This document shows positions 1 to 64,000 of a DNA stretch of 64,000 nucleotides, piece by piece. Positions within the stretch are counted from its first letter, which is position 1, and each line of letters begins with the position of its first letter. A program made the position numbers and the translations under genes. This stretch comes from Escherichia coli (lineage in GTDB: Bacteria > Pseudomonadota > Gammaproteobacteria > Enterobacterales > Enterobacteriaceae). The notes beneath the pieces were generated by a model. It had not been told where the DNA came from. It searched no databases and saw only the letters and a program-made list of their open reading frames with translations. The stretch is taken from assembly GCF_044324785.1 (NCBI RefSeq), contig NZ_CP172127.1; one strand, written 5' to 3'.

Positions 1-726
1 TCTATTTTTGAGAGTGCTTTTGGCTGGCAGGAAGCGGCAGGCGGCGCGGCGGGATATACCTTAAGCCAGGCGATTACTAACGGTTTTCAGCGCAGTATGT
101 TTTCCAATGAGGCGGGAATGGGGTCGACGCCAAACGCGGCAGCGGCGGCTGCGTCCTGGCCTCCGCATCCCGCAGCGCAAGGAATTGTCCAGATGATTGG
201 CATTTTTATCGACACCCTGGTCATTTGTACGGCAAGCGCCATGCTGATATTACTGGCGGGTAACGGCACAACCTACATGCCGCTGGAAGGTATTCAGCTT
301 ATCCAAAAGGCGATGCGGGTGTTAATGGGTTCCTGGGGTGCGGAGTTTGTTACCCTCGTGGTTATTCTGTTTGCCTTCAGCTCCATCGTTGCCAACTACA
401 TTTATGCCGAAAACAATCTCTTCTTCTTACGCCTGAACAACCCTAAAACGATCTGGTGTCTGCGAATCTGCACCTTCGCAACGGTCATCGGCGGCACCTT
501 GCTAAGTCTTCCGCTGATGTGGCAACTGGCAGATATCATAATGGCCTGCATGGCTATTACCAATTTGACCGCCATTTTACTGCTCTCGCCTGTGGTTCAT
601 ACCATTGCCAGTGATTATCTACGCCAGCGTAAACTCGGCGTGCGCCCGGTGTTTGATCCGTTGCGTTATCCGGATATCGGTCGCCAGCTTTCTCCGGACG
701 CGTGGGATGATGTTTCGCAGGAGTAA
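1..726 (+). CDS. yaaJ: Alanine/glycine:cation symporter (AGCS family), C-terminal part; 5' end lies upstream of the window
   Basis: ORF track 97..726 is in frame from position 1; multi-TM hydrophobic sequence; position next to yaaA matches the K-12 order. Confidence 0.85.
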   Translation, partial: SIFESAFGWQEAAGGAAGYTLSQAITNGFQRSMFSNEAGMGSTPNAAAAAASWPPHPAAQGIVQMIGIFIDTLVICTASAMLILLAGNGTTYMPLEGIQLIQKAMRVLMGSWGAEFVTLVVILFAFSSIVANYIYAENNLFFLRLNNPKTIWCLRICTFATVIGGTLLSLPLMWQLADIIMACMAITNLTAILLLSPVVHTIASDYLRQRKLGVRPVFDPLRYPDIGRQLSPDAWDDVSQE

Positions 727-795
727 TCACAACTATCGATCAACTCATTCTCGTTTTTTGCTAAAGTCGGCATAAATTTCCTGCAAGGACTGGAT

Positions 796-1572
796 ATGCT
801 GATTCTTATTTCACCTGCAAAAACGCTCGATTACCAAAGCCCATTGCCCACCACGCGCTATACGCTGCCGGAGCTGTTAGACAATTCCCAGCAGTTGATC
901 CATGAAGCGCGGAAACTGACGCCTCCGCAGATTAGCACGCTGATGCGCATCAGCGACAAACTGGCGGGTATCAACGCCGCTCGCTTTCATGACTGGCAGC
1001 CAGATTTCACGCCGGAGAATGCCCGCCAGGCGATTCTGGCATTTAAAGGTGATGTCTACACCGGCTTGCAGGCCGAAACCTTCAGCGAAGACGATTTCGA
1101 TTTTGCCCAACAGCATTTGCGAATGCTTTCCGGCTTGTATGGCGTACTCCGCCCGCTCGATTTAATGCAGCCTTATCGTCTGGAAATGGGGATCCGTCTT
1201 GAGAATGCCCGAGGGAAAGATCTGTATCAATTCTGGGGAGATATCATCACCAACAAGCTGAACGAGGCGCTCGCAGCACAAGGCGATAATGTGGTGATTA
1301 ATCTGGCGTCAGATGAGTATTTTAAATCGGTGAAGCCGAAGAAATTGAATGCCGAGATTATCAAGCCGGTGTTCCTCGATGAGAAGAACGGCAAATTTAA
1401 GATCATCAGCTTCTACGCTAAGAAAGCACGCGGTCTGATGAGTCGTTTCATTATTGAAAATCGGCTGACCAAACCAGAGCAACTGACTGGTTTTAATAGC
1501 GAAGGTTACTTCTTTGATGAAGCTTCCTCCAGCAATGGCGAACTGGTGTTTAAACGCTACGAGCAGCGTTAA
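796..1572 (+). CDS. yaaA: Peroxide stress protein YaaA (UPF0246/DUF328)
   Basis: ORF track 258 aa, [13 protein letters not shown]...; same length and context as K-12 yaaA. Confidence 0.95.
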
Positions 1573-1583
1573 GTTTGTAGTCA

Positions 1584-1605
1584 ATGCCGGATGGCAATCC
1601 GGCAT
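1584..1605. terminator. Inverted repeat between convergent yaaA and yaaX (atgccgga-N6-tccggcat); possible bidirectional terminator
   Basis: 8-bp perfect inverted repeat read directly; no strong T-tract, so weak call. Confidence 0.4.
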
Positions 1606-1611
1606 TGATAT

Positions 1612-1908
1612 TTAGCGATGATGTTTGTCAGGCCCCGGACGATGATCGCCACGATGATCATTGTGCTTGTTATGGCGCGGCGATGGCGGCGGTCCATATG
1701 GGTGCCAGCGATTGCCTCGCCATTCATAATGTTGTTTCCACCAGCCGTGGTCGCGCCAGTGACCGCCATCCCAGTAATAGCCACGATTATCACGATCGCC
1801 TATCTGTAATTTTACTGAAGGGACTAACGTAATTTCCGCAGCCTGCGCTGCCATGGGAGCGACCAGAACCAGGGAAAGTGCGAGTACGATAGATTGCATC
1901 TTTTTCAC
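1612..1908 (-). CDS. yaaX: DUF2502 secreted His/Trp/Gly-rich protein YaaX
   Basis: ORF track 98 aa with signal peptide [23 protein letters not shown]; adjacent to thrC as in K-12. Confidence 0.85.
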
Positions 1909-2062
1909 AGGTTACTCCTTTTATCATTGCCCGTTATGGGTCGATATCCGGAGATTACGCGATGAGAACGGCGGTTGTTATTCTCCGCAATCCTAATCTC
2001 TAAGTTACCGCATTTATTGAGAATTTCTTCTTTTTCCCTGTCGTTTCTCTCCATATTTTCTT

Positions 2063-2099
2063 CACAAAAAAGCCGGGCTGCATAAAAGCAAACCCGGCC
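2063..2099 (-). terminator. thr operon terminator (hairpin gccggg-N15-cccggc followed by U-tract on the minus-strand transcript)
   Basis: Inverted repeat 2072-2098 with A-run 2065-2070 on the plus strand (= U-run after the hairpin for the minus transcript), 23 nt after the thrC stop. Confidence 0.7.
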
Positions 2100-2121
2100 T
2101 GATTGAGATAATGAATAGATA

Positions 2122-3408
2122 TTACTGATGATTCATCATCAATTTACGCAACGCAGCAAAATCGGCGGGCAGATTATGCGAAAGCAAGGGTAAATCGGCA
2201 CGTTCTGCCAGCTCTTTTGGCAGATCCAACGTTTCACCGAGAATCGCTTCCACGCTCTCTTTAAATTTCGCCGGATGCGCGGTGCCGAGGAACAAGCCAT
2301 ATTCGCCTGGATTCAACTGGTCACGCAGCGCACGATAAGCTACGGCAGCGTGCGGCTCCGAGGTGTAGCCCAGTTCTTTTAACTCACGCATTGTCTGTTG
2401 CGTGGTTTCATCATCCACGGCTGCATAACCCAGCTCTTTCAGTTGCCAGATTTTGCGGCGGAACAACTCTTCCACACGCGGCCAGTTGTTCGGCTGACTC
2501 ACGTCCATCGCGTTGGATAACGTCGCCTGAGTCGCTTTGGGGGACCACTGACCGTCGTGCAGGAAACGTGGCACGGTATCGTTCACGTTGGTCGCAGCAA
2601 TAAAACGTTTCACCGGCAAACCGAGTGACTTCGCCAGCAGACCCGCCGTCAAATCGCCGAAGTTTCCGCTTGGCACCGAGACAACCAGCTGGTTGCGCGC
2701 TTCCTGCGGCAGCTGCGCAACAGCTTCAAAGTAGTAGCAAATCTGCGCCAGCAAACGGCTGATGTTAATCGAGTTAGCCGAGTTTAACCCCAGCGCCACT
2801 TTCAGCTCTTCATCATCAAACGCCTGCTTCACCAGCGCCTGACAGGCATCGAAATCGCCGTCGATGGCAACAGTTTCAATATTGCCGCCCAATGTACAGA
2901 ACAGTTTTTCTTGCAGTGGACTGATTTTGCCTCGTGGATAGAGGATAACCACTTTCACATTCGGCAAACCGTAGAAAGCATGAGCCACTGCCGCTCCGGT
3001 ATCACCGGAGGTCGCGGTCAGAATGGTCACTGGCTTATCGCCCGCAATATGGGTCAGCATTTGTGCCATAAAGCGACCGCCGAAATCTTTAAATGCCAGC
3101 GTTGGCCCGTGGAACAATTCCAGACAACCGACATCGCTTTCAACATTGGCGACCGGAGCCGGGAAGGCAAACGCCGCGCGTACGCGCTCTTCCAGGATTT
3201 CCTGCGGGATTTCATCACCAATAAACGCCGAGAGGATCTTCGCACTGCGGGTGACAAAATCCAGCTTCAGCATCTCATCAATTTCAGTCAGGCTGAATTC
3301 CGGCAGGTCGTGCGGAAAAAACAGCCCCTGATTTTTGCCCAACCCCTGGGTTACGGCTTGCGCAAAGCTGACCTGCTCATTGTGATCTTTCAGATTGTAG
3401 AGTTTCAT
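2122..3408 (-). CDS. thrC: Threonine synthase
   Basis: ORF track 428 aa, MKLYNLKDHNEQVSFAQAVTQGLGK... Confidence 0.97.
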   Translation of the reverse strand: MKLYNLKDHNEQVSFAQAVTQGLGKNQGLFFPHDLPEFSLTEIDEMLKLDFVTRSAKILSAFIGDEIPQEILEERVRAAFAFPAPVANVESDVGCLELFHGPTLAFKDFGGRFMAQMLTHIAGDKPVTILTATSGDTGAAVAHAFYGLPNVKVVILYPRGKISPLQEKLFCTLGGNIETVAIDGDFDACQALVKQAFDDEELKVALGLNSANSINISRLLAQICYYFEAVAQLPQEARNQLVVSVPSGNFGDLTAGLLAKSLGLPVKRFIAATNVNDTVPRFLHDGQWSPKATQATLSNAMDVSQPNNWPRVEELFRRKIWQLKELGYAAVDDETTQQTMRELKELGYTSEPHAAVAYRALRDQLNPGEYGLFLGTAHPAKFKESVEAILGETLDLPKELAERADLPLLSHNLPADFAALRKLMMNHQ

Positions 3409-4341
3409 TTAGTTTTCCAGTACTCGTGCGCCCGCCGTATCCAGCCGGCAAATATGAACAAAACCTTCCTGATTTTGCAGGTAGTTATTACCCAACCAGT
3501 CGGCAACGCGCTGGGCGGTATCCGGCTTGTCACACAGAGCGAACAAGGTCGGGCCGGAGCCGGAGATACCGCTCGCTACCGCGCCGATTTCCGCGACCGC
3601 CTGCCGCGCCTGCCGGAAACCAGGCAGTAACCGTTCACGGTAGGGTTCAGCGATAACATCTTTCATCAGCTTCGCGGCAAGCTCAGGCTGACGGGAATAG
3701 CAGGCGTGAATGAAGCCTGCCAGATGTCGCCCGTGCGCAATGCAATCCTGGCGGCGATACTGCGCCGGTAAAATAGCCCTGGCTTCTGCCGTCGAGACTT
3801 TAATCCCCGGATACGCCAGCACCCACAGCCACTCATCAAACCCTGGCACTTGCTGGCTGATGATGTCGTTTTCTTCGATCATCAACTGCATACCACCAAG
3901 AAAACACGGTGCCACGTTGTCGTAATGAATGCTGCCGGAGATACGCCCTTCCAGCTCGCCCATCAAAGCCAGCAAACGGGTGTCATTAAGCGGCTTGCCG
4001 CAGTGTTCATTCATCGCCATCAGCGCCGCGACCACTGAGCAGGCGCTGGAGCCTAAGCCCGAGCCGATTGGCATATTCTTTTCCAGAGTCATCGCCACTG
4101 GAATTTGCTTACCCAGCTCCTGGCAAAAACGCTCCCAGCACTGATAAACGATATTTTCCCGAGGTTCTGACGGCAGCTTATCGGCAAAGCGTCCGAGGTT
4201 ATTGAGACTGAATGTCTCTGCCGCCTCAACCGTGACTACATCTCCGAGCAATGCACCATCAACGGGTGTCACCGCCGCCCCGAGCACATCAAACCCGACG
4301 CTCATATTGGCACTGGAAGCCGGGGCATAAACTTTAACCAT
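3409..4341 (-). CDS. thrB: Homoserine kinase
   Basis: ORF track 310 aa, [24 protein letters not shown]... Confidence 0.97.
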
Positions 4342-4342
4342 G

Positions 4343-6805
4343 TCAGACTCCTAACTTCCATGAGAGGGTACGTAGCAGATCGGCAAAGACACCGGCAGCT
4401 GTAACGTCATTGCCCGCACCATATCCGCGCAGCACCAACGGCAGCGGCTGATAATAGTGGCTATAGAAGGCCAGGGCGTTTTCGCCGTTTTTCACTTTGA
4501 ACAGCGGATCATTACCATCCACTTCGGCAATCTTCACGCGACAGACGCCATCTTCATCAATATTGCCAACATAGCGCAAAACTTTTCCTTCATCACGGGC
4601 CTTCGCCACGCGAGCGGCAAAGCGATCGTCGAGCTGTGACAGATTCGCCATAAAAGCGGCAACATCACCCTCGGCGTTAAACTCTGCGGGCAGCACAGGT
4701 TCAATTTCAATATCCGCCAGCTCCAGTTCACGTCCCGTTTCACGAGCGAGAATCAATAGTTTACGCGCCACATCCATACCAGAAAGATCATCTCGCGGGT
4801 CCGGTTCGGTATAACCCATTTCCCGCGCCAGCGTGGTCGCCTCGGAGAAACTCATGCCTTCGTCTAACTTGCCGAAGATATAAGAAAGCGAACCAGAAAG
4901 AATGCCGGAGAACTTCATCAATTCATCACCTGCATTGAGCAGATTTTGCAGGTTCTCAATAACCGGTAATCCAGCCCCAACGTTGGTGTCATAGAGGAAT
5001 TTACGCCGCGATTTTTCCGCCGCATGACGCAACAGATGGTAGTAATCCATCGACGAGGTGTTAGCCTTTTTGTTCGGCGTAACAACGTGGAAACCCTCGC
5101 GCAGGAAGTCGGCATATTGATCCGCCACTGCCTGGCTGGAGGTGCAGTCAACAATGACCGGGTTCAGCAGATGATATTCTTTCACGAGGCGAATTAAGCG
5201 CCCGAGATTAAACGGCTCTTTGGCTTGCGCCAGTTCTTCCTGCCAGTTTTCCAGATTAAGGCCATGTACATTGGTGAGCAGAGCCTTCGAGTTGGCAACA
5301 CCGCAGACACGTAAGTCGATATGTTTATTCTTCAGCCAGCTTTGCTGACGCTTCAGTTGCTCCAGCAGCGCACCGCCAACGCCACCGACGCCAATCACAA
5401 ACACTTCGATAACCTGATCGGTATTGAACAGCATCTGATGAGTAACGCGCACGCCAGTGGTCGCATCATCGTTATTTACCACGACAGAGATTGAGCGTTC
5501 AGAAGATCCCTGAGCAATGGCGACAATGTTGATATTGGCGCGGGCCAGCGCGGCAAAGAATTTCGCCGAGATCCCACGCAAGGTGCGCATACCATCACCT
5601 ACCACCGAGATAATGGCCAGCCGTTCCGTCACCGCCAGCGGCTCCAGTAAGCCTTCTTTCAGTTCCAGGTAGAACTCTTCCTGCATTGCCCGTTCAGCTC
5701 GCACACAGTCGCTTTGTGGAACGCAGAAACTGATACTGTATTCGGAAGATGATTGCGTAATCAGCACCACGGAAATACGGGCGCGTGACATCGCTGCAAA
5801 GACGCGCGCCGCCATGCCGACCATTCCTTTCATCCCCGGACCAGAAACGCTGAACATTGCCATGTTATTCAGATTGGAAATGCCCTTGACCGGTAATTCG
5901 TCTTCATCACGGCTGGCACCAATGAGCGTACCTGGTGCTTGAGGATTTCCGGTATTTTTAATCAGGCAAGGGATCTGGAACTGGGCGATGGGGGTAATTG
6001 TGCGGGGGTGAAGAACTTTAGCGCCGAAGTAGGAAAGCTCCATCGCTTCCTGGTAGGACATCGACTTCAACAACCTCGCATCGGGCACCTGACGCGGGTC
6101 GCAGGTATAGACCCCGTCAACGTCCGTCCAAATCTCGCAACAATCGGCGCGTAAACAGGCAGCCAGCACCGCAGCAGAGTAGTCGGAACCGTTGCGTCCA
6201 AGCACCACCAGTTCGCCTTTTTCATTACCGGCGGTGAAACCTGCCATCAGCACCATGTGATCAGCCGGAATACGACTTGCCGCAATACGGCGGGTGGACT
6301 CAGCAATATCGACGGTAGATTCGAGGTAATGCCCCACTGCCAGCAGTTTTTCGACCGGATCGATAACGGTAACGTTGTGACCGCGCGCTTCTAATACGCC
6401 GGCCATAATGGCGATCGACATTTTCTCGCCACGGCAAATCAGCGCAGCGTTGATGCTATCCGGGCACTGCCCCAACAAACTAATGCCATGCAGGACATGT
6501 TTTATTTGGGCAAATTCCTGGTCGACGAAAGTTTTCAGTTGCGCCAGCGGGAATCCCGGCTGAGCGGCGGCGAGTCCCGTCAGAAGTTCGGCAAAAATAC
6601 GTTCGGCATCGCTGATATTGGGTAAAGCATCCTGGCCGCTAATGGTTTTTTCAATCATCGCCACCAGGTGGTTGGTGATTTTGGCGGGGGCAGAGAGGAC
6701 GGTGGCCACCTGCCCCTGCCTGGCATTGCTTTCCAGAATATCGGCAACCCGCAGAAAACGTTCTGCATTTGCCACTGATGTACCGCCGAACTTCAACACT
6801 CGCAT
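4343..6805 (-). CDS. thrA: Bifunctional aspartokinase I / homoserine dehydrogenase I
   Basis: ORF track 4343..6847; start set at the internal [17 protein letters not shown] (820 aa) as in K-12. Confidence 0.96.
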
Positions 6806-6830
6806 GGTTGTTACCTCGTTACCTTTGGTC

Positions 6831-6862
6831 GAAAAAAAAGCCCGCACTGTCAGGTGCGGGCT
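6831..6862 (-). terminator. thr attenuator (rho-independent terminator of the leader transcript)
   Basis: Minus-strand transcript reads AGCCCGCACCUGACAGUGCGGGC followed by a U8 run, directly downstream of thrL. Confidence 0.9.
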
Positions 6863-6885
6863 TTTTTCTGTGTTTCCTGTACGCG

Positions 6886-6954
<69 letters not shown>

Positions 6955-7001
6955 TGTTGTGTACTCTGTAATTTTTATCTGTCTGTGCGCTATGCCTATA
7001 T

Positions 7002-7030
7002 TGGTTAAAGTATTTAGTGACCTAAGTCAA
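7002..7030 (-). promoter_or_regulatory. thr operon promoter (-35 TTGACT, 17-bp spacer, -10 TAACCA on the minus strand)
   Basis: Hexamers read from the sequence at 7025-7030 and 7002-7007 (reverse complement); matches the known thr promoter region. Confidence 0.65.
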
Positions 7031-7164
7031 TAAAATTTTAATTTACTCACGGCAGGTAACCAGTTCAGAAGCTGCTATCAGACACTCTTTTTTTAATCCA
7101 CACAGAGACATATTGCCCGTTGCAGTCAGAATGAAAAGCTGAAAAATACTTACTAAGGCGTTTT

Positions 7165-7851
7165 TTATTTGGTGATATTTTTTTCAATATCATGCAGCAA
7201 ACGGTGCAACATTGCCGTGTCTCGTTGCTCTAAAAGCCCCAGGCGTTGTTGTAACCAGTCGACCAGTTTTATGTCATCTGCCACTGCCAGAGTCGTCAGC
7301 AGTGCCATGGCTCGTTCGCGTAAAGCTTGCAGTTGATGTTTGTCTGCCGTTGTGTCACTTTTCGCCGGTTGTTGTATTAATGTTGCTAATTGATAGCAAT
7401 AGACCATCACCGCCTGCCCAAGATTGAGCGAAGGATAATCCGCCACCATCGGCACACCAGTAAGAACGTCAGCCAACGCTAACTCTTCGTTAGTCAGCCC
7501 GGAATCTTCGCGACCAAACACCAGCGCGGCATGGCTCATCCATGAAGATTTTTCCTCTAACAGCGGCACCAGTTCTACTGGCGTAGCGTAGTAATGATAT
7601 TTCGCCCGACTGCGCGCAGTGGTGGCGACAGTGAAATCGACATCGTGTAACGATTCAGCCAGTGTCGGGAAAACTTTAATATTATCAATAATATCACCAG
7701 ATCCATGTGCGACCCAGCGGGTGGCTGGCTCCAGGTGCGCCTGACTATCGACAATCCGCAGTTTGCTAAACCCCATCGTTTTCATTGCCCGCGCCGCTGC
7801 CCCAATATTTTCTGCTCTGGCGGGTGCGACCAGAATAATCGTTATACGCAT
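7165..7851 (-). CDS. lasT: SpoU/TrmH-family tRNA/rRNA methyltransferase LasT
   Basis: ORF track 7165..7872; start set at MRITIILVAPARAENIGAAARAMK (228 aa). Confidence 0.9.
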   Translation of the reverse strand: MRITIILVAPARAENIGAAARAMKTMGFSKLRIVDSQAHLEPATRWVAHGSGDIIDNIKVFPTLAESLHDVDFTVATTARSRAKYHYYATPVELVPLLEEKSSWMSHAALVFGREDSGLTNEELALADVLTGVPMVADYPSLNLGQAVMVYCYQLATLIQQPAKSDTTADKHQLQALRERAMALLTTLAVADDIKLVDWLQQRLGLLEQRDTAMLHRLLHDIEKNITK

Positions 7852-8250
7852 ATTGCCACTCTTCTTGATCAAATAACCGCGAACCGGGTGATCACTGTCA
7901 ACTTATTACGCGGTGCGAATTTACAAATTCTTAACGTAAGTCGCAGAAAAAGCCCTTTACTTAGCTTAAAAAAGGCTAAACTATTTCCTGACTGTACTAA
8001 CGGTTGAATTGTTAAAAAATGCTACATATCCTTCTGTTTACTTAGGATAATTTTATAAAAAATAAATCTCGACAATTGGATTCACCACGTTTATTAGTTG
8101 TATGATGCAACTAGTTGGATTATTAAAATAATGTGACGAAAGCTAGCATTTAGATACGATGATTTCATCAAACTGTTAACGTGCTACAATTGAACTTGAT
8201 ATATGTCAACGAAGCGTAGTTTTATTGGGTGTCCGGCCCCTCTTAGCCTG

Positions 8251-8391
8251 TTATGTTGCTGTTAAAATGGTTAGGATGACAGCCGTTTTTGACACTGTCG
8301 GGTCCTGAGGGAAAGTACCCACGACCAAGCTAATGATGTTGTTGACGTTGATGGAAAGTGCATCAAGAACGCAATTACGTACTTTAGTCAT
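8251..8391 (-). CDS. yjjY: Small protein YjjY (46 aa)
   Basis: Reverse-complement translation MTKVRNCVLDALSINVNNIISLVVGTFPQDPTVSKTAVILTILTAT*; below the ORF-track size cut-off. Confidence 0.7.
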   Translation of the reverse strand: MTKVRNCVLDALSINVNNIISLVVGTFPQDPTVSKTAVILTILTAT

Positions 8392-8486
8392 GTTACGCCG
8401 ATCATGTTAATTTGCAGCATGCATCAGGCAGGTCAGGGACTTTTGTACTTCCTGTTTCGATTTAGTTGGCAATTTAGGTAGCAAAC

Positions 8487-9203
8487 ATGCAGACCCCGCA
8501 CATTCTTATCGTTGAAGACGAGTTGGTAACACGCAACACGTTGAAAAGTATTTTCGAAGCGGAAGGCTATGATGTTTTCGAAGCGACAGATGGCGCGGAA
8601 ATGCATCAGATCCTCTCTGAATATGACATCAACCTGGTGATCATGGATATCAATCTGCCGGGTAAGAACGGTCTTCTGTTAGCGCGTGAACTGCGCGAGC
8701 AGGCGAATGTTGCGTTGATGTTCCTGACTGGCCGTGACAACGAAGTCGATAAAATTCTCGGCCTCGAAATCGGTGCAGATGACTACATCACCAAACCGTT
8801 CAACCCGCGTGAACTGACTATTCGTGCACGCAACCTGCTGTCCCGTACCATGAATCTGGGGACTGTCAGCGAAGAACGTCGTAGCGTTGAAAGCTACAAG
8901 TTCAATGGTTGGGAACTGGACATCAACAGCCGTTCGTTGATCGGCCCTGATGGCGAGCAGTACAAGCTGCCGCGCAGCGAGTTCCGCGCCATGCTTCACT
9001 TCTGTGAAAACCCAGGCAAAATTCAGTCCCGTGCTGAACTGCTGAAGAAAATGACCGGCCGTGAGCTGAAACCGCACGACCGTACTGTAGACGTGACGAT
9101 CCGCCGTATTCGTAAACATTTCGAATCTACGCCGGATACGCCGGAAATCATCGCCACCATTCACGGTGAAGGTTATCGCTTCTGCGGTGATCTGGAAGAT
9201 TAA
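8487..9203 (+). CDS. arcA: Aerobic respiration control response regulator ArcA
   Basis: ORF track 238 aa, [43 protein letters not shown]... Confidence 0.97.
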
Positions 9204-9220
9204 TCGGCTTTACCACCGTC

Positions 9221-9258
9221 AAAAAAAACGGCGCTTTTTAGCGCCGTTTTTATTTTTC
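9221..9258. terminator. Bidirectional rho-independent terminator between convergent arcA and creD
   Basis: A8 run, stem aacggcgc / gcgccgtt with 6-nt loop, then T-rich run; read directly. Confidence 0.85.
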
Positions 9259-9262
9259 AACC

Positions 9263-10615
9263 TTATTTCCAGATACGTAATTCATCGTCCGTTGTAACTT
9301 CTTTACTGGCTTTCATTTTCGGCAGTGAAAACGCATACCAGTCGATATTACGGGTCACAAACATCATGCCGGCCAGCGCCACCACCAGCACACTGGTTCC
9401 CAACAACAGCGCGCTATCGGCAGAGTTGAGCAGTCCCCACATCACACCATCCAGCAACAACAGCGCGAGGGTAAACAACATGCTATTGCGCCAGCCTTTC
9501 AATACCGCCTGCAAATAAATACCGTTCATTAACGCCCCAATCAGACTGGCGATTATCCATGCCACGGTAAAACCGATATGTTCAGAAAGCGCCAGCAAGA
9601 GCAAATAAAACATCACCAATGAAAGCCCCACCAGCAAATATTGCATTGGGTGTAAACGTTGCGCGGTGAGCGTTTCAAAAACAAAGAACGCCATAAAAGT
9701 CAGTGCAATCAGCAGAATGGCGTACTTAGTCGCCCGGTCAGTTAATTGGTATTGATCGGCTGGCGTCGTCACTGCGACGCTAAACGCCGGGAAGTTTTCC
9801 CAGCCGGTATCATTGCCTGAAGCAAAACGCTCACCGAGATTATTAGCAAACCAGCTGCTTTGCCAGTGCGCCTGAAAACCTGACTCGCTAACTTCCCGTT
9901 TGGCTGGTAGAAAATCACCTAAAAAACTGGGATGCGGCCAGTTGCTGGTTAAGGTCATTTCGCTATTACGCCCGCCAGGCACCACAGAAAGATCGCCGGT
10001 ACCGCTTAAATTCAGGGCCATATTCAGCTTCAGGTTCTGCTTCCGCCAGTCCCCTTCAGGTAAAGGGATATGCACGCCCTGCCCGCCTTGCTCTAACCCG
10101 GTGCCGGGTTCAATGGTCAGCGCCGTTCCGTTAACTTCAGGCGCTTTCACCACACCAATACCACGCGCATCCCCGACGCTAATCACAATAAATGGCTTGC
10201 CTAAGGTGATATTTGGCGCGTTGAGTTCGCTAAGACGCGAAACATCGAAATCGGCTTTTAGCGTTAAATCACTGTGCCAGACCTGACCGGTATAAATCCC
10301 TATCTTGCGTTCTTCCACGTTCTGATTGCCATCAACCATCAATGACTCAGGTAACCAAAAATGGATAAAACTTCGTTTCCGCTCCACGGTTTTATCCTCT
10401 TCCTGCACCGTATAAAGCTCGGTCACAGGAATAGCGATGAGCGGCCCAACGAGTTTTTGCGGCCCGCTGGTACTTTGGCGAATCGCATCTTCCACATCGC
10501 TACGGTAATCAGCACGTTCGACAATCACCTGCCGAATCAGCATTATCGGAATCAACAACAGCAATACTGCACCAAACAGGGTGGTCATTTTCCAGAGCAG
10601 GGGGGATTTCAACAT
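9263..10615 (-). CDS. creD: Inner membrane protein CreD
   Basis: ORF track 450 aa; last gene of the creABCD operon. Confidence 0.93.
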   Translation of the reverse strand: MLKSPLLWKMTTLFGAVLLLLIPIMLIRQVIVERADYRSDVEDAIRQSTSGPQKLVGPLIAIPVTELYTVQEEDKTVERKRSFIHFWLPESLMVDGNQNVEERKIGIYTGQVWHSDLTLKADFDVSRLSELNAPNITLGKPFIVISVGDARGIGVVKAPEVNGTALTIEPGTGLEQGGQGVHIPLPEGDWRKQNLKLNMALNLSGTGDLSVVPGGRNSEMTLTSNWPHPSFLGDFLPAKREVSESGFQAHWQSSWFANNLGERFASGNDTGWENFPAFSVAVTTPADQYQLTDRATKYAILLIALTFMAFFVFETLTAQRLHPMQYLLVGLSLVMFYLLLLALSEHIGFTVAWIIASLIGALMNGIYLQAVLKGWRNSMLFTLALLLLDGVMWGLLNSADSALLLGTSVLVVALAGMMFVTRNIDWYAFSLPKMKASKEVTTDDELRIWK

Positions 10616-10672
10616 AGTCTTCTCCTTTGCAATGGCAGCAGGATACGAAGGCTATGTGGGAAGAATTTGAAG

Positions 10673-12097
10673 CTATGTGAAGTGACGGTGAAGTCGAAGC
10701 GAAGCCAGCACGCCACCTTCCTGCACGTTGCGCAGCGTGACTTCGCCGTTAAACAAACGGGCGACCTCACTGACGAACGCCAACCCCAGACCGCTGCTTT
10801 TTTGCCCATTTGCACGCGGCAAAGAGTAAAAGCGTTCAAAAATACGTGAAAGCGCGTAGTCAGGAATACCACTACCGGTATCCAGCACCTTAAGCGTGAC
10901 GTGTTCCTGATCCACTTCGGCGCTTAGCGTGATGCAACCGCTCTCGGGGGTAAAATCGATGGCGTTATCCAGTAAATTTCCCAGCGCCTGCTCCAGTAAC
11001 GCCGGTTCAGCAGCAACATTAACCTCGGTGGGCGTAACATGCAGAGTGATTTTTTTTTCTGCCAACTGCACGGTGCGCGCTTCGCTGACGCGGCGAAATA
11101 ATGCCGCCACATCAACAGCAGTCAGAACGACTTCCTGACGATTCTCCAGTCTTGCCTGGCGTAGTAACGTTTCTACTAATGCCTGCATACGCGCATTTTG
11201 CGTCAGAATGTTGTCAGTAAAACGAGCCACCACTTCCGGCGGCGGACCTTCGCGTAAAATTTCCGCCGCGCCACGAATCGCCGCCAGTGGGCTTTTTAGC
11301 TCATGGGTTAACGCATAAACATACTGCTCAATATAGTTTTTCCCTTCCAGCTTCACGCGCATACTTTCCAGCGCCTGCGCGAGTTTACGCAGCTCGCTAC
11401 TACCGAGATCGGGGAGAGGAACGGGCTTATTGTCAGTGACGGAATCAGCATAGCGAGTGAGCCGGGCAATGGAGCGGTTGATCCACCAAACCATGCCTGC
11501 GCCAATCACCAGTGCAATCCCCAACAAAATGGCGCTGGCCCATAAAATTCGCCGCTCGCTGCGCTTAATGACCGGAGCCATCGCCGCGTTCGGTTTGCCT
11601 ACGCTCAAAACGCCAATAAGCCGCGAGCCGTCCATAATCGGCGCGGCAACATACATCACCGAACTTTCGGGATCGGCAGGATTTTGCAACGTGCTGCGCG
11701 CACCATACTGACCACGCAACGTTAGCCAGACGTCATTCCAGCGCGAATAATCCTGTCCAACGGCTTTATTTGCCGAATCGAACAATACTTTGCCCTGCGC
11801 ATCGGTCATATAGACATGATATTCATTGCGCACTTTGTTAATGCCACCGATATTGGCGCGAAACGGGCGATGCTGTAGCTGATTAAACGCCTGCGCCAGT
11901 TGCCCATGCGTTGGGTCCCCAGAGAGCAAATCGGGACGCGCCAGCTCCGCCAGCAACGTTGCGGTGTCGATCAACGTCCCCTCCGTTGCTCTTCGCACGC
12001 CCGGTTTAACTTCTTTGACAAAAATAGCCAGTACGAACCAGGCCGCCACCGCCACCAGTAAAAAATAGCCCAGCAGCAACCGCATGCCGATACGCAT
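10673..12097 (-). CDS. creC: Sensor histidine kinase CreC
   Basis: ORF track 474 aa; HAMP and HisKA/HATPase motifs; overlaps the creB stop. Confidence 0.95.
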   Translation of the reverse strand: MRIGMRLLLGYFLLVAVAAWFVLAIFVKEVKPGVRRATEGTLIDTATLLAELARPDLLSGDPTHGQLAQAFNQLQHRPFRANIGGINKVRNEYHVYMTDAQGKVLFDSANKAVGQDYSRWNDVWLTLRGQYGARSTLQNPADPESSVMYVAAPIMDGSRLIGVLSVGKPNAAMAPVIKRSERRILWASAILLGIALVIGAGMVWWINRSIARLTRYADSVTDNKPVPLPDLGSSELRKLAQALESMRVKLEGKNYIEQYVYALTHELKSPLAAIRGAAEILREGPPPEVVARFTDNILTQNARMQALVETLLRQARLENRQEVVLTAVDVAALFRRVSEARTVQLAEKKITLHVTPTEVNVAAEPALLEQALGNLLDNAIDFTPESGCITLSAEVDQEHVTLKVLDTGSGIPDYALSRIFERFYSLPRANGQKSSGLGLAFVSEVARLFNGEVTLRNVQEGGVLASLRLHRHFT

Positions 12098-12786
12098 TAC
12101 AGGCCCCTCAGGCTATATCCCATGCCGCGATGAGTATTAATCGGTGAAAGATCGGGGTTGATGGCGCGCAACTTGGCACGCAGCGTTTTAATGTGGGTAT
12201 CGACGGTGCGATCGTAGGTGTCCTGCGCATCTTCCCACACGCTATCCATCAGTTGCTGGCGGGACCAGACGCGGCCTGGCGACTTGAGTAACGTCTTCAG
12301 CAATAAAAACTCATACCGCGTCAGCGCTAATGGCGTGTCAAACCAGCAGATCTGCGCCGCGGGTTCATTCAATTCAAAATGTCCAATACGGATGACGGGA
12401 GACGGCATCGAGAATTTCTTCACCCGACGCAGTAAGGTGCGCACCCTGGCGCACACTTCGCGAGGTGAAAACGGTTTAGCCACGTAGTCGTCAGCGCCAA
12501 TTTCCAGCCCAAGCAGGCGATCGACCTCTTCACTTCGGGCCGTCAGGAACAGTACAGGTAACGCCGGATGGAGCACCAGTAACTGGCGGCACAATTCAAA
12601 GCCGCTAATATCCGGCAGACCAACATCGAGAATCATGACGTCGGGTACCTGCTGGCGAGCTTTATCCAGCACCGGCAAGCCTCGCTCAAAGACCTCGACG
12701 GCAAAACCTTCCTGCTGCAACATGTAGACCAGCGTGTCGGCTATCCCTTGCTCATCTTCCACTAACCAGACCGTTTCCCGTTGCAT
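12097..12786 (-). CDS. creB: Response regulator CreB (OmpR family)
   Basis: ORF track 229 aa, MQRETVWLVEDEQGIADTLVYMLQQEGF... Confidence 0.95.
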   Translation of the reverse strand: MQRETVWLVEDEQGIADTLVYMLQQEGFAVEVFERGLPVLDKARQQVPDVMILDVGLPDISGFELCRQLLVLHPALPVLFLTARSEEVDRLLGLEIGADDYVAKPFSPREVCARVRTLLRRVKKFSMPSPVIRIGHFELNEPAAQICWFDTPLALTRYEFLLLKTLLKSPGRVWSRQQLMDSVWEDAQDTYDRTVDTHIKTLRAKLRAINPDLSPINTHRGMGYSLRGL

Positions 12787-12798
12787 AAATCGCCTCTG

Positions 12799-13272
12799 TT
12801 ATTGCCGCCACGGCATGACAGGAACCGCGCTAATCGCGTTTTTCGGCGAACCTTCTACAACTTTGTCGGAGTAAGCCAGATAAGCGAGCGCGTTGCGTTT
12901 GGCGTCATAAAAGCGCACGACCTGTAACGACTTAAAGACCAGGGACGTGCGTTTTTTGAATACTACCTCGCCCTGAGCTTTGCCGTTTTTAATACGATCC
13001 GACAGTTCAATCGGCCCGACTTGCTGACAAGAAATGGCCGCATCGGAGGTATCTTCCGCCAGACCCAATCCCCCTTTAATACCACCGGTTTTCGCCCGGC
13101 TCACATAACAGGTGACATTTTTCACATCGGGATCGTCAAAGGCTTCCACAACAATTTTGTGATCCGGGCCGATCATTTTAAATACGGTGTCGACCGAACC
13201 AATCTCTTCTGCATGAGCCAATGGCCCCAGCATTATCAGGCTTAAAGACAGGATCAAATGCTTGTATTTCAT
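12799..13272 (-). CDS. creA: Periplasmic protein CreA
   Basis: ORF track 157 aa with signal peptide [21 protein letters not shown]. Confidence 0.92.
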
Positions 13273-13482
13273 ATTGTTACCATTTTTATCTATTACACGA
13301 GCAATTAGTTCGTCACGGTAAATAACATATTGATTAAGAACAAAATCTCAATACTTTTATTTCCGTCAAGCCCTAAAACATACTCTACTAAGAAAAAAAC
13401 ACTGAATGCTAAAACAGCAAAAAATGCTATTATCCAATTACCTGATGTCAGGTGCTCGTTGTTGAAAGGATGAGGATATTTT

Positions 13483-14352
13483 ATGGATCAGGCCGGCATT
13501 ATTCGCGACCTTTTAATCTGGCTGGAAGGTCATCTGGATCAGCCCCTGTCGCTCGACAATGTAGCGGCGAAAGCAGGTTATTCCAAGTGGCACTTACAGA
13601 GAATGTTTAAAGATGTCACTGGCCATGCTATTGGCGCGTATATTCGTGCTCGTCGTTTGTCGAAATCGGCGGTCGCACTACGCCTGACTGCGCGTCCGAT
13701 TCTGGACATCGCGCTGCAATACCGCTTCGACTCTCAACAGACATTTACCCGCGCATTCAAGAAGCAGTTTGCCCAGACTCCTGCACTTTACCGCCGTTCT
13801 CCTGAATGGAGCGCCTTTGGTATTCGCCCGCCGCTACGTCTGGGTGAATTCACTATGCCAGAGCACAAATTTGTCACCCTGGAAGATACGCCGCTGATTG
13901 GTGTTACCCAGAGCTACTCCTGTTCGCTGGAGCAAATCTCTGATTTCCGCCATGAAATGCGTTATCAGTTCTGGCACGATTTTCTCGGCAACGCGCCGAC
14001 CATTCCGCCGGTGCTCTACGGCCTGAATGAAACGCGTCCGAGTCAGGATAAAGACGACGAACAAGAAGTATTCTATACCACCGCGTTAGCCCAGGATCAG
14101 GCAGATGGCTATGTACTGACGGGGCATCCGGTGATGCTGCAGGGCGGCGAATATGTGATGTTTACCTATGAAGGTCTGGGAACCGGCGTGCAGGAGTTTA
14201 TCCTGACGGTATACGGAACGTGCATGCCAATGCTCAACCTGACGCGCCGTAAAGGTCAGGATATTGAGCGATACTACCCGGCAGAAGATGCCAAAGCGGG
14301 AGATCGCCCAATTAATCTGCGCTGTGAACTACTGATTCCGATCCGTCGTTAA
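13483..14352 (+). CDS. rob: AraC/XylS-family transcriptional activator Rob
   Basis: ORF track 289 aa, MDQAGIIRDLLIWLEGHLDQPLSLDNVAAKAGYSKWHLQRMFKDVTG... Confidence 0.96.
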   Translation: MDQAGIIRDLLIWLEGHLDQPLSLDNVAAKAGYSKWHLQRMFKDVTGHAIGAYIRARRLSKSAVALRLTARPILDIALQYRFDSQQTFTRAFKKQFAQTPALYRRSPEWSAFGIRPPLRLGEFTMPEHKFVTLEDTPLIGVTQSYSCSLEQISDFRHEMRYQFWHDFLGNAPTIPPVLYGLNETRPSQDKDDEQEVFYTTALAQDQADGYVLTGHPVMLQGGEYVMFTYEGLGTGVQEFILTVYGTCMPMLNLTRRKGQDIERYYPAEDAKAGDRPINLRCELLIPIRR

Positions 14353-14996
14353 CGCTGCAGCTCATCTAATGCAGGGGCGTCCAGATGCGAGATGTCCCCT
14401 GCGGTTTCAACGACCCAGCCAGACGCCAGCCACAGGCTTTCCTGATAATCCACGCGCGAAATAGAACAGTTACGCAAACGTAAGCGACGCTCTGCCCATG
14501 CTGGTAATCCGAGAATCGTACTCACCAGGCATCCCAGTGCAATACCGTGGCTCACCAGCAGCGGTCGGCTTCCCTGCGGTAAGTCCCGGCAAGATTCCAG
14601 TGCCGCATTGACGCGATCGCTGAGCTCCTGCATTGACTCGCCTTCAGGAATACGCCCGTCAACGGTGCCATTGACCAGCTGCCGACGCCAGTTCTCTTCT
14701 TCTTCGGTCAGAGAATCGATATGTCTTTTTTCCAGCACACCCATGTTTAATTCACGCAGGCGAGAATCAAAGATGATGTCACAGCCGCAGGCCTGGGCGA
14801 TGATTTCCGCCGTACGCCGGGTGCGTCCTAAATCGCTACTGATGATATGCGTAATGCCAAGCTCTTTGGCACGGGTTGCCACCTGCATCGCCTGTTGCTC
14901 ACCTTTGGCGGTCAGCGGGCTGTCAGACTGGCCCTGAATACGTCGCTCGGCGTTCCACTGCGTTTCACCGTGGCGGACTAGGTATACCTGTAACAT
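14349..14996 (-). CDS. gpmB: Histidine-phosphatase family phosphoglycerate mutase GpmB
   Basis: ORF track 215 aa, MLQVYLVRHGETQWNAERRIQGQSDSPLT... Confidence 0.93.
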   Translation of the reverse strand: MLQVYLVRHGETQWNAERRIQGQSDSPLTAKGEQQAMQVATRAKELGITHIISSDLGRTRRTAEIIAQACGCDIIFDSRLRELNMGVLEKRHIDSLTEEEENWRRQLVNGTVDGRIPEGESMQELSDRVNAALESCRDLPQGSRPLLVSHGIALGCLVSTILGLPAWAERRLRLRNCSISRVDYQESLWLASGWVVETAGDISHLDAPALDELQR

Positions 14997-15035
14997 GCTT
15001 TTTTTCCGTATACTGCTGTAACGTTAATTTTCTGA

Positions 15036-15898
<863 letters not shown>

Positions 15899-15930
15899 TT
15901 AGCGGGGGAAGCAAAATGCCTCCCCCGGTT

Positions 15931-15948
15931 GTACTCGCTAAAGAGTAC
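15931..15948 (-). promoter_or_regulatory. TrpR operator in the trpR promoter (GTACTC-N6-GAGTAC palindrome)
   Basis: Minus strand reads ATCGTACTCTTTAGCGAGTACAACC, about 48 nt upstream of the trpR start. Confidence 0.8.
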
Positions 15949-15972
15949 GATAGCATATCATAAACGTGCGGA

Positions 15973-17910
15973 TCAGTAACGACGTCCCCATTCCGTGGCG
16001 CTCATCAATGTCGGTTTATCCCCCATGAAATAGCGGTAGTAAGCGTCATAAGCCAGCACGTTCTTCACATAACCGCGCGTCTCGGAGAACGGAATACTCT
16101 CGACAAATGCCACTGCGTCGATACGCCCGGCGCTGTTGCCAAGCCAGGTTCGCACCCGCCCTGGTCCGGCGTTATAAGCTGCTGAGGAGAAAATACGGTT
16201 ATTACCAAACTGCTGATAAACATATTGCAGGTAACTGGTGCCAATGTTGATGTTCGTTTCCGGATCCAGCAATTGTCCTGGGCTGCTATAACCAGGAATA
16301 GAGAACATCTTCACCGTATGGGTCGCCGTGCCCGGCATAATCTGCATCAGGCCGCTGGCCCCTACCGGTGATTTCACTTTCGGATTCCAGGCACTCTCCT
16401 GACGGGCAATCGCCATCGCATAGCTTTGCGGGATCTCCTTCCCACTGGTGTAACGTTTGAAAAGATCGTTGTAGGCCAGCGGGAATCTCTCTTCCAGATG
16501 ATCCCAAAGCTTCCCGGCGATCGTTGCCTGAACGCTAAGATCCCACCATTGGTTATTGAAAGCATACCGAGCCAGTTGCGCCTGCTCTGTTTTTGACTTG
16601 CTCTTCACCAGATTGGCCCACTCGCTACGCGCGGTATTATCGAGATTCCAGTACATCAACTCGCGCACGCGCGCCATCTCCGGCCCCTGAGTCAGGGCGC
16701 TGTCAACATTCTGCGGCGCTTTATCAATCTTCAGCTCATACTCTTCACCGATGCGTTGTGCTGCAACCATCGGGTAGAAACCACGCTGTTGCATGAGTTG
16801 ATGCAAAATCTCTTTTGCTTCAGCTTCACGTCCGCGTTCCAGCAGTAAATCCGCCTGCCAGTAACGCCATTCATCTTTCTCTTTCGCCTCCATCGGCAAA
16901 CGCGCCAGCCAGGTATTCAGGCCGCGACGATCGCCGGTGCCAAGCGCCATTCGCACACGGCGTTCAATAAGCGAAGTAGATTGCGAACGCATAATGGCGT
17001 CATCACGCCATTTCGCCTGTTCGTCGGTGACATCGTTGCCCATCAAACGCCAGGCGACGATATCGCGCAGCTCCTGAATCTGATCTTCATTAAGCTGCTG
17101 CGCCTGGGCAAGCGACGGGATCATCAGCCGTGCATTTTCAGCATCCTGCCGCGCCACACTGGCAAACGCCACCGCCGCCATTTGACGGGTAAAATCGGTC
17201 GCTCCGGTTGTACGCGCGAAGGTCAGTACCGTATTAGGATTGTTCGCCAATGAAATAATTGCCGAGGCGATAGTCTGGTAATCGGCAGGCATCTGCCCTG
17301 CCAGCACTGTTACGAGGCCAGTGTTACCCGCTTTCATCGCCAGACGGATACGCTCTAAATACGCCAGCGGATCTTGTTTACCTGACGCACGCCAGACGCT
17401 AAATAACTTGTCACAGGCGTTAGGCTGGCTCTTGCCGGTTAGCCACAGCTCTTTCGCCCCTTGCCAGGCTTCTTCACTCTGCCCGGTGTTCCATTTTGCA
17501 TAGTAGTAATTACATTGCGCTTCGGTAGTTCCGGGCTTTTCCGGGCTAAAGGCTAACAAGCCACGCCAGTCTTCACGCCGCGCCAGTTCATTGACGAAAC
17601 GAGATTGCAGCGTGCGAGCGGGAGGAAGCGTGGGGTTAGCGCGAACAAAGTTAGTGACCGTCACCGCCGGTTGATTCATCAGATCATCGGTGATCTGGCG
17701 GTATTCCAGGTAGGGATAAAGCGGATAATCCTTCAGTCCAGGCATCATTTGTTCGACCACATCCATCTGTCGATTATCCCAGGCCTGCTTGATTTGCGCG
17801 TAACGGCTACGCTGCTCATCCAGTGAGTCGGCTCGCGCCACGCTGCTGACCGTCAGCAGACAGACACCGGCAGCCAACAGCCGCCAGGTAACTTGTTTGG
17901 CTTTTTCCAC
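15973..17910 (-). CDS. slt: Soluble lytic murein transglycosylase Slt70
   Basis: ORF track 15973..17940; start set at the GTG codon giving (M)EKAKQVTWRLLAAGVCLL (645 aa). Confidence 0.93.
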   Translation of the reverse strand: MEKAKQVTWRLLAAGVCLLTVSSVARADSLDEQRSRYAQIKQAWDNRQMDVVEQMMPGLKDYPLYPYLEYRQITDDLMNQPAVTVTNFVRANPTLPPARTLQSRFVNELARREDWRGLLAFSPEKPGTTEAQCNYYYAKWNTGQSEEAWQGAKELWLTGKSQPNACDKLFSVWRASGKQDPLAYLERIRLAMKAGNTGLVTVLAGQMPADYQTIASAIISLANNPNTVLTFARTTGATDFTRQMAAVAFASVARQDAENARLMIPSLAQAQQLNEDQIQELRDIVAWRLMGNDVTDEQAKWRDDAIMRSQSTSLIERRVRMALGTGDRRGLNTWLARLPMEAKEKDEWRYWQADLLLERGREAEAKEILHQLMQQRGFYPMVAAQRIGEEYELKIDKAPQNVDSALTQGPEMARVRELMYWNLDNTARSEWANLVKSKSKTEQAQLARYAFNNQWWDLSVQATIAGKLWDHLEERFPLAYNDLFKRYTSGKEIPQSYAMAIARQESAWNPKVKSPVGASGLMQIMPGTATHTVKMFSIPGYSSPGQLLDPETNINIGTSYLQYVYQQFGNNRIFSSAAYNAGPGRVRTWLGNSAGRIDAVAFVESIPFSETRGYVKNVLAYDAYYRYFMGDKPTLMSATEWGRRY

Positions 17911-18120
17911 AAGCGCATCCTCTAAGTGTAAATACATCAATGCAGCGTCATGCCGCGTAATAGATTTATGCTAACCAGTCATTGCCGTTTACGCCACGTT
18001 ACGGACACTTTTTTACTTTTATCGGGAGGGTGATCGACCGGCTGGGATTAGATAAGGAAACAGGCTACACTTCGCCTTTGAAAACTCATCATCACGATAA
18101 ACATAGAGGCGAAGTCCAAC

Positions 18121-19788
18121 GTGGCTCAATTCGTTTATACCATGCATCGTGTCGGCAAAGTTGTTCCGCCGAAACGTCATATTTTGAAAAACATCTCTCT
18201 GAGTTTCTTCCCTGGGGCAAAAATTGGTGTCCTGGGTCTGAACGGCGCGGGTAAGTCCACCCTGCTGCGCATTATGGCGGGCATTGATAAAGACATCGAA
18301 GGCGAAGCGCGTCCGCAACCGGATATCAAGATTGGTTATCTGCCGCAGGAACCGCAGCTGAACCCGGAACACACCGTGCGTGAGTCCATTGAAGAAGCGG
18401 TTTCTGAAGTGGTTAACGCCCTGAAACGCCTGGATGAAGTGTATGCGCTGTACGCCGATCCGGATGCCGATTTTGACAAGCTGGCCGCTGAACAAGGCCG
18501 TCTGGAAGAGATCATTCAGGCTCACGACGGTCACAACCTGAACGTTCAGCTGGAGCGTGCGGCGGATGCGCTGCGTCTGCCGGACTGGGACGCGAAAATC
18601 GCTAACCTCTCCGGTGGTGAGCGTCGTCGCGTGGCGTTGTGCCGCCTGCTGCTGGAAAAACCAGACATGCTGCTGCTCGACGAACCGACCAACCACCTGG
18701 ATGCCGAATCCGTGGCCTGGTTGGAACGCTTCCTGCACGACTTCGAAGGCACCGTGGTGGCGATTACCCACGACCGTTACTTCCTTGATAACGTTGCAGG
18801 CTGGATCCTCGAACTGGACCGCGGTGAAGGTATTCCGTGGGAAGGCAACTACTCCTCCTGGCTGGAGCAGAAAGATCAACGTCTGGCGCAGGAAGCTTCA
18901 CAAGAAGCTGCGCGTCGTAAGTCGATTGAGAAAGAGCTGGAGTGGGTACGTCAGGGAACTAAAGGCCGTCAGTCGAAAGGTAAAGCACGTCTGGCGCGTT
19001 TTGAAGAGCTGAACAGCACCGAATATCAGAAACGTAACGAAACCAACGAACTGTTTATTCCACCAGGACCGCGTCTTGGCGATAAAGTGCTGGAAGTCAA
19101 CAACCTGCGTAAATCCTATGGCGATCGTCTGCTGATTGATGACCTGAGCTTCTCGATCCCGAAAGGAGCGATCGTCGGGATCATCGGTCCGAACGGTGCG
19201 GGTAAATCGACCCTGTTCCGTATGATCTCTGGTCAGGAACAGCCGGACAGCGGCACCATCACTTTGGGTGAAACGGTGAAACTGGCATCGGTTGATCAGT
19301 TCCGTGACTCAATGGATAACAGCAAAACCGTTTGGGAAGAAGTTTCCGGCGGGCTGGATATCATGAAGATCGGCAACACCGAGATGCCAAGCCGTGCCTA
19401 CGTTGGCCGCTTTAACTTTAAAGGGGTTGATCAGGGTAAACGCGTTGGCGAACTCTCCGGCGGTGAGCGCGGTCGTCTGCATCTGGCGAAGCTGCTGCAG
19501 GTTGGCGGCAACATGCTGCTGCTCGACGAACCAACCAACGACCTGGATATCGAAACCCTGCGCGCGCTGGAAAACGCCCTGCTGGAGTTCCCGGGCTGCG
19601 CGATGGTTATCTCGCACGACCGTTGGTTCCTCGACCGTATCGCCACGCACATTCTGGATTACCAGGATGAAGGTAAAGTTGAGTTCTTCGAAGGTAACTT
19701 TACCGAGTACGAAGAGTACAAGAAACGCACGCTGGGCGCAGACGCGCTGGAGCCGAAGCGTATCAAGTACAAGCGTATTGCGAAGTAA
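18121..19788 (+). CDS. ettA: ABC-F energy-dependent translational throttle protein EttA (YjjK)
   Basis: ORF track 555 aa, MAQFVYTMHRVGKVVPPKRHILKNISLSFFPGAKIGVLGLNGAGKSTLL...; two ABC domains. Confidence 0.97.
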   Translation: MAQFVYTMHRVGKVVPPKRHILKNISLSFFPGAKIGVLGLNGAGKSTLLRIMAGIDKDIEGEARPQPDIKIGYLPQEPQLNPEHTVRESIEEAVSEVVNALKRLDEVYALYADPDADFDKLAAEQGRLEEIIQAHDGHNLNVQLERAADALRLPDWDAKIANLSGGERRRVALCRLLLEKPDMLLLDEPTNHLDAESVAWLERFLHDFEGTVVAITHDRYFLDNVAGWILELDRGEGIPWEGNYSSWLEQKDQRLAQEASQEAARRKSIEKELEWVRQGTKGRQSKGKARLARFEELNSTEYQKRNETNELFIPPGPRLGDKVLEVNNLRKSYGDRLLIDDLSFSIPKGAIVGIIGPNGAGKSTLFRMISGQEQPDSGTITLGETVKLASVDQFRDSMDNSKTVWEEVSGGLDIMKIGNTEMPSRAYVGRFNFKGVDQGKRVGELSGGERGRLHLAKLLQVGGNMLLLDEPTNDLDIETLRALENALLEFPGCAMVISHDRWFLDRIATHILDYQDEGKVEFFEGNFTEYEEYKKRTLGADALEPKRIKYKRIAK

Positions 19789-19876
19789 TGCGTAAAATGC
19801 CGGATGCGGCGCGCCAGCATCGCATCCGGTATTAGTTAAATGATTAGTCCCCGGAAAAAGGCAGAATTTTCTTTAA
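19015..19876 (+). repeat. Left copy of a ~0.86 kb direct repeat (ettA codon Ser299 to stop, REP hairpin, decayed 3' tip of the antitoxin gene)
   Basis: Sequence from agcaccgaatatcagaaacgtaacg... through ...ccggaaaaaggcagaattttctttaa recurs at 23917-24776. Confidence 0.85.
19797..19831. repeat. REP-like palindrome downstream of ettA (gccggatgcg ... cgcatccggt)
   Basis: Inverted repeat read directly; same element recurs at about 24686-24720. Confidence 0.7.
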
Positions 19877-19943
19877 GCGTATTAGCTCAGATGCGGACTG
19901 ACACCTCAAATCAAGCGGGAACTCATGGTTCCCGCTTAACGTT

Positions 19944-20831
19944 TTATTCACCGCGCAGGATCTGGCGGAAATGGGAAACCAGCGGACGTTGGTTGGCTTT
20001 ATGCCAGGCTGCCCATAATTGCGTTGAATAATTCATCCACGGCAATTCACGTAATACCACCCCTTCCGGCGCATTATGACGCAGACTATGTTGAATTAAG
20101 GCCAGACCTAATCCCGCAGCGACCAGACCTAATGCCGTGAGGGGTTCACCCGCTTCCAGGCGAATATCAGGATTAAACCCGGCGTTAACACAGGCGGCGA
20201 CAAAATGATCGCGAGAATGCGCATCGTCGTTATGAATCACCGCAATCCACTGCTCATCGCCAAGTTGTGACGCGACAAGGTTTTCCTCCTGCGCCAGAGG
20301 ATGATTTTGCGGTAAGGCCAACAACATTCGATCATCCAGAACCTGAATATATTCCAGATCCTGCTCGCTGTCGGCGGGCGGCGTATCGACCAGAGAAAAA
20401 TCGAGACTGCGCTGGCGCAGGCCTTCAATCTGGGTAGCCGGTGGTTGGCTGTAAAGTGCGATATGCACATTCGGACGCGATACACGTAACGTACGTAGCG
20501 CCGTAGAAAGCACACCGGAATGCATGGCGTTTTCGATATAGCCAATACACAAGCCACCATCTTCCCCCCGTCCCAGGCGTTTGCCTAACGACTCCAGGCG
20601 GTTGGCGTGTGTCAGCAACGAACGTGTTTCGGCAAGGAATGTCTGTCCATCAGCGGTCAGGCGAATGCGCTGCTGATTACGCTCAAACAGCGTCAGCCCC
20701 AGCCGTTCTTCCAGTTGTGCAATCTGGCGGCTCAGCGGTGATTGCGAGATATGTAATCGCTCGGCTGCGCGTCCCACGTGCTCTTCTTCTGCGACCACCA
20801 CGAAGTACTTCAGTTGGCGTAAATCAATCAT
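19944..20831 (-). CDS. LysR-family transcriptional regulator
   Basis: ORF track 19944..20924; start set at MIDLRQLKYFVVVAEEEHVGRAAERLHISQSPLSRQIAQLEERLG (typical LysR HTH); divergent from the reductase genes. Confidence 0.85.
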   Translation of the reverse strand: MIDLRQLKYFVVVAEEEHVGRAAERLHISQSPLSRQIAQLEERLGLTLFERNQQRIRLTADGQTFLAETRSLLTHANRLESLGKRLGRGEDGGLCIGYIENAMHSGVLSTALRTLRVSRPNVHIALYSQPPATQIEGLRQRSLDFSLVDTPPADSEQDLEYIQVLDDRMLLALPQNHPLAQEENLVASQLGDEQWIAVIHNDDAHSRDHFVAACVNAGFNPDIRLEAGEPLTALGLVAAGLGLALIQHSLRHNAPEGVVLRELPWMNYSTQLWAAWHKANQRPLVSHFRQILRGE

Positions 20832-20964
20832 GTTAGACCTCAAAGGACTTAAGTCAGACGAATTATGTCCTATCAAGTCACAACCTCGCAAGGTATTGTG
20901 ATCCACGTCACAGGGCGATAGCAAAAAAACGCCCTAACCCAAACCGAATAATTGAGGACATCTT

Positions 20965-21975
20965 ATGAGCATCAAAAATTTACTTCCCGGCAAAATTGGC
21001 TTAGGTGGCGCACCACTCGGCAACATGTTCCGTGCCATTCCGGAAGACGAGGCCCACGCCACCGTGAGCGAAGCCTGGAACCTGGGCGTGCGTTACTTTG
21101 ATACCGCGCCGCTGTACGGCTCTGGCCTTTCTGAAATCCGCATGGGTGAAGCGCTGTCTCAGTATCCACGCGATGAATACGTTCTGAGCAGCAAAGTCGG
21201 TCGCATCATGCTGGACGAAATGGAAGATCCGGCAAAACGTGATTTCGGTGAAAAAGGTGGCCTGTTCGAACACGGCCTGAAAAACAAAATTCTGAATGAC
21301 TACTCTGCTGACGCCACGCTGCGCTCGATTGAAGACAGCCTGAAACGCCTGAAAACAGACCGTCTGGATATTGTCTGGATCCATGACCCGGCGCAGGACT
21401 TCTACGGTGACAGCTGGCTGGAACAGTTCAACATTGCCCGTACCGGTGCGTTTCGTGCGCTGACGCGTTTGCGTGACGAAGGTGTGATTAAAGCCTGGGG
21501 ACTGGGTGTGAATCGCGTCGAACCTTGCGAACTGACGCTGGCGCTGGACGAACCGAAGCCGGATGCGTTCCTGCTGGCGGGGCGTTATTCCCTGCTGGAT
21601 CACGAACGTGCGCTGCAACGCCTGATGCCAGAAGCACTGGAACAGAACGTGGATATTGTTGTGGGCGGTCCGTACAGCTCTGGCGTACTGGCAGGCGGCG
21701 AGCACTTTGAATATCAGAAAGCTTCTGCGGCCATCCAGCAGAAAGTGGCGCAAATTAACACCATTGCCACACGTTTCAATGTGAACGTTAAAGCAGCTGC
21801 GCTGCAGTTCGCACTGGCAAACCCGGCCGTTGCGGCGGTTATTCCTGGCTCCAGCCGTCCTGGCCGTATGGCAGAAGATCTGGCTGCACTGAATGCGCCT
21901 GTTCCGGCTGAATTCTGGGCAGAAATGCGCCGTCAAAATCTGGTTGCGGAAAACGCTCCGCTGCCGACCCGTTAA
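20965..21975 (+). CDS. Aldo-keto reductase family oxidoreductase
   Basis: ORF track 336 aa; AKR-type N-terminus (GLGGAPLGNMF...YFDTAPLYGSGLSE); GGAG-type RBS 8 nt upstream. Confidence 0.85.
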   Translation: MSIKNLLPGKIGLGGAPLGNMFRAIPEDEAHATVSEAWNLGVRYFDTAPLYGSGLSEIRMGEALSQYPRDEYVLSSKVGRIMLDEMEDPAKRDFGEKGGLFEHGLKNKILNDYSADATLRSIEDSLKRLKTDRLDIVWIHDPAQDFYGDSWLEQFNIARTGAFRALTRLRDEGVIKAWGLGVNRVEPCELTLALDEPKPDAFLLAGRYSLLDHERALQRLMPEALEQNVDIVVGGPYSSGVLAGGEHFEYQKASAAIQQKVAQINTIATRFNVNVKAAALQFALANPAVAAVIPGSSRPGRMAEDLAALNAPVPAEFWAEMRRQNLVAENAPLPTR

Positions 21976-21994
21976 TCAACCTGGTGAGAAAACG

Positions 21995-22792
21995 ATGAAA
22001 CTGGATCTGACAGGTAAAGTCGCGGTAGTCAGCGGCTCAACCTCCGGCATTGGGCAGGGTATCGCCGCCGGACTGGCAAAAGCAGGCGCAACGGTGGTTG
22101 TCGTCGGCCGTAAACAGCGCGGCGTTGATGACGCCATGGCTGCGATTGCGGCACAAACTCCCACGGCGTCACTGCGTGGCGTGGTGGCCGACCTCAGCAC
22201 CGAAGACGGCGTGGCTGCGCTGATCGCTGCAGTCCCAACGGCTGATGTGCTGGTCAATAATCTGGGCATTTTTAACGATAAAGATTTCTTTAGCGTTCCG
22301 GATGATGAGTGGATGCACTTCTATAACGTCAACGTCCTCTCCGGCGTTCGTCTGGCGCGTCACTATGCGCCAGGCATGACGGAACAGGGCTGGGGGCGGA
22401 TTATCTTTGTCTCGTCCGAATCCGGCGTGGCAATCCCTGGCGACATGATCAACTACGGCGTCACCAAAGCCGCGAATCTGGCGGTTTCTCATGGTCTGGC
22501 GAAACGACTGGCGGGGACCGGTGTGACCGTCAACGCCATTCTGCCAGGGCCAACCTTTACCGATGGCCTGAAAGAGATGCTGGCGGATGCCGCTGCACAA
22601 TCGGGACGCAGTGCGCGTGAACAGGCCGATGAGTTTGTTAAAACCTCGCGTCCGAGCTCCATCATCCAGCGTGCGGCGGATGTGGAAGAAGTGGCGAATC
22701 TGGCGGTTTATCTCGCGTCACCGCTTTCCTCGGCAACCACAGGGGCAGCCCTGCGCGTCGATGGTGGCGTCGTCGACACCCTGACTATGTAA
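21995..22792 (+). CDS. Short-chain dehydrogenase/reductase (classical SDR)
   Basis: ORF track 21893..22792; start set at MKLDLTGKVAVVSGSTSGIGQGIA (TGxxxGxG); YGVTK catalytic motif present. Confidence 0.85.
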   Translation: MKLDLTGKVAVVSGSTSGIGQGIAAGLAKAGATVVVVGRKQRGVDDAMAAIAAQTPTASLRGVVADLSTEDGVAALIAAVPTADVLVNNLGIFNDKDFFSVPDDEWMHFYNVNVLSGVRLARHYAPGMTEQGWGRIIFVSSESGVAIPGDMINYGVTKAANLAVSHGLAKRLAGTGVTVNAILPGPTFTDGLKEMLADAAAQSGRSAREQADEFVKTSRPSSIIQRAADVEEVANLAVYLASPLSSATTGAALRVDGGVVDTLTM

Positions 22793-22817
22793 CCCTATAA
22801 ATTAAGAGAAAATTATC

Positions 22818-23234
22818 ATGGCTAAAACAACTGTATCGATCGAAATTCCGGCTTCTGCCGACGCCGTATGGCAATTGATGGGCGGCTTTGATGCGCTGCC
22901 AGACTGGCTGCCGTTCATCCCGAAAAGCGTGGTGACAGAAGGCGGTCGCGTTCGTTCGCTGACAACCTCTGACGGCGGCACTGTGGTTGAACGTCTGGAA
23001 GCGTTTGATAACCGTCAACGCAGTTATACCTATTCCATTATTCAAGCACCGTTCCCAGTGGTGGATTACCTCTCCACCATTACCGTTCATGAAACCGCCG
23101 ACAGCCAGGTTTCCCGTGTGGAATGGTTCGGTGAATTCACCCCGGTGAATGTGACGAACGAAGAGGCCGAAGCGCTGTTTACCGGCATCTATCGGGATGG
23201 TCTCAAGGCGCTGAAGGACAACTTTGTTGCCTGA
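22818..23234 (+). CDS. SRPBCC (Bet v1-like / polyketide cyclase-dehydrase fold) protein
   Basis: ORF track 138 aa; size and composition typical of SRPBCC small-molecule binding proteins; family call from memory only. Confidence 0.6.
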   Translation: MAKTTVSIEIPASADAVWQLMGGFDALPDWLPFIPKSVVTEGGRVRSLTTSDGGTVVERLEAFDNRQRSYTYSIIQAPFPVVDYLSTITVHETADSQVSRVEWFGEFTPVNVTNEEAEALFTGIYRDGLKALKDNFVA

Positions 23235-23391
23235 TGCAATCGACAGGCGTCGGAACGTCCGGCGTCTGATTATTAACAAAAGCAGAATAGTCTATTGTCA
23301 TTTGTATCATTTATGTTATCAGGCAGCAGGCGTATTCTCTTCCCATCGCGTTAATAAACGCCAAACAATTAAGACACTCTGGAATATAAAC

Positions 23392-23604
23392 ATGAAAACG
23401 ATCATCGCAATTTTTACGGCTTCTCTTTTCTCTGTCGCGGCGTTTAACGCATCGGCGCAAAGCGTGACAGCAACCGGTACAACACTGGATTCTGCGGAAG
23501 CAGTTATTGCGCAGAAAGCGAAAGAGATGAACGCCTCTGAATACAAAATCACCAGCGCTCGCATGGGCAATACCGTCACCATGAGTGCCGAACTGTACAA
23601 ATAA
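23392..23604 (+). CDS. Small secreted DUF1471 (YdgH/BhsA/McbA-like) protein
   Basis: Internal start MKTIIAIFTASLFSVAAFNASAQ (signal peptide) within ORF track 23224..23604; 70 aa. Confidence 0.6.
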   Translation: MKTIIAIFTASLFSVAAFNASAQSVTATGTTLDSAEAVIAQKAKEMNASEYKITSARMGNTVTMSAELYK

Positions 23605-23652
23605 CCGCGCAAGGGACCCATTACGTAATTTGCTAAATATGCGCTGAATGCG

Positions 23653-23838
23653 TTGCCATTAAAAAACCGTATTGTAATGCCACCGATGACACGTTCCCGT
23701 GCGGGTGACGTTGCGACTGACATGATGGCGGACTATTACGCGCAGCGCGCTAGTGCAGGACTTATCATCAGCGAAGGTACGCAAATCAGCAGAAGCGCTG
23801 CGCATAATTTTCCACGGCCCGCTGATTTACTCCGGTAA
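23653..23838 (+). pseudogene. Remnant of an Old Yellow Enzyme (NemA-like NADH:flavin oxidoreductase) N-terminus
   Basis: ...LKNRIVMPPMTRSRAGDVATDMMADYYAQRASAGLIISEGTQIS resembles the OYE N-terminal region, then the frame terminates after about 60 codons. Confidence 0.5.
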
Positions 23839-23916
23839 ATAGACCAAAGCGCGCGCAGAAGCGGACTGTCAGATTTGATTGCATTCTGGCTACGCAACTG
23901 GTCGGTTGGAGTATGA

Positions 23917-24677
23917 AGCACCGAATATCAGAAACGTAACGAAACCAACGAACTGTTTATTCCACCTGGACCGTGTCTGGGCGACAAAGTGCTGGAAGTC
24001 AGCAACCTGCGTAAATCCTATGGCGATCGTCTGCTGATTGACTCCCTGAGCTTCTCGATCCCGAAAGGAGCGATCGTCGGGATCATCGGTCCGAACGGTA
24101 CGGGCAAATCGACGTTGTTCCGTATGATCTCTGGTCAGGAACAGCCGGACAGCGGCACCATCACTCTGGGTGAAACGGTGAAACTGGCATCGGTTGATCA
24201 GTTCCGTGACTCAATGGATAACCGCAAAGCCGTTTGGGAAGAAGTTTCCGGCGGGCTGGATATCATGAAGATCGGCAACACCGAGATGCCAAGCCGCGCC
24301 TACGTTGGCCGCTTTAACTTTAAGGTAAACGCGTTGGTGAACTTTCCGGTGGTGAGCGCGGTCGTCTGCATCTGGCGAAGCTGCTGCAGGTTGGCGGCAA
24401 CATGCTGCTGCTCGACGAACCAACTAACGACCTGAATATCGAAACCCTGCGCGCGCTGGAAAACGCCCTACTGGAGTTCCCGGGCTGTGCGATGGTTATC
24501 TCGCACGACCGTTGGTTCCTCGACCGTATCGCCACGCACATCCTGGACTACCAGGATGAAGGTAAAGTTGAGTTCTTCGAAGGTAACTTTACCGAGTACG
24601 AAGAGTACAAAAAACGCACGCTGGGCGCAGACGCGCTGGAGCCGAAGCGTATCAAGTACAAGCGTATTGCGAAGTAA
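23917..24677 (+). pseudogene. ettA: Frameshifted duplicate of the ettA 3' half
   Basis: Near-identical to ettA 19015-19788 but with a ~13-nt deletion near 24318; ORF track splits it into 23989..24435 and 24402..24677. Confidence 0.85.
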
Positions 24678-24776
24678 TGCGTAAAATGCCGGGTGCGGCG
24701 CGCCAGCATCGCATCCGGTATTAGTTAAATGATTAATGGGAGGCAAGTTCCCGGAAAAAGGCAGGATTTTCTTTAA
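23917..24776 (+). repeat. Right copy of the ~0.86 kb direct repeat (ettA 3' fragment, REP, and the true 3' end of the antitoxin gene)
   Basis: Aligns by eye to 19015-19876 with point differences and two small indels. Confidence 0.85.
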
Positions 24777-25017
24777 TTGTGGCAAGTACTTTTGCAGCCA
24801 ATCCCGTAGGATTTCTTCGCTTCGATTCCCAGCTTTTAATGGTATCCACACTGGTTCCCAGAGCTTTTGCCATCTCACTTTGAGAAACGTTGAGTTGCTC
24901 ACGAATAGCTTTAACATCCGCAATTTCGTAGCGGGTCACCCGTGCAGGTTCTTTTAAACCTTGTTTAATCTCGACAGCCTCTTCCAGAGAGGTTTTCAAC
25001 TCATCAAAAAAACTCAT
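24733..25017 (-). CDS. XRE-family HTH antitoxin (HigA-like)
   Basis: ORF track 94 aa, MSFFDELKTSLEEAVEIKQGLKEPARVTRYEIADVKAIREQLNVSQSEMAKALGTSVDTIKSWE...; starts 1 nt after the toxin stop. Confidence 0.75.
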   Translation of the reverse strand: MSFFDELKTSLEEAVEIKQGLKEPARVTRYEIADVKAIREQLNVSQSEMAKALGTSVDTIKSWESKRRNPTGLAAKVLATIKENPAFFRELASH

Positions 25018-25018
25018 T

Positions 25019-25351
25019 TTATACCTCGCCTTTGAGCAGTTTCGTCAACTTCTTTAGTTGAGCTTTTTCCGTATCTGTCAGACTATCTTTGGCATTTTTC
25101 GGATAGGCCATAATCAAATAAATAATCTCTTCCGTCGCCAGAAAGTAAATTATTCTGACACTGCCACTTTTTCCCTGTGAACCCGCAGCCATTCGGACTT
25201 TACGCAATCCACCAGTCTGCTGAATGAGATCACCTTTATCGGGAGTTCCGATGAGTTCTTTTTGTAATTCCTTTAATTCATCATCGGTTGCAATCTGCTT
25301 GATCTGACGCGTAAACATTGGCGTCTCTATAAATATTATCGCCTTGCCCAT
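25019..25351 (-). CDS. RelE/ParE-superfamily toxin, HigB-2-like
   Basis: ORF track 25019..25429; start set at MGKAIIFIETPMFTRQIK... with GGAGG upstream; GGLRKVRMA...GSVRIIYF motif region resembles HigB-2 toxins. Confidence 0.7.
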   Translation of the reverse strand: MGKAIIFIETPMFTRQIKQIATDDELKELQKELIGTPDKGDLIQQTGGLRKVRMAAGSQGKSGSVRIIYFLATEEIIYLIMAYPKNAKDSLTDTEKAQLKKLTKLLKGEV

Positions 25352-25367
25352 CCCCCCTCCCTGGCAG

Positions 25368-25402
25368 GTACATTGTACACCGAAATGGAGTACTAAGTAC
25401 AC
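25368..25402 (-). promoter_or_regulatory. Two GTAC-N3-GTACAC motifs 22 bp apart upstream of the toxin gene; candidate autoregulatory operators
   Basis: gtacattgtacac (25368-25380) and gtactaagtacac (25390-25402) read directly in the 90-bp nadR-toxin spacer. Confidence 0.45.
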
Positions 25403-25442
25403 TTTTGAATTAGTAATCCCACTCAACATCTTATAAAGATGA

Positions 25443-26675
25443 TTATCCCTGCTCCCCCATCATCTCCCGCACCAGCTCCACACAGCGCAGGAAACGGCTG
25501 TCGTAATCGTCCTCTTCAACCCGCACAAATTCGATATTGTTCTCTTCCAGCATCTCTACCAGCAAGTTCTGGAACTCTTTGCGATCCACCGAACTACCGA
25601 GGCTGCGTAAACCATCCGCCACCCACGGGGTGTTGTTCTCCAGCAAGATAACCAGATCAAAACGGTATTCATCGATCAGCGCCTGCACGAACGGATGCTC
25701 CCGCCCTTCGTACTTTTTGCAGAACGCCTGGGTAGTGACAAAATCAGTGTCGATAAACGCCACTTTATTGGCATATTTCACTGCAAAATCAATGTATTGA
25801 GCGTGTCCCAGCGCGATTTTATCGTAGTCGGAATACTGCAATGCGATCTCATCACCGCCAAGGTGTGAAAAGACATAATCGCGACCATATTCCCATGCAC
25901 TGGTAGTGTTGAAGATATTAGCAAGTTTGTTTACCAGGGTGGATTTACCGCTCGACTCGCCGCCAAGGATCGCCACGGTACGCACAAAGAACGGCTTCAC
26001 TTCGGTGGGAATATATTCCCAGTAGCGGAACGGGTTTTCGCGGATCTGCGCACCGCTGATACTCATAAAGGTACGCTTCGGATCGACCAGCACCGTCTCG
26101 ATCCCCAGATGTTCCATATACTGTGGCGCATCGGCTTCTTCCGAGGTGTAGATCAGGTCCGGCTGGATCCCCTTTTCAGCCATAAACTTTTTGATGCCGT
26201 TGCTCCACACATCCCAGCCGTGCGGATATGGCTCCATGCCCTCTTCGTTGAAAGCATGAATACGGATATTTTTCTGATATTTAAAGGTTTGCAATAACCA
26301 GCGCAGACGATCCGGCACGGTGGGCTGCTGCGACATGGCGCTGTCTTCAAACAACGCGCGGTCGCGGGTATCGTCAAAACCCATAATGATATGCAGCTCG
26401 TCAACCTGGCTACAGGCGCGCTGGATAAGGTAGATATGTCCGGTATGTAGCGGGTAGAACTTACCGAATACGACACCAATGGTTTTCTTCTGTCGGGGAA
26501 ATTCAAGCCCCAAAAAACGGTGCAACGCCTCCAGTTTTTGCGCGCTGGGGCTTTTAATTTTGGCATTCAGTAACTGGCTTAAATACCCTTTGGTCATACC
26601 GCTGGCATCAGCTACCTGCTGTAGCGTGCAGCCCTGTTGCTTGATGGCAGTTTTCAGGTAATCAAATGACGACAT
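25443..26675 (-). CDS. nadR: Trifunctional NAD biosynthesis regulator / NMN adenylyltransferase / ribosylnicotinamide kinase NadR
   Basis: ORF track 25443..26696; start set at MSSFDYLKTAIKQQGCTLQQVADASGMTKGYLSQLL (410 aa). Confidence 0.95.
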   Translation of the reverse strand: MSSFDYLKTAIKQQGCTLQQVADASGMTKGYLSQLLNAKIKSPSAQKLEALHRFLGLEFPRQKKTIGVVFGKFYPLHTGHIYLIQRACSQVDELHIIMGFDDTRDRALFEDSAMSQQPTVPDRLRWLLQTFKYQKNIRIHAFNEEGMEPYPHGWDVWSNGIKKFMAEKGIQPDLIYTSEEADAPQYMEHLGIETVLVDPKRTFMSISGAQIRENPFRYWEYIPTEVKPFFVRTVAILGGESSGKSTLVNKLANIFNTTSAWEYGRDYVFSHLGGDEIALQYSDYDKIALGHAQYIDFAVKYANKVAFIDTDFVTTQAFCKKYEGREHPFVQALIDEYRFDLVILLENNTPWVADGLRSLGSSVDRKEFQNLLVEMLEENNIEFVRVEEDDYDSRFLRCVELVREMMGEQG

Positions 26676-26695
26676 ATCTCCCTCCGTATCTCTCA

Positions 26696-28078
26696 TTATA
26701 AGTCGTCGAACACGCTAAGCGCGTCGGAGAGTTTTTTAACGCCAAAAATCTGCATCCCTTCCGGCGCTTTTTTCGGCACGTTAGCCGCCGGAACAATCGC
26801 CCGGCGAAAACCGTGTTTCGCCGCTTCAGAGATTCGTTCCTGACCGCTGGGCACCGGGCGGATCTCCCCTGCCAGCCCGACTTCACCAAACACCACCAGA
26901 TCCTGTGGCAGCGGTCTGTCGCGCAGGCTGGAAACCATCGCCAGCAGTAACGCTAAGTCGGCGCTGGTTTCGGTTACCTTCACGCCGCCGACCACGTTCA
27001 CAAACACATCCTGATCGGCCATTTGCAGACCACCGTGACGGTGCAAGACAGCCAGCAGGATTGCCAGACGGTTTTGTTCCAGCCCCACTGCCACGCGGCG
27101 CGGATTCGCCATCATCGAGTGATCGACCAGCGCCTGAATCTCCACCAGCAACGGACGCGTTCCTTCCCACACCACCATCACTGAGCTACCGGAGGTCACT
27201 TCATCACCGCGGCTTAAAAAGATGGCGGAAGGGTTGCTGACTTCACGCAGCCCCTGTTCGGTCATCGCGAAGACGCCCAGCTCATTCACCGCGCCGAAGC
27301 GGTTTTTATGGCTGCGTAAGGTGCGAAAACGGGAGTCGGCATCGCCATCCAGAAGCACCGAACAGTCAATACAGTGTTCCAGCACTTTAGGGCCAGCCAG
27401 CGAACCATCTTTGGTTACGTGCCCAACCATGACAATCGCCACGCCGCGCGTTTTGGCGAAGCGCGTCAGATAAGCCGCCGTTTCACGCACCTGCGCCACG
27501 CTGCCAGGCGATGATTGTACATCCGCCATATGCATCACCTGAATGGAGTCAATTACCATCAGCTTCGGTTGCTCTTCTTCGGCAATCAGGCAGATTTGCT
27601 CGATGCTGGTTTCCGACAACATATTGAGATTGTCAGTCGGCAGGCCAAGGCGATGAGCGCGCATTGCCACCTGTTGCAGCGACTCTTCGCCGGTGACATA
27701 CAGCGTTTTCATCTGCTGCGCCAGTTTGCACAGCGTTTGCAGCAACAGCGTGGATTTCCCCGCACCTGGGTTACCGCCAATCAGAATGGCGCTTCCCGGC
27801 ACCACCCCGCCGCCTAATACGCGGTCGAACTCTTTAAATCCGGTGGAAAAACGCGGCAGCTCTTCAAGGCTGATGTCGGAAAGTTTCTGGACTTTTGCCA
27901 CCCCGGCGCTACCGGCATAGCCACTGAGACGCTCGTTACGCGCCACCGTTGGTGACGCGGCAAGACGCACCTCGGTGATGGTGTTCCAGGCATGACAGGC
28001 ACTGCACTGTCCCTGCCAGCGCGGATAATCGGCCCCGCATTCATTACAAACAAAGGCGCGTTTTGGAGCTTTTGCCAC
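26696..28078 (-). CDS. radA: DNA repair protein RadA (Sms)
   Basis: ORF track 26696..28126; start set at the GTG codon giving (M)AKAPKRAFVCNECGADYPRWQGQCSACHAWNT (460 aa). Confidence 0.95.
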   Translation of the reverse strand: MAKAPKRAFVCNECGADYPRWQGQCSACHAWNTITEVRLAASPTVARNERLSGYAGSAGVAKVQKLSDISLEELPRFSTGFKEFDRVLGGGVVPGSAILIGGNPGAGKSTLLLQTLCKLAQQMKTLYVTGEESLQQVAMRAHRLGLPTDNLNMLSETSIEQICLIAEEEQPKLMVIDSIQVMHMADVQSSPGSVAQVRETAAYLTRFAKTRGVAIVMVGHVTKDGSLAGPKVLEHCIDCSVLLDGDADSRFRTLRSHKNRFGAVNELGVFAMTEQGLREVSNPSAIFLSRGDEVTSGSSVMVVWEGTRPLLVEIQALVDHSMMANPRRVAVGLEQNRLAILLAVLHRHGGLQMADQDVFVNVVGGVKVTETSADLALLLAMVSSLRDRPLPQDLVVFGEVGLAGEIRPVPSGQERISEAAKHGFRRAIVPAANVPKKAPEGMQIFGVKKLSDALSVFDDL

Positions 28079-28126
28079 GGTGTACCTCGTTAATGCTGTG
28101 CCGCCCGCAGGATGACGGGCGAGCAA

Positions 28127-29095
28127 TTACTTCTGATTCAGGCTGCCAGAGAGGATGCAGAATACCCCCATCAGGTCAGCGTGACGGATGGTGACTTCCG
28201 TCTTTTCATTCACTTTTGGCTTGGCATGGTAGGCAATCCCCAGCCCTGCCGCTTTGATCATCGGCAGGTCATTGGCTCCATCACCAATCGCCACGGTCTG
28301 CGCCAGCGGGATTTCATACTCCTGCGCGAGGCGAGTCAGAGTTTTCGCTTTGTACTGCGCGTCAACGATGTCGCCGATCACATTGCCGGTAAATTTACCG
28401 TCCATGATCTCCAGTTCATTGGCTACCACGGCTGTCAGGCGCAGCTTGTCGCGCAGGTATTCAGCAAAGAAAGTAAAGCCGCCGGAGGCAATCGCCACTT
28501 TCCAGCCCAGCGTTTCCAGCTTGAGTACCAGCTGCGTTAAGCCTGGCATCAGCGGCAGATTTTCACGCACCTGTTGCAGGATATTGGCGTCAGCGCCTTT
28601 CAGCGTCGCCACACGGCTGCGCAGGCTGGCGGTAAAATCGAGTTCGCCGCGCATCGCCCGTTCGGTTACCTCCGCCACCATCTCGCCCGTTCCGGCCAGT
28701 TTGGCAATTTCATCAATACATTCAATCTGGATGGCGGTGGAATCCATGTCCATCACCAGCAAACCTGGCGTGCGCAGGTGCGGGATTTTCCCCAGCGGCG
28801 CGACATCCAGCTGCGCTTCGTGGGCCAGGCGCGTAGCCCGCGCGGTGAGTGAACCTGCCAGACGAATCACCTGATAATCTTCCACGCACCAGGCGGCAAC
28901 AATCACCATAGCCGCGCCCAGTTTGCTCTGGTATTGGGTCAGACGTTGTTTATCCAGCCCACGACCATACAGCAGCCAGCCGCTACGACCTGCGTGGTAA
29001 TCCAGTGGCATCACTTCATCACCACTTAATGAAAGAGGCAGACCCGGCCATAAAGAGACATCTTCAGGCAGGTCGCACCAGGTAATGTTAGGCAT
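28127..29095 (-). CDS. serB: Phosphoserine phosphatase
   Basis: ORF track 28127..29233; start set at MPNITWCDLPEDVSLWPGLPLSLSGDEV (322 aa). Confidence 0.95.
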   Translation of the reverse strand: MPNITWCDLPEDVSLWPGLPLSLSGDEVMPLDYHAGRSGWLLYGRGLDKQRLTQYQSKLGAAMVIVAAWCVEDYQVIRLAGSLTARATRLAHEAQLDVAPLGKIPHLRTPGLLVMDMDSTAIQIECIDEIAKLAGTGEMVAEVTERAMRGELDFTASLRSRVATLKGADANILQQVRENLPLMPGLTQLVLKLETLGWKVAIASGGFTFFAEYLRDKLRLTAVVANELEIMDGKFTGNVIGDIVDAQYKAKTLTRLAQEYEIPLAQTVAIGDGANDLPMIKAAGLGIAYHAKPKVNEKTEVTIRHADLMGVFCILSGSLNQK

Positions 29096-29200
29096 TAAAG
29101 CTCCTGTAAAATCGTTCGAAGCAGGGAAAATAACGCATGAGGCTACCTTGTATCCATTGCTTCTGGCAACATTAAGTCTCAAATTTTCAAAGGGTGGAAG

Positions 29201-29845
29201 ATGGCTCGCACAAAACTGAAATTCCGGCTGCATCGGGCAGTGATTGTCCTGTTCTGTCTTGCCTTGTTAGTGGCGCTGATGCAGGGAGCGTCATGGTTTA
29301 GTCAAAACCACCAGCGACAGCGTAATCCGCAGCTGGAAGAACTGGCCCGCACCCTGGCGCGTCAGGTAACCCTGAACGTTGCACCGCTGATGCGTACCGA
29401 CTCGCCGGATGAAAAACGCATTCAGGCGATCCTCGATCAGTTAACGGATGAAAGCCGTATCCTCGACGCGGGTGTGTATGACGAACAAGGCGATCTTATC
29501 GCACGTTCTGGCGAAAGCGTCGAAGTGCGCGACCGGCTGGCGCTCGACGGTAAAAAAGCAGGCGGCTATTTTAACCAGCAGATTGTCGAACCGATTGCCG
29601 GGAAAAACGGACCGCTCGGCTATCTGCGCCTGACGCTCGACACCCATACGCTCGCCACCGAAGCCCAACAGGTGGATAACACCACTAACATTTTACGCCT
29701 GATGTTGCTGCTCTCACTGGCAATCGGCGTAGTGCTGACCCGCACGCTGCTACAGGGTAAACGCACCCGCTGGCAGCAATCGCCCTTCCTGTTAACCGCC
29801 AGCAAACCGGTGCCGGAAGAGGAAGAAAGCGAGAAAAAAGAGTGA
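29201..29845 (+). CDS. ytjB: Membrane protein Smp (YtjB)
   Basis: ORF track 214 aa, MARTKLKFRLHRAVIVLFCLALLVALMQGASWFSQ... Confidence 0.9.
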   Translation: MARTKLKFRLHRAVIVLFCLALLVALMQGASWFSQNHQRQRNPQLEELARTLARQVTLNVAPLMRTDSPDEKRIQAILDQLTDESRILDAGVYDEQGDLIARSGESVEVRDRLALDGKKAGGYFNQQIVEPIAGKNGPLGYLRLTLDTHTLATEAQQVDNTTNILRLMLLLSLAIGVVLTRTLLQGKRTRWQQSPFLLTASKPVPEEEESEKKE

Positions 29846-29872
29846 CCCATTACTACAAGAAAGGAAATCGTT

Positions 29873-30889
29873 ATGTCCACATTACGCCTGCTCATCTCTG
29901 ACTCTTACGACCCATGGTTTAACCTGGCGGTGGAGGAGTGTATTTTTCGCCAGATGCCCGCCACGCAGCGCGTTCTGTTTCTCTGGCGCAATGCCGACAC
30001 GGTAGTGATTGGTCGCGCGCAGAACCCGTGGAAAGAGTGTAATACCCGGCGGATGGAAGAAGATAACGTCCGCCTGGCGCGGCGCAGTAGCGGCGGTGGC
30101 GCGGTGTTCCACGATCTCGGTAATACCTGCTTTACCTTTATGGCTGGCAAGCCGGAGTACGATAAAACCATCTCCACGTCGATTGTACTCAATGCTCTGA
30201 ACGCGCTCGGCGTCAGCGCCGAAGCGTCCGGACGTAACGATCTGGTGGTGAAAACCGCCGAAGGCGACCGCAAAGTCTCAGGCTCAGCCTATCGCGAAAC
30301 CAAAGATCGCGGCTTCCATCACGGCACCTTGCTACTCAATGCTGACCTTAGCCGTCTGGCAAACTATCTCAACCCGGATAAAAAGAAACTGGCGGCGAAA
30401 GGCATTACGTCGGTACGTTCCCGCGTGACCAACCTCACCGAGCTGCTGCCGGGGATCACCCATGAGCAGGTTTGCGAGGCGATTCGAGAGGCCTTTTTCG
30501 CCCATTATGGCGAGCGCGTGGAAGCGGAAATCATCTCCCCGGACAAAACGCCAGACTTGCCGAACTTCGCCGAAACCTTTGCCCGTCAGAGTAGCTGGGA
30601 GTGGAACTTCGGTCAGGCTCCGGCGTTCTCACATCTGCTGGATGAACGCTTCACCTGGGGCGGCGTAGAACTGCATTTCGACGTTGAAAAAGGCCATATC
30701 ACCCGCGCCCAGGTGTTTACCGACAGCCTCAACCCCGCGCCGCTGGAAGCCCTCGCCGGGCGACTGCAAGGCTGCCTGTACCGCGCGGATATGCTGCAAC
30801 AGGAGTGCGAAGCGCTGTTGGTTGACTTCCCGGAACAGGAAAAAGAGCTACGGGAGTTGTCTGCGTGGATAGCGGGGGCGGTGCGGTAG
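29873..30889 (+). CDS. lplA: Lipoate-protein ligase A
   Basis: ORF track 338 aa, [57 protein letters not shown]... Confidence 0.97.
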
Positions 30890-32221
30890 TTACCCGCCCA
30901 TGCGGGCAACTTTCCCTTCGATTTGCCGGATTTTTTCCGGCATTTCTTGTGCAATGTGGCGAAATGCCTCGCTGATACGCGGATCTCCGGCGACCGTTTG
31001 CCAGAACTGCTGCGCCAGCGGGATCGCCGTTAACCATGCACTTTTACTGACGTTAAGATCAAACCTCACCTCAATGGCAGCATCACGCAACATTCCGGCG
31101 CTGTTTGGTGCATAGGCCATCGGCAGCATGTCGTAGACGGGCGTCAGCGCAAATGGTGGTTCAGATAAATAAAATGATAAATTGCCTGCGTGCATATCGC
31201 TGTTGGCGATAAGTCGCCCAAACGCCCAGATCACTTCTGTTTGCGCCACGCTCTGGTGAGTGACAAGTTGTTGCTCACACAAACGGCGCATAGCCTCCGG
31301 CCACGATCCCGGAGAAGAGATAAACTCACTCTGCACCGCCTCCAGCGACACAATGGGCAAACGACCATCGTTACCTTTGCAGTCAAATCGTTCCGCTTCA
31401 AGGAATACCTGCCTGTTACTTGTTACAAGCACCGTTGACTCGATGGCGTGGATCCCACCGTCGAGCAGGATTTGCGCGGCAATAGATTCCGCAATAAGCA
31501 AGTCGCCCCAACGTTGGCTGACCGCGGTTTGCTGTGGCACGGTGAATTTAACCAGCACATGTTTATTGCCTGACGGCGTTTGTGCATAGCAGGTAAATTT
31601 TGGCTGCTCGCCGCCCGCAGAAGAACCCACAATTTCTCCTGCCAGAGCATCGCTTGCCAGTTGTTCGTAATGGGTGAGTTTTTGATCCAGAGGAATTGCC
31701 GCAGGGCGTTGTGCAGTAATCCATCGCTGATAATTACCCTCCCCGACCAGCCAGCCGCCGGTGTATTCACCGCTAAATACGGTCAGGGCGTAGAGCACAT
31801 CTTCTTCCTGCCAGAGACGGATATCTTCAGTAAGATTCAGTTGCGCGGCTAACTTCCTGCCCCACGCGCGCCCCAAAAACCCCTGCGGTCGCAGATCGGT
31901 CAAATACCAGGGCAAACTATCAAACCACTGTTCGTCGCCATCTGCGCCTGTTACCAGACAACTTCCCTGCGGCCAGCACAACCGGATGTCGGCGAATTTA
32001 TGCGCCTTTCCGGCATCATCCACTCGCCATACGGGAATACGCTCAATTCCGCGATAAGGACGCAGCAGTGCATATCGCGTTGCCCGTGCTTTACCAAAGC
32101 GAATCACCCGATCTTCTCTGGCAACAAGGCGTGAGAACGTCGCCTGACTGATTGCCAGACGCTGGCGCAATTCCGGGGCAGAACGCGGCCCTTGCAGTAA
32201 AAGATCGGTCAGTTCGCTCAT
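30890..32221 (-). CDS. yjjJ: HipA-like Ser/Thr kinase with N-terminal HTH (YjjJ)
   Basis: ORF track 443 aa, MSELTDLLLQGPRSAPELRQRLAISQATFSRLVARE...; HipA-type C-terminal region. Confidence 0.9.
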   Translation of the reverse strand: MSELTDLLLQGPRSAPELRQRLAISQATFSRLVAREDRVIRFGKARATRYALLRPYRGIERIPVWRVDDAGKAHKFADIRLCWPQGSCLVTGADGDEQWFDSLPWYLTDLRPQGFLGRAWGRKLAAQLNLTEDIRLWQEEDVLYALTVFSGEYTGGWLVGEGNYQRWITAQRPAAIPLDQKLTHYEQLASDALAGEIVGSSAGGEQPKFTCYAQTPSGNKHVLVKFTVPQQTAVSQRWGDLLIAESIAAQILLDGGIHAIESTVLVTSNRQVFLEAERFDCKGNDGRLPIVSLEAVQSEFISSPGSWPEAMRRLCEQQLVTHQSVAQTEVIWAFGRLIANSDMHAGNLSFYLSEPPFALTPVYDMLPMAYAPNSAGMLRDAAIEVRFDLNVSKSAWLTAIPLAQQFWQTVAGDPRISEAFRHIAQEMPEKIRQIEGKVARMGG

Positions 32222-32387
32222 TAATGAATAGATTCGTGAATAGATACTTGAATAGATTTATTAACACATTTCACTGAAAAGTATAGCGAAAATATTCAAG
32301 CTGGAGAGAAAAATGAATAAATGCTAAAAAGCCGGAGCAGTCTCCCGCTCCGGCTTCACAAGGCAATCGCCTTTCAGCGAAACACAA

Positions 32388-33107
32388 TTACTCTTTATCA
32401 CCCAACAGAACGGATTCCAGTGCGATTTTGATCATGTCGTTGAAGGTGGTCTGACGCTCAGCGGCAGTGGTCTGCTCGTGAGTGCGGATGTGGTCAGATA
32501 CGGTGCAGATGGTCAGGGCTTTCGCGCCAAACTCTGCAGCCACGCCGTAGATGCCAGCGGCTTCCATTTCCACGCCGAGGATGCCGTATTTTTCCATCAC
32601 GTCGAACATTTCGCCGTCCGGAGAGTAGAACAGGTCAGCGGAGAACAGGTTACCCACGCGAGCATCAACGCCCAGTGCTTTAGCCGCGTCTACCGCGTTA
32701 CGCACCATGTCAAAGTCAGCGATAGCGGCAAAGTCATGATCTTTAAAACGGATGCGGTTAACTTTGGAATCGGTGCAGGCACCCATACCGATAACGACGT
32801 CGCGCAGTTTTACGTGCGGCAGAACTGCGCCACAGGAACCCACGCGGATAATTTTCTTCACGCCGAAATCGGTGATCAGTTCTTTGGTGTAGATGGAGCA
32901 GGACGGGATACCCATACCGTGACCCATTACGGAAATTTTGCGGCCTTTGTAAGTACCGGTGAAGCCCAGCATACCGCGAACGTTGTTCACTTCACGGGCA
33001 TCTTCAAGGAAAGTTTCAGCAATATACTTCGCACGCAGCGGGTCGCCTGGCATCAAAACTACGTCAGCGAAATCGCCCATTTCTGCATTAATGTGTGGGG
33101 TAGCCAT
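32388..33107 (-). CDS. deoD: Purine nucleoside phosphorylase DeoD
   Basis: ORF track 32388..33164; start set at [36 protein letters not shown] (239 aa). Confidence 0.96.
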
Positions 33108-33163
33108 TGTTTTATCCTTTTTGTGACATAACAAAGGCGGAGTCAACGCTCCGCCCAAATCCA

Positions 33164-34408
<1,245 letters not shown>

Positions 34409-34438
34409 TCAAATTTAAATGATCAGATCAGTATACCG

Positions 34439-35761
34439 TTATTCACTGATACGACGATAGACAGTTGGTGTGCTTTCCGGTGCTTTATCGGCAAGTTTAA
34501 TTGCCGCTTTCACCGCTTTAGCCGCTTCCTGCCAGCTGTTTTCGTCTTTCGCGTGGATAACCGCCAGCGGACGCTGACCGTCTACCTGGTCGCCCAGACG
34601 CGCCATATCAGTAAAGCCGACGCTGTAATCGATGGTGTCAGATGCCTGACGGCGTCCGCCGCCCATTGCAACCACTGCCATCCCCAGCGCACGGGTATCC
34701 ATTTCACTGACAAAACCTTCGGTATCAGCATAGACTGCTTTCGTCAGCATCGCTGTCGGCAGATACTTCGCGTAGTTCTCAACGAAGTCGGTCGGGCCTT
34801 TTTGTGCCGCTACCATACGACCAAAGACTTCTGCCGCTTTACCGTTGTCCAGCACCGCCTGCAATTTCGCGCGCGCTTCGGCGTCATCTTTCGCCAGTTT
34901 GCCGGAGATCAGCATCTCCACGCACAGCGCCATCGTGACATCAAACAGACGCGGGTTACGATACTCACCCGTCAGGAACTGCACCGCTTCACGAACTTCA
35001 ACCGCGTTACCTGCACTGGAGGCCAGTACCTGATTCATATCGGTGAGCAGCGCGGTGGTGCGCACGCCCGCGCCGTTAGCTACGCCAACAATCGCTTCGG
35101 CAAGGGCTTCAGAGAGTTCGTAGTTCGGCATAAATGCACCACTACCCACTTTCACGTCCATCACCAGCGCATCCAGACCTTCCGCCAGTTTCTTCGCCAG
35201 GATCGAGGCAGTGATCAGCGGGATGGAGTCCACGGTTGCGGTAATATCACGGGTCGCGTAGAAACGTTTATCCGCCGGAGCCAGTGAGCTGGTCTGGCCG
35301 ATAATCGCCACGCCGACGTCTTTAATAATTTCGCGGAAACGGTTGTCATCCGGGAAAATGTCGAAGCCAGGGATGGATTCCAGTTTGTCGAGCGTACCGC
35401 CAGTATGACCGAGGCCGCGACCAGAGATCATCGGAATATAGCCGCCGCAGGCTGCGACCATCGGCCCCAACATCAGCGAAGTCACATCGCCGACGCCACC
35501 GGTGGAGTGTTTATCAACAATCGGGCCATTCAGATGCAGGCTTTTCCAGTCGAGAACGGTTCCTGAATCTCGCATCGCCATGGTCAGCGAGACACGCTCA
35601 GGCATTGTCATATCGTGGAAGAAAATGGTCATCGCGAGGGCGGCAATCTGCCCTTCGGAGATAGTGTTGTCGCGAATACCGTTGATAAAGAAACGAATTT
35701 CTTCATCGCTCAGCGCATGACCATCACGTTTTTTACGAATAATTTCTTGTGCGAGAAACAA
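34439..35761 (-). CDS. deoA: Thymidine phosphorylase
   Basis: ORF track 440 aa, (M)[37 protein letters not shown]...; TTG start codon as read. Confidence 0.97.
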
Positions 35762-35796
35762 GGTAACCTCCCGTGGAAAAGAGTATGAGGCGGCTT

Positions 35797-35876
35797 TTGC
35801 CGGATGCGTCTACGCCTTATCCGGCCTACGGGTAGATACGTCTCGTAGGCCTGATAAGCGCAGCGCATCAGGCGTA
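35797..35876. repeat. BIME: two inverted REP elements between deoA and deoC
   Basis: gccggatgcgtctacgccttatccggcctacg and cgtaggcctgataagcgcagcgcatcaggcg read directly. Confidence 0.75.
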
Positions 35877-35887
35877 AAGCATCTTAC

Positions 35888-36667
35888 TTAGTAGCTGCTG
35901 GCGCTCTTACCGTCGCCGTGACCCAGCGCTTTCAGCAGGCTTGCCAGCAGGCTGGAAGCACCAAAGCGGTAGTGACGCGCATCAGCCCAGTCAGCACCGA
36001 ACAGTTCATCTGCGATGGCGAGATATTTCTGCGCATCTTCCGCAGTACGCACGCCGCCCGCCGGTTTGAAACCAACGGTTTTTTCTACGCCCATATCACG
36101 GATCACTTCCATCATGATGCGCGCGCTTTCCGGCGTCGCGTTCACAGCCACTTTACCGGTAGAGGTTTTGATGAAGTCCGCACCCGCTTTGATGGAGATT
36201 TCAGACGCTTTACGGATCAGCGCTTCGTCTTTCAGTTCGCCGGTTTCGATGATCACTTTCAGCAGTACATTCGCTGCCGCGCAAGCCTCTTTACAGGCTT
36301 TCACAAGGTCAAAACCAACCTGCTCGTTACCCGCCATCAGCGCGCGGTACGGGAACACAACGTCAACTTCATCAGCACCGTAGGCGATTGCCGCACGGGT
36401 TTCTGCCAGCGCGATTTCGATGTCGTCGTTACCGTGTGGGAAGTTGGTTACCGTAGCAATACGGATTTCCGGGGTGCCCTGCTCTTTCAGCGTTTTGCGA
36501 GCAATTGGGATAAAGCGAGGATAGATACAGATAGCGGCGGTATTGCCGACCGGGGTTTTGGCCTGATGACACAGAGCAATTACTTTCTCGTCGGTGTCGT
36601 CGTCATTCAGGGTGGTCAGGTCCATCAATTTCAGTGCACGCAGGCTGCTTGCTTTCAGATCAGTCAT
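35888..36667 (-). CDS. deoC: Deoxyribose-phosphate aldolase
   Basis: ORF track 35888..36691; start set at [54 protein letters not shown] (259 aa). Confidence 0.96.
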
Positions 36668-36711
36668 TTCATTCTCCTGGCTTGTCGCCAATAAAATTCA
36701 CCTTGCGAGTT

Positions 36712-36727
36712 TGTTAGTATTCTAACA
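36712..36727 (-). promoter_or_regulatory. DeoR operator O2 at deo promoter P2 (TGTTAGAATACTAACA on the deoC strand)
   Basis: 16-bp near-palindrome 45 nt upstream of the deoC start; matches the known DeoR operator. Confidence 0.8.
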
Positions 36728-36924
36728 TCTACTCCGCAACACACTTCGATATACATCACAATTAAGGAAATCTACTTACAAGTTTGCATCACTGTAATGC
36801 GATCTGGTTCAAATAATTCACTTTCAAATGAATGCGTCAGTGGTGGCAAACGCATCAGGATCAAAGTGAACATCACGAAACTTCTTACAATGGCGCATCA
36901 CCTTCGGCATAAAAGGAAAAGAAG

Positions 36925-38475
36925 ATGCCCACTTCTCATGAAAATGCACTGCAACAACGTTGCCAGCAAATTGTCACCAGCCCAGTGCTTAGCCCGGAGC
37001 AGAAGCGCCATTTTCTGGCACTGGAAGCAGAAAACAATCTGCCTTACCCACAGCTTCCTGCCGAAGCCCGCCGCGCGCTGGATGAAGGTGTAATCTGCGA
37101 TATGTTTGAAGGTCATGCGCCGTACAAACCGCGCTATGTCTTACCCGATTACGCCCGTTTTCTGGCGAACGGTTCCGAATGGCTGGAGCTGGAAGGCGCG
37201 AAAGATCTTGATGACGCCCTCTCTCTGCTGACCATTCTTTACCACCACGTACCGTCGGTCACATCGATGCCGGTCTACCTGGGGCAACTGGATGCGTTGT
37301 TGCAACCGTATGTTAGAATTCTAACACAAGACGAGATCGATGTTCGAATAAAACGTTTCTGGCGTTACCTCGACAGAACCCTGCCAGACGCCTTTATGCA
37401 CGCCAATATCGGCCCGTCTGATTCGCCCATTACCCGCGCGATCTTACGTGCAGACGCAGAGTTGAAGCAGGTTTCACCGAACCTGACCTTTATCTACGAT
37501 CCTGAAATCACCCCTGATGACCTGCTGCTGGAAGTGGCGAAGAACATCTGTGAATGTAGCAAACCGCACATCGCCAACGGTCCGGTGCATGATAAAATTT
37601 TCACAAAAGGGGGCTACGGGATTGTGAGCTGTTACAACTCACTGCCGCTGGCGGGTGGTGGCAGCACGCTGGTACGCCTTAACCTGAAAGCCATTGCCGA
37701 GCGCAGCGAATCGCTGGATGACTTCTTTACGCGCACTCTACCGCACTACTGCCAGCAGCAGATCGCCATCATCGATGCGCGGTGTGAATTCCTCTATCAA
37801 CAATCACACTTCTTTGAGAATAGCTTCCTGGTGAAAGAAGGGCTGATTAACCCTGAACGTTTTGTGCCAATGTTTGGCATGTATGGGCTGGCGGAAGCGG
37901 TTAACTTGCTGTGTGAGAAAGAAGGGATTGCCGCGCGCTACGGTAAAGAAGCCGCCGCAAATGAAGTGGGTTATCGCATCAGCGCGCAACTGGCGGAGTT
38001 TGTCGCCAATACCCCCGTGAAATATGGCTGGCAAAAACGCGCCATGTTACACGCACAGTCGGGGATCAGTTCCGATATCGGCACCACGCCGGGCGCGCGT
38101 TTGCCGTATGGCGATGAGCCAGATCCGATCACCCATCTGCAAACTGTCGCCCCGCATCATGCTTATTATTATTCCGGCATCAGCGACATTCTGACGCTCG
38201 ACGAAACCATCAAACGTAACCCGCAGGCACTGGTACAGCTTTGCCTCGGTGCCTTTAAAGCCGGAATGCGTGAATTTACCGCCAATGTCAGCGGTAACGA
38301 TCTGGTTCGCGTTACCGGTTATATGGTGCGTTTGTCGGATTTAGAAAAATATCGCGCCGAAGGTTCACGCACCAACACCACCTGGCTGGGCGAAGAAGCC
38401 GCACGCAACACTCGTATTCTGGAACGCCAGCCGCGCGTGATAAGCCATGAACAGCAGATGCGCTTTAGTCAGTAA
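36925..38475 (+). CDS. yjjI: YjjI, DUF3029 glycyl-radical-enzyme-like protein
   Basis: ORF track 516 aa, [55 protein letters not shown]...; followed by its activase yjjW. Confidence 0.88.
37311..37326 (-). promoter_or_regulatory. DeoR operator O1 at deo promoter P1 (perfect palindrome TGTTAGAATTCTAACA)
   Basis: Perfect 16-bp palindrome exactly 599 bp from O2, the documented O1-O2 spacing; lies inside the yjjI reading frame. Confidence 0.8.
37590..37605 (-). promoter_or_regulatory. DeoR distal operator OE candidate (TGTGAAAATTTTATCA on the deoC strand)
   Basis: Imperfect palindrome 279 bp beyond O1, matching the reported ~278 bp O1-OE distance. Confidence 0.55.
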
Positions 38476-39310
38476 GATTATCCCCTTCTCCTGCGTTGAC
38501 GGGCCAGGCAGTCGTCTGGCTCTGTTTTTGCAGGGCTGCAATCTGCGCTGCAAAAACTGTCACAATCCGTGGACGATGGGACGTTGCAATGACTGTGGGG
38601 AGTGCGTGCCACAGTGTCCGCATCAGGCGTTGCAGATTGTTGACGGCAAAGTGGTGTGGAACGCTGTGGTCTGCGAGCAATGTGATACCTGCCTGAAGAG
38701 GTGTCCGCAACATGCCACGCCAATGGCGCAATCCATGAGCGTGGATGAGGTGCTTAGCCATATCCGCAAAGCGGTGCTGTTTATTGAAGGGATAACGGTA
38801 AGCGGCGGCGAAGCCACGACCCAACTGCCGTTTGTAGTGGCGCTGTTTACTGCTATCAAAAACGATCCGCAACTGCGCCACCTCACCTGCCTGGTAGACA
38901 GTAACGGTATGTTGAGCGAAACCGGCTGGGAAAAATTGCTCCCGGTGTGCGACGGCGCAATGCTCGATCTCAAAGCGTGGGGGAGCGAATGTCATCAACA
39001 ACTCACCGGACGCGATAATCAGCAGATTAAGCGCAGCATCTGTTTGCTGGCAGAGCGCGGCAAGCTGGCGGAACTGCGTTTGCTGGTAATCCCTGGCCAG
39101 GTGGATTATTTGCAACACATCGAAGAACTGGCGGTGTTTATCAAGGGACTTGGCGATGTTCCGGTACGCCTGAACGCGTTTCATGCCCACGGCGTGTATG
39201 GCGAGGCGCAAAGCTGGGCGAGCGCCACGCCGGAAGACGTTGAGCCGTTGGCTGATGCGTTAAAGGTGCGCGGGGTGAGCCGCTTAATATTCCCGGCGCT
39301 GTATTTGTGA
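38447..39310 (+). CDS. yjjW: Radical SAM glycyl-radical-enzyme activating protein YjjW
   Basis: ORF track 287 aa; cysteine cluster near the N-terminus (CKNCHNPW) plus ferredoxin-like Cys motifs; overlaps the yjjI end by 29 nt. Confidence 0.9.
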
Positions 39311-39312
39311 CA

Positions 39313-39432
39313 TGCCGGATGCGGCCTACAGTTCGGCACAGACTTGTAGGCATGATAAGACGCGTCAAGCGTCGCATCAGGCATTGTGCGCCAACTGCCG
39401 GATGCGGCGTGAACGCCTTATCCGGCCTACGG
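39313..39432. repeat. BIME / REP cluster between yjjW and yjjV
   Basis: Three REP-like palindromes (gccggatgcggcctaca..., tgtaggcatgataagacgcg...gcatcaggcat, tgccggatgcggcgtgaacgccttatccggcctacgg); the last overlaps the yjjV stop. Confidence 0.75.
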
Positions 39433-40206
39433 CACGTTAAACAACGTATACGTGTTATTAAGCAACACTTCGGCAATTTCATCTGCGGGTTCCAGGCGTA
39501 ACTCACAAAGCACAGCAAACACCCGCGCGGCCTGTTCCGGGCGGTTAGGCTGCCCCTGAAAACCGTTGAGCGGCATATCCGGCGCGTCGGTTTCCAGCAA
39601 CAACGATGCCAGCGGTAATTTTGCGATGACATCGCGGGTTTTACTGGCGCGTGGATAGGTGATAGTACCGCCTACGCCGATTTTGTAGCCCAGCTGTACA
39701 AACCGCTCGGCCTGTTGGAGGCTGCCGGAAAAACCGTGAACCACGCCAGTGCGCGATAAATCGTGGCGTTTAAGATGCATCGCCAGTTTGTCGTGCGTGC
39801 GTCGTGAATGCAGGATCACCGGCAGATCGTAGCGTTTCGCCAGTTTCAGTTGTTCGTCGAGTAACCACTGCTGCCTCTCAAATTGCGGATCGTCGCCGAA
39901 GAGATCCAGACCGATCTCCCCCACCGCCACCACCTTCGCCGGACGCCTTTCCAGCGCCTGCTGTAGCTGATCAAGAGACACATCGCTATGTTTTTCCAAC
40001 ATACCAGGATGCAAGCCCAATGCGGCATACAGCGGTTGATATTTTTCCGCTAATGCCAACACACGGGCAAAATTTGCCGCCTCGGTTGCCGGAACAATGA
40101 TCTTGCCTACGCCCGCTTGTGCCGCGCGTTGCAGGCTGGCCTCTTCATCACCACTAAAAGGCGGGAAATCAAAATGGCAGTGGGTGTCGATAAAACGGCA
40201 AATCAA
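39427..40206 (-). CDS. yjjV: TatD-family metal-dependent hydrolase YjjV
   Basis: ORF track 259 aa, MICRFIDTHCHFDFPPF... Confidence 0.92.
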   Translation of the reverse strand: MICRFIDTHCHFDFPPFSGDEEASLQRAAQAGVGKIIVPATEAANFARVLALAEKYQPLYAALGLHPGMLEKHSDVSLDQLQQALERRPAKVVAVGEIGLDLFGDDPQFERQQWLLDEQLKLAKRYDLPVILHSRRTHDKLAMHLKRHDLSRTGVVHGFSGSLQQAERFVQLGYKIGVGGTITYPRASKTRDVIAKLPLASLLLETDAPDMPLNGFQGQPNRPEQAARVFAVLCELRLEPADEIAEVLLNNTYTLFNVP

Positions 40207-41276
40207 GCCAGATCCTCATTGTTAAATGTCGGGTCGTTCGCCTGCGGAGCGTCGATCACTTCGGCAACCAGCGTATCGTTGGCGACTGGCGCAGGCGGAA
40301 TAACGATCGACTCCGGCGTCACCACCGGCACCAGATGGCGGGTAAGCGGCGCTTTTTCAGTTAATAGCTTGCCAACCGTGGCGAGGAAATATCGCCCGCA
40401 TAAACGCCCAAGTTTATAGTCTTCACGCAGCGCCGGAATCCGACTGCCAAGCGCGATACTATGTAATGGCTTCGGTGGATAAATTTCGAATATTCGCAGC
40501 TTGCCCGGTGGTTTCTCAATAAATTGCTGGATGTCACGATAGCTGGTTTCATGATGCTGCACCAGATTGACCAGCGGCTGCAGGCTACTGTCACCCAGCC
40601 AGCGTTCCATGCGTTTGAACCACTGCGGCGTGTAGTACATTTGCGACGGCACGGTGCGAATGACGACCAACGTTTTTGCCCCTTGCCTTGCCGCCTCTTT
40701 AACCGGAATCGCATCACTGATCCCACCATCCAGGTAGTTAATGCCTTCCAGCGACACTCCGCTACGATAAAAGCCAGGTATCGCACTGGAGGCGCGAATC
40801 ACATCCAGCCAGTTTTGTTTGGTTGGTAAAAAGTAATTCGGCGCGTAGTCATCCTGACGACAGGCGCACATATAAAACGATTTGCCGCTGTCAAACAACC
40901 GCGCGGCGGTGTCCATTTGCAACGGCATCTGGCTTGCGGTGGCCTCCACCAGCCAGTCGAGATCGATAAGATTTCCTCCACGGACAAAGCGCAATGGATC
41001 GAAAAATTCGCGTTTTGTGGTATAGCGCATGATGACTTTGCGCGCGTAACCGGGCTGATTACAGATATACGCCGAGAGGTTCTGCGCCCCGGCAGATGTG
41101 CCGAGATAAAGATCGAAAGGATTAAACTGCGCGCGCATAAACTCATCCAGCACGCCTGCCGTGAAAATTCCACGCTGCCCGCCGCCTTCGCACACCAGAG
41201 CTATTCGTCCAGGCTGGAACGGCCTTAGCGACAACGGCGCAATATTACCAAGCGTTACAGGTATTCGCTGCCCCAC
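40203..41276 (-). CDS. yjjU: Patatin-like phospholipase family protein YjjU
   Basis: ORF track 40203..41312; start set at a GTG codon giving (M)GQRIPVTLGNIAPLS... (357 aa); GGGQRG and GTSAG patatin motifs. Confidence 0.88.
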   Translation of the reverse strand: MGQRIPVTLGNIAPLSLRPFQPGRIALVCEGGGQRGIFTAGVLDEFMRAQFNPFDLYLGTSAGAQNLSAYICNQPGYARKVIMRYTTKREFFDPLRFVRGGNLIDLDWLVEATASQMPLQMDTAARLFDSGKSFYMCACRQDDYAPNYFLPTKQNWLDVIRASSAIPGFYRSGVSLEGINYLDGGISDAIPVKEAARQGAKTLVVIRTVPSQMYYTPQWFKRMERWLGDSSLQPLVNLVQHHETSYRDIQQFIEKPPGKLRIFEIYPPKPLHSIALGSRIPALREDYKLGRLCGRYFLATVGKLLTEKAPLTRHLVPVVTPESIVIPPAPVANDTLVAEVIDAPQANDPTFNNEDLA

Positions 41277-41397
41277 CTCTGCCTTCCTGTTTTTGTTGTG
41301 AAAGAATGACAAAGTAACGCAATTTATTATTCGCTAAAACCGCAAAAGCCAGTCCGCTGGACTGGCTTTGGATAAAATTTTCTTAATGGTCTGAAAT

Positions 41398-41559
41398 CTA
41401 GGGTCGTTTTCGGCCCATGAACAAACTCACCAGGAACAGAATAATCCCGACGACAAAGACAATTTTAGCTGCGCCCGCAGCGGTACCGGCCAGACCACCA
41501 AACCCAAGTGCGGCGGCGATTAACGCGATAACCAGAAATATGATGCCCCAACGAAACAT
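41398..41559 (-). CDS. ytjA: Small inner membrane protein YtjA (53 aa)
   Basis: Internal start [53 protein letters not shown] within ORF track 41398..41589. Confidence 0.8.
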
Positions 41560-41685
41560 AAGCGTCTCCTTTACCATAGTTAATGTCACCGCTTGATATG
41601 AGCGTGAAAATCACTCAATGCGATATTTTTAGTGTGGTGCACATCGCGCCTCCCGACAAAGTTCGGGAGGACGAATTACGACGAA

Positions 41686-42291
41686 TTACTTAGTTTTCAG
41701 ATCATTTTTAACGCTTTTCACACCATCTACCGCTTTGGCGATACTTTCAGCACGGTCACTTTGTGCCTGAGAATCTACGGTACCGGAGAGCTGAACCACG
41801 CCATCGGTGGTTTCAACTTTCACATGACGGGAAGGGACGATATCGTCCGCCAGCAGTTTGGCTTTGATTTCACTGGTGGTGGCGGTGTCACCCGCGTAGC
41901 CCTTCACAGAGCCTTCTTTAGCGTCGCGAACGTGCAGTTTGTCGCTGACAGAGGTCACGCCTTCAACGCCTTTGGCCACTTTCACTGCCTCTTCGGCCTG
42001 GGCCTGGCTTTCAACGAAACCGCTCAGGGTCACGACTTTTTGATCGGTTTTGACAGAGATATCGGTGCTCTTGATGTTGTCATGATCCACCAGGGCCGCC
42101 TTCACTTTCGCTGTGATGGCGCTGTCATCCATGAAATTACCGACTTTATTCATAGAGCTATCGACTTTTTGCCCTGCGCTTTCATTGGTAGTCTGTGCGT
42201 TGTTTTCCGCGTAGGCAGAGCCGGTCGCGACGGCAGAGGTCAACATTACAGCCAGCAGAGTTTTCGAAATCTTCAGTCTTGTCATAGTCAT
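41686..42291 (-). CDS. osmY: Osmotically inducible periplasmic protein OsmY (tandem BON domains)
   Basis: ORF track 41686..42369; start set at [28 protein letters not shown] (201 aa). Confidence 0.93.
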
Positions 42292-42683
42292 CGATTTATT
42301 CCTGTATGTTTGCTCGTAATTTGAGCCTGGCAACACGAGGTTGCATTGCTGAATAGGGAGAGACTTCACCCTCTACAGAAGTCAATGGTCGCCATCACAA
42401 AAGCGATGGGTGATGAATAACGACCATTACAGCCTCTGAATCAGTTATTAATATCGGTAGAATGACAATCGACGGCTTTAGATACTGATATCTACGCATT
42501 GAACGGTATTTAACGCCGTCAGAAATGTCATTACTTTGTTAAATATAGATCACAATTTTGAAACCGCTCGGGATATCAGCTAAAACATAAGCAAAAGTGA
42601 ATGTTTTAAGAACATTCCGTAAGCGGCTAATAAGGAAGGGAAATTGACAGGGCGCAGCGGCTACCGCGCCCTGGAGGCAAGAA

Positions 42684-44273
42684 TTAATGCTCGCGGGTCT
42701 GGTGGAACTGAACGTCCGGATAACGTTCCTGCGCCAGGCGCAGATTGACCATGCTGGTAGCGATGTAAGCGAGGTTATCGCCGCCATCAAGCGCCAGTTG
42801 GCTTTCGTTCTTACGCTTGAACTCTTCGAATTTCTTCGCGTCCGCACATTCTACCCAGCGTGCAGTGGCAACGTTGACTGACTCATACACTGCTTCAACG
42901 TTGTATTCGCTCTTCAGGCGCGCTACCACCACATCAAACTGCAGCACACCAACCGCACCAACGATCAGGTCGTTGTTGGAGATCGGACGGAACACCTGCA
43001 CTGCGCCCTCTTCGGAAAGCTGTACCAGCCCTTTGAGCAGCTGTTTTTGCTTCAGTGGATCTTTCAGGCGGATACGACGGAACAGTTCTGGCGCGAAGTT
43101 CGGAATACCGGTGAACTTCATCATCTCACCCTGGGTAAAGGTGTCGCCGATCTGAATGGTGCCGTGGTTGTGCAGACCAAGGATATCGCCAGGATATGCT
43201 TCTTCAACGTGCGAACGGTCACCCGCCATAAAGGTCAGCGCGTCGGAGATCACCACATCTTTCGCAGTACGCACCTGGCGCAGCTTCATGCCTTTTTCAT
43301 ATTTACCGGACACCACACGCATAAACGCCACGCGGTCGCGGTGTTTCGGGTCCATGTTGGCCTGAATTTTAAATACGAAGCCGGTAAATTTGTCTTCGCT
43401 CGCTTCTACGGTACGGGTATCAGTCTGACGCGGCATCGGCGCAGGTGCCCACTCCACCAGGCCATCCAGCATATGATCGACACCGAAGTTACCCAGCGCA
43501 GTACCGAAGAATACCGGAGTGATTTCGCCCGCAAGGAACAATTCTTTGTCGAACTCGTTAGACGCGCCTTTCACCAGTTCCAGTTCATCACGCAGCTGCT
43601 GTGCCAGATCTTCACCAACCGCAGCATCGAGATCCGGGTTATTCAGCCCTTTAACAATGCGGACTTCCTGAATGGTGTGGCCTTTACCGCTCTGATAGAG
43701 ATAGGTTTCGTCTTTATAAAGGTGGTAAACGCCTTTAAACAGCTTGCCGCAGCCAATCGGCCAGGTGATCGGCGCACAGCCGATTTTCAGCTCGTTCTCA
43801 ACTTCATCGAGCAGCTCCATCGGGTCGCGGATATCACGGTCAAGTTTGTTCATAAAGGTGAGGATCGGCGTGTCGCGCAGACGGGTAACTTCCATCAGCT
43901 TACGGGTACGATCTTCAACACCTTTTGCAGCGTCGATAACCATCAGGCAGCAGTCCACCGCCGTCAGAGTACGATAGGTATCTTCCGAGAAGTCTTCGTG
44001 CCCCGGGGTGTCGAGCAGGTTAACCAGGCAGTCGTGATACGGAAACTGCATCACAGACGTGGTAATGGAGATCCCACGCTGCTTTTCCATCTCCATCCAG
44101 TCCGACTTAGCGTGCTGGTTAGAGCCACGGCCTTTTACTGTACCGGCGGTCTGAATGGCCTGTCCGAACAGCAGCACCTTCTCGGTGATGGTTGTTTTAC
44201 CGGCGTCCGGGTGAGAAATAATGGCAAAAGTGCGGCGCTTCGCCACCTCTTGCAAATAAGGAGACAACGTCAT
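42684..44273 (-). CDS. prfC: Peptide chain release factor 3
   Basis: ORF track 42684..44300; start set at [28 protein letters not shown] (529 aa). Confidence 0.96.
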
Positions 44274-44363
44274 AATTCTTTCTTCTTGAGTAAGCGGCAT
44301 CGCGCCGCGCTTGTTGAAAACGAAAAATTGCGGCTATTTTACCCATCAACGGGGGGGAGGCAA

Positions 44364-45041
44364 TCAGTGTTTACACAGGAGCTGCTCCAGTTCGTGCAAC
44401 GAAGAAACGGTCCAGGTGGGCGCGATGCCTTCTGGTTGCTCGCGATTGTGCGTATTCAGCCAGCAGGTCGCAAGCCCGGCGTTGATGCCACCGAGAATAT
44501 CGGACTCGGCAGTGTCGCCAACCATCAGCACGCGTGAACGGTCAGGATTGCCCGCCTGTTCCAGCGCATAATCGAAAATTTTCTTATTCGGTTTGGCAAC
44601 GCCAACTTCTTCGGAAATCACCAGCAAATCGAAGTAATCACGCAGGCCCGTGCGTTCCAGACGCACTTGCTGCAAGGCGCTAAAGCCGTTGGTGATGATG
44701 CCAATTTTAGCATTGCCACGAATGGCGTTAAGCAGAGAAACCGCGCCCGGCAGCGGCGTACAGATTTCCGCCATCGCATTAATAAAGGCTTCGTTGAGTT
44801 TACCCGGCTCGACGTTCAGCCGTTCGGCCCAGCTCTCAAACCGCCCGTGCTGAAGCTGTAATGAAGTGATCGCGCCGTTTTGATAATCCACCCACAGTGG
44901 CTTGTTAACGGCCTGATAGTCCTGAAAATCTTCAGCGGTAAAGGTGACGCTGTAATCAAGAAACATCCGCTGCAGGCCGGTGAATGAGTCAAAGGTAAAC
45001 AGCGTTTCATCGGCATCAAAGAAAATCCAGTCCCACTTCAT
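44364..45041 (-). CDS. yjjG: HAD-family pyrimidine 5'-nucleotidase YjjG
   Basis: ORF track 225 aa, [20 protein letters not shown]... Confidence 0.93.
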
Positions 45042-45055
45042 TATTCCACCTTGTC

Positions 45056-45502
45056 TTACATACTGATTGGCAACGCCATGATGATGGCGTCTTCGCGACC
45101 GTCCGTGGTGGGGTAGTAATTGCGGCGAATCGTCGCCTCGTTAAAGCCTAAACTTTCGTACAGGGCAATGGCGGCAGCGTTTGAAGCACGGACTTCCAGC
45201 CATAGTGTCGCCACGCCGCGTTTTTCCAGTTCGTCGATCAGATGTTCCAGCAGCGCCCTTCCCAATCCCTGACGCTGATAGTCAGGATCGACCGCAATAT
45301 TGAACAATGTAGCTTCATCCAGCACCACTTGCGTAATCGCAAACGCCGCCATTTTGCCGTTTTGCGTTAACTGAAAGTTGAGATAACGCTCGCCCTGGTT
45401 GCTGGCAAAGGTTTTTTCACTCCACGGAAAGGCGTGGGCGCGTTGTTCAATGTGGTAAGCCGCTGGTAAATCAGTCGTTTCGAGGGAAGAAATCGTGTTC
45501 AT
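45056..45502 (-). CDS. rimI: Ribosomal protein S18 alanine N-acetyltransferase
   Basis: ORF track 148 aa; GNAT motif [13 protein letters not shown]. Confidence 0.93.
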
Positions 45503-45884
45503 ATGTGCAAATTTGTTGCCATAACGCGGCGCGTGCCGTTGGGTTTGCCCGTAATTCGGTGAGCGCCGGTGATGCCACCTGAGCGCCTTCCAATGATAGC
45601 GGTTCGTCAGTACCCAACCGCCAGCTGTTGCAGCGACTGCCTTGCGGCAGCATCGCGATTTTTTCTGGCGTCAGTTGCAGCACTTGATCGGGGCTGACGG
45701 TTAATGCGCGCAGAACATCGCTCACTAAAGGATCAGTCAGGGCGGGAAGATCGTTTGCCACCATCACCAGACGGACGTGTGCCGGGATCGCAATGGCAAT
45801 CTCCCCCTGCAACGCGCCAGGGCGACGCAGCGACCACTGGGTAATGCCCAGTTGCTGTAACTGCCAGTCTCGTCGGGATGTCAT
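45471..45884 (-). CDS. holD: DNA polymerase III psi subunit
   Basis: ORF track 137 aa, MTSRRDWQLQQLGITQWSLRRPGALQGEIAIAIP...; 32-nt overlap with rimI. Confidence 0.93.
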   Translation of the reverse strand: MTSRRDWQLQQLGITQWSLRRPGALQGEIAIAIPAHVRLVMVANDLPALTDPLVSDVLRALTVSPDQVLQLTPEKIAMLPQGSRCNSWRLGTDEPLSLEGAQVASPALTELRANPTARAALWQQICTYEHDFFPRND

Positions 45885-45986
45885 AGCGAATCGCTCCTGT
45901 TGTCAGGGGCGCAAATATAGCAAATTCGTCGATACCGCGCCAACATATGGCTATAATCGCCGCCAGTATCAATTGAGGAGCATTCC

Positions 45987-47018
45987 ATGTCTGCATTTAC
46001 CCCGGCAAGTGAAGTCTTGCTGCGTCACAGTGATGATTTCGAACAAAGCCGTATTCTGTTTGCCGGAGACTTACAGGATGACCTGCCCGCGCGTTTAGAT
46101 ACCGCGGCCAGCCGTGCTCATACCCAGCAATTCCACCACTGGCAGGTGTTAAGCCGCCAGATGGGGGATAACGCCCGTTTTAGTCTGGTCGCCACGGCGA
46201 ATGATGTCGCAGATTGCAATACGCTGATTTACTACTGGCCGAAGAACAAACCGGAAGCCCAGTTCCAGTTGACGAATTTACTTTCTCTACTGCCGGTGGG
46301 CACGGATATTTTTGTCGTTGGCGAGAACCGCAGCGGCGTGCGCAGCGCCGAACAGATGCTGGCAGATTATGCGCCGTTGAATAAAGTCGACAGCGCCCGT
46401 CGCTGTGGCCTCTATTTTGGTCGTCTGGAAAAACAGCCGGTATTTGATGCCGATAAATTCTGGGGCGAATACAGCGTCGATGGCCTGACGGTCAAAACGC
46501 TGCCGGGCGTGTTTAGCCGCGACGGTCTGGATGTCGGTAGCCAGTTACTGCTCTCGACGTTAACTCCGCACACGAAAGGTAAAGTGCTGGATGTCGGCTG
46601 TGGCGCGGGCGTGCTTTCTGTTGCCTTTGCGCGCCATTCACCGAAAATTCGTCTCACTCTGTGCGATGTCTCTGCGCCAGCGGTAGAAGCCAGCCGCGCA
46701 ACACTTGCCGCCAACGGCGTTGAAGGTGAAGTCTTTGCCAGTAACGTCTTTTCCGAGGTGAAAGGTCGTTTTGATATGATCATCTCCAACCCGCCGTTCC
46801 ACGATGGGATGCAAACCAGCCTCGATGCGGCGCAAACGCTGATTCGCGGCGCGGTGCGTCATCTTAATAGCGGCGGCGAGCTGCGAATTGTAGCGAACGC
46901 CTTCCTGCCTTATCCGGACGTGCTGGATGAGACATTTGGCTTCCATGAAGTTATCGCGCAAACCGGGCGCTTCAAGGTGTATCGCGCCATTATGACCCGC
47001 CAGGCGAAGAAAGGTTAA
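45987..47018 (+). CDS. rsmC: 16S rRNA m2G1207 methyltransferase RsmC
   Basis: ORF track 343 aa; SAM-binding motif [12 protein letters not shown]. Confidence 0.95.
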
Positions 47019-47033
47019 GTATCTGGCACCTGT

Positions 47034-47077
47034 CGCCGCATACCGTGTCGGATGCGGCGTACACGCCTTATCTGACC
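47034..47077. repeat. REP-like palindromic element downstream of rsmC
   Basis: gccgcataccgtgtcggatgcggcgtacacgccttatctgacc read directly. Confidence 0.55.
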
Positions 47078-47148
47078 GACAAACGAATTATCCACAATTC
47101 GCTGATGGCCATTTTTCCAGCAATTACACCTCTGTCGATAATTAACTA

Positions 47149-47176
47149 TTGACGAAAAGCTGAAAACCACTAGAAT
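47149..47176 (+). promoter_or_regulatory. tRNA-Leu promoter (-35 TTGACG, 16-bp spacer, -10 TAGAAT, GC-rich discriminator)
   Basis: Hexamers read directly; AT-rich upstream stretch; 41 nt between the -10 and the mature tRNA 5' end. Confidence 0.75.
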
Positions 47177-47217
47177 GCGCCTCCGTGGTAGCAATTCTTT
47201 TTAAGAATTGATGGTAT

Positions 47218-47304
47218 GCGAAGGTGGCGGAATTGGTAGACGCGCTAGCTTCAGGTGTTAGTGTCCTTACGGACGTGGGGGTTCAAGTCCCCCCCCTCGC
47301 ACCA
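47218..47304 (+). tRNA. leuQ: tRNA-Leu (anticodon CAG), 87 nt with encoded CCA
   Basis: GCGAAGGTGGCGGAATTGGTAGACGCGCTAGCTTCAGGTGTTAGTGTCCTTACGGACGTGGGGGTTCAAGTCCCCCCCCTCGCACCA; class II tRNA with long variable arm. Confidence 0.95.
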
Positions 47305-47342
47305 ATTATCTTTACTTCCTTTCTTGTTGCTTCCCTGTTTTA

Positions 47343-47579
47343 TCATCCCTGCTTCAAATTCATTATCATCAGCATGATGCCAGCAATAAGCGCCAGGCAC
47401 GATGGCAGCAAAACGTAATGCCGCAACTGTTTGTGATACAGCATCACCGGCGTCAATACTAATCCCATCAGAATGATAATCCGCCATTGATCCGGCGATA
47501 AATCCGCATACATCAGCCCTGCAATCAGCAATCCCGGCAGCAACACTCCCCAGCCACTGCCCAGCGTACGTTGCAACAT
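47343..47579 (-). CDS. yjjZ: Small membrane protein YjjZ (78 aa)
   Basis: Internal start MLQRTLGSGWGVLLPGLLIAGLMYADLSPDQWRIIILMGL... within ORF track 47343..47690. Confidence 0.75.
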   Translation of the reverse strand: MLQRTLGSGWGVLLPGLLIAGLMYADLSPDQWRIIILMGLVLTPVMLYHKQLRHYVLLPSCLALIAGIMLMIMNLKQG

Positions 47580-47719
47580 GGTTTCATCTCTTTCATTGAT
47601 AATGATAACCAATATCATATGATAATTTTTATCATTTGCAAGCCAGAGAAATCCCTTGCTATCGGGTAAACCTATCGCTAGGATTAGCAATCATTATCAT
47701 TTAGATTACTATCACGATT

Positions 47720-48508
47720 ATGGCCTATCGTTCCGCACCGCTCTATGAAGATGTTATCTGGCGAACGCATCTCCAGCCGCAGGATGCTGGGCTTGCACAA
47801 GCCGTACGGGCGACGATCGCCGAACATCGTGAACATTTGCTGGAGTTTATCCGTCTGGATGAACCCGCACCGCTCCGTGCCATGACGCTGGCGCAATGGT
47901 CATCACCGAATACGCTAAGTTCTCTACTGGCGGTCTATTCCGATCATATCTACCGCAACCAACCCTTGATGATCCGCGAGAACAAACCGCTGATCTCACT
48001 ATGGGCACAATGGTATATCGGCCTGATGGTGCCACCATTAATGCTGGCGCTACTGACGCAGGAAAAAGCATTAGATGTGTCGCCGGAACATTTCCATGCT
48101 GAGTTTCACGAAACCGGACGCGCCGCCTGTTTCTGGGTCGATGTGTGTGAAGATAAAAACGCAACACCACATTCGCCGCAGCAGCGAATGGAAACGTTAA
48201 TCAGCCAGGCGCTGGTTCCGGTTGTGCAGGCACTAGAAGCGACCGGAGAGATCAACGGCAAACTTATCTGGAGTAATACCGGTTATTTGATCAACTGGTA
48301 TCTCACTGAGATGAAGCAACTGCTCGGCGAGGCGACGGTTGAATCGCTGCGCCATGCCCTATTTTTTGAGAAAACGCTCACGACCGGTGAAGATAATCCA
48401 CTCTGGCGTACCGTGGTGCTGCGCGACGGCCTACTGGTGCGCCGCACTTGCTGCCAGCGTTATCGCTTACCGGATGTGCAGCAATGTGGCGATTGTACGC
48501 TGAAATGA
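47720..48508 (+). CDS. fhuF: Ferric-siderophore reductase FhuF (2Fe-2S)
   Basis: ORF track 262 aa; C-terminal C-C-x10-C-x2-C motif (CCQRYRLPDVQQCGDC). Confidence 0.93.
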   Translation: MAYRSAPLYEDVIWRTHLQPQDAGLAQAVRATIAEHREHLLEFIRLDEPAPLRAMTLAQWSSPNTLSSLLAVYSDHIYRNQPLMIRENKPLISLWAQWYIGLMVPPLMLALLTQEKALDVSPEHFHAEFHETGRAACFWVDVCEDKNATPHSPQQRMETLISQALVPVVQALEATGEINGKLIWSNTGYLINWYLTEMKQLLGEATVESLRHALFFEKTLTTGEDNPLWRTVVLRDGLLVRRTCCQRYRLPDVQQCGDCTLK

Positions 48509-48544
48509 AGCACTGCCGGGGAAGTAAACCCGGCATCATGTGGA

Positions 48545-49222
48545 TTAATAGGGATGCAACACATTACTTGCTTCGCAATGCCGCATACATAACAGAATAT
48601 CTGCGGCCTCCAACAACCCTGCATCAGAACTGACGCCCAGTTTCGACATCACATTAAATTTATGTGCACGGATCGTTTTGATATTGCGTTTAAGCTGCTC
48701 GGCAATTTGTGTCATTGAGTAGCCACGCGACATAAAGCGCAATATTTCTCTCTCCGTCGGGCTTAGCGTTCGGCTTTGATTAATGTACCACTGATTGTTC
48801 AGTCGGTCGGTCGCCTGACGTACACCATTTAATGACAAAAAGAGTTCCTGATGAAAAATCTCCAGCGTTGACGCTTTACTTAATACACCGTCCAGCGGTG
48901 ATGGCGACAATGAACCGATCAGCCGAGCTTCAATATCATCATCCGCAATAACTAAACGTCGGGTACGCGGAAACTTAATCGCCAGTTCAGTCAGGCAAGA
49001 TAATCCCTCTCTGCGTTCACTTCTCATGGCAGAAAAAGAAAAAATGACCGCCGCAAACGAGATCCGCGACATGGCATCCTGAAATGACTCCTGACTGGTA
49101 TAGGTATGGAGCTTATAAGGGTTACCTGCAAACTTTCTGAATAAACTCTCAATACCGATACTGCTCATGACGCATTTTTCTATGAGTGCGACATTTCTCT
49201 TCTTAATTCGGCTGTGTTCCAT
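48545..49222 (-). CDS. bglJ: LuxR-family transcriptional activator BglJ
   Basis: ORF track 225 aa; C-terminal LuxR HTH ([25 protein letters not shown]). Confidence 0.9.
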
Positions 49223-49905
49223 TCTGCGGCATCTCCATAAACAGAAGGCAAGTTAAGTTCTCTTGCACCCTGCGCGCTATTTATCCATGCATACATTTCA
49301 GCGTTGCTGTGAATTGCCAGTCGACGCATCGCACTGTTTTTTTGGGCGCTGATAGTTTTATTACTTTTCTTAAGCAATGAAGCTATCTGGTTGATGCCCC
49401 ATCCTTTACCTAATAGCCGCAGTACCTTGCGCTCTGAAAGAGTGAGAATGACGGAGCGATAGCTAAAATCATGAGTTTCAGTCATTGCCGGAGAGGTCAG
49501 CATGGCGCTGATACGCTCTGCGTGCGTATTGCCGGAACGTACGGTCTTGACCAGATTCTCAATAGGTTCAACATCAGACAATAACGTCGCCGTAGGGCAC
49601 ATGAGCAATTCTACTGCCTGGGAATACCAGGAGCGTGACACCATGAAAACCCAGTGAATTTCCCGATATTGTGAGATTAAAGAATAATAATGTTCACAAA
49701 CAGAACGTGGATCTTCACTTTCACCGGCTAAATCAGCAATAACTAATCCGGAACGACGTAATTGTAATAAGGTAAGGTCCTCCGCAGAGGCGCTGGATAT
49801 TATTTCATATTCAGGGAAGTGAGTCCTCATGACCTCTTTTAACCCTGCTTGCATAACAGGTATTTTACTGATAACAATTCCATTTTTGCAGCATCCTGGC
49901 AACAT
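49180..49905 (-). CDS. yjjQ: LuxR-family transcriptional regulator YjjQ
   Basis: ORF track 241 aa; C-terminal LuxR HTH ([23 protein letters not shown]); overlaps bglJ by 43 nt. Confidence 0.9.
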
Positions 49906-50523
49906 ATTTCCTCCACATCCACTGTCTAAAAATCATGATGGTTTATTCAGGATATTCATTCCTTAAATGTTTCCAGCAAATTAATAGATTAAGCGAATAA
50001 ATTATCCTTAGCATTCACTTTCATATCAGCATACTCCTGCTGCACAACAACTCCACTGCATGTGTCAGAAGGTTAGCATCAAATGATAACCTGGTGAAAT
50101 AGCCTGGAGACATTTAAAATATCTACATTAAGTTGTTAGAAATACTTAATGAAAAACAGAATTCTCATTCATTTAATTTATAATTAACTGATATCCCTTC
50201 CCGCAGAATGCAAAATCACACAATCAATATTTATTCAATAAAATCTGATAGTTTTAACTTGTAAAAATTAAAAAACGCGCCCAGTTATCTTTTATCCTGA
50301 TTCGTAAAGGCTAAACAATAAATTCATTATAGTGATAATATTCATGCGATAATTTGTTTGCGGCGAGAGATAATTCGCTTTTTAACACCGAGCTTCTCCC
50401 GATAACCAGGATTAATCAGCGCAATTTTGATCTTAACCTACCGCAAAACAACCGTGCTTCATGATACAAATGGATTCTCATTATCTGAACAATACGCAGC
50501 ACGTCTATGACAAAGGGCGAGTT

Positions 50524-51294
50524 ATGCAAACTGAGCAACAGCGAGCCGTAACACGGCTTTGTATCCAGTGTGGATTATTTCTTTTGCAACATGGTGCGGA
50601 AAGCGCGTTGGTTGATGAGCTTTCCTCACGACTGGGTCGGGCGTTGGGAATGGACAGCGTCGAAAGTTCTATCTCTTCGAACGCCATAGTGCTGACAACC
50701 ATCAAAGATGGACAATGCCTGACATCGACACGTAAAAATCACGATCGCGGCATTAATATGCATGTGGTGACTGAAGTCCAGCACATTGTGATTCTGGCGG
50801 AGCATCATCTGCTGGATTACAAAGGTGTAGAGAAACGATTTAGCCAAATTCAGCCATTACGTTACCCGAGATGGCTGGTAGCCTTAATGGTCGGCCTTTC
50901 TTGCGCCTGTTTCTGTAAACTCAATAAAGGTGGCTGGGATGGTGCCGTCATCACCTTCTTTGCCAGTACGGTCGCGATGTATATCCGCCAGCTGCTGGCA
51001 CAACGTCATCTTCATCCACAGATCAACTTTTGCCTCACCGCTTTCGCCGCCACCACCATTTCCGGTTTGCTTTTGCAACTTCCCACTTTCAGCAATACAC
51101 CCACTATCGCGATGGCCGCCAGCGTTCTGCTGCTGGTGCCGGGTTTTCCGTTGATTAATGCCGTCGCCGATATGTTTAAAGGCCACATCAATACCGGACT
51201 GGCACGCTGGGCGATCGCCAGTCTGCTGACACTGGCTACCTGCGTCGGCGTGGTGATGGCACTGACGATTTGGGGGCTACGCGGATGGGTGTGA
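50524..51294 (+). CDS. yjjP: Inner membrane protein YjjP (ThrE-family-like)
   Basis: ORF track 50461..51294; start set at [27 protein letters not shown] (256 aa). Confidence 0.88.
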
Positions 51295-51758
51295 TCGAAT
51301 TTCTGTTCGCGTTGGCGCAGGATATGATCCTCGCCGCCATTCCAGCGGTCGGCTTTGCGATGGTGTTCAACGTTCCCGTTCGGGCGTTACGCTGGTGTGC
51401 GCTGCTTGGCGCGATTGGTCATGGTTCACGAATGATCTTAATGACCAGCGGGCTGAATATTGAGTGGTCAACCTTTATGGCCTCCATGCTGGTCGGCACC
51501 ATTGGTATTCAATGGTCGCGCTGGTATCTTGCGCATCCGAAAGTGTTTACCGTGGCGGCTGTTATCCCCATGTTCCCTGGCATATCGGCTTATACCGCAA
51601 TGATTTCGGCGGTAAAAATCAGCCAGTTAGGTTACAGCGAGTCATTGATGATTACCCTATTAACCAACTTTCTTACAGCTTCATCGATTGTTGGTGCATT
51701 ATCCATCGGTCTTTCCATTCCTGGATTATGGTTGTACCGCAAGCGCCCTCGCGTATAA
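51285..51758 (+). CDS. yjjB: Inner membrane protein YjjB
   Basis: ORF track 51270..51758; start set at [26 protein letters not shown] (157 aa); overlaps the yjjP end. Confidence 0.88.
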
Positions 51759-51865
51759 AATTGCCTCGCTTAAAGCACACGGATGAGAGACAGCCTCCTC
51801 TCCTCCGTGTGTTACTATAAAAGTTATCTCCCTTCTCGTTCATCGTTCCATATTTGAGAAACAGT

Positions 51866-52405
51866 ATGTCTTCCAGAGTTTTGACCCCGGACGTCGTTGG
51901 TATTGACGCCCTGGTACACGATCACCAAACCGTTCTGGCAAAAGCTGAAGGCGGTGTGGTTGCCGTATTTGCTAACAATGCCCCGGCGTTTTATGCCGTC
52001 ACGCCTGCACGCCTGGCTGAACTGCTGGCGCTGGAAGAAAAGCTGGCGCGTCCGGGAAGCGATGTCGCTCTGGACGATCAACTCTATCAGGAACCGCAAG
52101 CCGCTCCCGTTGCTGTACCCATGGGGAAATTCGCCATGTATCCGGACTGGCAACCCGATGCCGACTTTATCCGCCTGGCGGCGCTATGGGGCGTGGCGCT
52201 AAGAGAGCCGGTGACCACCGAAGAACTGGCCTCATTCATTGCCTACTGGCAGGCGGAAGGTAAAGTCTTTCACCATGTGCAGTGGCAACAAAAACTGGCG
52301 CGCAGCCTGCAAATCGGCCGTGCCAGCAACGGCGGACTGCCGAAACGAGATGTGAATACGGTCAGCGAACCTGACAGCCAAATTCCACCAGGATTCAGAG
52401 GGTAA
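51866..52405 (+). CDS. dnaT: Primosomal protein DnaT
   Basis: ORF track 51854..52405; start set at [29 protein letters not shown] (179 aa). Confidence 0.93.
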
Positions 52406-52407
52406 CG

Positions 52408-53145
52408 ATGAAAAACGTTGGCGACCTGATGCAACGCCTGCAAAAAATGATGCCTGCCCATATCAAACCTGCGTTCAAAACGGGTGAAGAACTACTGGCC
52501 TGGCAGAAAGAACAAGGGGCGATCCGCTCCGCCGCTCTCGAACGTGAAAATCGGGCGATGAAAATGCAGCGCACCTTTAACCGCTCCGGTATTCGTCCAC
52601 TGCATCAGAACTGCTCCTTTGAGAACTATCGCGTTGAGTGTGAAGGGCAAATGAATGCGTTAAGCAAAGCGCGCCAGTATGTCGAAGAGTTTGACGGCAA
52701 CATCGCCAGCTTCATCTTTTCTGGTAAGCCAGGAACCGGCAAAAACCATCTGGCGGCAGCAATCTGCAACGAGCTGCTGCTACGCGGTAAATCCGTATTG
52801 ATCATCACCGTGGCCGATATTATGTCGGCGATGAAAGATACCTTCAGGAATAGCGGTACCAGCGAAGAACAACTGCTTAACGATCTGAGCAACGTTGATC
52901 TGCTGGTGATCGATGAGATCGGCGTGCAGACCGAATCGAAATACGAAAAAGTGATCATCAACCAGATCGTCGATCGCCGCTCTTCTTCCAAACGCCCAAC
53001 CGGGATGCTGACCAACAGTAATATGGAAGAGATGACCAAGTTGCTGGGCGAACGCGTGATGGACCGTATGCGCCTGGGTAACAGTTTGTGGGTGATCTTC
53101 AACTGGGATAGCTACCGTAGCCGGGTAACGGGTAAAGAGTATTAA
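52408..53145 (+). CDS. dnaC: Helicase loader DnaC
   Basis: ORF track 245 aa; Walker A GKPGTGKNHLAAAI. Confidence 0.96.
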   Translation: MKNVGDLMQRLQKMMPAHIKPAFKTGEELLAWQKEQGAIRSAALERENRAMKMQRTFNRSGIRPLHQNCSFENYRVECEGQMNALSKARQYVEEFDGNIASFIFSGKPGTGKNHLAAAICNELLLRGKSVLIITVADIMSAMKDTFRNSGTSEEQLLNDLSNVDLLVIDEIGVQTESKYEKVIINQIVDRRSSSKRPTGMLTNSNMEEMTKLLGERVMDRMRLGNSLWVIFNWDSYRSRVTGKEY

Positions 53146-53193
53146 TCCCCGTTTCTGGCGGTATACTGCGACACAATTCCACCTTGAGTAATG

Positions 53194-53688
53194 ATGATGA
53201 AAACTGTTAAACATCTTCTGTGCTGTGCCATTGCCGCCAGCGCATTAATTTCCACCGGGGCACATGCTGCGTCATGGAAAGATGCGCTCTCCAGCGCCGC
53301 CAGCGAACTTGGCAACCAAAACAACACGACACAGGAAGGCGGTTGGTCGCTCGCGTCATTAACTAACTTGCTTAGCAGCGGGAACCAGGCCTTAAGCGCA
53401 GATAACATGAACAATGCCGCAGGCATTCTGCAATACTGCGCGAAGCAAAAGCTGGCTTCGGTAACCGATGCCGAAAACATCAAGAATCAGGTACTGGAAA
53501 AACTGGGCCTGAACAGTGAAGAGCAAAAAGAAGACACCAACTACCTAGATGGCATTCAGGGTTTGCTGAAAACCAAAGATGGTCAGCAACTCAATCTGGA
53601 TAACATCGGAACGACTCCGCTGGCAGAAAAGGTGAAAACCAAAGCCTGCGATCTGGTGTTAAAGCAGGGGCTGAACTTCATTTCCTGA
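53194..53688 (+). CDS. yjjA: DUF2501 secreted protein YjjA
   Basis: ORF track 53191..53688; signal peptide MMKTVKHLLCCAIAASALISTGAHA; start codon choice among three tandem Met is uncertain. Confidence 0.85.
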   Translation: MMKTVKHLLCCAIAASALISTGAHAASWKDALSSAASELGNQNNTTQEGGWSLASLTNLLSSGNQALSADNMNNAAGILQYCAKQKLASVTDAENIKNQVLEKLGLNSEEQKEDTNYLDGIQGLLKTKDGQQLNLDNIGTTPLAEKVKTKACDLVLKQGLNFIS

Positions 53689-53941
53689 ACCGCGAAACGC
53701 CGCGTTTTAGCTGTTACCCGGCTGACGCGGCTCTCTCCTGCCCTTTTCCCTGCCCCTGGACGGTTTTCCCCCTGTTACACGGGAAGCGACCGTAATCAAA
53801 AAAGTCTGTTTATAAACTAATTCCTAACAACATCGCATTTTTTTGACACTAGAATTGCAGCAATATGGCGACGCCATTACATTGTGCTTCTCAAAAAGCT
53901 TAAACGTTGGCTAAACGGCCCGGTTTAGTGAGGATCGCCCG

Positions 53942-56233
53942 TTGTCAGAACTACTCTCTTTCGCCCTTTTTCTCGCCTCTGTGCTGATTTACGCATGGAA
54001 AGCGGGACGTAACACCTGGTGGTTTGCAGCCACGTTAACGGTGCTGGGGCTATTTGTCGTTTTAAATATCACCCTGTTTGCCAGCGACTATTTTACTGGT
54101 GATGGTATTAACGACGCGGTTCTCTATACCTTAACCAACAGCCTGACCGGTGCTGGCGTCAGCAAATACATTCTTCCGGGTATCGGCATTGTGCTGGGGC
54201 TGACGGCGGTGTTCGGTGCGCTGGGCTGGATCCTGCGCCGTCGTCGTCATCATCCGCACCATTTTGGTTACAGCCTGCTGGCACTCTTACTGGCGTTGGG
54301 TTCAGTGGATGCCAGCCCGGCATTTCGTCAGATAACGGAACTGGTGAAATCCCAGTCACGCGATGGCGACCCGGACTTTGCGGCTTATTATAAAGAGCCG
54401 TCGAAAACTATCCCTGACCCGAAACTCAACCTGGTTTATATCTACGGCGAAAGTCTCGAGCGGACCTATTTTGATAACGAAGCTTTCCCGGATCTCACGC
54501 CTGAACTGGGCGCGTTGAAAAATGAAGGCCTGGATTTCAGCCACACGCAGCAGCTGCCAGGAACGGATTACACGATTGCGGGCATGGTGGCTTCTCAGTG
54601 CGGCATACCGCTGTTTGCCCCCTTTGAAGGCAACGCCTCCGCCTCTGTCTCCAGCTTCTTCCCGCAGAACATCTGTCTGGGCGATATCCTGAAAAACTCG
54701 GGTTATCAGAACTATTTCGTGCAGGGCGCGAATCTGCGTTTTGCCGGTAAAGATGTGTTCCTGAAGTCGCACGGCTTCGACCACTTATACGGCTCAGAAG
54801 AGCTGAAAAGCGTGGTGGCCGACCCGCACTATCGCAACGACTGGGGATTCTACGACGATACCGTTCTCGATGAAGCGTGGAAAAAGTTTGAAGAGCTTTC
54901 CCGCTCAGGTCAGCGATTCTCACTGTTTACCCTGACAGTCGATACCCATCACCCGGATGGTTTTATCTCGCGTACCTGTAACCGCAAAAAATATGATTTT
55001 GACGGTAAGCCGAATCAGTCATTCAGCGCGGTAAGTTGCAGCCAGGAGAATATCGCGACGTTTATCAACAAAATCAAAGCGTCACCGTGGTTTAAAGATA
55101 CCGTCATCGTCGTCTCTTCTGACCATTTAGCGATGAACAACACGGCGTGGAAATACCTCAATAAACAGGATCGCAATAACCTGTTTTTTGTCATCCGTGG
55201 CGACAAGCCGCAGCAAGAGACGCTGGCGGTGAAGCGTAACACGATGGATAACGGCGCGACGGTGCTGGACATTCTCGGTGGCGATAACTATCTCGGACTT
55301 GGTCGTAGCAGTTTATCCGGGCAGTCGATGTCGGAAATCTTCCTCAATATCAAAGAGAAAACATTGGCGTGGAAGCCGGATATCATCCGCCTGTGGAAAT
55401 TCCCTAAAGAGATGAAAGAGTTCACCATCGACCAGCAGAAAAACACGATTGCCTTCTCGGGTAGCCATTTCCGTTTGCCGCTGCTGTTGCGGGTTTCAGA
55501 CAAGCGCGTAGAACCGCTGCCGGAAAGTGAATACTCAGCACCGCTGCGTTTCCAGCTGGCCGATTTCGCTCCACGCGACAATTTCGTCTGGGTTGACCGT
55601 TGCTACAAGATGGCACAACTCTGGGCTCCGGAACTGGCACTCTCCACCGACTGGTGTGTCTCGCAGGGGCAGCTTGGCGGTCAGCAAATTGTTCAGCATG
55701 TTGACAAAACAACATGGAAGGGCAAAACGGCATTTAAAGATTCGGTCATCGACATGGCGCGTTACAAAGGCAATGTCGATACGCTGAAGATTGTTGATAA
55801 CGATATCCGCTACAAAGCCGACAGTTTCATCTTTAACGTCGCCGGTGCGCCGGAAGAGGTGAAACAGTTTAGCGGGATTTCTCGTCCGGAGTCGTGGGGC
55901 CGCTGGTCCAACGCACAGCTGGGCGACGAAGTAAAAATCGAGTACAAGCATCCGCTGCCGAAGAAATTTGACCTGGTGATTACCGCCAAAGCATACGGCA
56001 ATAACGCCAGCCGTCCTATTCCGGTACGCGTAGGCAATGAAGAACAAACTCTTGTGCTGGGCAATGAAGTGACCACCACCACGCTGCATTTCGATAACCC
56101 AACCGATGCCGACACGCTGGTAATTGTGCCGCCGGAACCTGTCTCAACCAACGAAGGGAATATCCTCGGACACTCGCCGCGTAAGCTCGGGATCGGCATG
56201 GTGGAAATTAAAGTGGTAGAACGTGAAGGGTAA
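53942..56233 (+). CDS. opgB: Phosphoglycerol transferase I (osmoregulated periplasmic glucan biosynthesis)
   Basis: ORF track 763 aa, (M)[31 protein letters not shown]...; TTG start as read. Confidence 0.95.
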
Positions 56234-56245
56234 TTCCTGACTGAT

Positions 56246-56290
56246 GTGTAGGTCGCATAAGGTGCGACCTACACGCCTTCTCCGGCTTAC
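56246..56290. repeat. REP-like hairpin between convergent opgB and lgoD
   Basis: gtaggtcgca-N5-tgcgacctac stem followed by acgccttctccggcttac. Confidence 0.6.
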
Positions 56291-56370
56291 AACACACTAT
56301 TAAGAAACAAAAAAAACAGCGCCCAACACTTCCCCGGACGCTGCATGGCAACTTTAATAATCTCGCCTTA

Positions 56371-57393
56371 TCAGAAAGTAATTACACCCTTAATCAACTC
56401 ACGATTGTTAATCACATCGCGCTCGTAGGTTTCTGCCAGCGTGGCGAACGGATAGCGATGGGTTAACATCATGTCAGCAGTGATTTTTCCTTCCGCCATC
56501 AGTCGACCGACTTTAGCAAAATCTTCCGGCGTGGCGTTGCGGCTGCCCATCATCGTCGTTTCTTTTTTATGGAATTCCGGATCGGAGAACTGCAACTCAC
56601 CTTTAAACAGGCCGACAAATACCACCGTGCCGCCGTGACGAATCAGATTCACGGTGTTATTCATCGCATGTTGATTACCTGTCGCGTCGATCACTTTCTG
56701 CGCCAGCGAACCACCAAACTGCGCCCGCAGCTGCGCGTCAAAATCTTCGGCTGACGGGTCCAGCACGGGCAACTCCAGACGCGTTGCCACATGTTCACGG
56801 CGCGCCGGACTGGTATCCGCCACCACTACCTGTGCGCCATCGGCTTTAGCGATTGCCGCCGCGCCCAGACCGATTGGCCCCGCCCCGACCACCAGCACCT
56901 GCTCGCCGGGAGCAATGGCTGCGCGACGCACCGCATGAGCGCTAATCGCGAAAGGTTCAATCAATGCTGCCGCCTGCGGGTCAATACCGTCTGCGGGCAA
57001 AATGTTCGCCACCGGCACGCTCAAATACTCACTAAAACCGCCATCCTGATGCACGCCAATGACTGAAATTTTTTCACAGCAATTGGTACGCCCGCTTTTA
57101 CACGCCGGGCATTGCTGACAAGAAATATACGGAATTACCGCAACTTGCTGTCCGATATTAAAATTGTGAATGTTTTTTCCTGATTCAATAATCTCCCCAC
57201 ATATTTCATGGCCTAAAACGCGTGGATAACTAAAAAATGGTTGATTGCCCGCCCAGGCATGAATATCTGTACCGCAAATCCCGACGGTTTTAATTTTAAT
57301 TAATGCTTCGTTATCGCCTGGCACCGGTCTTTCCCGGACTGTCCATACTAAATTCTTTATTTCCTGACAAATTAATACTTTCATTGTGGACAT
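56371..57393 (-). CDS. lgoD: L-galactonate 5-dehydrogenase (Zn-dependent MDR family)
   Basis: ORF track 340 aa; Zn-ADH motifs (GHEICGEI, CxxCxxC, GAGPIGLGAAA). Confidence 0.92.
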   Translation of the reverse strand: MSTMKVLICQEIKNLVWTVRERPVPGDNEALIKIKTVGICGTDIHAWAGNQPFFSYPRVLGHEICGEIIESGKNIHNFNIGQQVAVIPYISCQQCPACKSGRTNCCEKISVIGVHQDGGFSEYLSVPVANILPADGIDPQAAALIEPFAISAHAVRRAAIAPGEQVLVVGAGPIGLGAAAIAKADGAQVVVADTSPARREHVATRLELPVLDPSAEDFDAQLRAQFGGSLAQKVIDATGNQHAMNNTVNLIRHGGTVVFVGLFKGELQFSDPEFHKKETTMMGSRNATPEDFAKVGRLMAEGKITADMMLTHRYPFATLAETYERDVINNRELIKGVITF

Positions 57394-57531
57394 GATTCAC
57401 CGCTCCTTTTATTTTATGACTTTCAGATATCGTCGAATTTATAAGAGCGCCTGAATTTACCCATAAAATATGCGGATGATCACGCATAAAAATGTTTTAA
57501 ATCGGTTTTTAATGCCGGACTGGAGGGAAGA

Positions 57532-58437
57532 ATGAGTCGTTCGCAGAATTTACGTCATAACGTCATAAATCAGGTGATTGAAGATATGGCGAGGGGCAAT
57601 ATTCCTTCTCCGCTGCCTTCACAAAGTGGGCTGGCAGAAATGTATAACATCAGTCGCACTACGGTACGCCACATACTCCAGCATTTAAGCGCATGTGGCG
57701 TGCTCACCCTGGTGGGGAAAAATTATGTTATCGCCCGCAAACCCGAACAGAACGATGGATTTGATTGCATCACGGCCTCGCTGAAAGAGCAAAACCGTCT
57801 TTTCGAGCAGGCATTTTTCACCATGATTAACCTGCGCCAGTTACGCGCGGGAGAAAGCTTTTCCGAACTTCAGCTGGCGCGAGCGGCAGGCGTCAGTCCG
57901 GTAGTAGTACGAGAATATCTTTTGAAATTCGGTCGTTATAATCTTATTCAAAGCGAAAAGCGCGGCCAGTGGAGCATGAAGCAGTTCGATCAATCCTACG
58001 CCGAGCAACTGTTTGAGCTACGCGAAATGCTCGAAACACATTCCCTGCAACACTTTCTCAACCTTCCCGATGACGATCCCCGCTGGTTGCAGGCGAAAAC
58101 CATGCTCGAACGTCACAGGACATTGCGCGACAGCATTGGCAGCAACTTTCGGATGTTTTCTCAATTAGACCGTGATTTTCATGCCATGCTGTTATCCGCT
58201 GCTGACAACATCTTTTTTAATCAATCACTTGAAATTATCTCGGTGATCTTTCATTTTCACTATCAATGGGATGAAAGCGATCTCAAGCAGCGCAATATCA
58301 TTGCTGTTGATGAGCATATGACCATTCTCAGCGCCCTGATTTGCCGTAGCGATTTAGATGCAATAACGGCATTGCGAAACCATCTGGATACCGCCAAACA
58401 ATCAATGATTCGTTCCATCAGGCAACATCACCGATAA
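57532..58437 (+). CDS. lgoR: GntR-family regulator of L-galactonate catabolism
   Basis: ORF track 301 aa; N-terminal wHTH and C-terminal FCD-like domain; divergent from lgoD. Confidence 0.88.
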   Translation: MSRSQNLRHNVINQVIEDMARGNIPSPLPSQSGLAEMYNISRTTVRHILQHLSACGVLTLVGKNYVIARKPEQNDGFDCITASLKEQNRLFEQAFFTMINLRQLRAGESFSELQLARAAGVSPVVVREYLLKFGRYNLIQSEKRGQWSMKQFDQSYAEQLFELREMLETHSLQHFLNLPDDDPRWLQAKTMLERHRTLRDSIGSNFRMFSQLDRDFHAMLLSAADNIFFNQSLEIISVIFHFHYQWDESDLKQRNIIAVDEHMTILSALICRSDLDAITALRNHLDTAKQSMIRSIRQHHR

Positions 58438-58607
58438 ATTAAGTACAGATTAAAAACATTGATTCTTGGTTTATATCACTATGTTGTATTAATGCAGTAT
58501 TAATCCAGGCGATTGTTCTGCCTATAAGGAAATACATAGGGAATAAACGATGCTGGAAGTATTACTCTCAGCCATCATTTAACTCCCTATTACTGGTAGC
58601 GATAAAA

Positions 58608-60260
58608 TTATCGGCTATCCATGATTAACGTTTCCAGCACATCTAATTCACTGACTATTTTTGCCAGTGTTTCATCACTGACTTCTTGCCGTGCACGCAT
58701 CTGGTAAATAGCCGCACGCCTGGCATTTAACGCTGCCAGATTAAATGTTCTTTCCAGCTTCGCGCGCTGCATATGTAAAGAATTATCATTTTCCGACATA
58801 TCATCTTCGCTACGCCGCATATAACCGATAACTCTGGCCCCTGTTTCCATAATCAACTCGTTGTCGAGGTTTTCTGTACTGGTGCGTAGCAAACGTTGCT
58901 CAGTCTTTTGCACACTGAGTATGGCCATTTTGGCCATAAACAGATCGGCAGCTTCCTCTTCTTTTTGCCGGTTATCGCTGAAAATGCCCACATTTTTCCC
59001 CAGTAGTAACGGCAGAATAATAATGCCGCAAACCAGCGAAAAGAGGATCACACCTGTGGCGAGAAATACCAGTAAGTAACGCCCGGGAAAAGATGTGCCA
59101 TCCGGCAGCAATAACGGGATAGAAAGCACCCCCGCAAGCGTGATGGCTCCGCGCACCCCCGCAAAGGTCGCCAGCAGCATATGACGCGTTTTATATCCAG
59201 CAAACAGCATCGGATGTTTGCCGGGTCGTTTACGGCTATACAGACGCATCAGCCAAAGCCAGCCCAAGCGCACAACCATTAACGCCAGGTAGATCCAAAT
59301 GACATCAAGGAGCAGCGATCCGGTGTCTACCAGTGGATCGTTTTCTGCACGGATCAGTGATTCCGTAATAATGCCCGGCAGTTGTAAGCCTAAAATCAGA
59401 AACACCATGCCGTTAAAGACATATTCAAGCATCGACCAGCTACTTTTAGCTTTAATTCTCAGGCGAATAGGCGCGTGGTGGACTACGCCAATGCGACTGG
59501 TTGTTAACCCCGCGGCGACAGCGGCAAGAATGCCAGATAAGCCAAAATGTTCCGCAACCAGATAAACAATAAACGGCAACAGAAGCATCAATACAATCTG
59601 AATGGAAGGTTCATCGTGAGCATATCGACTGATCAACAGCAGCCCTTTGCCATATAACCAGGTAACAGCGATCCCCACGGCAATACCGCCCAACGCAACG
59701 ACAAAAAACGCAATGGTTGCGCCATGAACGCTGAATTCCATCGTTCCCATCGTCACTGCAACAGCAAATTTCAACGCCACCAAGCCGGAAGCATCATTCA
59801 TCAACGCTTCGCCTTCGAGCACTTCCTGGATGTTTTTGCTGATACGCCCTTTCCCGACAATCCCCAGCAACGCCACGGCATCGGTAGGCGACAACACGGC
59901 GGCTAATGCGAAAGCAGCGATGAGCGGCACATTCGGTAAGAGTAAATGAATCACATAGCCGACACCAAAAATAGTGATTAGCACCAACACAAGCGCCAGG
60001 CTGACAATTTCCCGACTGTGCTTGATCAATTCTTTAGGTTGTATTTTTGAGCTTTCAGCAAACAACAAGGGGGGTATAAACAATAAGAGAAAAAGTTCAG
60101 GATTGAATTCCACATGCAGACCAAATATGGGCTGGGCCAGTATAGCGCCAGCGGCAATCTGGATTAAAGGAAGTGGTATCTGAACAGGAGACAGACGCGT
60201 AAGCACGCTGGTTAATGATACTACCAACGTAAGAATTAAAATTGTTAAAAGTATTTCCAT
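58608..60260 (-). CDS. CPA1-family Na+(K+)/H+ antiporter (NhaP-type) with C-terminal cytoplasmic domain
   Basis: ORF track 58608..60281; multi-TM; CPA1 signatures AVLSPTDAVALLGIV and EGEALMNDASGLVALKF; start may be 60281 or 60260. Confidence 0.85.
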   Translation of the reverse strand: MEILLTILILTLVVSLTSVLTRLSPVQIPLPLIQIAAGAILAQPIFGLHVEFNPELFLLLFIPPLLFAESSKIQPKELIKHSREIVSLALVLVLITIFGVGYVIHLLLPNVPLIAAFALAAVLSPTDAVALLGIVGKGRISKNIQEVLEGEALMNDASGLVALKFAVAVTMGTMEFSVHGATIAFFVVALGGIAVGIAVTWLYGKGLLLISRYAHDEPSIQIVLMLLLPFIVYLVAEHFGLSGILAAVAAGLTTSRIGVVHHAPIRLRIKAKSSWSMLEYVFNGMVFLILGLQLPGIITESLIRAENDPLVDTGSLLLDVIWIYLALMVVRLGWLWLMRLYSRKRPGKHPMLFAGYKTRHMLLATFAGVRGAITLAGVLSIPLLLPDGTSFPGRYLLVFLATGVILFSLVCGIIILPLLLGKNVGIFSDNRQKEEEAADLFMAKMAILSVQKTEQRLLRTSTENLDNELIMETGARVIGYMRRSEDDMSENDNSLHMQRAKLERTFNLAALNARRAAIYQMRARQEVSDETLAKIVSELDVLETLIMDSR

Positions 60261-60940
60261 ATAATAAACAGGCTTCCTCATTCATAAATAATGGATATTA
60301 TTAATTTAACTTCATAAAAAGCGCCCTGGTTAGCACTTAACGTTAATCATTAATCACAGCGTTCACTCACATGCTCAGGAGGAAACCAGTGAGATGAGTT
60401 TTCCCGTTGATAACAAATTCACCATGTGAATATTTACTACCTTTAACCGTTGTAACGAATCATCCGTTACTCTTTGATCTCCTTGCCGAACAAGTTGTTT
60501 AGTGAATGATGGCTTTCTTTTAACGTCAGCATGAATTATACGTTCAGCAAATGTATTAAATCAGCACTAAATAAATTTAATGGATACCACCATTCTGCGT
60601 CAACACTTAGTTTTTATCTGTAAAAATAGCCGCAGCCAAATTAATGCTTTTATTTTTAATAAATCATCAACCGAATAAGAGATCTTATCAGCGGTAACTA
60701 AACTCATCAGTGGGTGTTCCTTGTAACGTCATACATTACATAACTTTAAGATATACAATCAAAAAATGCATTAAAAACCGATTAAAAGCAGCAAAGTATT
60801 ACCCGGTGCACGAATTTATGACACATTTGCAGCCATTCCGCTATTCACTGACTACTTTTCAGTAATGACTGCTTTTTCATAAGGTTTCACTCCCGACAAC
60901 AATGTTGGAGTTTTATTTCCTTAGCATGGAGTAAGTAAAG

Positions 60941-61912
60941 ATGAGCAAAATAATAGCGATGCTAATTACTGTCAGTACCCTTTTTTTACCGTCAATAATC
61001 CAGGCAAAACCTATTTCGATAAAAGTTGCCTATGAAAATAACCCTGGAGAACCCCTGGATGTGGTCATGCGTTACTGGGCAGACCTATTAAATAAAAAAA
61101 GTAATGGCGAAATAACACTTGCGCTCTATCCAAGTTCCCAATTGGGCTCAAAACAGGATGTCACCGAGCAAGCCATGATGGGCATGAATGTCATAACCTT
61201 GAGTGATGTGGCCTTTCTTGCCGATTATGAACCCGATTTGGGTATTTTGTTTGGACCGTATCTGACTGACGATCCGCAAAAACTGTTCAAAATATATGAA
61301 AGCGACTGGTTTAAACAAAAAAATGAAAGTCTGAAGAAAAAGGGAATTCATGTGGTAATGAATAATTATCTCTATGGCACTCGACAGATTATTTCGAAAA
61401 AACCCATTCGCACTGTTGACGATCTCGCAGGCTTAAAAATTCGTGTTCCTAATAACGTCATGCAAATAAAAGCCATTCAGGCGATGGGGGCAACACCAAC
61501 TCCCATGCCATTAGGCGAAGTTTATCCCGCATTAACCCAGGGCGTTATTGACGGCGTAGAAAACCCAATTTCAGTGCTGCAAGGGCAAAAACTGTATGAG
61601 CAGGCAAGATATCTGACAATGGTTAACTACCTGACAAATACCTCAGTATGGATAGGTGGTGAAGCCTTCTTTAGCACCCTTTCACCAGAACAACTGGAGA
61701 TGATCCACCAGACCGGCTATGAAGCGGGTGTCTATAGCCAGAAACTCACTCTTGAACGTGATGCCGAAATGTTGAAAACCATGCAGGCAGCGGGCGTCGA
61801 AGTGATCTATCCCGATACTGGACCATTCCAGAAGAAAGCACGCGAAGTTTACTCTCAATTCCCGGAATGGACACCAGGTCTGTACGAAACCATTCAACAG
61901 CAACTGCAATAA
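60941..61912 (+). CDS. TRAP transporter substrate-binding protein (DctP family)
   Basis: ORF track 323 aa with signal peptide; GGAG RBS upstream; first of three co-oriented genes with the DctP/DctQ/DctM size pattern. Confidence 0.8.
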   Translation: MSKIIAMLITVSTLFLPSIIQAKPISIKVAYENNPGEPLDVVMRYWADLLNKKSNGEITLALYPSSQLGSKQDVTEQAMMGMNVITLSDVAFLADYEPDLGILFGPYLTDDPQKLFKIYESDWFKQKNESLKKKGIHVVMNNYLYGTRQIISKKPIRTVDDLAGLKIRVPNNVMQIKAIQAMGATPTPMPLGEVYPALTQGVIDGVENPISVLQGQKLYEQARYLTMVNYLTNTSVWIGGEAFFSTLSPEQLEMIHQTGYEAGVYSQKLTLERDAEMLKTMQAAGVEVIYPDTGPFQKKAREVYSQFPEWTPGLYETIQQQLQ

Positions 61913-61975
61913 GCATTAATGCTCAGCGTCCTGCCTCATCTCTCTTAGGCAGGACACGCACTAACAGGAGGTTTC

Positions 61976-62449
61976 ATGCGTCTTTTTGGCAAAGTGGCAG
62001 AATTTAGTGCTGCCTTTGCGCTATTCGTTCTGGTTGTGATGACAATTGGAGCGGTATTTATGCGTTATTTCATCGGCCAACCGCTTCAATGGACAGAAGA
62101 AATGTCGGGAATGCTGATGATTTGGGTGGTGATGTTAGGTGGAGTAGTGGCGGAACGTGACAGGGCGCACCTGACCATTCCCTTCCTGATGGAGATGCTT
62201 CCAGGCAAGCTCAGGCGTGTTATTGCAGTACTGGTCGCCGTTCTCTCCATCGCACTGCTGCTGTATATGGCCTGGCTGGGCTACCGACTAGCCGAAATGG
62301 CGCAGTTTAAAGTGACACAAATTCTGAAGGTTTCCTGGTTCTGGATCGATCTGGCGGTCCCTGTCGGTGCACTGGCAACGGCTATTTATACCCTCTACTG
62401 GTTAATACACGATATAAAACAATCCGATAGCGGAGACAAAATGCAATGA
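61976..62449 (+). CDS. TRAP transporter small permease (DctQ family)
   Basis: ORF track 157 aa, four predicted TM helices; overlaps the next gene by 4 nt. Confidence 0.8.
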   Translation: MRLFGKVAEFSAAFALFVLVVMTIGAVFMRYFIGQPLQWTEEMSGMLMIWVVMLGGVVAERDRAHLTIPFLMEMLPGKLRRVIAVLVAVLSIALLLYMAWLGYRLAEMAQFKVTQILKVSWFWIDLAVPVGALATAIYTLYWLIHDIKQSDSGDKMQ

Positions 62450-63717
62450 GTTGGTTATTGATTATTCCGCTAATGATCGTCTGTTTGTTTCTCAACATTC
62501 GGGTCTATCTGGCGATGTTTATTGGCATCATCGCTTACTTTTTATTCTTCTCCAGCGTACCGATTGAAATTGCCGTGCAAAGACTGATCGCGCCAACGCA
62601 AAGCCCATCATTGCTGGCAATTCCGTTTTTTATCTTGCTCGGCACACTAATGAGCTACACCGGCATTGCCGAACGCATCCTGCACATTGCCAATGTTCTG
62701 GTGGGGAAAATGCGCGGCGGACTGGGCGTGGCAAACATTCTCGTCAGCACCATGATGGGCGGCGTCAGCGCCTCTAACCTTGCTGACGCGGCGATGCTGT
62801 CGCGCATGATGGTGCCGGAGATGGAGCGTAAAGGCTACAATCGCGCGTTTGCCGCCGCCATTACCGCTGGTGGCTCGTTAGTCACCCCGATCATACCGCC
62901 GGGAATAGCCCTGATTATTTACGGTCTGGTTGCCGACGTCTCTATCGGAAAAATGTTTATCGCCGGACTGGTACCTGGTTTGCTATGCGCAGTCGTATTG
63001 ATGTTTACCGTCTACCTGGTCGCCCGCAAAACTAACGCCAAACCCTCGCGTGAAAGCTGGCCTACGGGCAAAGAGGTGGTGTTCTCGCTGGGACAGGCCT
63101 GGCCTGCGCTGTTCCTCATTTTTGCTGTGGTGGGTGGTATTCGCGCTAACATTTTCACCCCAACAGAAGCAGGCGCAGCAGCGGTGTTAATCGTGCTGGC
63201 GATTGGCTTTTTTATCTATCGTGAAATGCGGATTTCTCATGTCGTCAAAGCATTGGGCGAAACGGCACGCGCTACCGCATCGGTGATGCTGGTAATCATG
63301 GCCAGCGCCGCGTTGGGATGGATTTTCTCAATGGAACATGCTGGTGTCGCAGTGGCGAATTTTGTGACTTCGCTGACCGAAAATAAATATATGTTCCTGT
63401 TGATTATCAACATATTGCTGCTGACGCTGGGGATGTTTCTTGAAGGAAACGCCATTTTGCTGATCCTGGTACCACTATTAAAACCGGTGGTCGAACACTT
63501 TGGCATCGATCCGGTGCATTTTGGCATCATCATGATCTTCAACCTGTCGATTGGCGCATTCACGCCACCGGTAGGTACCGTGATGCTGCTGGTATGTAAC
63601 ATCACGCAAGTTTCGGTGGGAAATTTCTTTAAACAATCCCTACCCCTACTGGCGGCTCTCCTGTTAATGCTAATGCTGGTGACATATATCCCGGCGATTT
63701 CACTGTTCCTGGTTTAA
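62446..63717 (+). CDS. TRAP transporter large permease (DctM family)
   Basis: ORF track 423 aa, highly hydrophobic, about 12 TM helices. Confidence 0.85.
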   Translation: MSWLLIIPLMIVCLFLNIRVYLAMFIGIIAYFLFFSSVPIEIAVQRLIAPTQSPSLLAIPFFILLGTLMSYTGIAERILHIANVLVGKMRGGLGVANILVSTMMGGVSASNLADAAMLSRMMVPEMERKGYNRAFAAAITAGGSLVTPIIPPGIALIIYGLVADVSIGKMFIAGLVPGLLCAVVLMFTVYLVARKTNAKPSRESWPTGKEVVFSLGQAWPALFLIFAVVGGIRANIFTPTEAGAAAVLIVLAIGFFIYREMRISHVVKALGETARATASVMLVIMASAALGWIFSMEHAGVAVANFVTSLTENKYMFLLIINILLLTLGMFLEGNAILLILVPLLKPVVEHFGIDPVHFGIIMIFNLSIGAFTPPVGTVMLLVCNITQVSVGNFFKQSLPLLAALLLMLMLVTYIPAISLFLV

Positions 63718-63759
63718 TAATAAAAACGCCGGATGAAATACTCATCCGGCGTCATTGCG

Positions 63760-64000
63760 TTAAAACGTTTCCCAGTTCTCCTCGCTATCTGCCACAGCCA
63801 TTTTACGCGGCGTAGCTGGCGTCACGGTTTTTACCACAGCCGATGTTTCACGCTGATGTTGCTGAATCCGGAACACTGCCACAGCTTCGGTCAGGCGACT
63901 GGCCTGCTCTTCCAGCGCGGCGGCGGCGGCGGCAGATTCTTCCACCAGCGCGGCGTTCTGTTGAGTTACCCGGTCCATCTCAGCAACCGCTAAGCCAACC
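63760..64000 (-). CDS. tsr: Methyl-accepting chemotaxis protein Tsr, C-terminal part (N-terminus beyond the window end)
   Basis: ORF track 63760..63978 ends ...[18 protein letters not shown], the NWETF pentapeptide of a high-abundance chemoreceptor. Confidence 0.9.

Follow-up and report, generated by a model that had tools for sequence, protein, structure and literature searches.

Closest Described Systems

In E. coli K-12 MG1655 the gene order is tsr-lgoT-lgoR-lgoD-opgB, with lgoT the only gene between tsr and lgoR. L-galactonate induces lgoT, lgoR and lgoD (yjjL, yjjM and yjjN), which form the divergent operons lgoRT and lgoD; LgoT is a single MFS (ACS family) galactonate:H+ symporter. The 64-kb stretch of E. 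coli DNA analyzed here (the window) shares with K-12 the tsr-opgB slot, the dehydrogenase and regulator genes, a box in their divergent spacer, and a homologous box-plus-promoter ahead of the transporter gene, but in place of LgoT it encodes an unrelated tripartite TRAP system that depends on a solute-binding protein (SBP). Its LgoR is only 87% identical to that of K-12, lgoD has a divergent allele in its 5' third, and a convergent antiporter gene parts lgoR from the transporter operon.

Citrobacter amalonaticus has an orthologous TRAP system in the identical slot (DctP 90%, DctQ 80%, DctM 94% identical), with boxes in the same two positions. It lacks the antiporter gene, and its lgoR-dctP spacer measures ~185 nt as against 2.5 kb in the window; DNA identity is only 76-78%, so this locus is not the direct donor. 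Two proteins of known structure, Oant_3902 of Ochrobactrum anthropi (PDB 4OVT; 70% identity, TM 0.95) and Asuc_0158 of Actinobacillus succinogenes (PDB 4O8M; 42% identity, TM 0.93; both TM scores target-normalised), have the fold of the window's DctP and conserve both of its ligand-binding arginines. The Ochrobactrum orthologue lies in an operon with UxaB-like, UxaA-like and Zn-ADH genes, but the regulators and operon layouts around both proteins differ from those of the window.

The sialic-acid TRAP transporter SiaPQM of Haemophilus influenzae, Vibrio cholerae and Photobacterium profundum, which serves as the model for how SBP-gated, Na+-coupled elevator transport works, shares the three-component architecture and the arginine pair for the ligand carboxylate. 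Its SBP is only 26-29% identical, its substrate is different, Q and M are fused in H. influenzae but separate genes in the window, and Na+ dependence of the window's TRAP is suggested by analogy. YiaMNO, the 2,3-diketo-L-gulonate transporter of K-12, is likewise a DctP-type acid-sugar TRAP in E. coli but differs in locus, regulon and substrate; DctM scores 238 bits against the YiaN model and DctQ 38 bits against the YiaM model, far under the equivalog cut-offs of 800 and 260. The antiporter is a paralogue of YjcE, a K-12 CPA1 protein (NhaP2-type putative Na+/H+ antiporter) of the same TIGR00831 family with the same TD and ND motifs. The two are 59% identical from end to end, C-terminal cytoplasmic domain included; the window's protein belongs to a distinct clade and is a second, accessory copy, ~310 kb from the yjcE locus in K-12 coordinates.

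Organization and Boundaries of the Locus

The lgoR-tsr interval contains a CPA1 Na+/H+ antiporter gene (cpa1) on the minus strand and dctP, dctQ and dctM (60941-63717) on the plus strand (Table 1). A preliminary description had placed an NhaP-type antiporter and TRAP genes there, in a slot said to hold only lgoT in K-12. Four ORFs at those positions bear this out, and comparison with K-12 and other E. coli genomes confirms that K-12 carries lgoT instead. CPA1 scores 526 bits against TIGR00831 (cut-off 279.6) and has the TD (125-126) and ND (155-156) motifs and Arg370; its ORF spans 58608-60281, and the RefSeq start at M8 gives the 550-residue protein. DctP matches NF037995 and, at 179.5 bits, TIGR00787 (cut-off 175), DctM scores 397 bits against TIGR00786 (cut-off 268), and DctQ matches Pfam PF04290 with E = 2e-30. 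dctM and dctQ overlap by 4 nt, and all six genes from lgoD to dctM are intact. The GC-rich hairpin between dctM and tsr probably terminates transcription from both sides; in K-12, lgoT and tsr are likewise separated by an analogous hairpin. The block is a real, fairly ordinary strain-variable locus that has already been annotated.

Table 1. Features of the lgoD-tsr region of the window.
Feature	Positions	Strand	Description	Basis
lgoD	56371..57393	-	L-galactonate 5-dehydrogenase	BLASTP against K-12 LgoD; DNA alignment
Box 1	57491..57515	-	Candidate operator in lgoD-lgoR divergent spacer; reverse complement GCATTAAAAACCGATTTAAAACA	
lgoR	57532..58437	+	GntR/FCD regulator allele	
Box 2	58438..58460	+	ATTAAGTACAGATTAAAAACATT; directly after lgoR stop codon	Repeats D2, I2
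Insert	58459..60767		2.3-kb segment between boxes 2 and 3: cpa1 and ~500 bp of its own AT-rich upstream DNA	
cpa1	58608..60260	-	CPA1 Na+/H+ antiporter, 550 aa	TIGR00831
Spacer	60261..60940		cpa1-dctP divergent spacer, 680 bp, 34.6% GC	
Box 3	60768..60790	+	GCATTAAAAACCGATTAAAAGCA; 150 nt upstream of dctP	Repeat I1
dctP	60941..61912	+	TRAP periplasmic solute-binding protein, 323 aa	TIGR00787, NF037995
dctQ	61976..62449	+	Small TRAP membrane subunit	PF04290
dctM	62446..63717	+	Large TRAP membrane subunit	TIGR00786
Hairpin	63725..63753		GC-rich, between convergent dctM and tsr	

In DNA alignments, similarity to K-12 ends ~25 nt past the lgoR stop codon (~58460) and restarts exactly at the tsr stop codon (63760). 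The divergent haplotype extends beyond 58438-63759, taking in lgoR and the 5' part of lgoD. LgoD and its K-12 counterpart are 94% identical and differ only within the N-terminal ~100 residues (BLASTP), and alignment with K-12 DNA resolves its gene into a mosaic allele with a breakpoint near 57120: the 3' 750 nt (56371-57120) are ~99% K-12-like, and the 5' 273 nt (57121-57393) are clearly divergent, with most positions still as in K-12. GC content is 45.5% in the divergent block (57121-63759) and 51.6% in the window. The spacers (33-35%), dctP (43%) and the lgoD 5' end (38.5%) account for the deficit; cpa1 (47.8%), dctQ (49.4%) and dctM (50.9%) are near core values. The earlier impression that the whole segment is AT-richer is only partly borne out, and the ~680-bp AT-rich divergent spacer is as first described.

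Distribution in Escherichia

Among 5,426 complete E. coli genomes, lgoT is found in 4,518 and the block in 857 (about one in six), with both in none and neither in 51. These counts come from 350-nt probes for lgoT and cpa1; the two concatenated match 5,375 genomes, the exact sum of the single-probe counts, so no genome has both lgoT and cpa1. Carriers include UTI89, 536, O26/O103 STEC and one non-coli Escherichia, and the arrangement of cpa1 together with dctPQM is conserved in this separate Escherichia species. At least 80% of the block is kept in 856 of the 857 carriers.

Differences between the window and UTI89 are mostly silent: 12 nucleotide and no amino-acid differences in DctP, 19 and one in DctM, 16 and two in LgoR, and 50 and ten in CPA1. 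DctP has no amino-acid changes between B1-type and B2 strains. This pattern indicates purifying selection on the genes of the locus, which to judge from their sequences are functional.

Candidate Regulatory Sequences

Box 1, a candidate operator of 21-23 nt that ends 17 nt ahead of the lgoR ATG, is the sole conserved block of the lgoD-lgoR spacer in the K-12 alignment and has counterparts in the lgoD-lgoR spacers of K-12 and Citrobacter. It pairs as inverted repeats with the other two boxes (I1 and I2), being 91% complementary to box 3 (I1). Box 2, homologous to the box ahead of K-12 lgoT, forms the left edge of the cpa1 insert, and boxes 2 and 3 are direct repeats (D2) 2332 nt apart. The box is no clean palindrome; its 18-nt core occurs twice in the 64 kb, where 0.06 occurrences are expected.

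About 55 nt upstream of dctP (~60762-60815) align with the lgoR-lgoT spacer of K-12 and the lgoR-dctP spacer of Citrobacter, and the ~35 nt after box 3 are homologous to the post-box sequence upstream of K-12 lgoT and Citrobacter dctP. Box 3 and the sequence downstream of it are a candidate operator and promoter for dctPQM, and LgoR, ExuR or UxuR could be the protein that binds the box. No feature differs more between the window and UTI89 than the cpa1-dctP spacer taken as a whole. The part near cpa1 is variable; the part near dctP is conserved, with homology to the region upstream of K-12 lgoT and with box 3 inside a run of more than 100 nt without mismatch to UTI89. Within this spacer no Rfam family was matched, promoter-like sites are no more frequent than expected by chance, and the only ORFs are short and unsupported.

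Since dctPQM is not directly downstream of lgoR, co-transcription of the K-12 lgoRT type is impossible. Transcription would instead start from the conserved box-plus-promoter found ahead of lgoT in K-12; its presence in front of both transporters would place dctPQM in the LgoR (and/or ExuR/UxuR) regulon.

The TRAP Transporter and Its Predicted Substrate

DctP carries a signal peptide. It also has both of the arginines that bind the carboxylate, R148 and R168, which align without gaps with R125 and R145 of V. cholerae SiaP and are invariant among 35 DctP homologues. An AF2 model (pLDDT 90.4) finds 4ovt_A as its best PDB match in Foldseek, followed by 4O8M; at the sequence level the match to 4OVT has E = 6e-147. 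We take the ligand of 4OVT to be L-fuconate and that of 4O8M to be L-galactonate. Both structures reportedly stem from the 2015 EFI screen by Vetting et al. Oant_3902 is listed among that study's TRAP systems "with known ligands," and PMC5507952 states that Vetting et al. 2015 characterized a dual L-fuconate/L-galactonate TRAP system at an L-galactonate locus.

The order opgB-lgoD-lgoR-dctPQM-tsr is found in three Citrobacter amalonaticus-type genomes, where dctP starts ~185 nt past lgoR in the position and orientation of K-12 lgoT. In Ochrobactrum the TRAP genes share an operon with genes for a tagaturonate-reductase-like protein, an ExuR-like GntR regulator, a UxaA-family dehydratase and a Zn-ADH; in Pseudomonas fluorescens the operon encodes KdgR, DctPQM, a Zn-ADH, tagaturonate reductase and a UxaA-family dehydratase. 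The predicted enzymes of both operons make up the route from L-galactonate to KDG. A Zn-ADH 30-41% identical to LgoD is encoded beside the TRAP genes in ~50 of 65 loci.

We consider it likely that the block is an alternative lgo allele in which a non-orthologous DctPQM has taken the place of LgoT and imports L-galactonate under lgoT-type control. The proposal draws on the gene identities, the synteny, strict exclusivity with lgoT, the common box, purifying selection and the pathway context of the orthologues. The TRAP system is best read as a high-affinity L-galactonate importer doing the job of LgoT, with L-fuconate probably an additional substrate; the earlier suggestion of an acid-sugar importer for the lgo genes thus gains support from synteny, control sequence, orthologue context and structural homology. 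Periplasmic DctP would capture L-galactonate, and probably also its 6-deoxy analogue L-fuconate, via R148 and R168 and pass it on to DctQM in the membrane, where uptake would be coupled to a cation, likely Na+ by analogy with SiaPQM. LgoD would then oxidize L-galactonate to D-tagaturonate, which would enter the UxaB/UxaA hexuronate pathway.

The Antiporter and Its Insert

Between 58459 and 60927 the window has no blastn match in the three Citrobacter genomes except for 50 nt in the spacer (60770-60819). cpa1 was not found in the syntenic Citrobacter locus or within 10 kb of any TRAP locus fetched from other genera. Outside Escherichia, the closest relatives of CPA1, at 77% identity, come from Limnobaculum, 'Klebsiella sp. 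I138' and Edaphovirga. In the first two, the antiporter gene is divergent from a TRAP operon and a GntR/FCD regulator gene across a spacer of ~700-750 bp; this TRAP belongs to another subfamily (TakP/keto-acid type), its DctM only 28% identical. Most likely, CPA1 is a cation/proton antiporter that is expressed on its own and has been inherited along with the TRAP genes.

The preliminary description had the antiporter recycle Na+ for the TRAP system: DctQM would admit Na+ with the acid sugar and CPA1 would expel it in exchange for H+, so that uptake would effectively be driven by the proton motive force. Such a circuit is compatible with L-galactonate import by the TRAP system, but we regard it as rather doubtful. 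Nearly every carrier has both cpa1 and dctPQM (857 versus 856 genomes), as does a non-coli Escherichia, and both are under purifying selection; against this, a dedicated recycling role is speculative because Citrobacter and all the TRAP loci fetched from other genera lack the antiporter, and conservation lends it no support. cpa1 also lies in a discrete insert whose upstream DNA is not conserved in other genera, with box 3 ~510 nt away from it and 150 nt from dctP. SiaPQM-type TRAP transporters are Na+-coupled, and CPA1 retains the TD and ND motifs that an active exchanger should have, but E. coli already has NhaA, NhaB, ChaA and YjcE. The independent recurrence of a divergent antiporter/TRAP pairing in Limnobaculum and 'Klebsiella sp. 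I138' keeps Na+ recycling alive as a hypothesis, and on one metagenome contig the antiporter is one gene from a DASS Na+-coupled anion symporter. Independent recurrences number only two, however, and Na+-coupled transporters are often neighbors by chance. In Edaphovirga the antiporter is ~115 kb from the TRAP genes, beside Rep3/ParA plasmid-type genes.

Possible Alternative Substrates or Loss of Function

It is unlikely, in our judgment, that the TRAP system serves a different acid sugar (L-fuconate, L-gulonate or a C4 tetronate, for instance D-threonate, L-threonate or D-erythronate) and that carriers have lost L-galactonate uptake. The closest solved homologue presumably has L-fuconate, which arises from fucose oxidation, rather than L-galactonate as its ligand, but no fuconate dehydratase or hydrolase was found among the neighbors examined of the 66-72% identical alpha- and gammaproteobacterial orthologues, which are in complete L-galactonate pathway operons. 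Dual specificity is described for such TRAP systems in PMC5507952. Beyond Escherichia and Citrobacter, the nearest orthologues in enterobacteria have other surroundings: the Edaphovirga TRAP (SBP 83% identical) is followed by genes for a 3-oxo-tetronate kinase, decarboxylase and isomerase and accompanied by a YgbI-type regulator, and the Affinibrenneria TRAP (81%) is in a dicarboxylate-type context, flanked by a DASS symporter with DcuSR and by a LysR regulator. The three tetronate enzymes belong to C4 acid-sugar catabolism. Specificity within the clade may therefore be broader or shift, but the operon has a fixed place behind lgoR-lgoD in Escherichia and Citrobacter, with an lgoT-type control region and box, and purifying selection on lgoD and lgoR in carriers would be odd if these lacked an importer for the substrate.

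It is very improbable that the block is merely an AT-rich islet gained by horizontal transfer, now silent (through H-NS) or decaying and of no current function: the low GC content of the spacers and dctP, promoter signals not above chance and occasional disruptions would fit, but all six genes are intact, 856 of 857 carriers retain at least 80% of the block, non-synonymous change between B1-type and B2 strains is strongly depleted (none of 12 differences in DctP), and the arrangement is kept in a separate Escherichia species. The disruptions include an IS3 insertion in the block of strain 06_3044 and some truncated antiporter proteins in the protein database.

Gene content of the locus

The open reading frames bear out the gene order given in the preliminary description, lgoD-lgoR-cpa1-dctPQM-tsr, in which cpa1 encodes a CPA1 Na+/H+ antiporter. 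The dctPQM genes are contiguous and co-oriented, dctQ and dctM overlapping by 4 nt, and constitute the gene set of a DctP-type TRAP transporter: a family-7 periplasmic substrate-binding protein (SBP; NCBIfam TIGR00787, 179.5 bits against a cut-off of 175.05, and NF037995, 177.7 bits against 50), a small membrane subunit (Pfam PF04290, E = 2e-30) and a large membrane subunit (TIGR00786, 397.4 bits against 268.45). By score and motifs, the antiporter is predicted to be a full-length CPA1 member of the NhaP2/YjcE type; it covers positions 1-525 of the 525 in TIGR00831 (NCBIfam; 526.1 bits against 279.6), and the 550-aa protein contains the TD motif (PTDA, 124-127), the ND motif (MNDAS, 154-158) and the conserved arginine (VRGA, 369-372). 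RefSeq labels these genes generically, for example as 'Na+/H+ antiporter' and 'C4-dicarboxylate TRAP transporter substrate-binding protein'. The segment had also been described as generally AT-rich; this holds for the spacers, such as the one between cpa1 and dctP, while cpa1, dctQ and dctM are near core values.

Features of the lgo region, in window coordinates
Feature	Coordinates	Strand	Remarks
lgoD	56371-57393	minus	
Box 1	57491-57515		lgoD-lgoR spacer; repeat search
lgoR	57532-58437	plus	
Box 2	58438-58460		right after the lgoR stop codon; repeat search
CPA1 antiporter ORF	58608-60281	minus	RefSeq start at M8 gives 58608-60260, 550 aa
cpa1-dctP spacer	60261-60940		680 bp, 34.6% GC
Box 3	60768-60790		150 nt upstream of dctP; repeat search
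dctP	60941-61912	plus	
dctQ	61976-62449	plus	
dctM	62446-63717	plus	
tsr 3' end	from 63760	minus	

The block replaces lgoT between lgoR and tsr

In MG1655 the corresponding order is tsr-lgoT-lgoR-lgoD-opgB, with lgoT encoding the MFS L-galactonate permease. Similarity between the window and K-12 stops about 25 nt past the lgoR stop codon and restarts exactly at the tsr stop codon; just before tsr, each carries its own GC-rich hairpin, and that between dctM and tsr is the only convincing terminator in our consensus scan. LgoR is only 87% identical to its K-12 counterpart, and thus the divergent haplotype extends further left than the interval first singled out. LgoD is 94% identical to K-12 LgoD, with all differences in the first ~100 residues: the 3' 750 nt of the gene (55.6% GC) are ~99% identical to K-12, and the 5' 273 nt (38.5% GC) belong to the TRAP-linked divergent haplotype, most positions still being as in K-12. 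This mosaic places the left junction of the two haplotypes inside the lgoD coding sequence, at a recombination breakpoint near 57120, with the protein still intact.

At the other edge, the last ~80 residues of Tsr are 97% identical to K-12 and only 90% identical to strain N3 (L001), the closest genome to the window, so the 3' end of tsr is variable among otherwise near-identical haplotypes. Downstream of tsr in strain N3 (L001 16217-19200), the annotation lists btsT and a neighboring hypothetical gene as frameshifted pseudogenes.

Of 5,426 complete E. coli genomes, 856 hold the 5.3-kb block at ≥80% coverage, on the chromosome every time. A 350-nt lgoT probe matches 4,518 of these genomes and a 350-nt cpa1 probe 857; the two probes concatenated match 5,375, the exact sum of the separate counts, so that no genome has both genes. 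The other 51 genomes match neither probe and presumably represent a third state of the slot (a deletion or another cassette). Carriers include O26:H11 strain 11368 and O103 and O145 STEC (~99.0-99.4% identity to the block), as well as UTI89, 536 and clone D i14 (~96.5%), and the type strain DSM 30083 has lgoT (probe match). DSM 30083 belongs to phylogroup B2, as do UTI89 and 536, so the distribution would be patchy within phylogroups. In one O-antigen STEC-like genome (strain 06_3044; NZ_CP074942.1, match H2) an IS3-family transposase lies inside the block, and the match is in two pieces over 6.6 kb. Outside E. coli, Escherichia sp. E4742 has the same arrangement as the window (tsr-dctMQP-cpa1-lgoR-lgoD-opgB).

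Comparison with UTI89 reveals few amino-acid changes relative to nucleotide changes: 0 and 12 in dctP, 4 and 9 in dctQ, 1 and 19 in dctM, 2 and 16 in lgoR, 2 and 24 in lgoD, and 10 and 50 in cpa1, respectively. This strong depletion of non-synonymous change indicates that the locus is kept by selection and is not decaying.

A candidate operator possibly shared with lgoD-lgoR

A 21-23-nt candidate operator sequence occurs three times in the window (boxes 1-3); its 18-nt core is found twice in the 64 kb, with 0.06 occurrences expected by chance. The 23-nt copy upstream of dctP is 91% complementary to that in the lgoD-lgoR spacer, a box also found there in K-12 and Citrobacter. K-12 and Citrobacter each carry another box past lgoR, which precedes lgoT and dctP, respectively; the ~35 nt following box 3 align with the sequence following each of these two boxes, which suggests that transporter genes have been swapped behind a conserved control element. 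The box-3 element is identical in UTI89, even though no other feature of the locus diverges as much as the spacer around it. dctPQM may share a candidate operator with the divergent lgoD-lgoR promoter region, LgoR and/or ExuR/UxuR being the candidate binding proteins.

The box is probably not a canonical ExuR/UxuR palindrome, since by eye only one half-site resembles the consensus. Scanned against Rfam at E ≤ 1, 57300-64000 matches no described riboswitch or leader family, cation riboswitches included, and promoter-like sites in a consensus scan are no commoner than in shuffled sequence. Small ORFs in the spacer (25-51 aa) were dismissed for lack of support. The lgoD-lgoR spacer also contains, immediately upstream of box 1 at 57469-57488, a perfect 6-bp inverted repeat (TATGCG...CGCATA) whose left arm is missing in K-12.

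Genomic context and structure point to L-galactonate

Among the relatives of DctP, collected by scanning one genome per species (65 loci), those in three Citrobacter amalonaticus-type genomes have the order opgB-lgoD-lgoR-dctPQM-tsr, with DctP 90% and DctM 94% identical to the window. In these genomes the TRAP operon is directly downstream of lgoR, the position that lgoT occupies in K-12, and lgoD-lgoR adjoin the TRAP block in the window, Citrobacter and Escherichia sp. E4742 alike. In K-12, lgoT, lgoR and lgoD are induced on L-galactonate, which LgoD oxidizes to D-tagaturonate; lgoRT and lgoD form divergent operons that respond to glucuronate too.

More distant relatives are found beside enzymes of the same kind. 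One example is Ochrobactrum sp. (L035; SBP 67% identical), where DctPQM and a Zn-dependent alcohol dehydrogenase (Zn-ADH) share an operon with a UxaA-family dehydratase, an ExuR-like GntR regulator and a tagaturonate-reductase-like protein; in P. fluorescens (L012), the genes for KdgR and DctPQM are joined by those for a Zn-ADH, a tagaturonate reductase and a UxaA-family dehydratase. Both operons carry the full set of enzymes for the route from L-galactonate through D-tagaturonate and D-altronate to KDG. A Zn-ADH 30-41% identical to LgoD is encoded beside the TRAP genes in ~50 of the 65 loci.

The nearest orthologs outside Escherichia and Citrobacter are exceptions, as they are not in lgo contexts. 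In Edaphovirga cremea (L057 10001-16651; DctP 83% identical), dctPQM is followed in the same orientation by genes for 3-oxo-tetronate kinase, 3-oxo-tetronate 4-phosphate decarboxylase, a YgbI-type repressor and 2-oxo-tetronate isomerase, suggesting that this TRAP transporter serves catabolism of C4 acid sugars (threonate/erythronate). In Affinibrenneria (81% identical), dctPQM has a DASS symporter with DcuSR on one side and a LysR regulator on the other. In light of these two contexts, the specificity of the clade may be broader, or shifting.

The modeled structure of DctP also points to L-galactonate. The protein has an N-terminal hydrophobic signal ending in IIQA|KP, and an AlphaFold (AF2) model built from a 35-sequence alignment has a pLDDT of 90.4 outside residues 1-19 (a single-sequence run reaches only 34); together they predict a secreted SBP with the DctP fold. 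The best Foldseek match of the model is 4ovt_A (TM 0.95, normalized to the target; probability 1.00), the O. anthropi protein Oant_3902, to which DctP is 70% identical over 299 residues (E = 6e-147); the next PDB match, 4O8M from A. succinogenes, is 42% identical. These structures presumably hold L-fuconate (4OVT) and L-galactonate (4O8M). In a gapless phmmer alignment with V. cholerae SiaP (7a5q_A), R168 of DctP corresponds to R145 and R148 to R125, and both are invariant in 35 homologs. In sialic acid SBPs, the arginine at this position (R147 of HiSiaP, R145 of VcSiaP) forms a salt bridge with the ligand carboxylate, and R127/R125 is the second arginine. DctP is thus close in both sequence and structure to Oant_3902, a member of the L-galactonate/L-fuconate subfamily with a solved, liganded structure. 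Oant_3902 is listed among the TRAP systems 'with known ligands' from Vetting et al., and PMC5507952 refers to a dual L-fuconate/L-galactonate TRAP transporter in an L-galactonate locus characterized by Vetting et al. (2015).

Four independent lines (synteny, the control region, ortholog context and structure) therefore support the earlier proposal that the TRAP system imports an acid sugar, and all point to uptake of L-galactonate by dctPQM; the second part of that proposal, recycling of Na+ by the antiporter, remains speculative. The TRAP part of the locus is thus best read, from its sequence and the modeled fold, as an L-galactonate/L-fuconate-type importer displacing a non-orthologous MFS permease, accompanied by an accessory YjcE paralog.

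In E. albertii, in E. whittamii and in at least 661 of the complete E. coli genomes, a second TRAP locus adjoins gltA (L006, L007 and L009, ~5000-12800; E. coli IAI39 and CE10, matches H29-H36). SBP and DctM of this locus are 72-73% and 76-77% identical, respectively, to those of the window. Nearby are genes for a GntR regulator, a Zn-ADH (~35% identical to LgoD), an SDR, an RraA/aldolase-like protein and a UxaA-family dehydratase, the last split into two adjacent UxaA-family genes in the RefSeq annotation. The locus probably forms an aldonate catabolic islet of its own, with a related binding specificity. Among the papers searched, none describes the E. coli TRAP/cpa1 locus; the BEN2908 paper was rejected as a match, as its TRAP locus is a different one, whose Zn-ADH shares 55% identity with YjjN.

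Implications for strain-level metabolism

A textbook K-12 catabolic locus thus has a second, strictly alternative transporter in ~16% of sequenced E. coli, among them model uropathogens (UTI89, 536) and O26/O103 STEC. SBP-dependent TRAP transporters are normally of much higher affinity than MFS permeases; carriers may therefore scavenge L-galactonate or L-fuconate at concentrations that strains with lgoT cannot use. L-galactonate derives from plant pectin or ascorbate and L-fuconate from mucin fucose, and such scavenging, if it occurs, would set carriers apart in their gut or urinary-tract niche. Predictions of phenotype and metabolic models based on K-12, with its lgoT, would be wrong for carrier strains. 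The locus also illustrates cleanly, in nature, how a transporter can be displaced by a non-orthologous one while the control region stays conserved. Mechanistically there is nothing new, as generic RefSeq annotation exists and the transporter subfamily has been characterized in other bacteria; the locus is of interest chiefly for metabolic diversity among strains and secondarily for the possible pairing of antiporter and TRAP transporter, which raises a modest question of Na+ cycling.

The antiporter and its association with TRAP operons

The antiporter is a full-length paralog of K-12 YjcE (59% identical). The Citrobacter locus has no counterpart to 58459-60927 except the box region. Boxes 2 and 3, which are direct repeats spaced 2,332 nt apart, flank 58459-60767 in the window; cpa1 is thus placed between two candidate operator copies together with ~500 bp of its own upstream DNA. 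This upstream DNA has no conservation across genera, similarity being limited to the coding region (~70%), and the antiporter gene is missing from the 10 kb around every TRAP locus fetched from other genera.

The closest relatives of the antiporter outside Escherichia are 77-78% identical. One, in Edaphovirga, adjoins Rep3, ParA and ParG genes; a tblastn search of plasmid records yielded no close relative from a true plasmid, the match at 98% being a chromosome-sized record and the others YjcE-like (≤58%). On a metagenome contig (L076), the neighbors of a relative include a ManD-type dehydratase and a DASS Na+ symporter. In 'Klebsiella sp. I138' and Limnobaculum, the antiporter is again divergently paired with a TRAP operon, accompanied by a GntR/FCD regulator and separated by a spacer of ~700-750 bp; the partner TRAP transporter is of the TakP/keto-acid type (DctM 28% identical; best PDB matches include 2HZK and 7UG8). 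A single independent recurrence, in which the TRAP subfamily differs, hints at a functional Na+ circuit but is too little to claim one. That the YjcE-like CPA1 clade is a dedicated, mobile 'Na+ return' partner of Na+-coupled organic-acid importers, recruited beside two unrelated TRAP subfamilies (in Escherichia the L-galactonate type, in Limnobaculum and 'Klebsiella sp. I138' the TakP/keto-acid type), seems to us unlikely; if true, it would make the E. coli block a self-contained uptake module with a Na+ circuit instead of a transporter and a hitchhiker.

The pairs in 'Klebsiella sp. I138' and Limnobaculum xujianqingii (L070 5169-11650, L073 1064-7433 and L074; antiporter 77% identical) have flanking genes near-identical in layout, and the Klebsiella label of I138 may merit a check. 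In I138 (L070), the pair is inserted between a gene for an RND efflux pump (AcrB family) and one for an Fe-S/pyridine-nucleotide oxidoreductase.

Two database proteins are yjcE/cpa1 hybrids. The first (L072 10001-11653) is 97-100% identical to yjcE over its first ~850 nt and 99-100% identical to cpa1 over the remainder, in the context ghxP-hybrid-lgoR-lgoD-opgB; the other (L075 1133-2782) begins with ~500 nt of cpa1 and continues as yjcE, in the context dctP-hybrid-LysR-lrgAB-actP-yjcH-acs. These contexts indicate large inversions (~310 kb in K-12 coordinates) through recombination between the ~62% identical paralogs yjcE and cpa1, and the differing crossover points imply at least two separate hybrid events.

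Follow-up and report, generated by a model that had tools for sequence, protein, structure and literature searches.

The stretch of Escherichia coli DNA analysed here, 64 kb in length and called the window in what follows, encompasses the lgo locus in a variant form, with a Na+/H+ antiporter gene and the TRAP operon dctPQM situated where K-12 has lgoT; in E. coli K-12 the same position is occupied by lgoR-lgoT. The antiporter gene (58608..60260, minus strand) encodes a protein of 550 amino acids belonging to the CPA1 family (TIGR00831, 526 bits). The TRAP operon (60941..63717, plus strand) is formed by dctP (60941-61912), dctQ (61976-62449) and dctM (62446-63717), all on the plus strand, and occupies the position that lgoT has in K-12, so that the MFS transporter gene of the latter strain is replaced here by dctPQM. 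Between the two transcription units, from the start codon of the antiporter (60260-60258, minus strand) to the ATG of dctP at 60941, lies an unstranded spacer of 680 bp (60261..60940). The GC content of this spacer is 34.6%, against 51.6% for the whole 64-kb window, and only 0.6% of 680-bp stretches are equally AT-rich, which is well beyond chance. The original prediction had described an AT-rich gap of 680 bp containing an AGGAGG motif and an open reading frame (ORF) of 11 codons, and had placed the gap in a divergent control region between the antiporter and the TRAP operon; all these sequence features are present, and the arrangement of the two transcription units is as it had proposed.

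The spacer is found in 859 of 5426 complete E. coli genomes, at a single place in each, and dctP is carried by 866 of the same 5426 (approximately 16%), including the B2 pathogen UTI89 and the non-O157 EHEC O26. It is 100% identical to that of E. coli N3, where the gene order is lgoD, lgoR, antiporter, TRAP and tsr, and 93-94% identical to that of the UTI89-type allele class, for which the identity of the dctP coding DNA is ~98.7%; this class of B2 type, delimited by 90-95% identity, comprises 601 of the 859 genomes. The RefSeq annotations of E. coli N3 and O26 11368 contain no feature inside the spacer. Conservation is concentrated in four islands, which correspond to positions 60261-60300, 60343-60372, 60549-60606 and 60735-60940.

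The lgo box and the antiporter cassette

A 21-nt element, the lgo box, has the pattern ATTAAAAAC-NN-ATTAAAAAC-A, in which two 9-mers form a direct repeat 11 bp apart, and matches the 64 kb exactly three times, against 0.02 matches expected. Copy A (ATTAAAAACCGATTTAAAACA; 57493..57513, minus strand) lies in the divergent spacer between lgoD and lgoR, 19 bp before the ATG of lgoR, and is conserved in K-12 and Citrobacter. Copy B (ATTAAGTACAGATTAAAAACA; 58438..58458, plus strand) follows directly after the stop codon of lgoR and agrees with the K-12 box in 20 of its 21 positions; copy C (ATTAAAAACCGATTAAAAGCA; 60770..60790, plus strand) is located 150 bp upstream of dctP. Copies B and C constitute a direct repeat at a distance of 2332 bp, and they flank on the left and on the right an apparent inserted cassette of 2.3 kb (58459..60769, unstranded), which contains the antiporter gene, ~150 bp of 3' flank with a hairpin and ~509 bp of the gene's own upstream DNA, its boundaries being ambiguous by one box length. 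The cassette is absent from the lgoR-dctPQM locus of Citrobacter and from the lgoR-lgoT locus of K-12. Its left junction, right after ...AAAAACA, is common to all three Escherichia lineages that we have compared, and on its right side the homology with K-12 and Citrobacter takes in the box and extends ~30 nt beyond it. What separates lgoR from the control region of the transporter in this variant is an antiporter cassette with upstream DNA of its own. Since two copies of the box bracket it, positions 60261-60769 of the spacer can be assigned to cassette DNA and positions 60770-60940 to the native control region of the lgo transporter.

How did the cassette come to lie between two boxes? It does not have the character of a mobile element, for the antiporter is its sole gene, the flanking repeats are 21 nt long and 81% identical, and each genome has it at a single place, the 5426 genomes containing no further copies. 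A distant blastn search of these E. coli genomes with the left 508 bp of the spacer found one location in each and nothing elsewhere, which likewise ruled out an origin of this part from a repeat or mobile element. Copies B and C differ at 4 of their 21 positions, and consequently a simple target-site duplication represents one option only; recombination between pre-existing boxes would be expected to produce the same picture.

The protein encoded in the cassette has 77%-identical relatives, which in Klebsiella sp. I138 and Limnobaculum are divergent from an unrelated TRAP operon over a spacer of 700-750 bp; its next-nearest relatives, with ~59% identity, are presumably orthologues of YjcE. 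The spacers next to the 77%-identical antiporters, which were compared from Klebsiella sp. I138, Limnobaculum, Edaphovirga and a metagenome contig, have neither nucleotide similarity nor a motif in common with the spacer of the window. In functional terms, the antiporter would expel the Na+ that is co-transported by the TRAP system, and TRAP systems with specificity for L-galactonate or L-fuconate are known in lgoD loci (PMC5507952). The locus presents a clear transporter swap within E. coli, between the MFS protein LgoT of K-12 and a TRAP system with a dedicated Na+/H+ antiporter.

Candidate promoters and operator

For the divergent promoters that had been anticipated in the spacer there are candidates, promoter-like sites that point in both directions and maintain a constant position across lineages. 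The best candidate for the antiporter promoter (60574..60603, minus strand) combines a -35 hexamer TTGACG (60603-60598) with a -10 hexamer TAAATT (60579-60574) over an 18-nt spacer. Both hexamers are invariant in all seven alleles, the intervening DNA being ~50% diverged and shortened to 17 nt in L077. The antiporter would be transcribed leftward from this TTGACG-N18-TAAATT site, a position that implies a 5' leader of ~300 nt. At the end of the putative leader is the translation-initiation region of the antiporter (60261..60300, minus strand), with the Shine-Dalgarno (SD) sequence GAGGAAG at 60279-60273, which 12 nt separate from the ATG at 60260; the island is 100% identical to UTI89 and 80% identical to both N50 and L077. 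The conserved island at 60343..60372 (unstranded) contains the tandem heptads TTAATCA TTAATCA, which read TTAATCG TTAATCG in N50, and may represent a regulator site in the antiporter leader. We also considered whether a CCUCCU in the same leader could pair with the antiporter SD, an idea that was dropped for its lack of conservation in N50 and L077.

In the opposite direction, the candidate promoter of dctPQM (60730..60759, plus strand) has a weak -35 hexamer, CATACA (60730-60735), and after an 18-nt spacer a -10 hexamer, TACAAT (60754-60759), that is invariant in all lineages. Transcription of dctPQM would proceed rightward from this TACAAT promoter or from another promoter within the conserved block on the downstream side of the box, and the start predicted for the former, at ~60766, would put the box at about +4 to +24. 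In terms of sigma-70 scores, the site on the minus strand reaches 9/12, its hexamers showing no variation among the alleles, and that on the plus strand reaches 8/12 with only its -10 invariant; both are to be read against the high background of AT-rich DNA, since six promoter-like matches were found in the spacer with 3.8 expected. We infer these promoter and operator assignments from consensus matching and phylogenetic footprinting, the latter based upon three independent Escherichia lineages only, namely those of the window, N50 and L077.

Contiguous with box copy C is the block GCAAAGTATTACCCGGTGCACGAATTTATGAC (60791..60822, plus strand), versions of which are found upstream of lgoT in K-12 and upstream of dctP in Citrobacter, and this distribution indicates that the block is part of an ancestral control module of the lgo transporter. 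The segment 60769-60822 retains 83-85% identity even in distant Escherichia lineages. The comparison with the region upstream of lgoT in K-12, which the original prediction had recommended, revealed that positions 60769-60819 match the sequence just downstream of K-12 lgoR. The remainder of the spacer, 60823..60940 (plus strand), forms a TRAP-specific leader that is partly common to Citrobacter but not to K-12; it includes, at 60893-60918, a weak hairpin (CCGACAACAATGTTGG) with a T-run behind it and, at 60928-60931, the SD of dctP, GGAG.

Among the fetched loci, ~700 kb in all, no copy of the box turned up outside the lgo positions except for one that precedes a dctP orthologue. Its presence both ahead of the gene for the transporter and between lgoD and lgoR, a pair that recurs in K-12 and Citrobacter, is what would be expected of a member of the lgo regulon, and copy C can be considered a candidate operator of this regulon. 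The regulator of the pathway, most likely LgoR, would bind the box at 60770-60790 and control the transcription of dctPQM; as lgoD and lgoR have this box between them as well, we propose that the regulon responds jointly to L-galactonate. Previous work has described lgoRT and lgoD as divergent, co-induced operons and reported that in SELEX the lgo region was not among the DNA selected by UxuR on its own (PMC5934670), and YjjM/LgoR has been described as the regulator of the pathway (bioRxiv 10.64898/2026.05.20.726482). A search of the window for UxuR/ExuR-like palindromes, with up to 3 mismatches to the consensus, gave no match, and the spacer contains no match to the CRP consensus with up to 2 mismatches. 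Regulators of the GntR/FCD type usually bind palindromes. An operator formed by a direct repeat is atypical for such a regulator and counts against the assignment to LgoR. Phased repeats that resemble the box also precede the dctP orthologues of Edaphovirga and Affinibrenneria, with no lgoR within 4 kb, and hence the box could bind another factor or be intrinsically bent DNA.

It is possible, albeit doubtful on present evidence, that the phased direct repeat is the operator of LgoR and that the duplication of the box on the two sides of the cassette derives from operator-targeted insertion, or recombination, which would have brought a Na+/H+ antiporter beside a Na+-coupled TRAP transporter for L-galactonate. 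If this were true, a general functional module of antiporter and TRAP system would be suggested by Klebsiella sp. I138 and Limnobaculum, where the same antiporter subfamily again faces a TRAP operon, in that case an unrelated one. The box provides, in any case, a specific sequence to be considered as the operator of LgoR, the L-galactonate regulator, at three positions here and at matching ones in K-12 and Citrobacter.

Alternative readings of the spacer

Considering the spacer in its entirety, the most probable reading is that it constitutes a non-coding, composite divergent control region of the E. coli lgo (L-galactonate) locus; to this explanation as a whole, inferred steps included, we assign a probability of about 0.78. 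It would then be a standard divergent promoter region. Three other readings have been weighed against it.

The first is that it specifies a structured regulatory RNA, either a riboswitch or thermosensor in the ~300-nt leader of the antiporter or a small RNA, in which case the conserved islands would act at the RNA level and not as sites in the DNA. Cation-sensing riboswitches are known upstream of genes for cation transporters, and the candidate promoter, by implying a long leader, would leave room for such an element, with two conserved islands (60261-60300 and 60343-60372) lying within it. However, scanning 59800-61400 against Rfam 15 at E <= 1 returned mir-9465 alone, a miRNA-family hit at the level of noise, whose 18.8 bits (E = 0.96) fall far below the gathering score of 63, and the folding of the antiporter leader has a z value of -1.49, 7 of 100 shuffles folding equally well; for the dctP leader the value is an unremarkable -0.36. 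Furthermore, the middle of the antiporter leader is unalignable between lineages, and none of its sequence is preserved in the leaders that precede the 77%-identical antiporters of Klebsiella sp. I138, Limnobaculum and Edaphovirga. An RNA element of this sort is consequently improbable.

Slightly less probable still is that the left part of the spacer represents the decayed remnant of a gene, be it the 5' end of a displaced lgoT (for the mini-ORF, the 5' end of some displaced gene had been suggested) or a lost regulator that once lay between the antiporter and its neighbour. A gap of 680 bp is unusually long for intergenic DNA of E. coli, and the 640-750 bp of non-coding DNA that the relatives of the antiporter also have upstream could reflect the loss of a gene. 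Yet the searches with LgoT, with the K-12 locus and against Pfam brought no sign of such a remnant. The K-12 LgoT protein gave only noise in tblastn against 58400-64000 (E > 0.4, with values of 0.46 or worse), blastn with K-12 tsr-lgoT-lgoR matched the box region and tsr only, and the 10 longest open frames (28-61 aa) had no convincing match in Pfam, the best E value being 0.12. Moreover, no ORF of at least 10 aa has a counterpart in N50 or L077, and a GC content of 33.5% is what intergenic DNA, as opposed to coding DNA, typically has.

The third reading concerns the mini-ORF itself, which would encode a real leader peptide or small protein, carried by a short rightward transcript, that regulates the antiporter or the TRAP operon. 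The element extends over 60377..60429 on the plus strand, with AGGAGG at 60377-60382 and, 11 nt further on, the ORF MSFPVDNKFTM at 60394-60429 (ATG AGT TTT CCC GTT GAT AAC AAA TTC ACC ATG TGA). A perfect AGGAGG before an ATG is certainly suggestive, and when the spacer is resampled with a first-order Markov model, only ~2% of the resamplings contain the configuration in question (AGGAGG, a start codon 4-13 nt downstream and 10 or more codons in the ORF). In addition, a promoter-like TAAACA-16-AATAAT on the plus strand (60265-60292) and a weak, terminator-like hairpin (60452-60470) could frame a transcript of ~180 nt. O26, RM9872 and UTI89 all have an intact ORF, and in the B1-type alleles (~255 genomes) its SD is intact as well, which leaves a small probability for a lineage-restricted function. 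On the other hand, the same configuration appears five times in the 64-kb window, where one instance, dctQ, is a listed gene; it is unusual in one spacer, yet expected many times per genome.

What decides the matter is conservation, the absence of which in related genomes had been named beforehand as the outcome that refutes a leader peptide, and such absence is found for the SD, the start codon, the alignment and the degree of divergence alike. AGGAGG is weakened to AGAAGG in UTI89, CE10 and L078, which represent the B2-type class of 601 of the 859 genomes, and in CE10 the ATG has become ATA; neither the start and frame nor the ribosome-binding site is retained across related genomes. Most substitutions in the mini-ORF alter the amino acid, the residues that vary being P4Q, T10I and M11T. 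Far from showing purifying selection, it is less conserved than the surrounding non-coding DNA: the segment 60373-60432 has 86.7% identity with UTI89, the lowest among the spacer segments (94% for the whole spacer, 98.7% for dctP) and only 43-45% with N50 and L077, and a 71-bp segment around the mini-ORF is just 80-90% identical in 546 of 856 genomes. In N50 and L077 no counterpart, start codon or hairpin can be aligned, although the flanking regulatory islands are kept there, and a check of all spacer ORFs of at least 10 aa across alleles found none that is kept in either. The spacing of 11 nt between SD and ATG exceeds the optimum. Lying ~511-547 bp upstream of dctP and on the strand opposite to the antiporter, with a frame antisense to the putative leader of the latter, the mini-ORF is badly placed as an attenuator leader for either gene. 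A functional peptide is thus highly improbable, and the mini-ORF is almost certainly, judging from its variation among alleles, a chance ORF of fast-evolving, AT-rich DNA without function. It offers a cautionary case, in that a perfect AGGAGG followed by ATG can occur in the fastest-evolving part of an AT-rich intergenic spacer.

Comparison with known systems

The likeness between the mini-ORF and the bacterial leader peptides or small ORFs found upstream of transporter or biosynthetic operons resides in a short ORF, a strong SD and a long 5' intergenic region. Unlike known leader peptides, however, the mini-ORF is not conserved, adjoins neither structural gene and is antisense to the nearer one, and it is accompanied neither by a terminator or antiterminator conserved among alleles nor by a run of regulatory codons. 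The control region to which we attribute the spacer is akin to the back-to-back sigma-70 regions of sugar-acid regulons controlled by GntR-type proteins, which are similarly AT-rich and contain opposed promoter-like sites, together with an operator-like element that is common to the regulator's own upstream region and would allow autoregulation. It differs from these regions in that its halves are of separate origin and the box is confined to the TRAP half, and the box itself is a phased direct repeat instead of the usual GntR/FCD palindrome.

Close comparisons are also offered by two other forms of the lgo locus. Citrobacter amalonaticus has lgoD, lgoR and dctPQM orthologous to those of the window (83-94% identity at the amino acid level), with a perfect box, ATTAAAAACACATTAAAAACA, after the stop codon of lgoR and a leader that can be aligned down to the SD of dctP; it has no antiporter and nothing matching 60261-60769 of the window, its lgoR-dctPQM spacer measuring ~180 bp. 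The lgoR-lgoT region of K-12, which provides the internal control of the lgoRT operon, has the 21-nt box, too, immediately behind the stop codon of lgoR, and in both K-12 and the window the box is followed by GCAAA(C/G)TATTA..GGTGCACG..TTTAT, with 82% identity over 51 bp, upstream of the gene for the transporter of the pathway. In K-12 this region is 214 bp long and leads to the MFS gene lgoT, whereas the downstream gene in the window is TRAP dctP; here the box is duplicated, the 2.3-kb antiporter cassette lies between its two copies, and no similarity extends beyond the block of 51 bp. Compared with these relatives, the control region of the window would appear as a visible patchwork of two histories, one brought in with the antiporter and the other native to the lgo transporter.

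An L-galactonate locus with a different transporter module

The gene order here is opgB, lgoD (minus strand), lgoR (plus), a Na+/H+ antiporter gene (minus), the spacer and dctP-dctQ-dctM (plus), followed by tsr (minus). At the same position K-12 has lgoR and then lgoT, the gene for an MFS L-galactonate transporter, and homology with K-12 picks up again near 63752, at the 3' end of tsr; this is therefore the L-galactonate locus in a variant form, with a different transporter module. The solved TRAP binding proteins nearest to its DctP are 4ovt and 4o8m; TRAP systems specific for L-galactonate or L-fuconate have been documented in lgoD loci (PMC5507952).

The antiporter start codon (60260, minus strand, as in the RefSeq annotation) and the dctP start (60941) leave a gap of 680 bp, which holds no annotated feature in RefSeq genomes and is as AT-rich as originally described: its GC content is 34.6% versus 51.6% for the window, within the lowest 0.6% of 680-bp windows. 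Of 5426 complete E. coli genomes, 859 have the spacer, each at a single chromosomal place, and that of strain N3 is 100% identical. Three allele classes were distinguished among E. coli genomes: the B1-type (at least 98% identical; O26, O103 and O145 strains), the B2-type (about 94% identical, 690 bp; UTI89, E2348/69 and CE10; 601/859 genomes) and a rare class, seen in strain N50, that is alignable in patches only. Via the antiporter protein a further distant lineage (L077) was found, which is of the Escherichia sp. E4742 type. Between the strains of the spacer comparison, the coding DNA of dctP shows about 98.7% identity.

Box elements, cassette and conserved islands

A search with DctP retrieved orthologous TRAP operons in Citrobacter amalonaticus, where lgoR is followed directly by dctPQM, with about 180 bp between them and without the antiporter that the window has there. 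The comparison with the lgoT upstream region of K-12, proposed originally, was rewarding: alignment gives a block common to the Citrobacter spacer, the K-12 lgoR-lgoT spacer and the right end of the window spacer, which starts directly after the lgoR stop codon in Citrobacter and K-12, whereas in the window it starts at 60769/60770. The block opens with a 21-nt element, the lgo box, formed by the 9-mer ATTAAAAAC repeated directly 11 bp apart and then A. Allowing up to three mismatches, this box has exactly three matches in the 64 kb of the window, where 0.02 would be expected: copy A (57493-57513) on the minus strand, 19 bp ahead of the lgoR ATG in the lgoD/lgoR spacer; copy B (58438-58458) directly 3' of the lgoR stop; and copy C (60770-60790) in the right part of the antiporter-dctP spacer. 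In about 700 kb of fetched loci its only occurrences are those at lgo positions (Escherichia, Citrobacter) and a single one ahead of the Affinibrenneria dctP orthologue.

K-12-like sequence extends from lgoR through copy B, ending after ...AAAAACA, and K-12/Citrobacter-like sequence restarts at copy C, running on as GCAAAGTATTACCCGGTGCACG... Between them lie 2311 bp (58459-60769) holding the antiporter gene together with its 3' hairpin and about 509 bp of the DNA upstream of it; this interruption of lgo-type sequence points to an inserted cassette carrying the antiporter. Its junctions are common to all three Escherichia lineages, so the insertion is old. Neither a transposase nor terminal inverted repeats were found in the cassette, and none of the 5426 complete E. 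coli genomes has a second copy. The flanking boxes B and C, which are 81% identical, could derive from a duplication upon insertion or from box-box recombination. The cassette between the boxes thus divides the spacer into a part that arrived with the antiporter (60261-60769) and the native control region of the lgo transporter (60770-60940). A hairpin at 58540-58580 (GATGCTGG...CTCAGCCATC, then ATTTA), lying where lgoR and the antiporter gene converge and kept in N50 and L077, is probably a bidirectional terminator borne by the cassette.

We infer that the box is a site for LgoR, because it stands upstream of the transporter of either type and in the divergent promoter region of the regulator itself, because LgoR (YjjM) is described as the pathway regulator and L-galactonate as inducing all lgo genes (bioRxiv 10.64898/2026.05.20.726482), and because the lgo region was not selected by UxuR alone in genomic SELEX (PMC5934670). 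One caveat is that two genera have comparable phased repeats ahead of their dctP orthologues, with no lgoR nearby. Box-like 9-mers, AT(T/A)AAAA(A/G/T)C, form arrays of three to six, at a spacing of about 11 bp, in front of the dctP orthologues (81-83% amino acid identity) of Edaphovirga cremea (L062, about 3630-3700) and Affinibrenneria salicis (L010, 3730-3760); since neither lgoR nor lgoD was found within 4 kb of these genes, either a factor other than LgoR may read the repeats or the gene for LgoR may lie at another place in these genomes. A second caveat is that a phased direct repeat is an unusual type of site for GntR/FCD proteins. In the lgoD/lgoR spacer (57394-57531), K-12 and Citrobacter have a motif like a CRP half-site adjoining the box, TTTGTGAAA(A/C)C...GCGCA/ACGCA, in place of which the window and N50 alleles carry ATATGCGGATGATCACGCA; the window LgoR is only 87% identical to that of K-12, and LgoD 94%. 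TRAP-type and lgoT-type loci thus differ both in the regulator and in its own promoter region.

Phylogenetic footprinting across the three lineages defined five conserved islands, which, with the division into an antiporter-derived left and a native lgo right part, support and refine the original prediction of a divergent control region. The first (60261-60300) covers the Shine-Dalgarno (SD) and initiation region of the antiporter, and the second (60343-60372) contains tandem TTAATCA heptads. The third (60549-60606) presents the promoter-like TTGACG-N18-TAAATT on the minus strand, both hexamers being invariant while the DNA between them is half changed and measures 17 nt in L077. As a promoter for the antiporter this site is the strongest candidate, and it would imply a leader of about 300 nt. 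The fourth (60735-60768) has an invariant TACAAT (60754-60759) with a weak -35 at 18-nt spacing, and a transcript start near 60766 would set box C at about +4 to +24. The fifth (60769-60940) takes in box C and the shared block, the dctP SD and, at 60893-60918, a weak hairpin that has a T-run. Searches of the spacer for CRP-like sites and for UxuR/ExuR-like sites gave no match. Ten bp that the other lineages have (TTGACAATTT in UTI89, TTATCAATTT in N50 and L077) are missing from the window (B1-type) allele at 60628/60629. In UTI89 they provide a perfect -35 hexamer on the plus strand, TTGACA, 18 nt ahead of CAAATT and back-to-back with the minus-strand TTGACG site, so that B2 strains may possess a distal rightward promoter, which the window allele would have lost.

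The short open reading frame and other readings of the spacer

As first described, AGGAGG (60377-60382) is followed 11 nt further by the ATG of an 11-codon frame, MSFPVDNKFTM (60394-60429, ending with TGA). When the spacer was resampled under a first-order Markov model, AGGAGG with a start codon and a frame of 10 codons or more turned up in about 2% of cases, and only one of the five such configurations in the 64-kb window belongs to a listed gene (dctQ); the configuration is real but not significant at genome scale. In an alignment of seven alleles, AGGAGG becomes AGAAGG in UTI89, CE10 and L078, CE10 has ATA instead of the start ATG, and the replacements P4Q, T10I and M11T occur among close alleles; in N50 and L077 the region is unalignable, and start codon and downstream hairpin are both absent. 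Segment by segment, conservation in the spacer is lowest at 60373-60432 (86.7% versus UTI89, 43-45% versus N50/L077), whereas the regulatory islands keep 97-100% identity versus UTI89 and 64-85% versus the distant lineages. A 71-bp query spanning the frame has just 80-90% identity in 546 of 856 genomes. The decay of this segment is thus the very lack of conservation in related genomes that the original prediction named as refuting a leader peptide; a function limited to B1-type strains is conceivable, but nothing argues for it.

A structured RNA within the long antiporter leader is not supported either: there is no Rfam match, the folding z-score of the leader is -1.49, its middle is unalignable, and leaders of related antiporters have nothing in common with it. 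The remnant of a displaced gene fares no better, as no spacer ORF of at least 10 amino acids is retained in the distant alleles and the ten longest open frames (28-61 amino acids) have no convincing Pfam match. The spacer is an ordinary regulatory one, whose sole notable property is its patchwork origin together with the candidate lgo operator within it.

The antiporter and its TRAP partners

The antiporter belongs to CPA1 (TIGR00831, 526 bits); its N-terminus, MEILLTIL..., resembles that of K-12 YjcE, and the relatives that come next in similarity, about 59% identical, we take to be YjcE orthologues. An E. coli contig (JADDTD010000016.1; L076, 6001-7653) carries a mosaic antiporter gene, 60-75% identical to the window gene over its first 850 nt or so and 99-100% identical from about nt 880, with lgoR-lgoD downstream and ghxP-soxRS, the yjcE neighbourhood of K-12, upstream. 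Recombination of yjcE with its lgo-linked paralogue seems to have rearranged the chromosome here. Another TRAP operon, a paralogue of that in the window, is present in E. coli SCPM-O-B-8794 (L011), E. albertii (L012) and E. whittamii (L014), with DctP 72-73% identical to that of the window and a neighbouring dehydrogenase only 34-36% identical to LgoD; it is a separate sugar-acid locus of some Escherichia.

Many TRAP transporters are Na+-coupled, and for this reason a functional pairing of TRAP genes with a dedicated Na+ extruder beside them is plausible. Antiporters 77% identical to that of the window are divergent from an unrelated dctPQM operon (DctM 27% identical) in Klebsiella sp. I138 (L074, 4236-7650) and Limnobaculum xujianqingii (L080, 3188-6650), with a GntR/FCD regulator alongside and an AT-rich spacer of 703-751 bp that has no sequence in common with the window spacer. 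Such recurrence of the antiporter-TRAP pairing suggests functional Na+ cycling.
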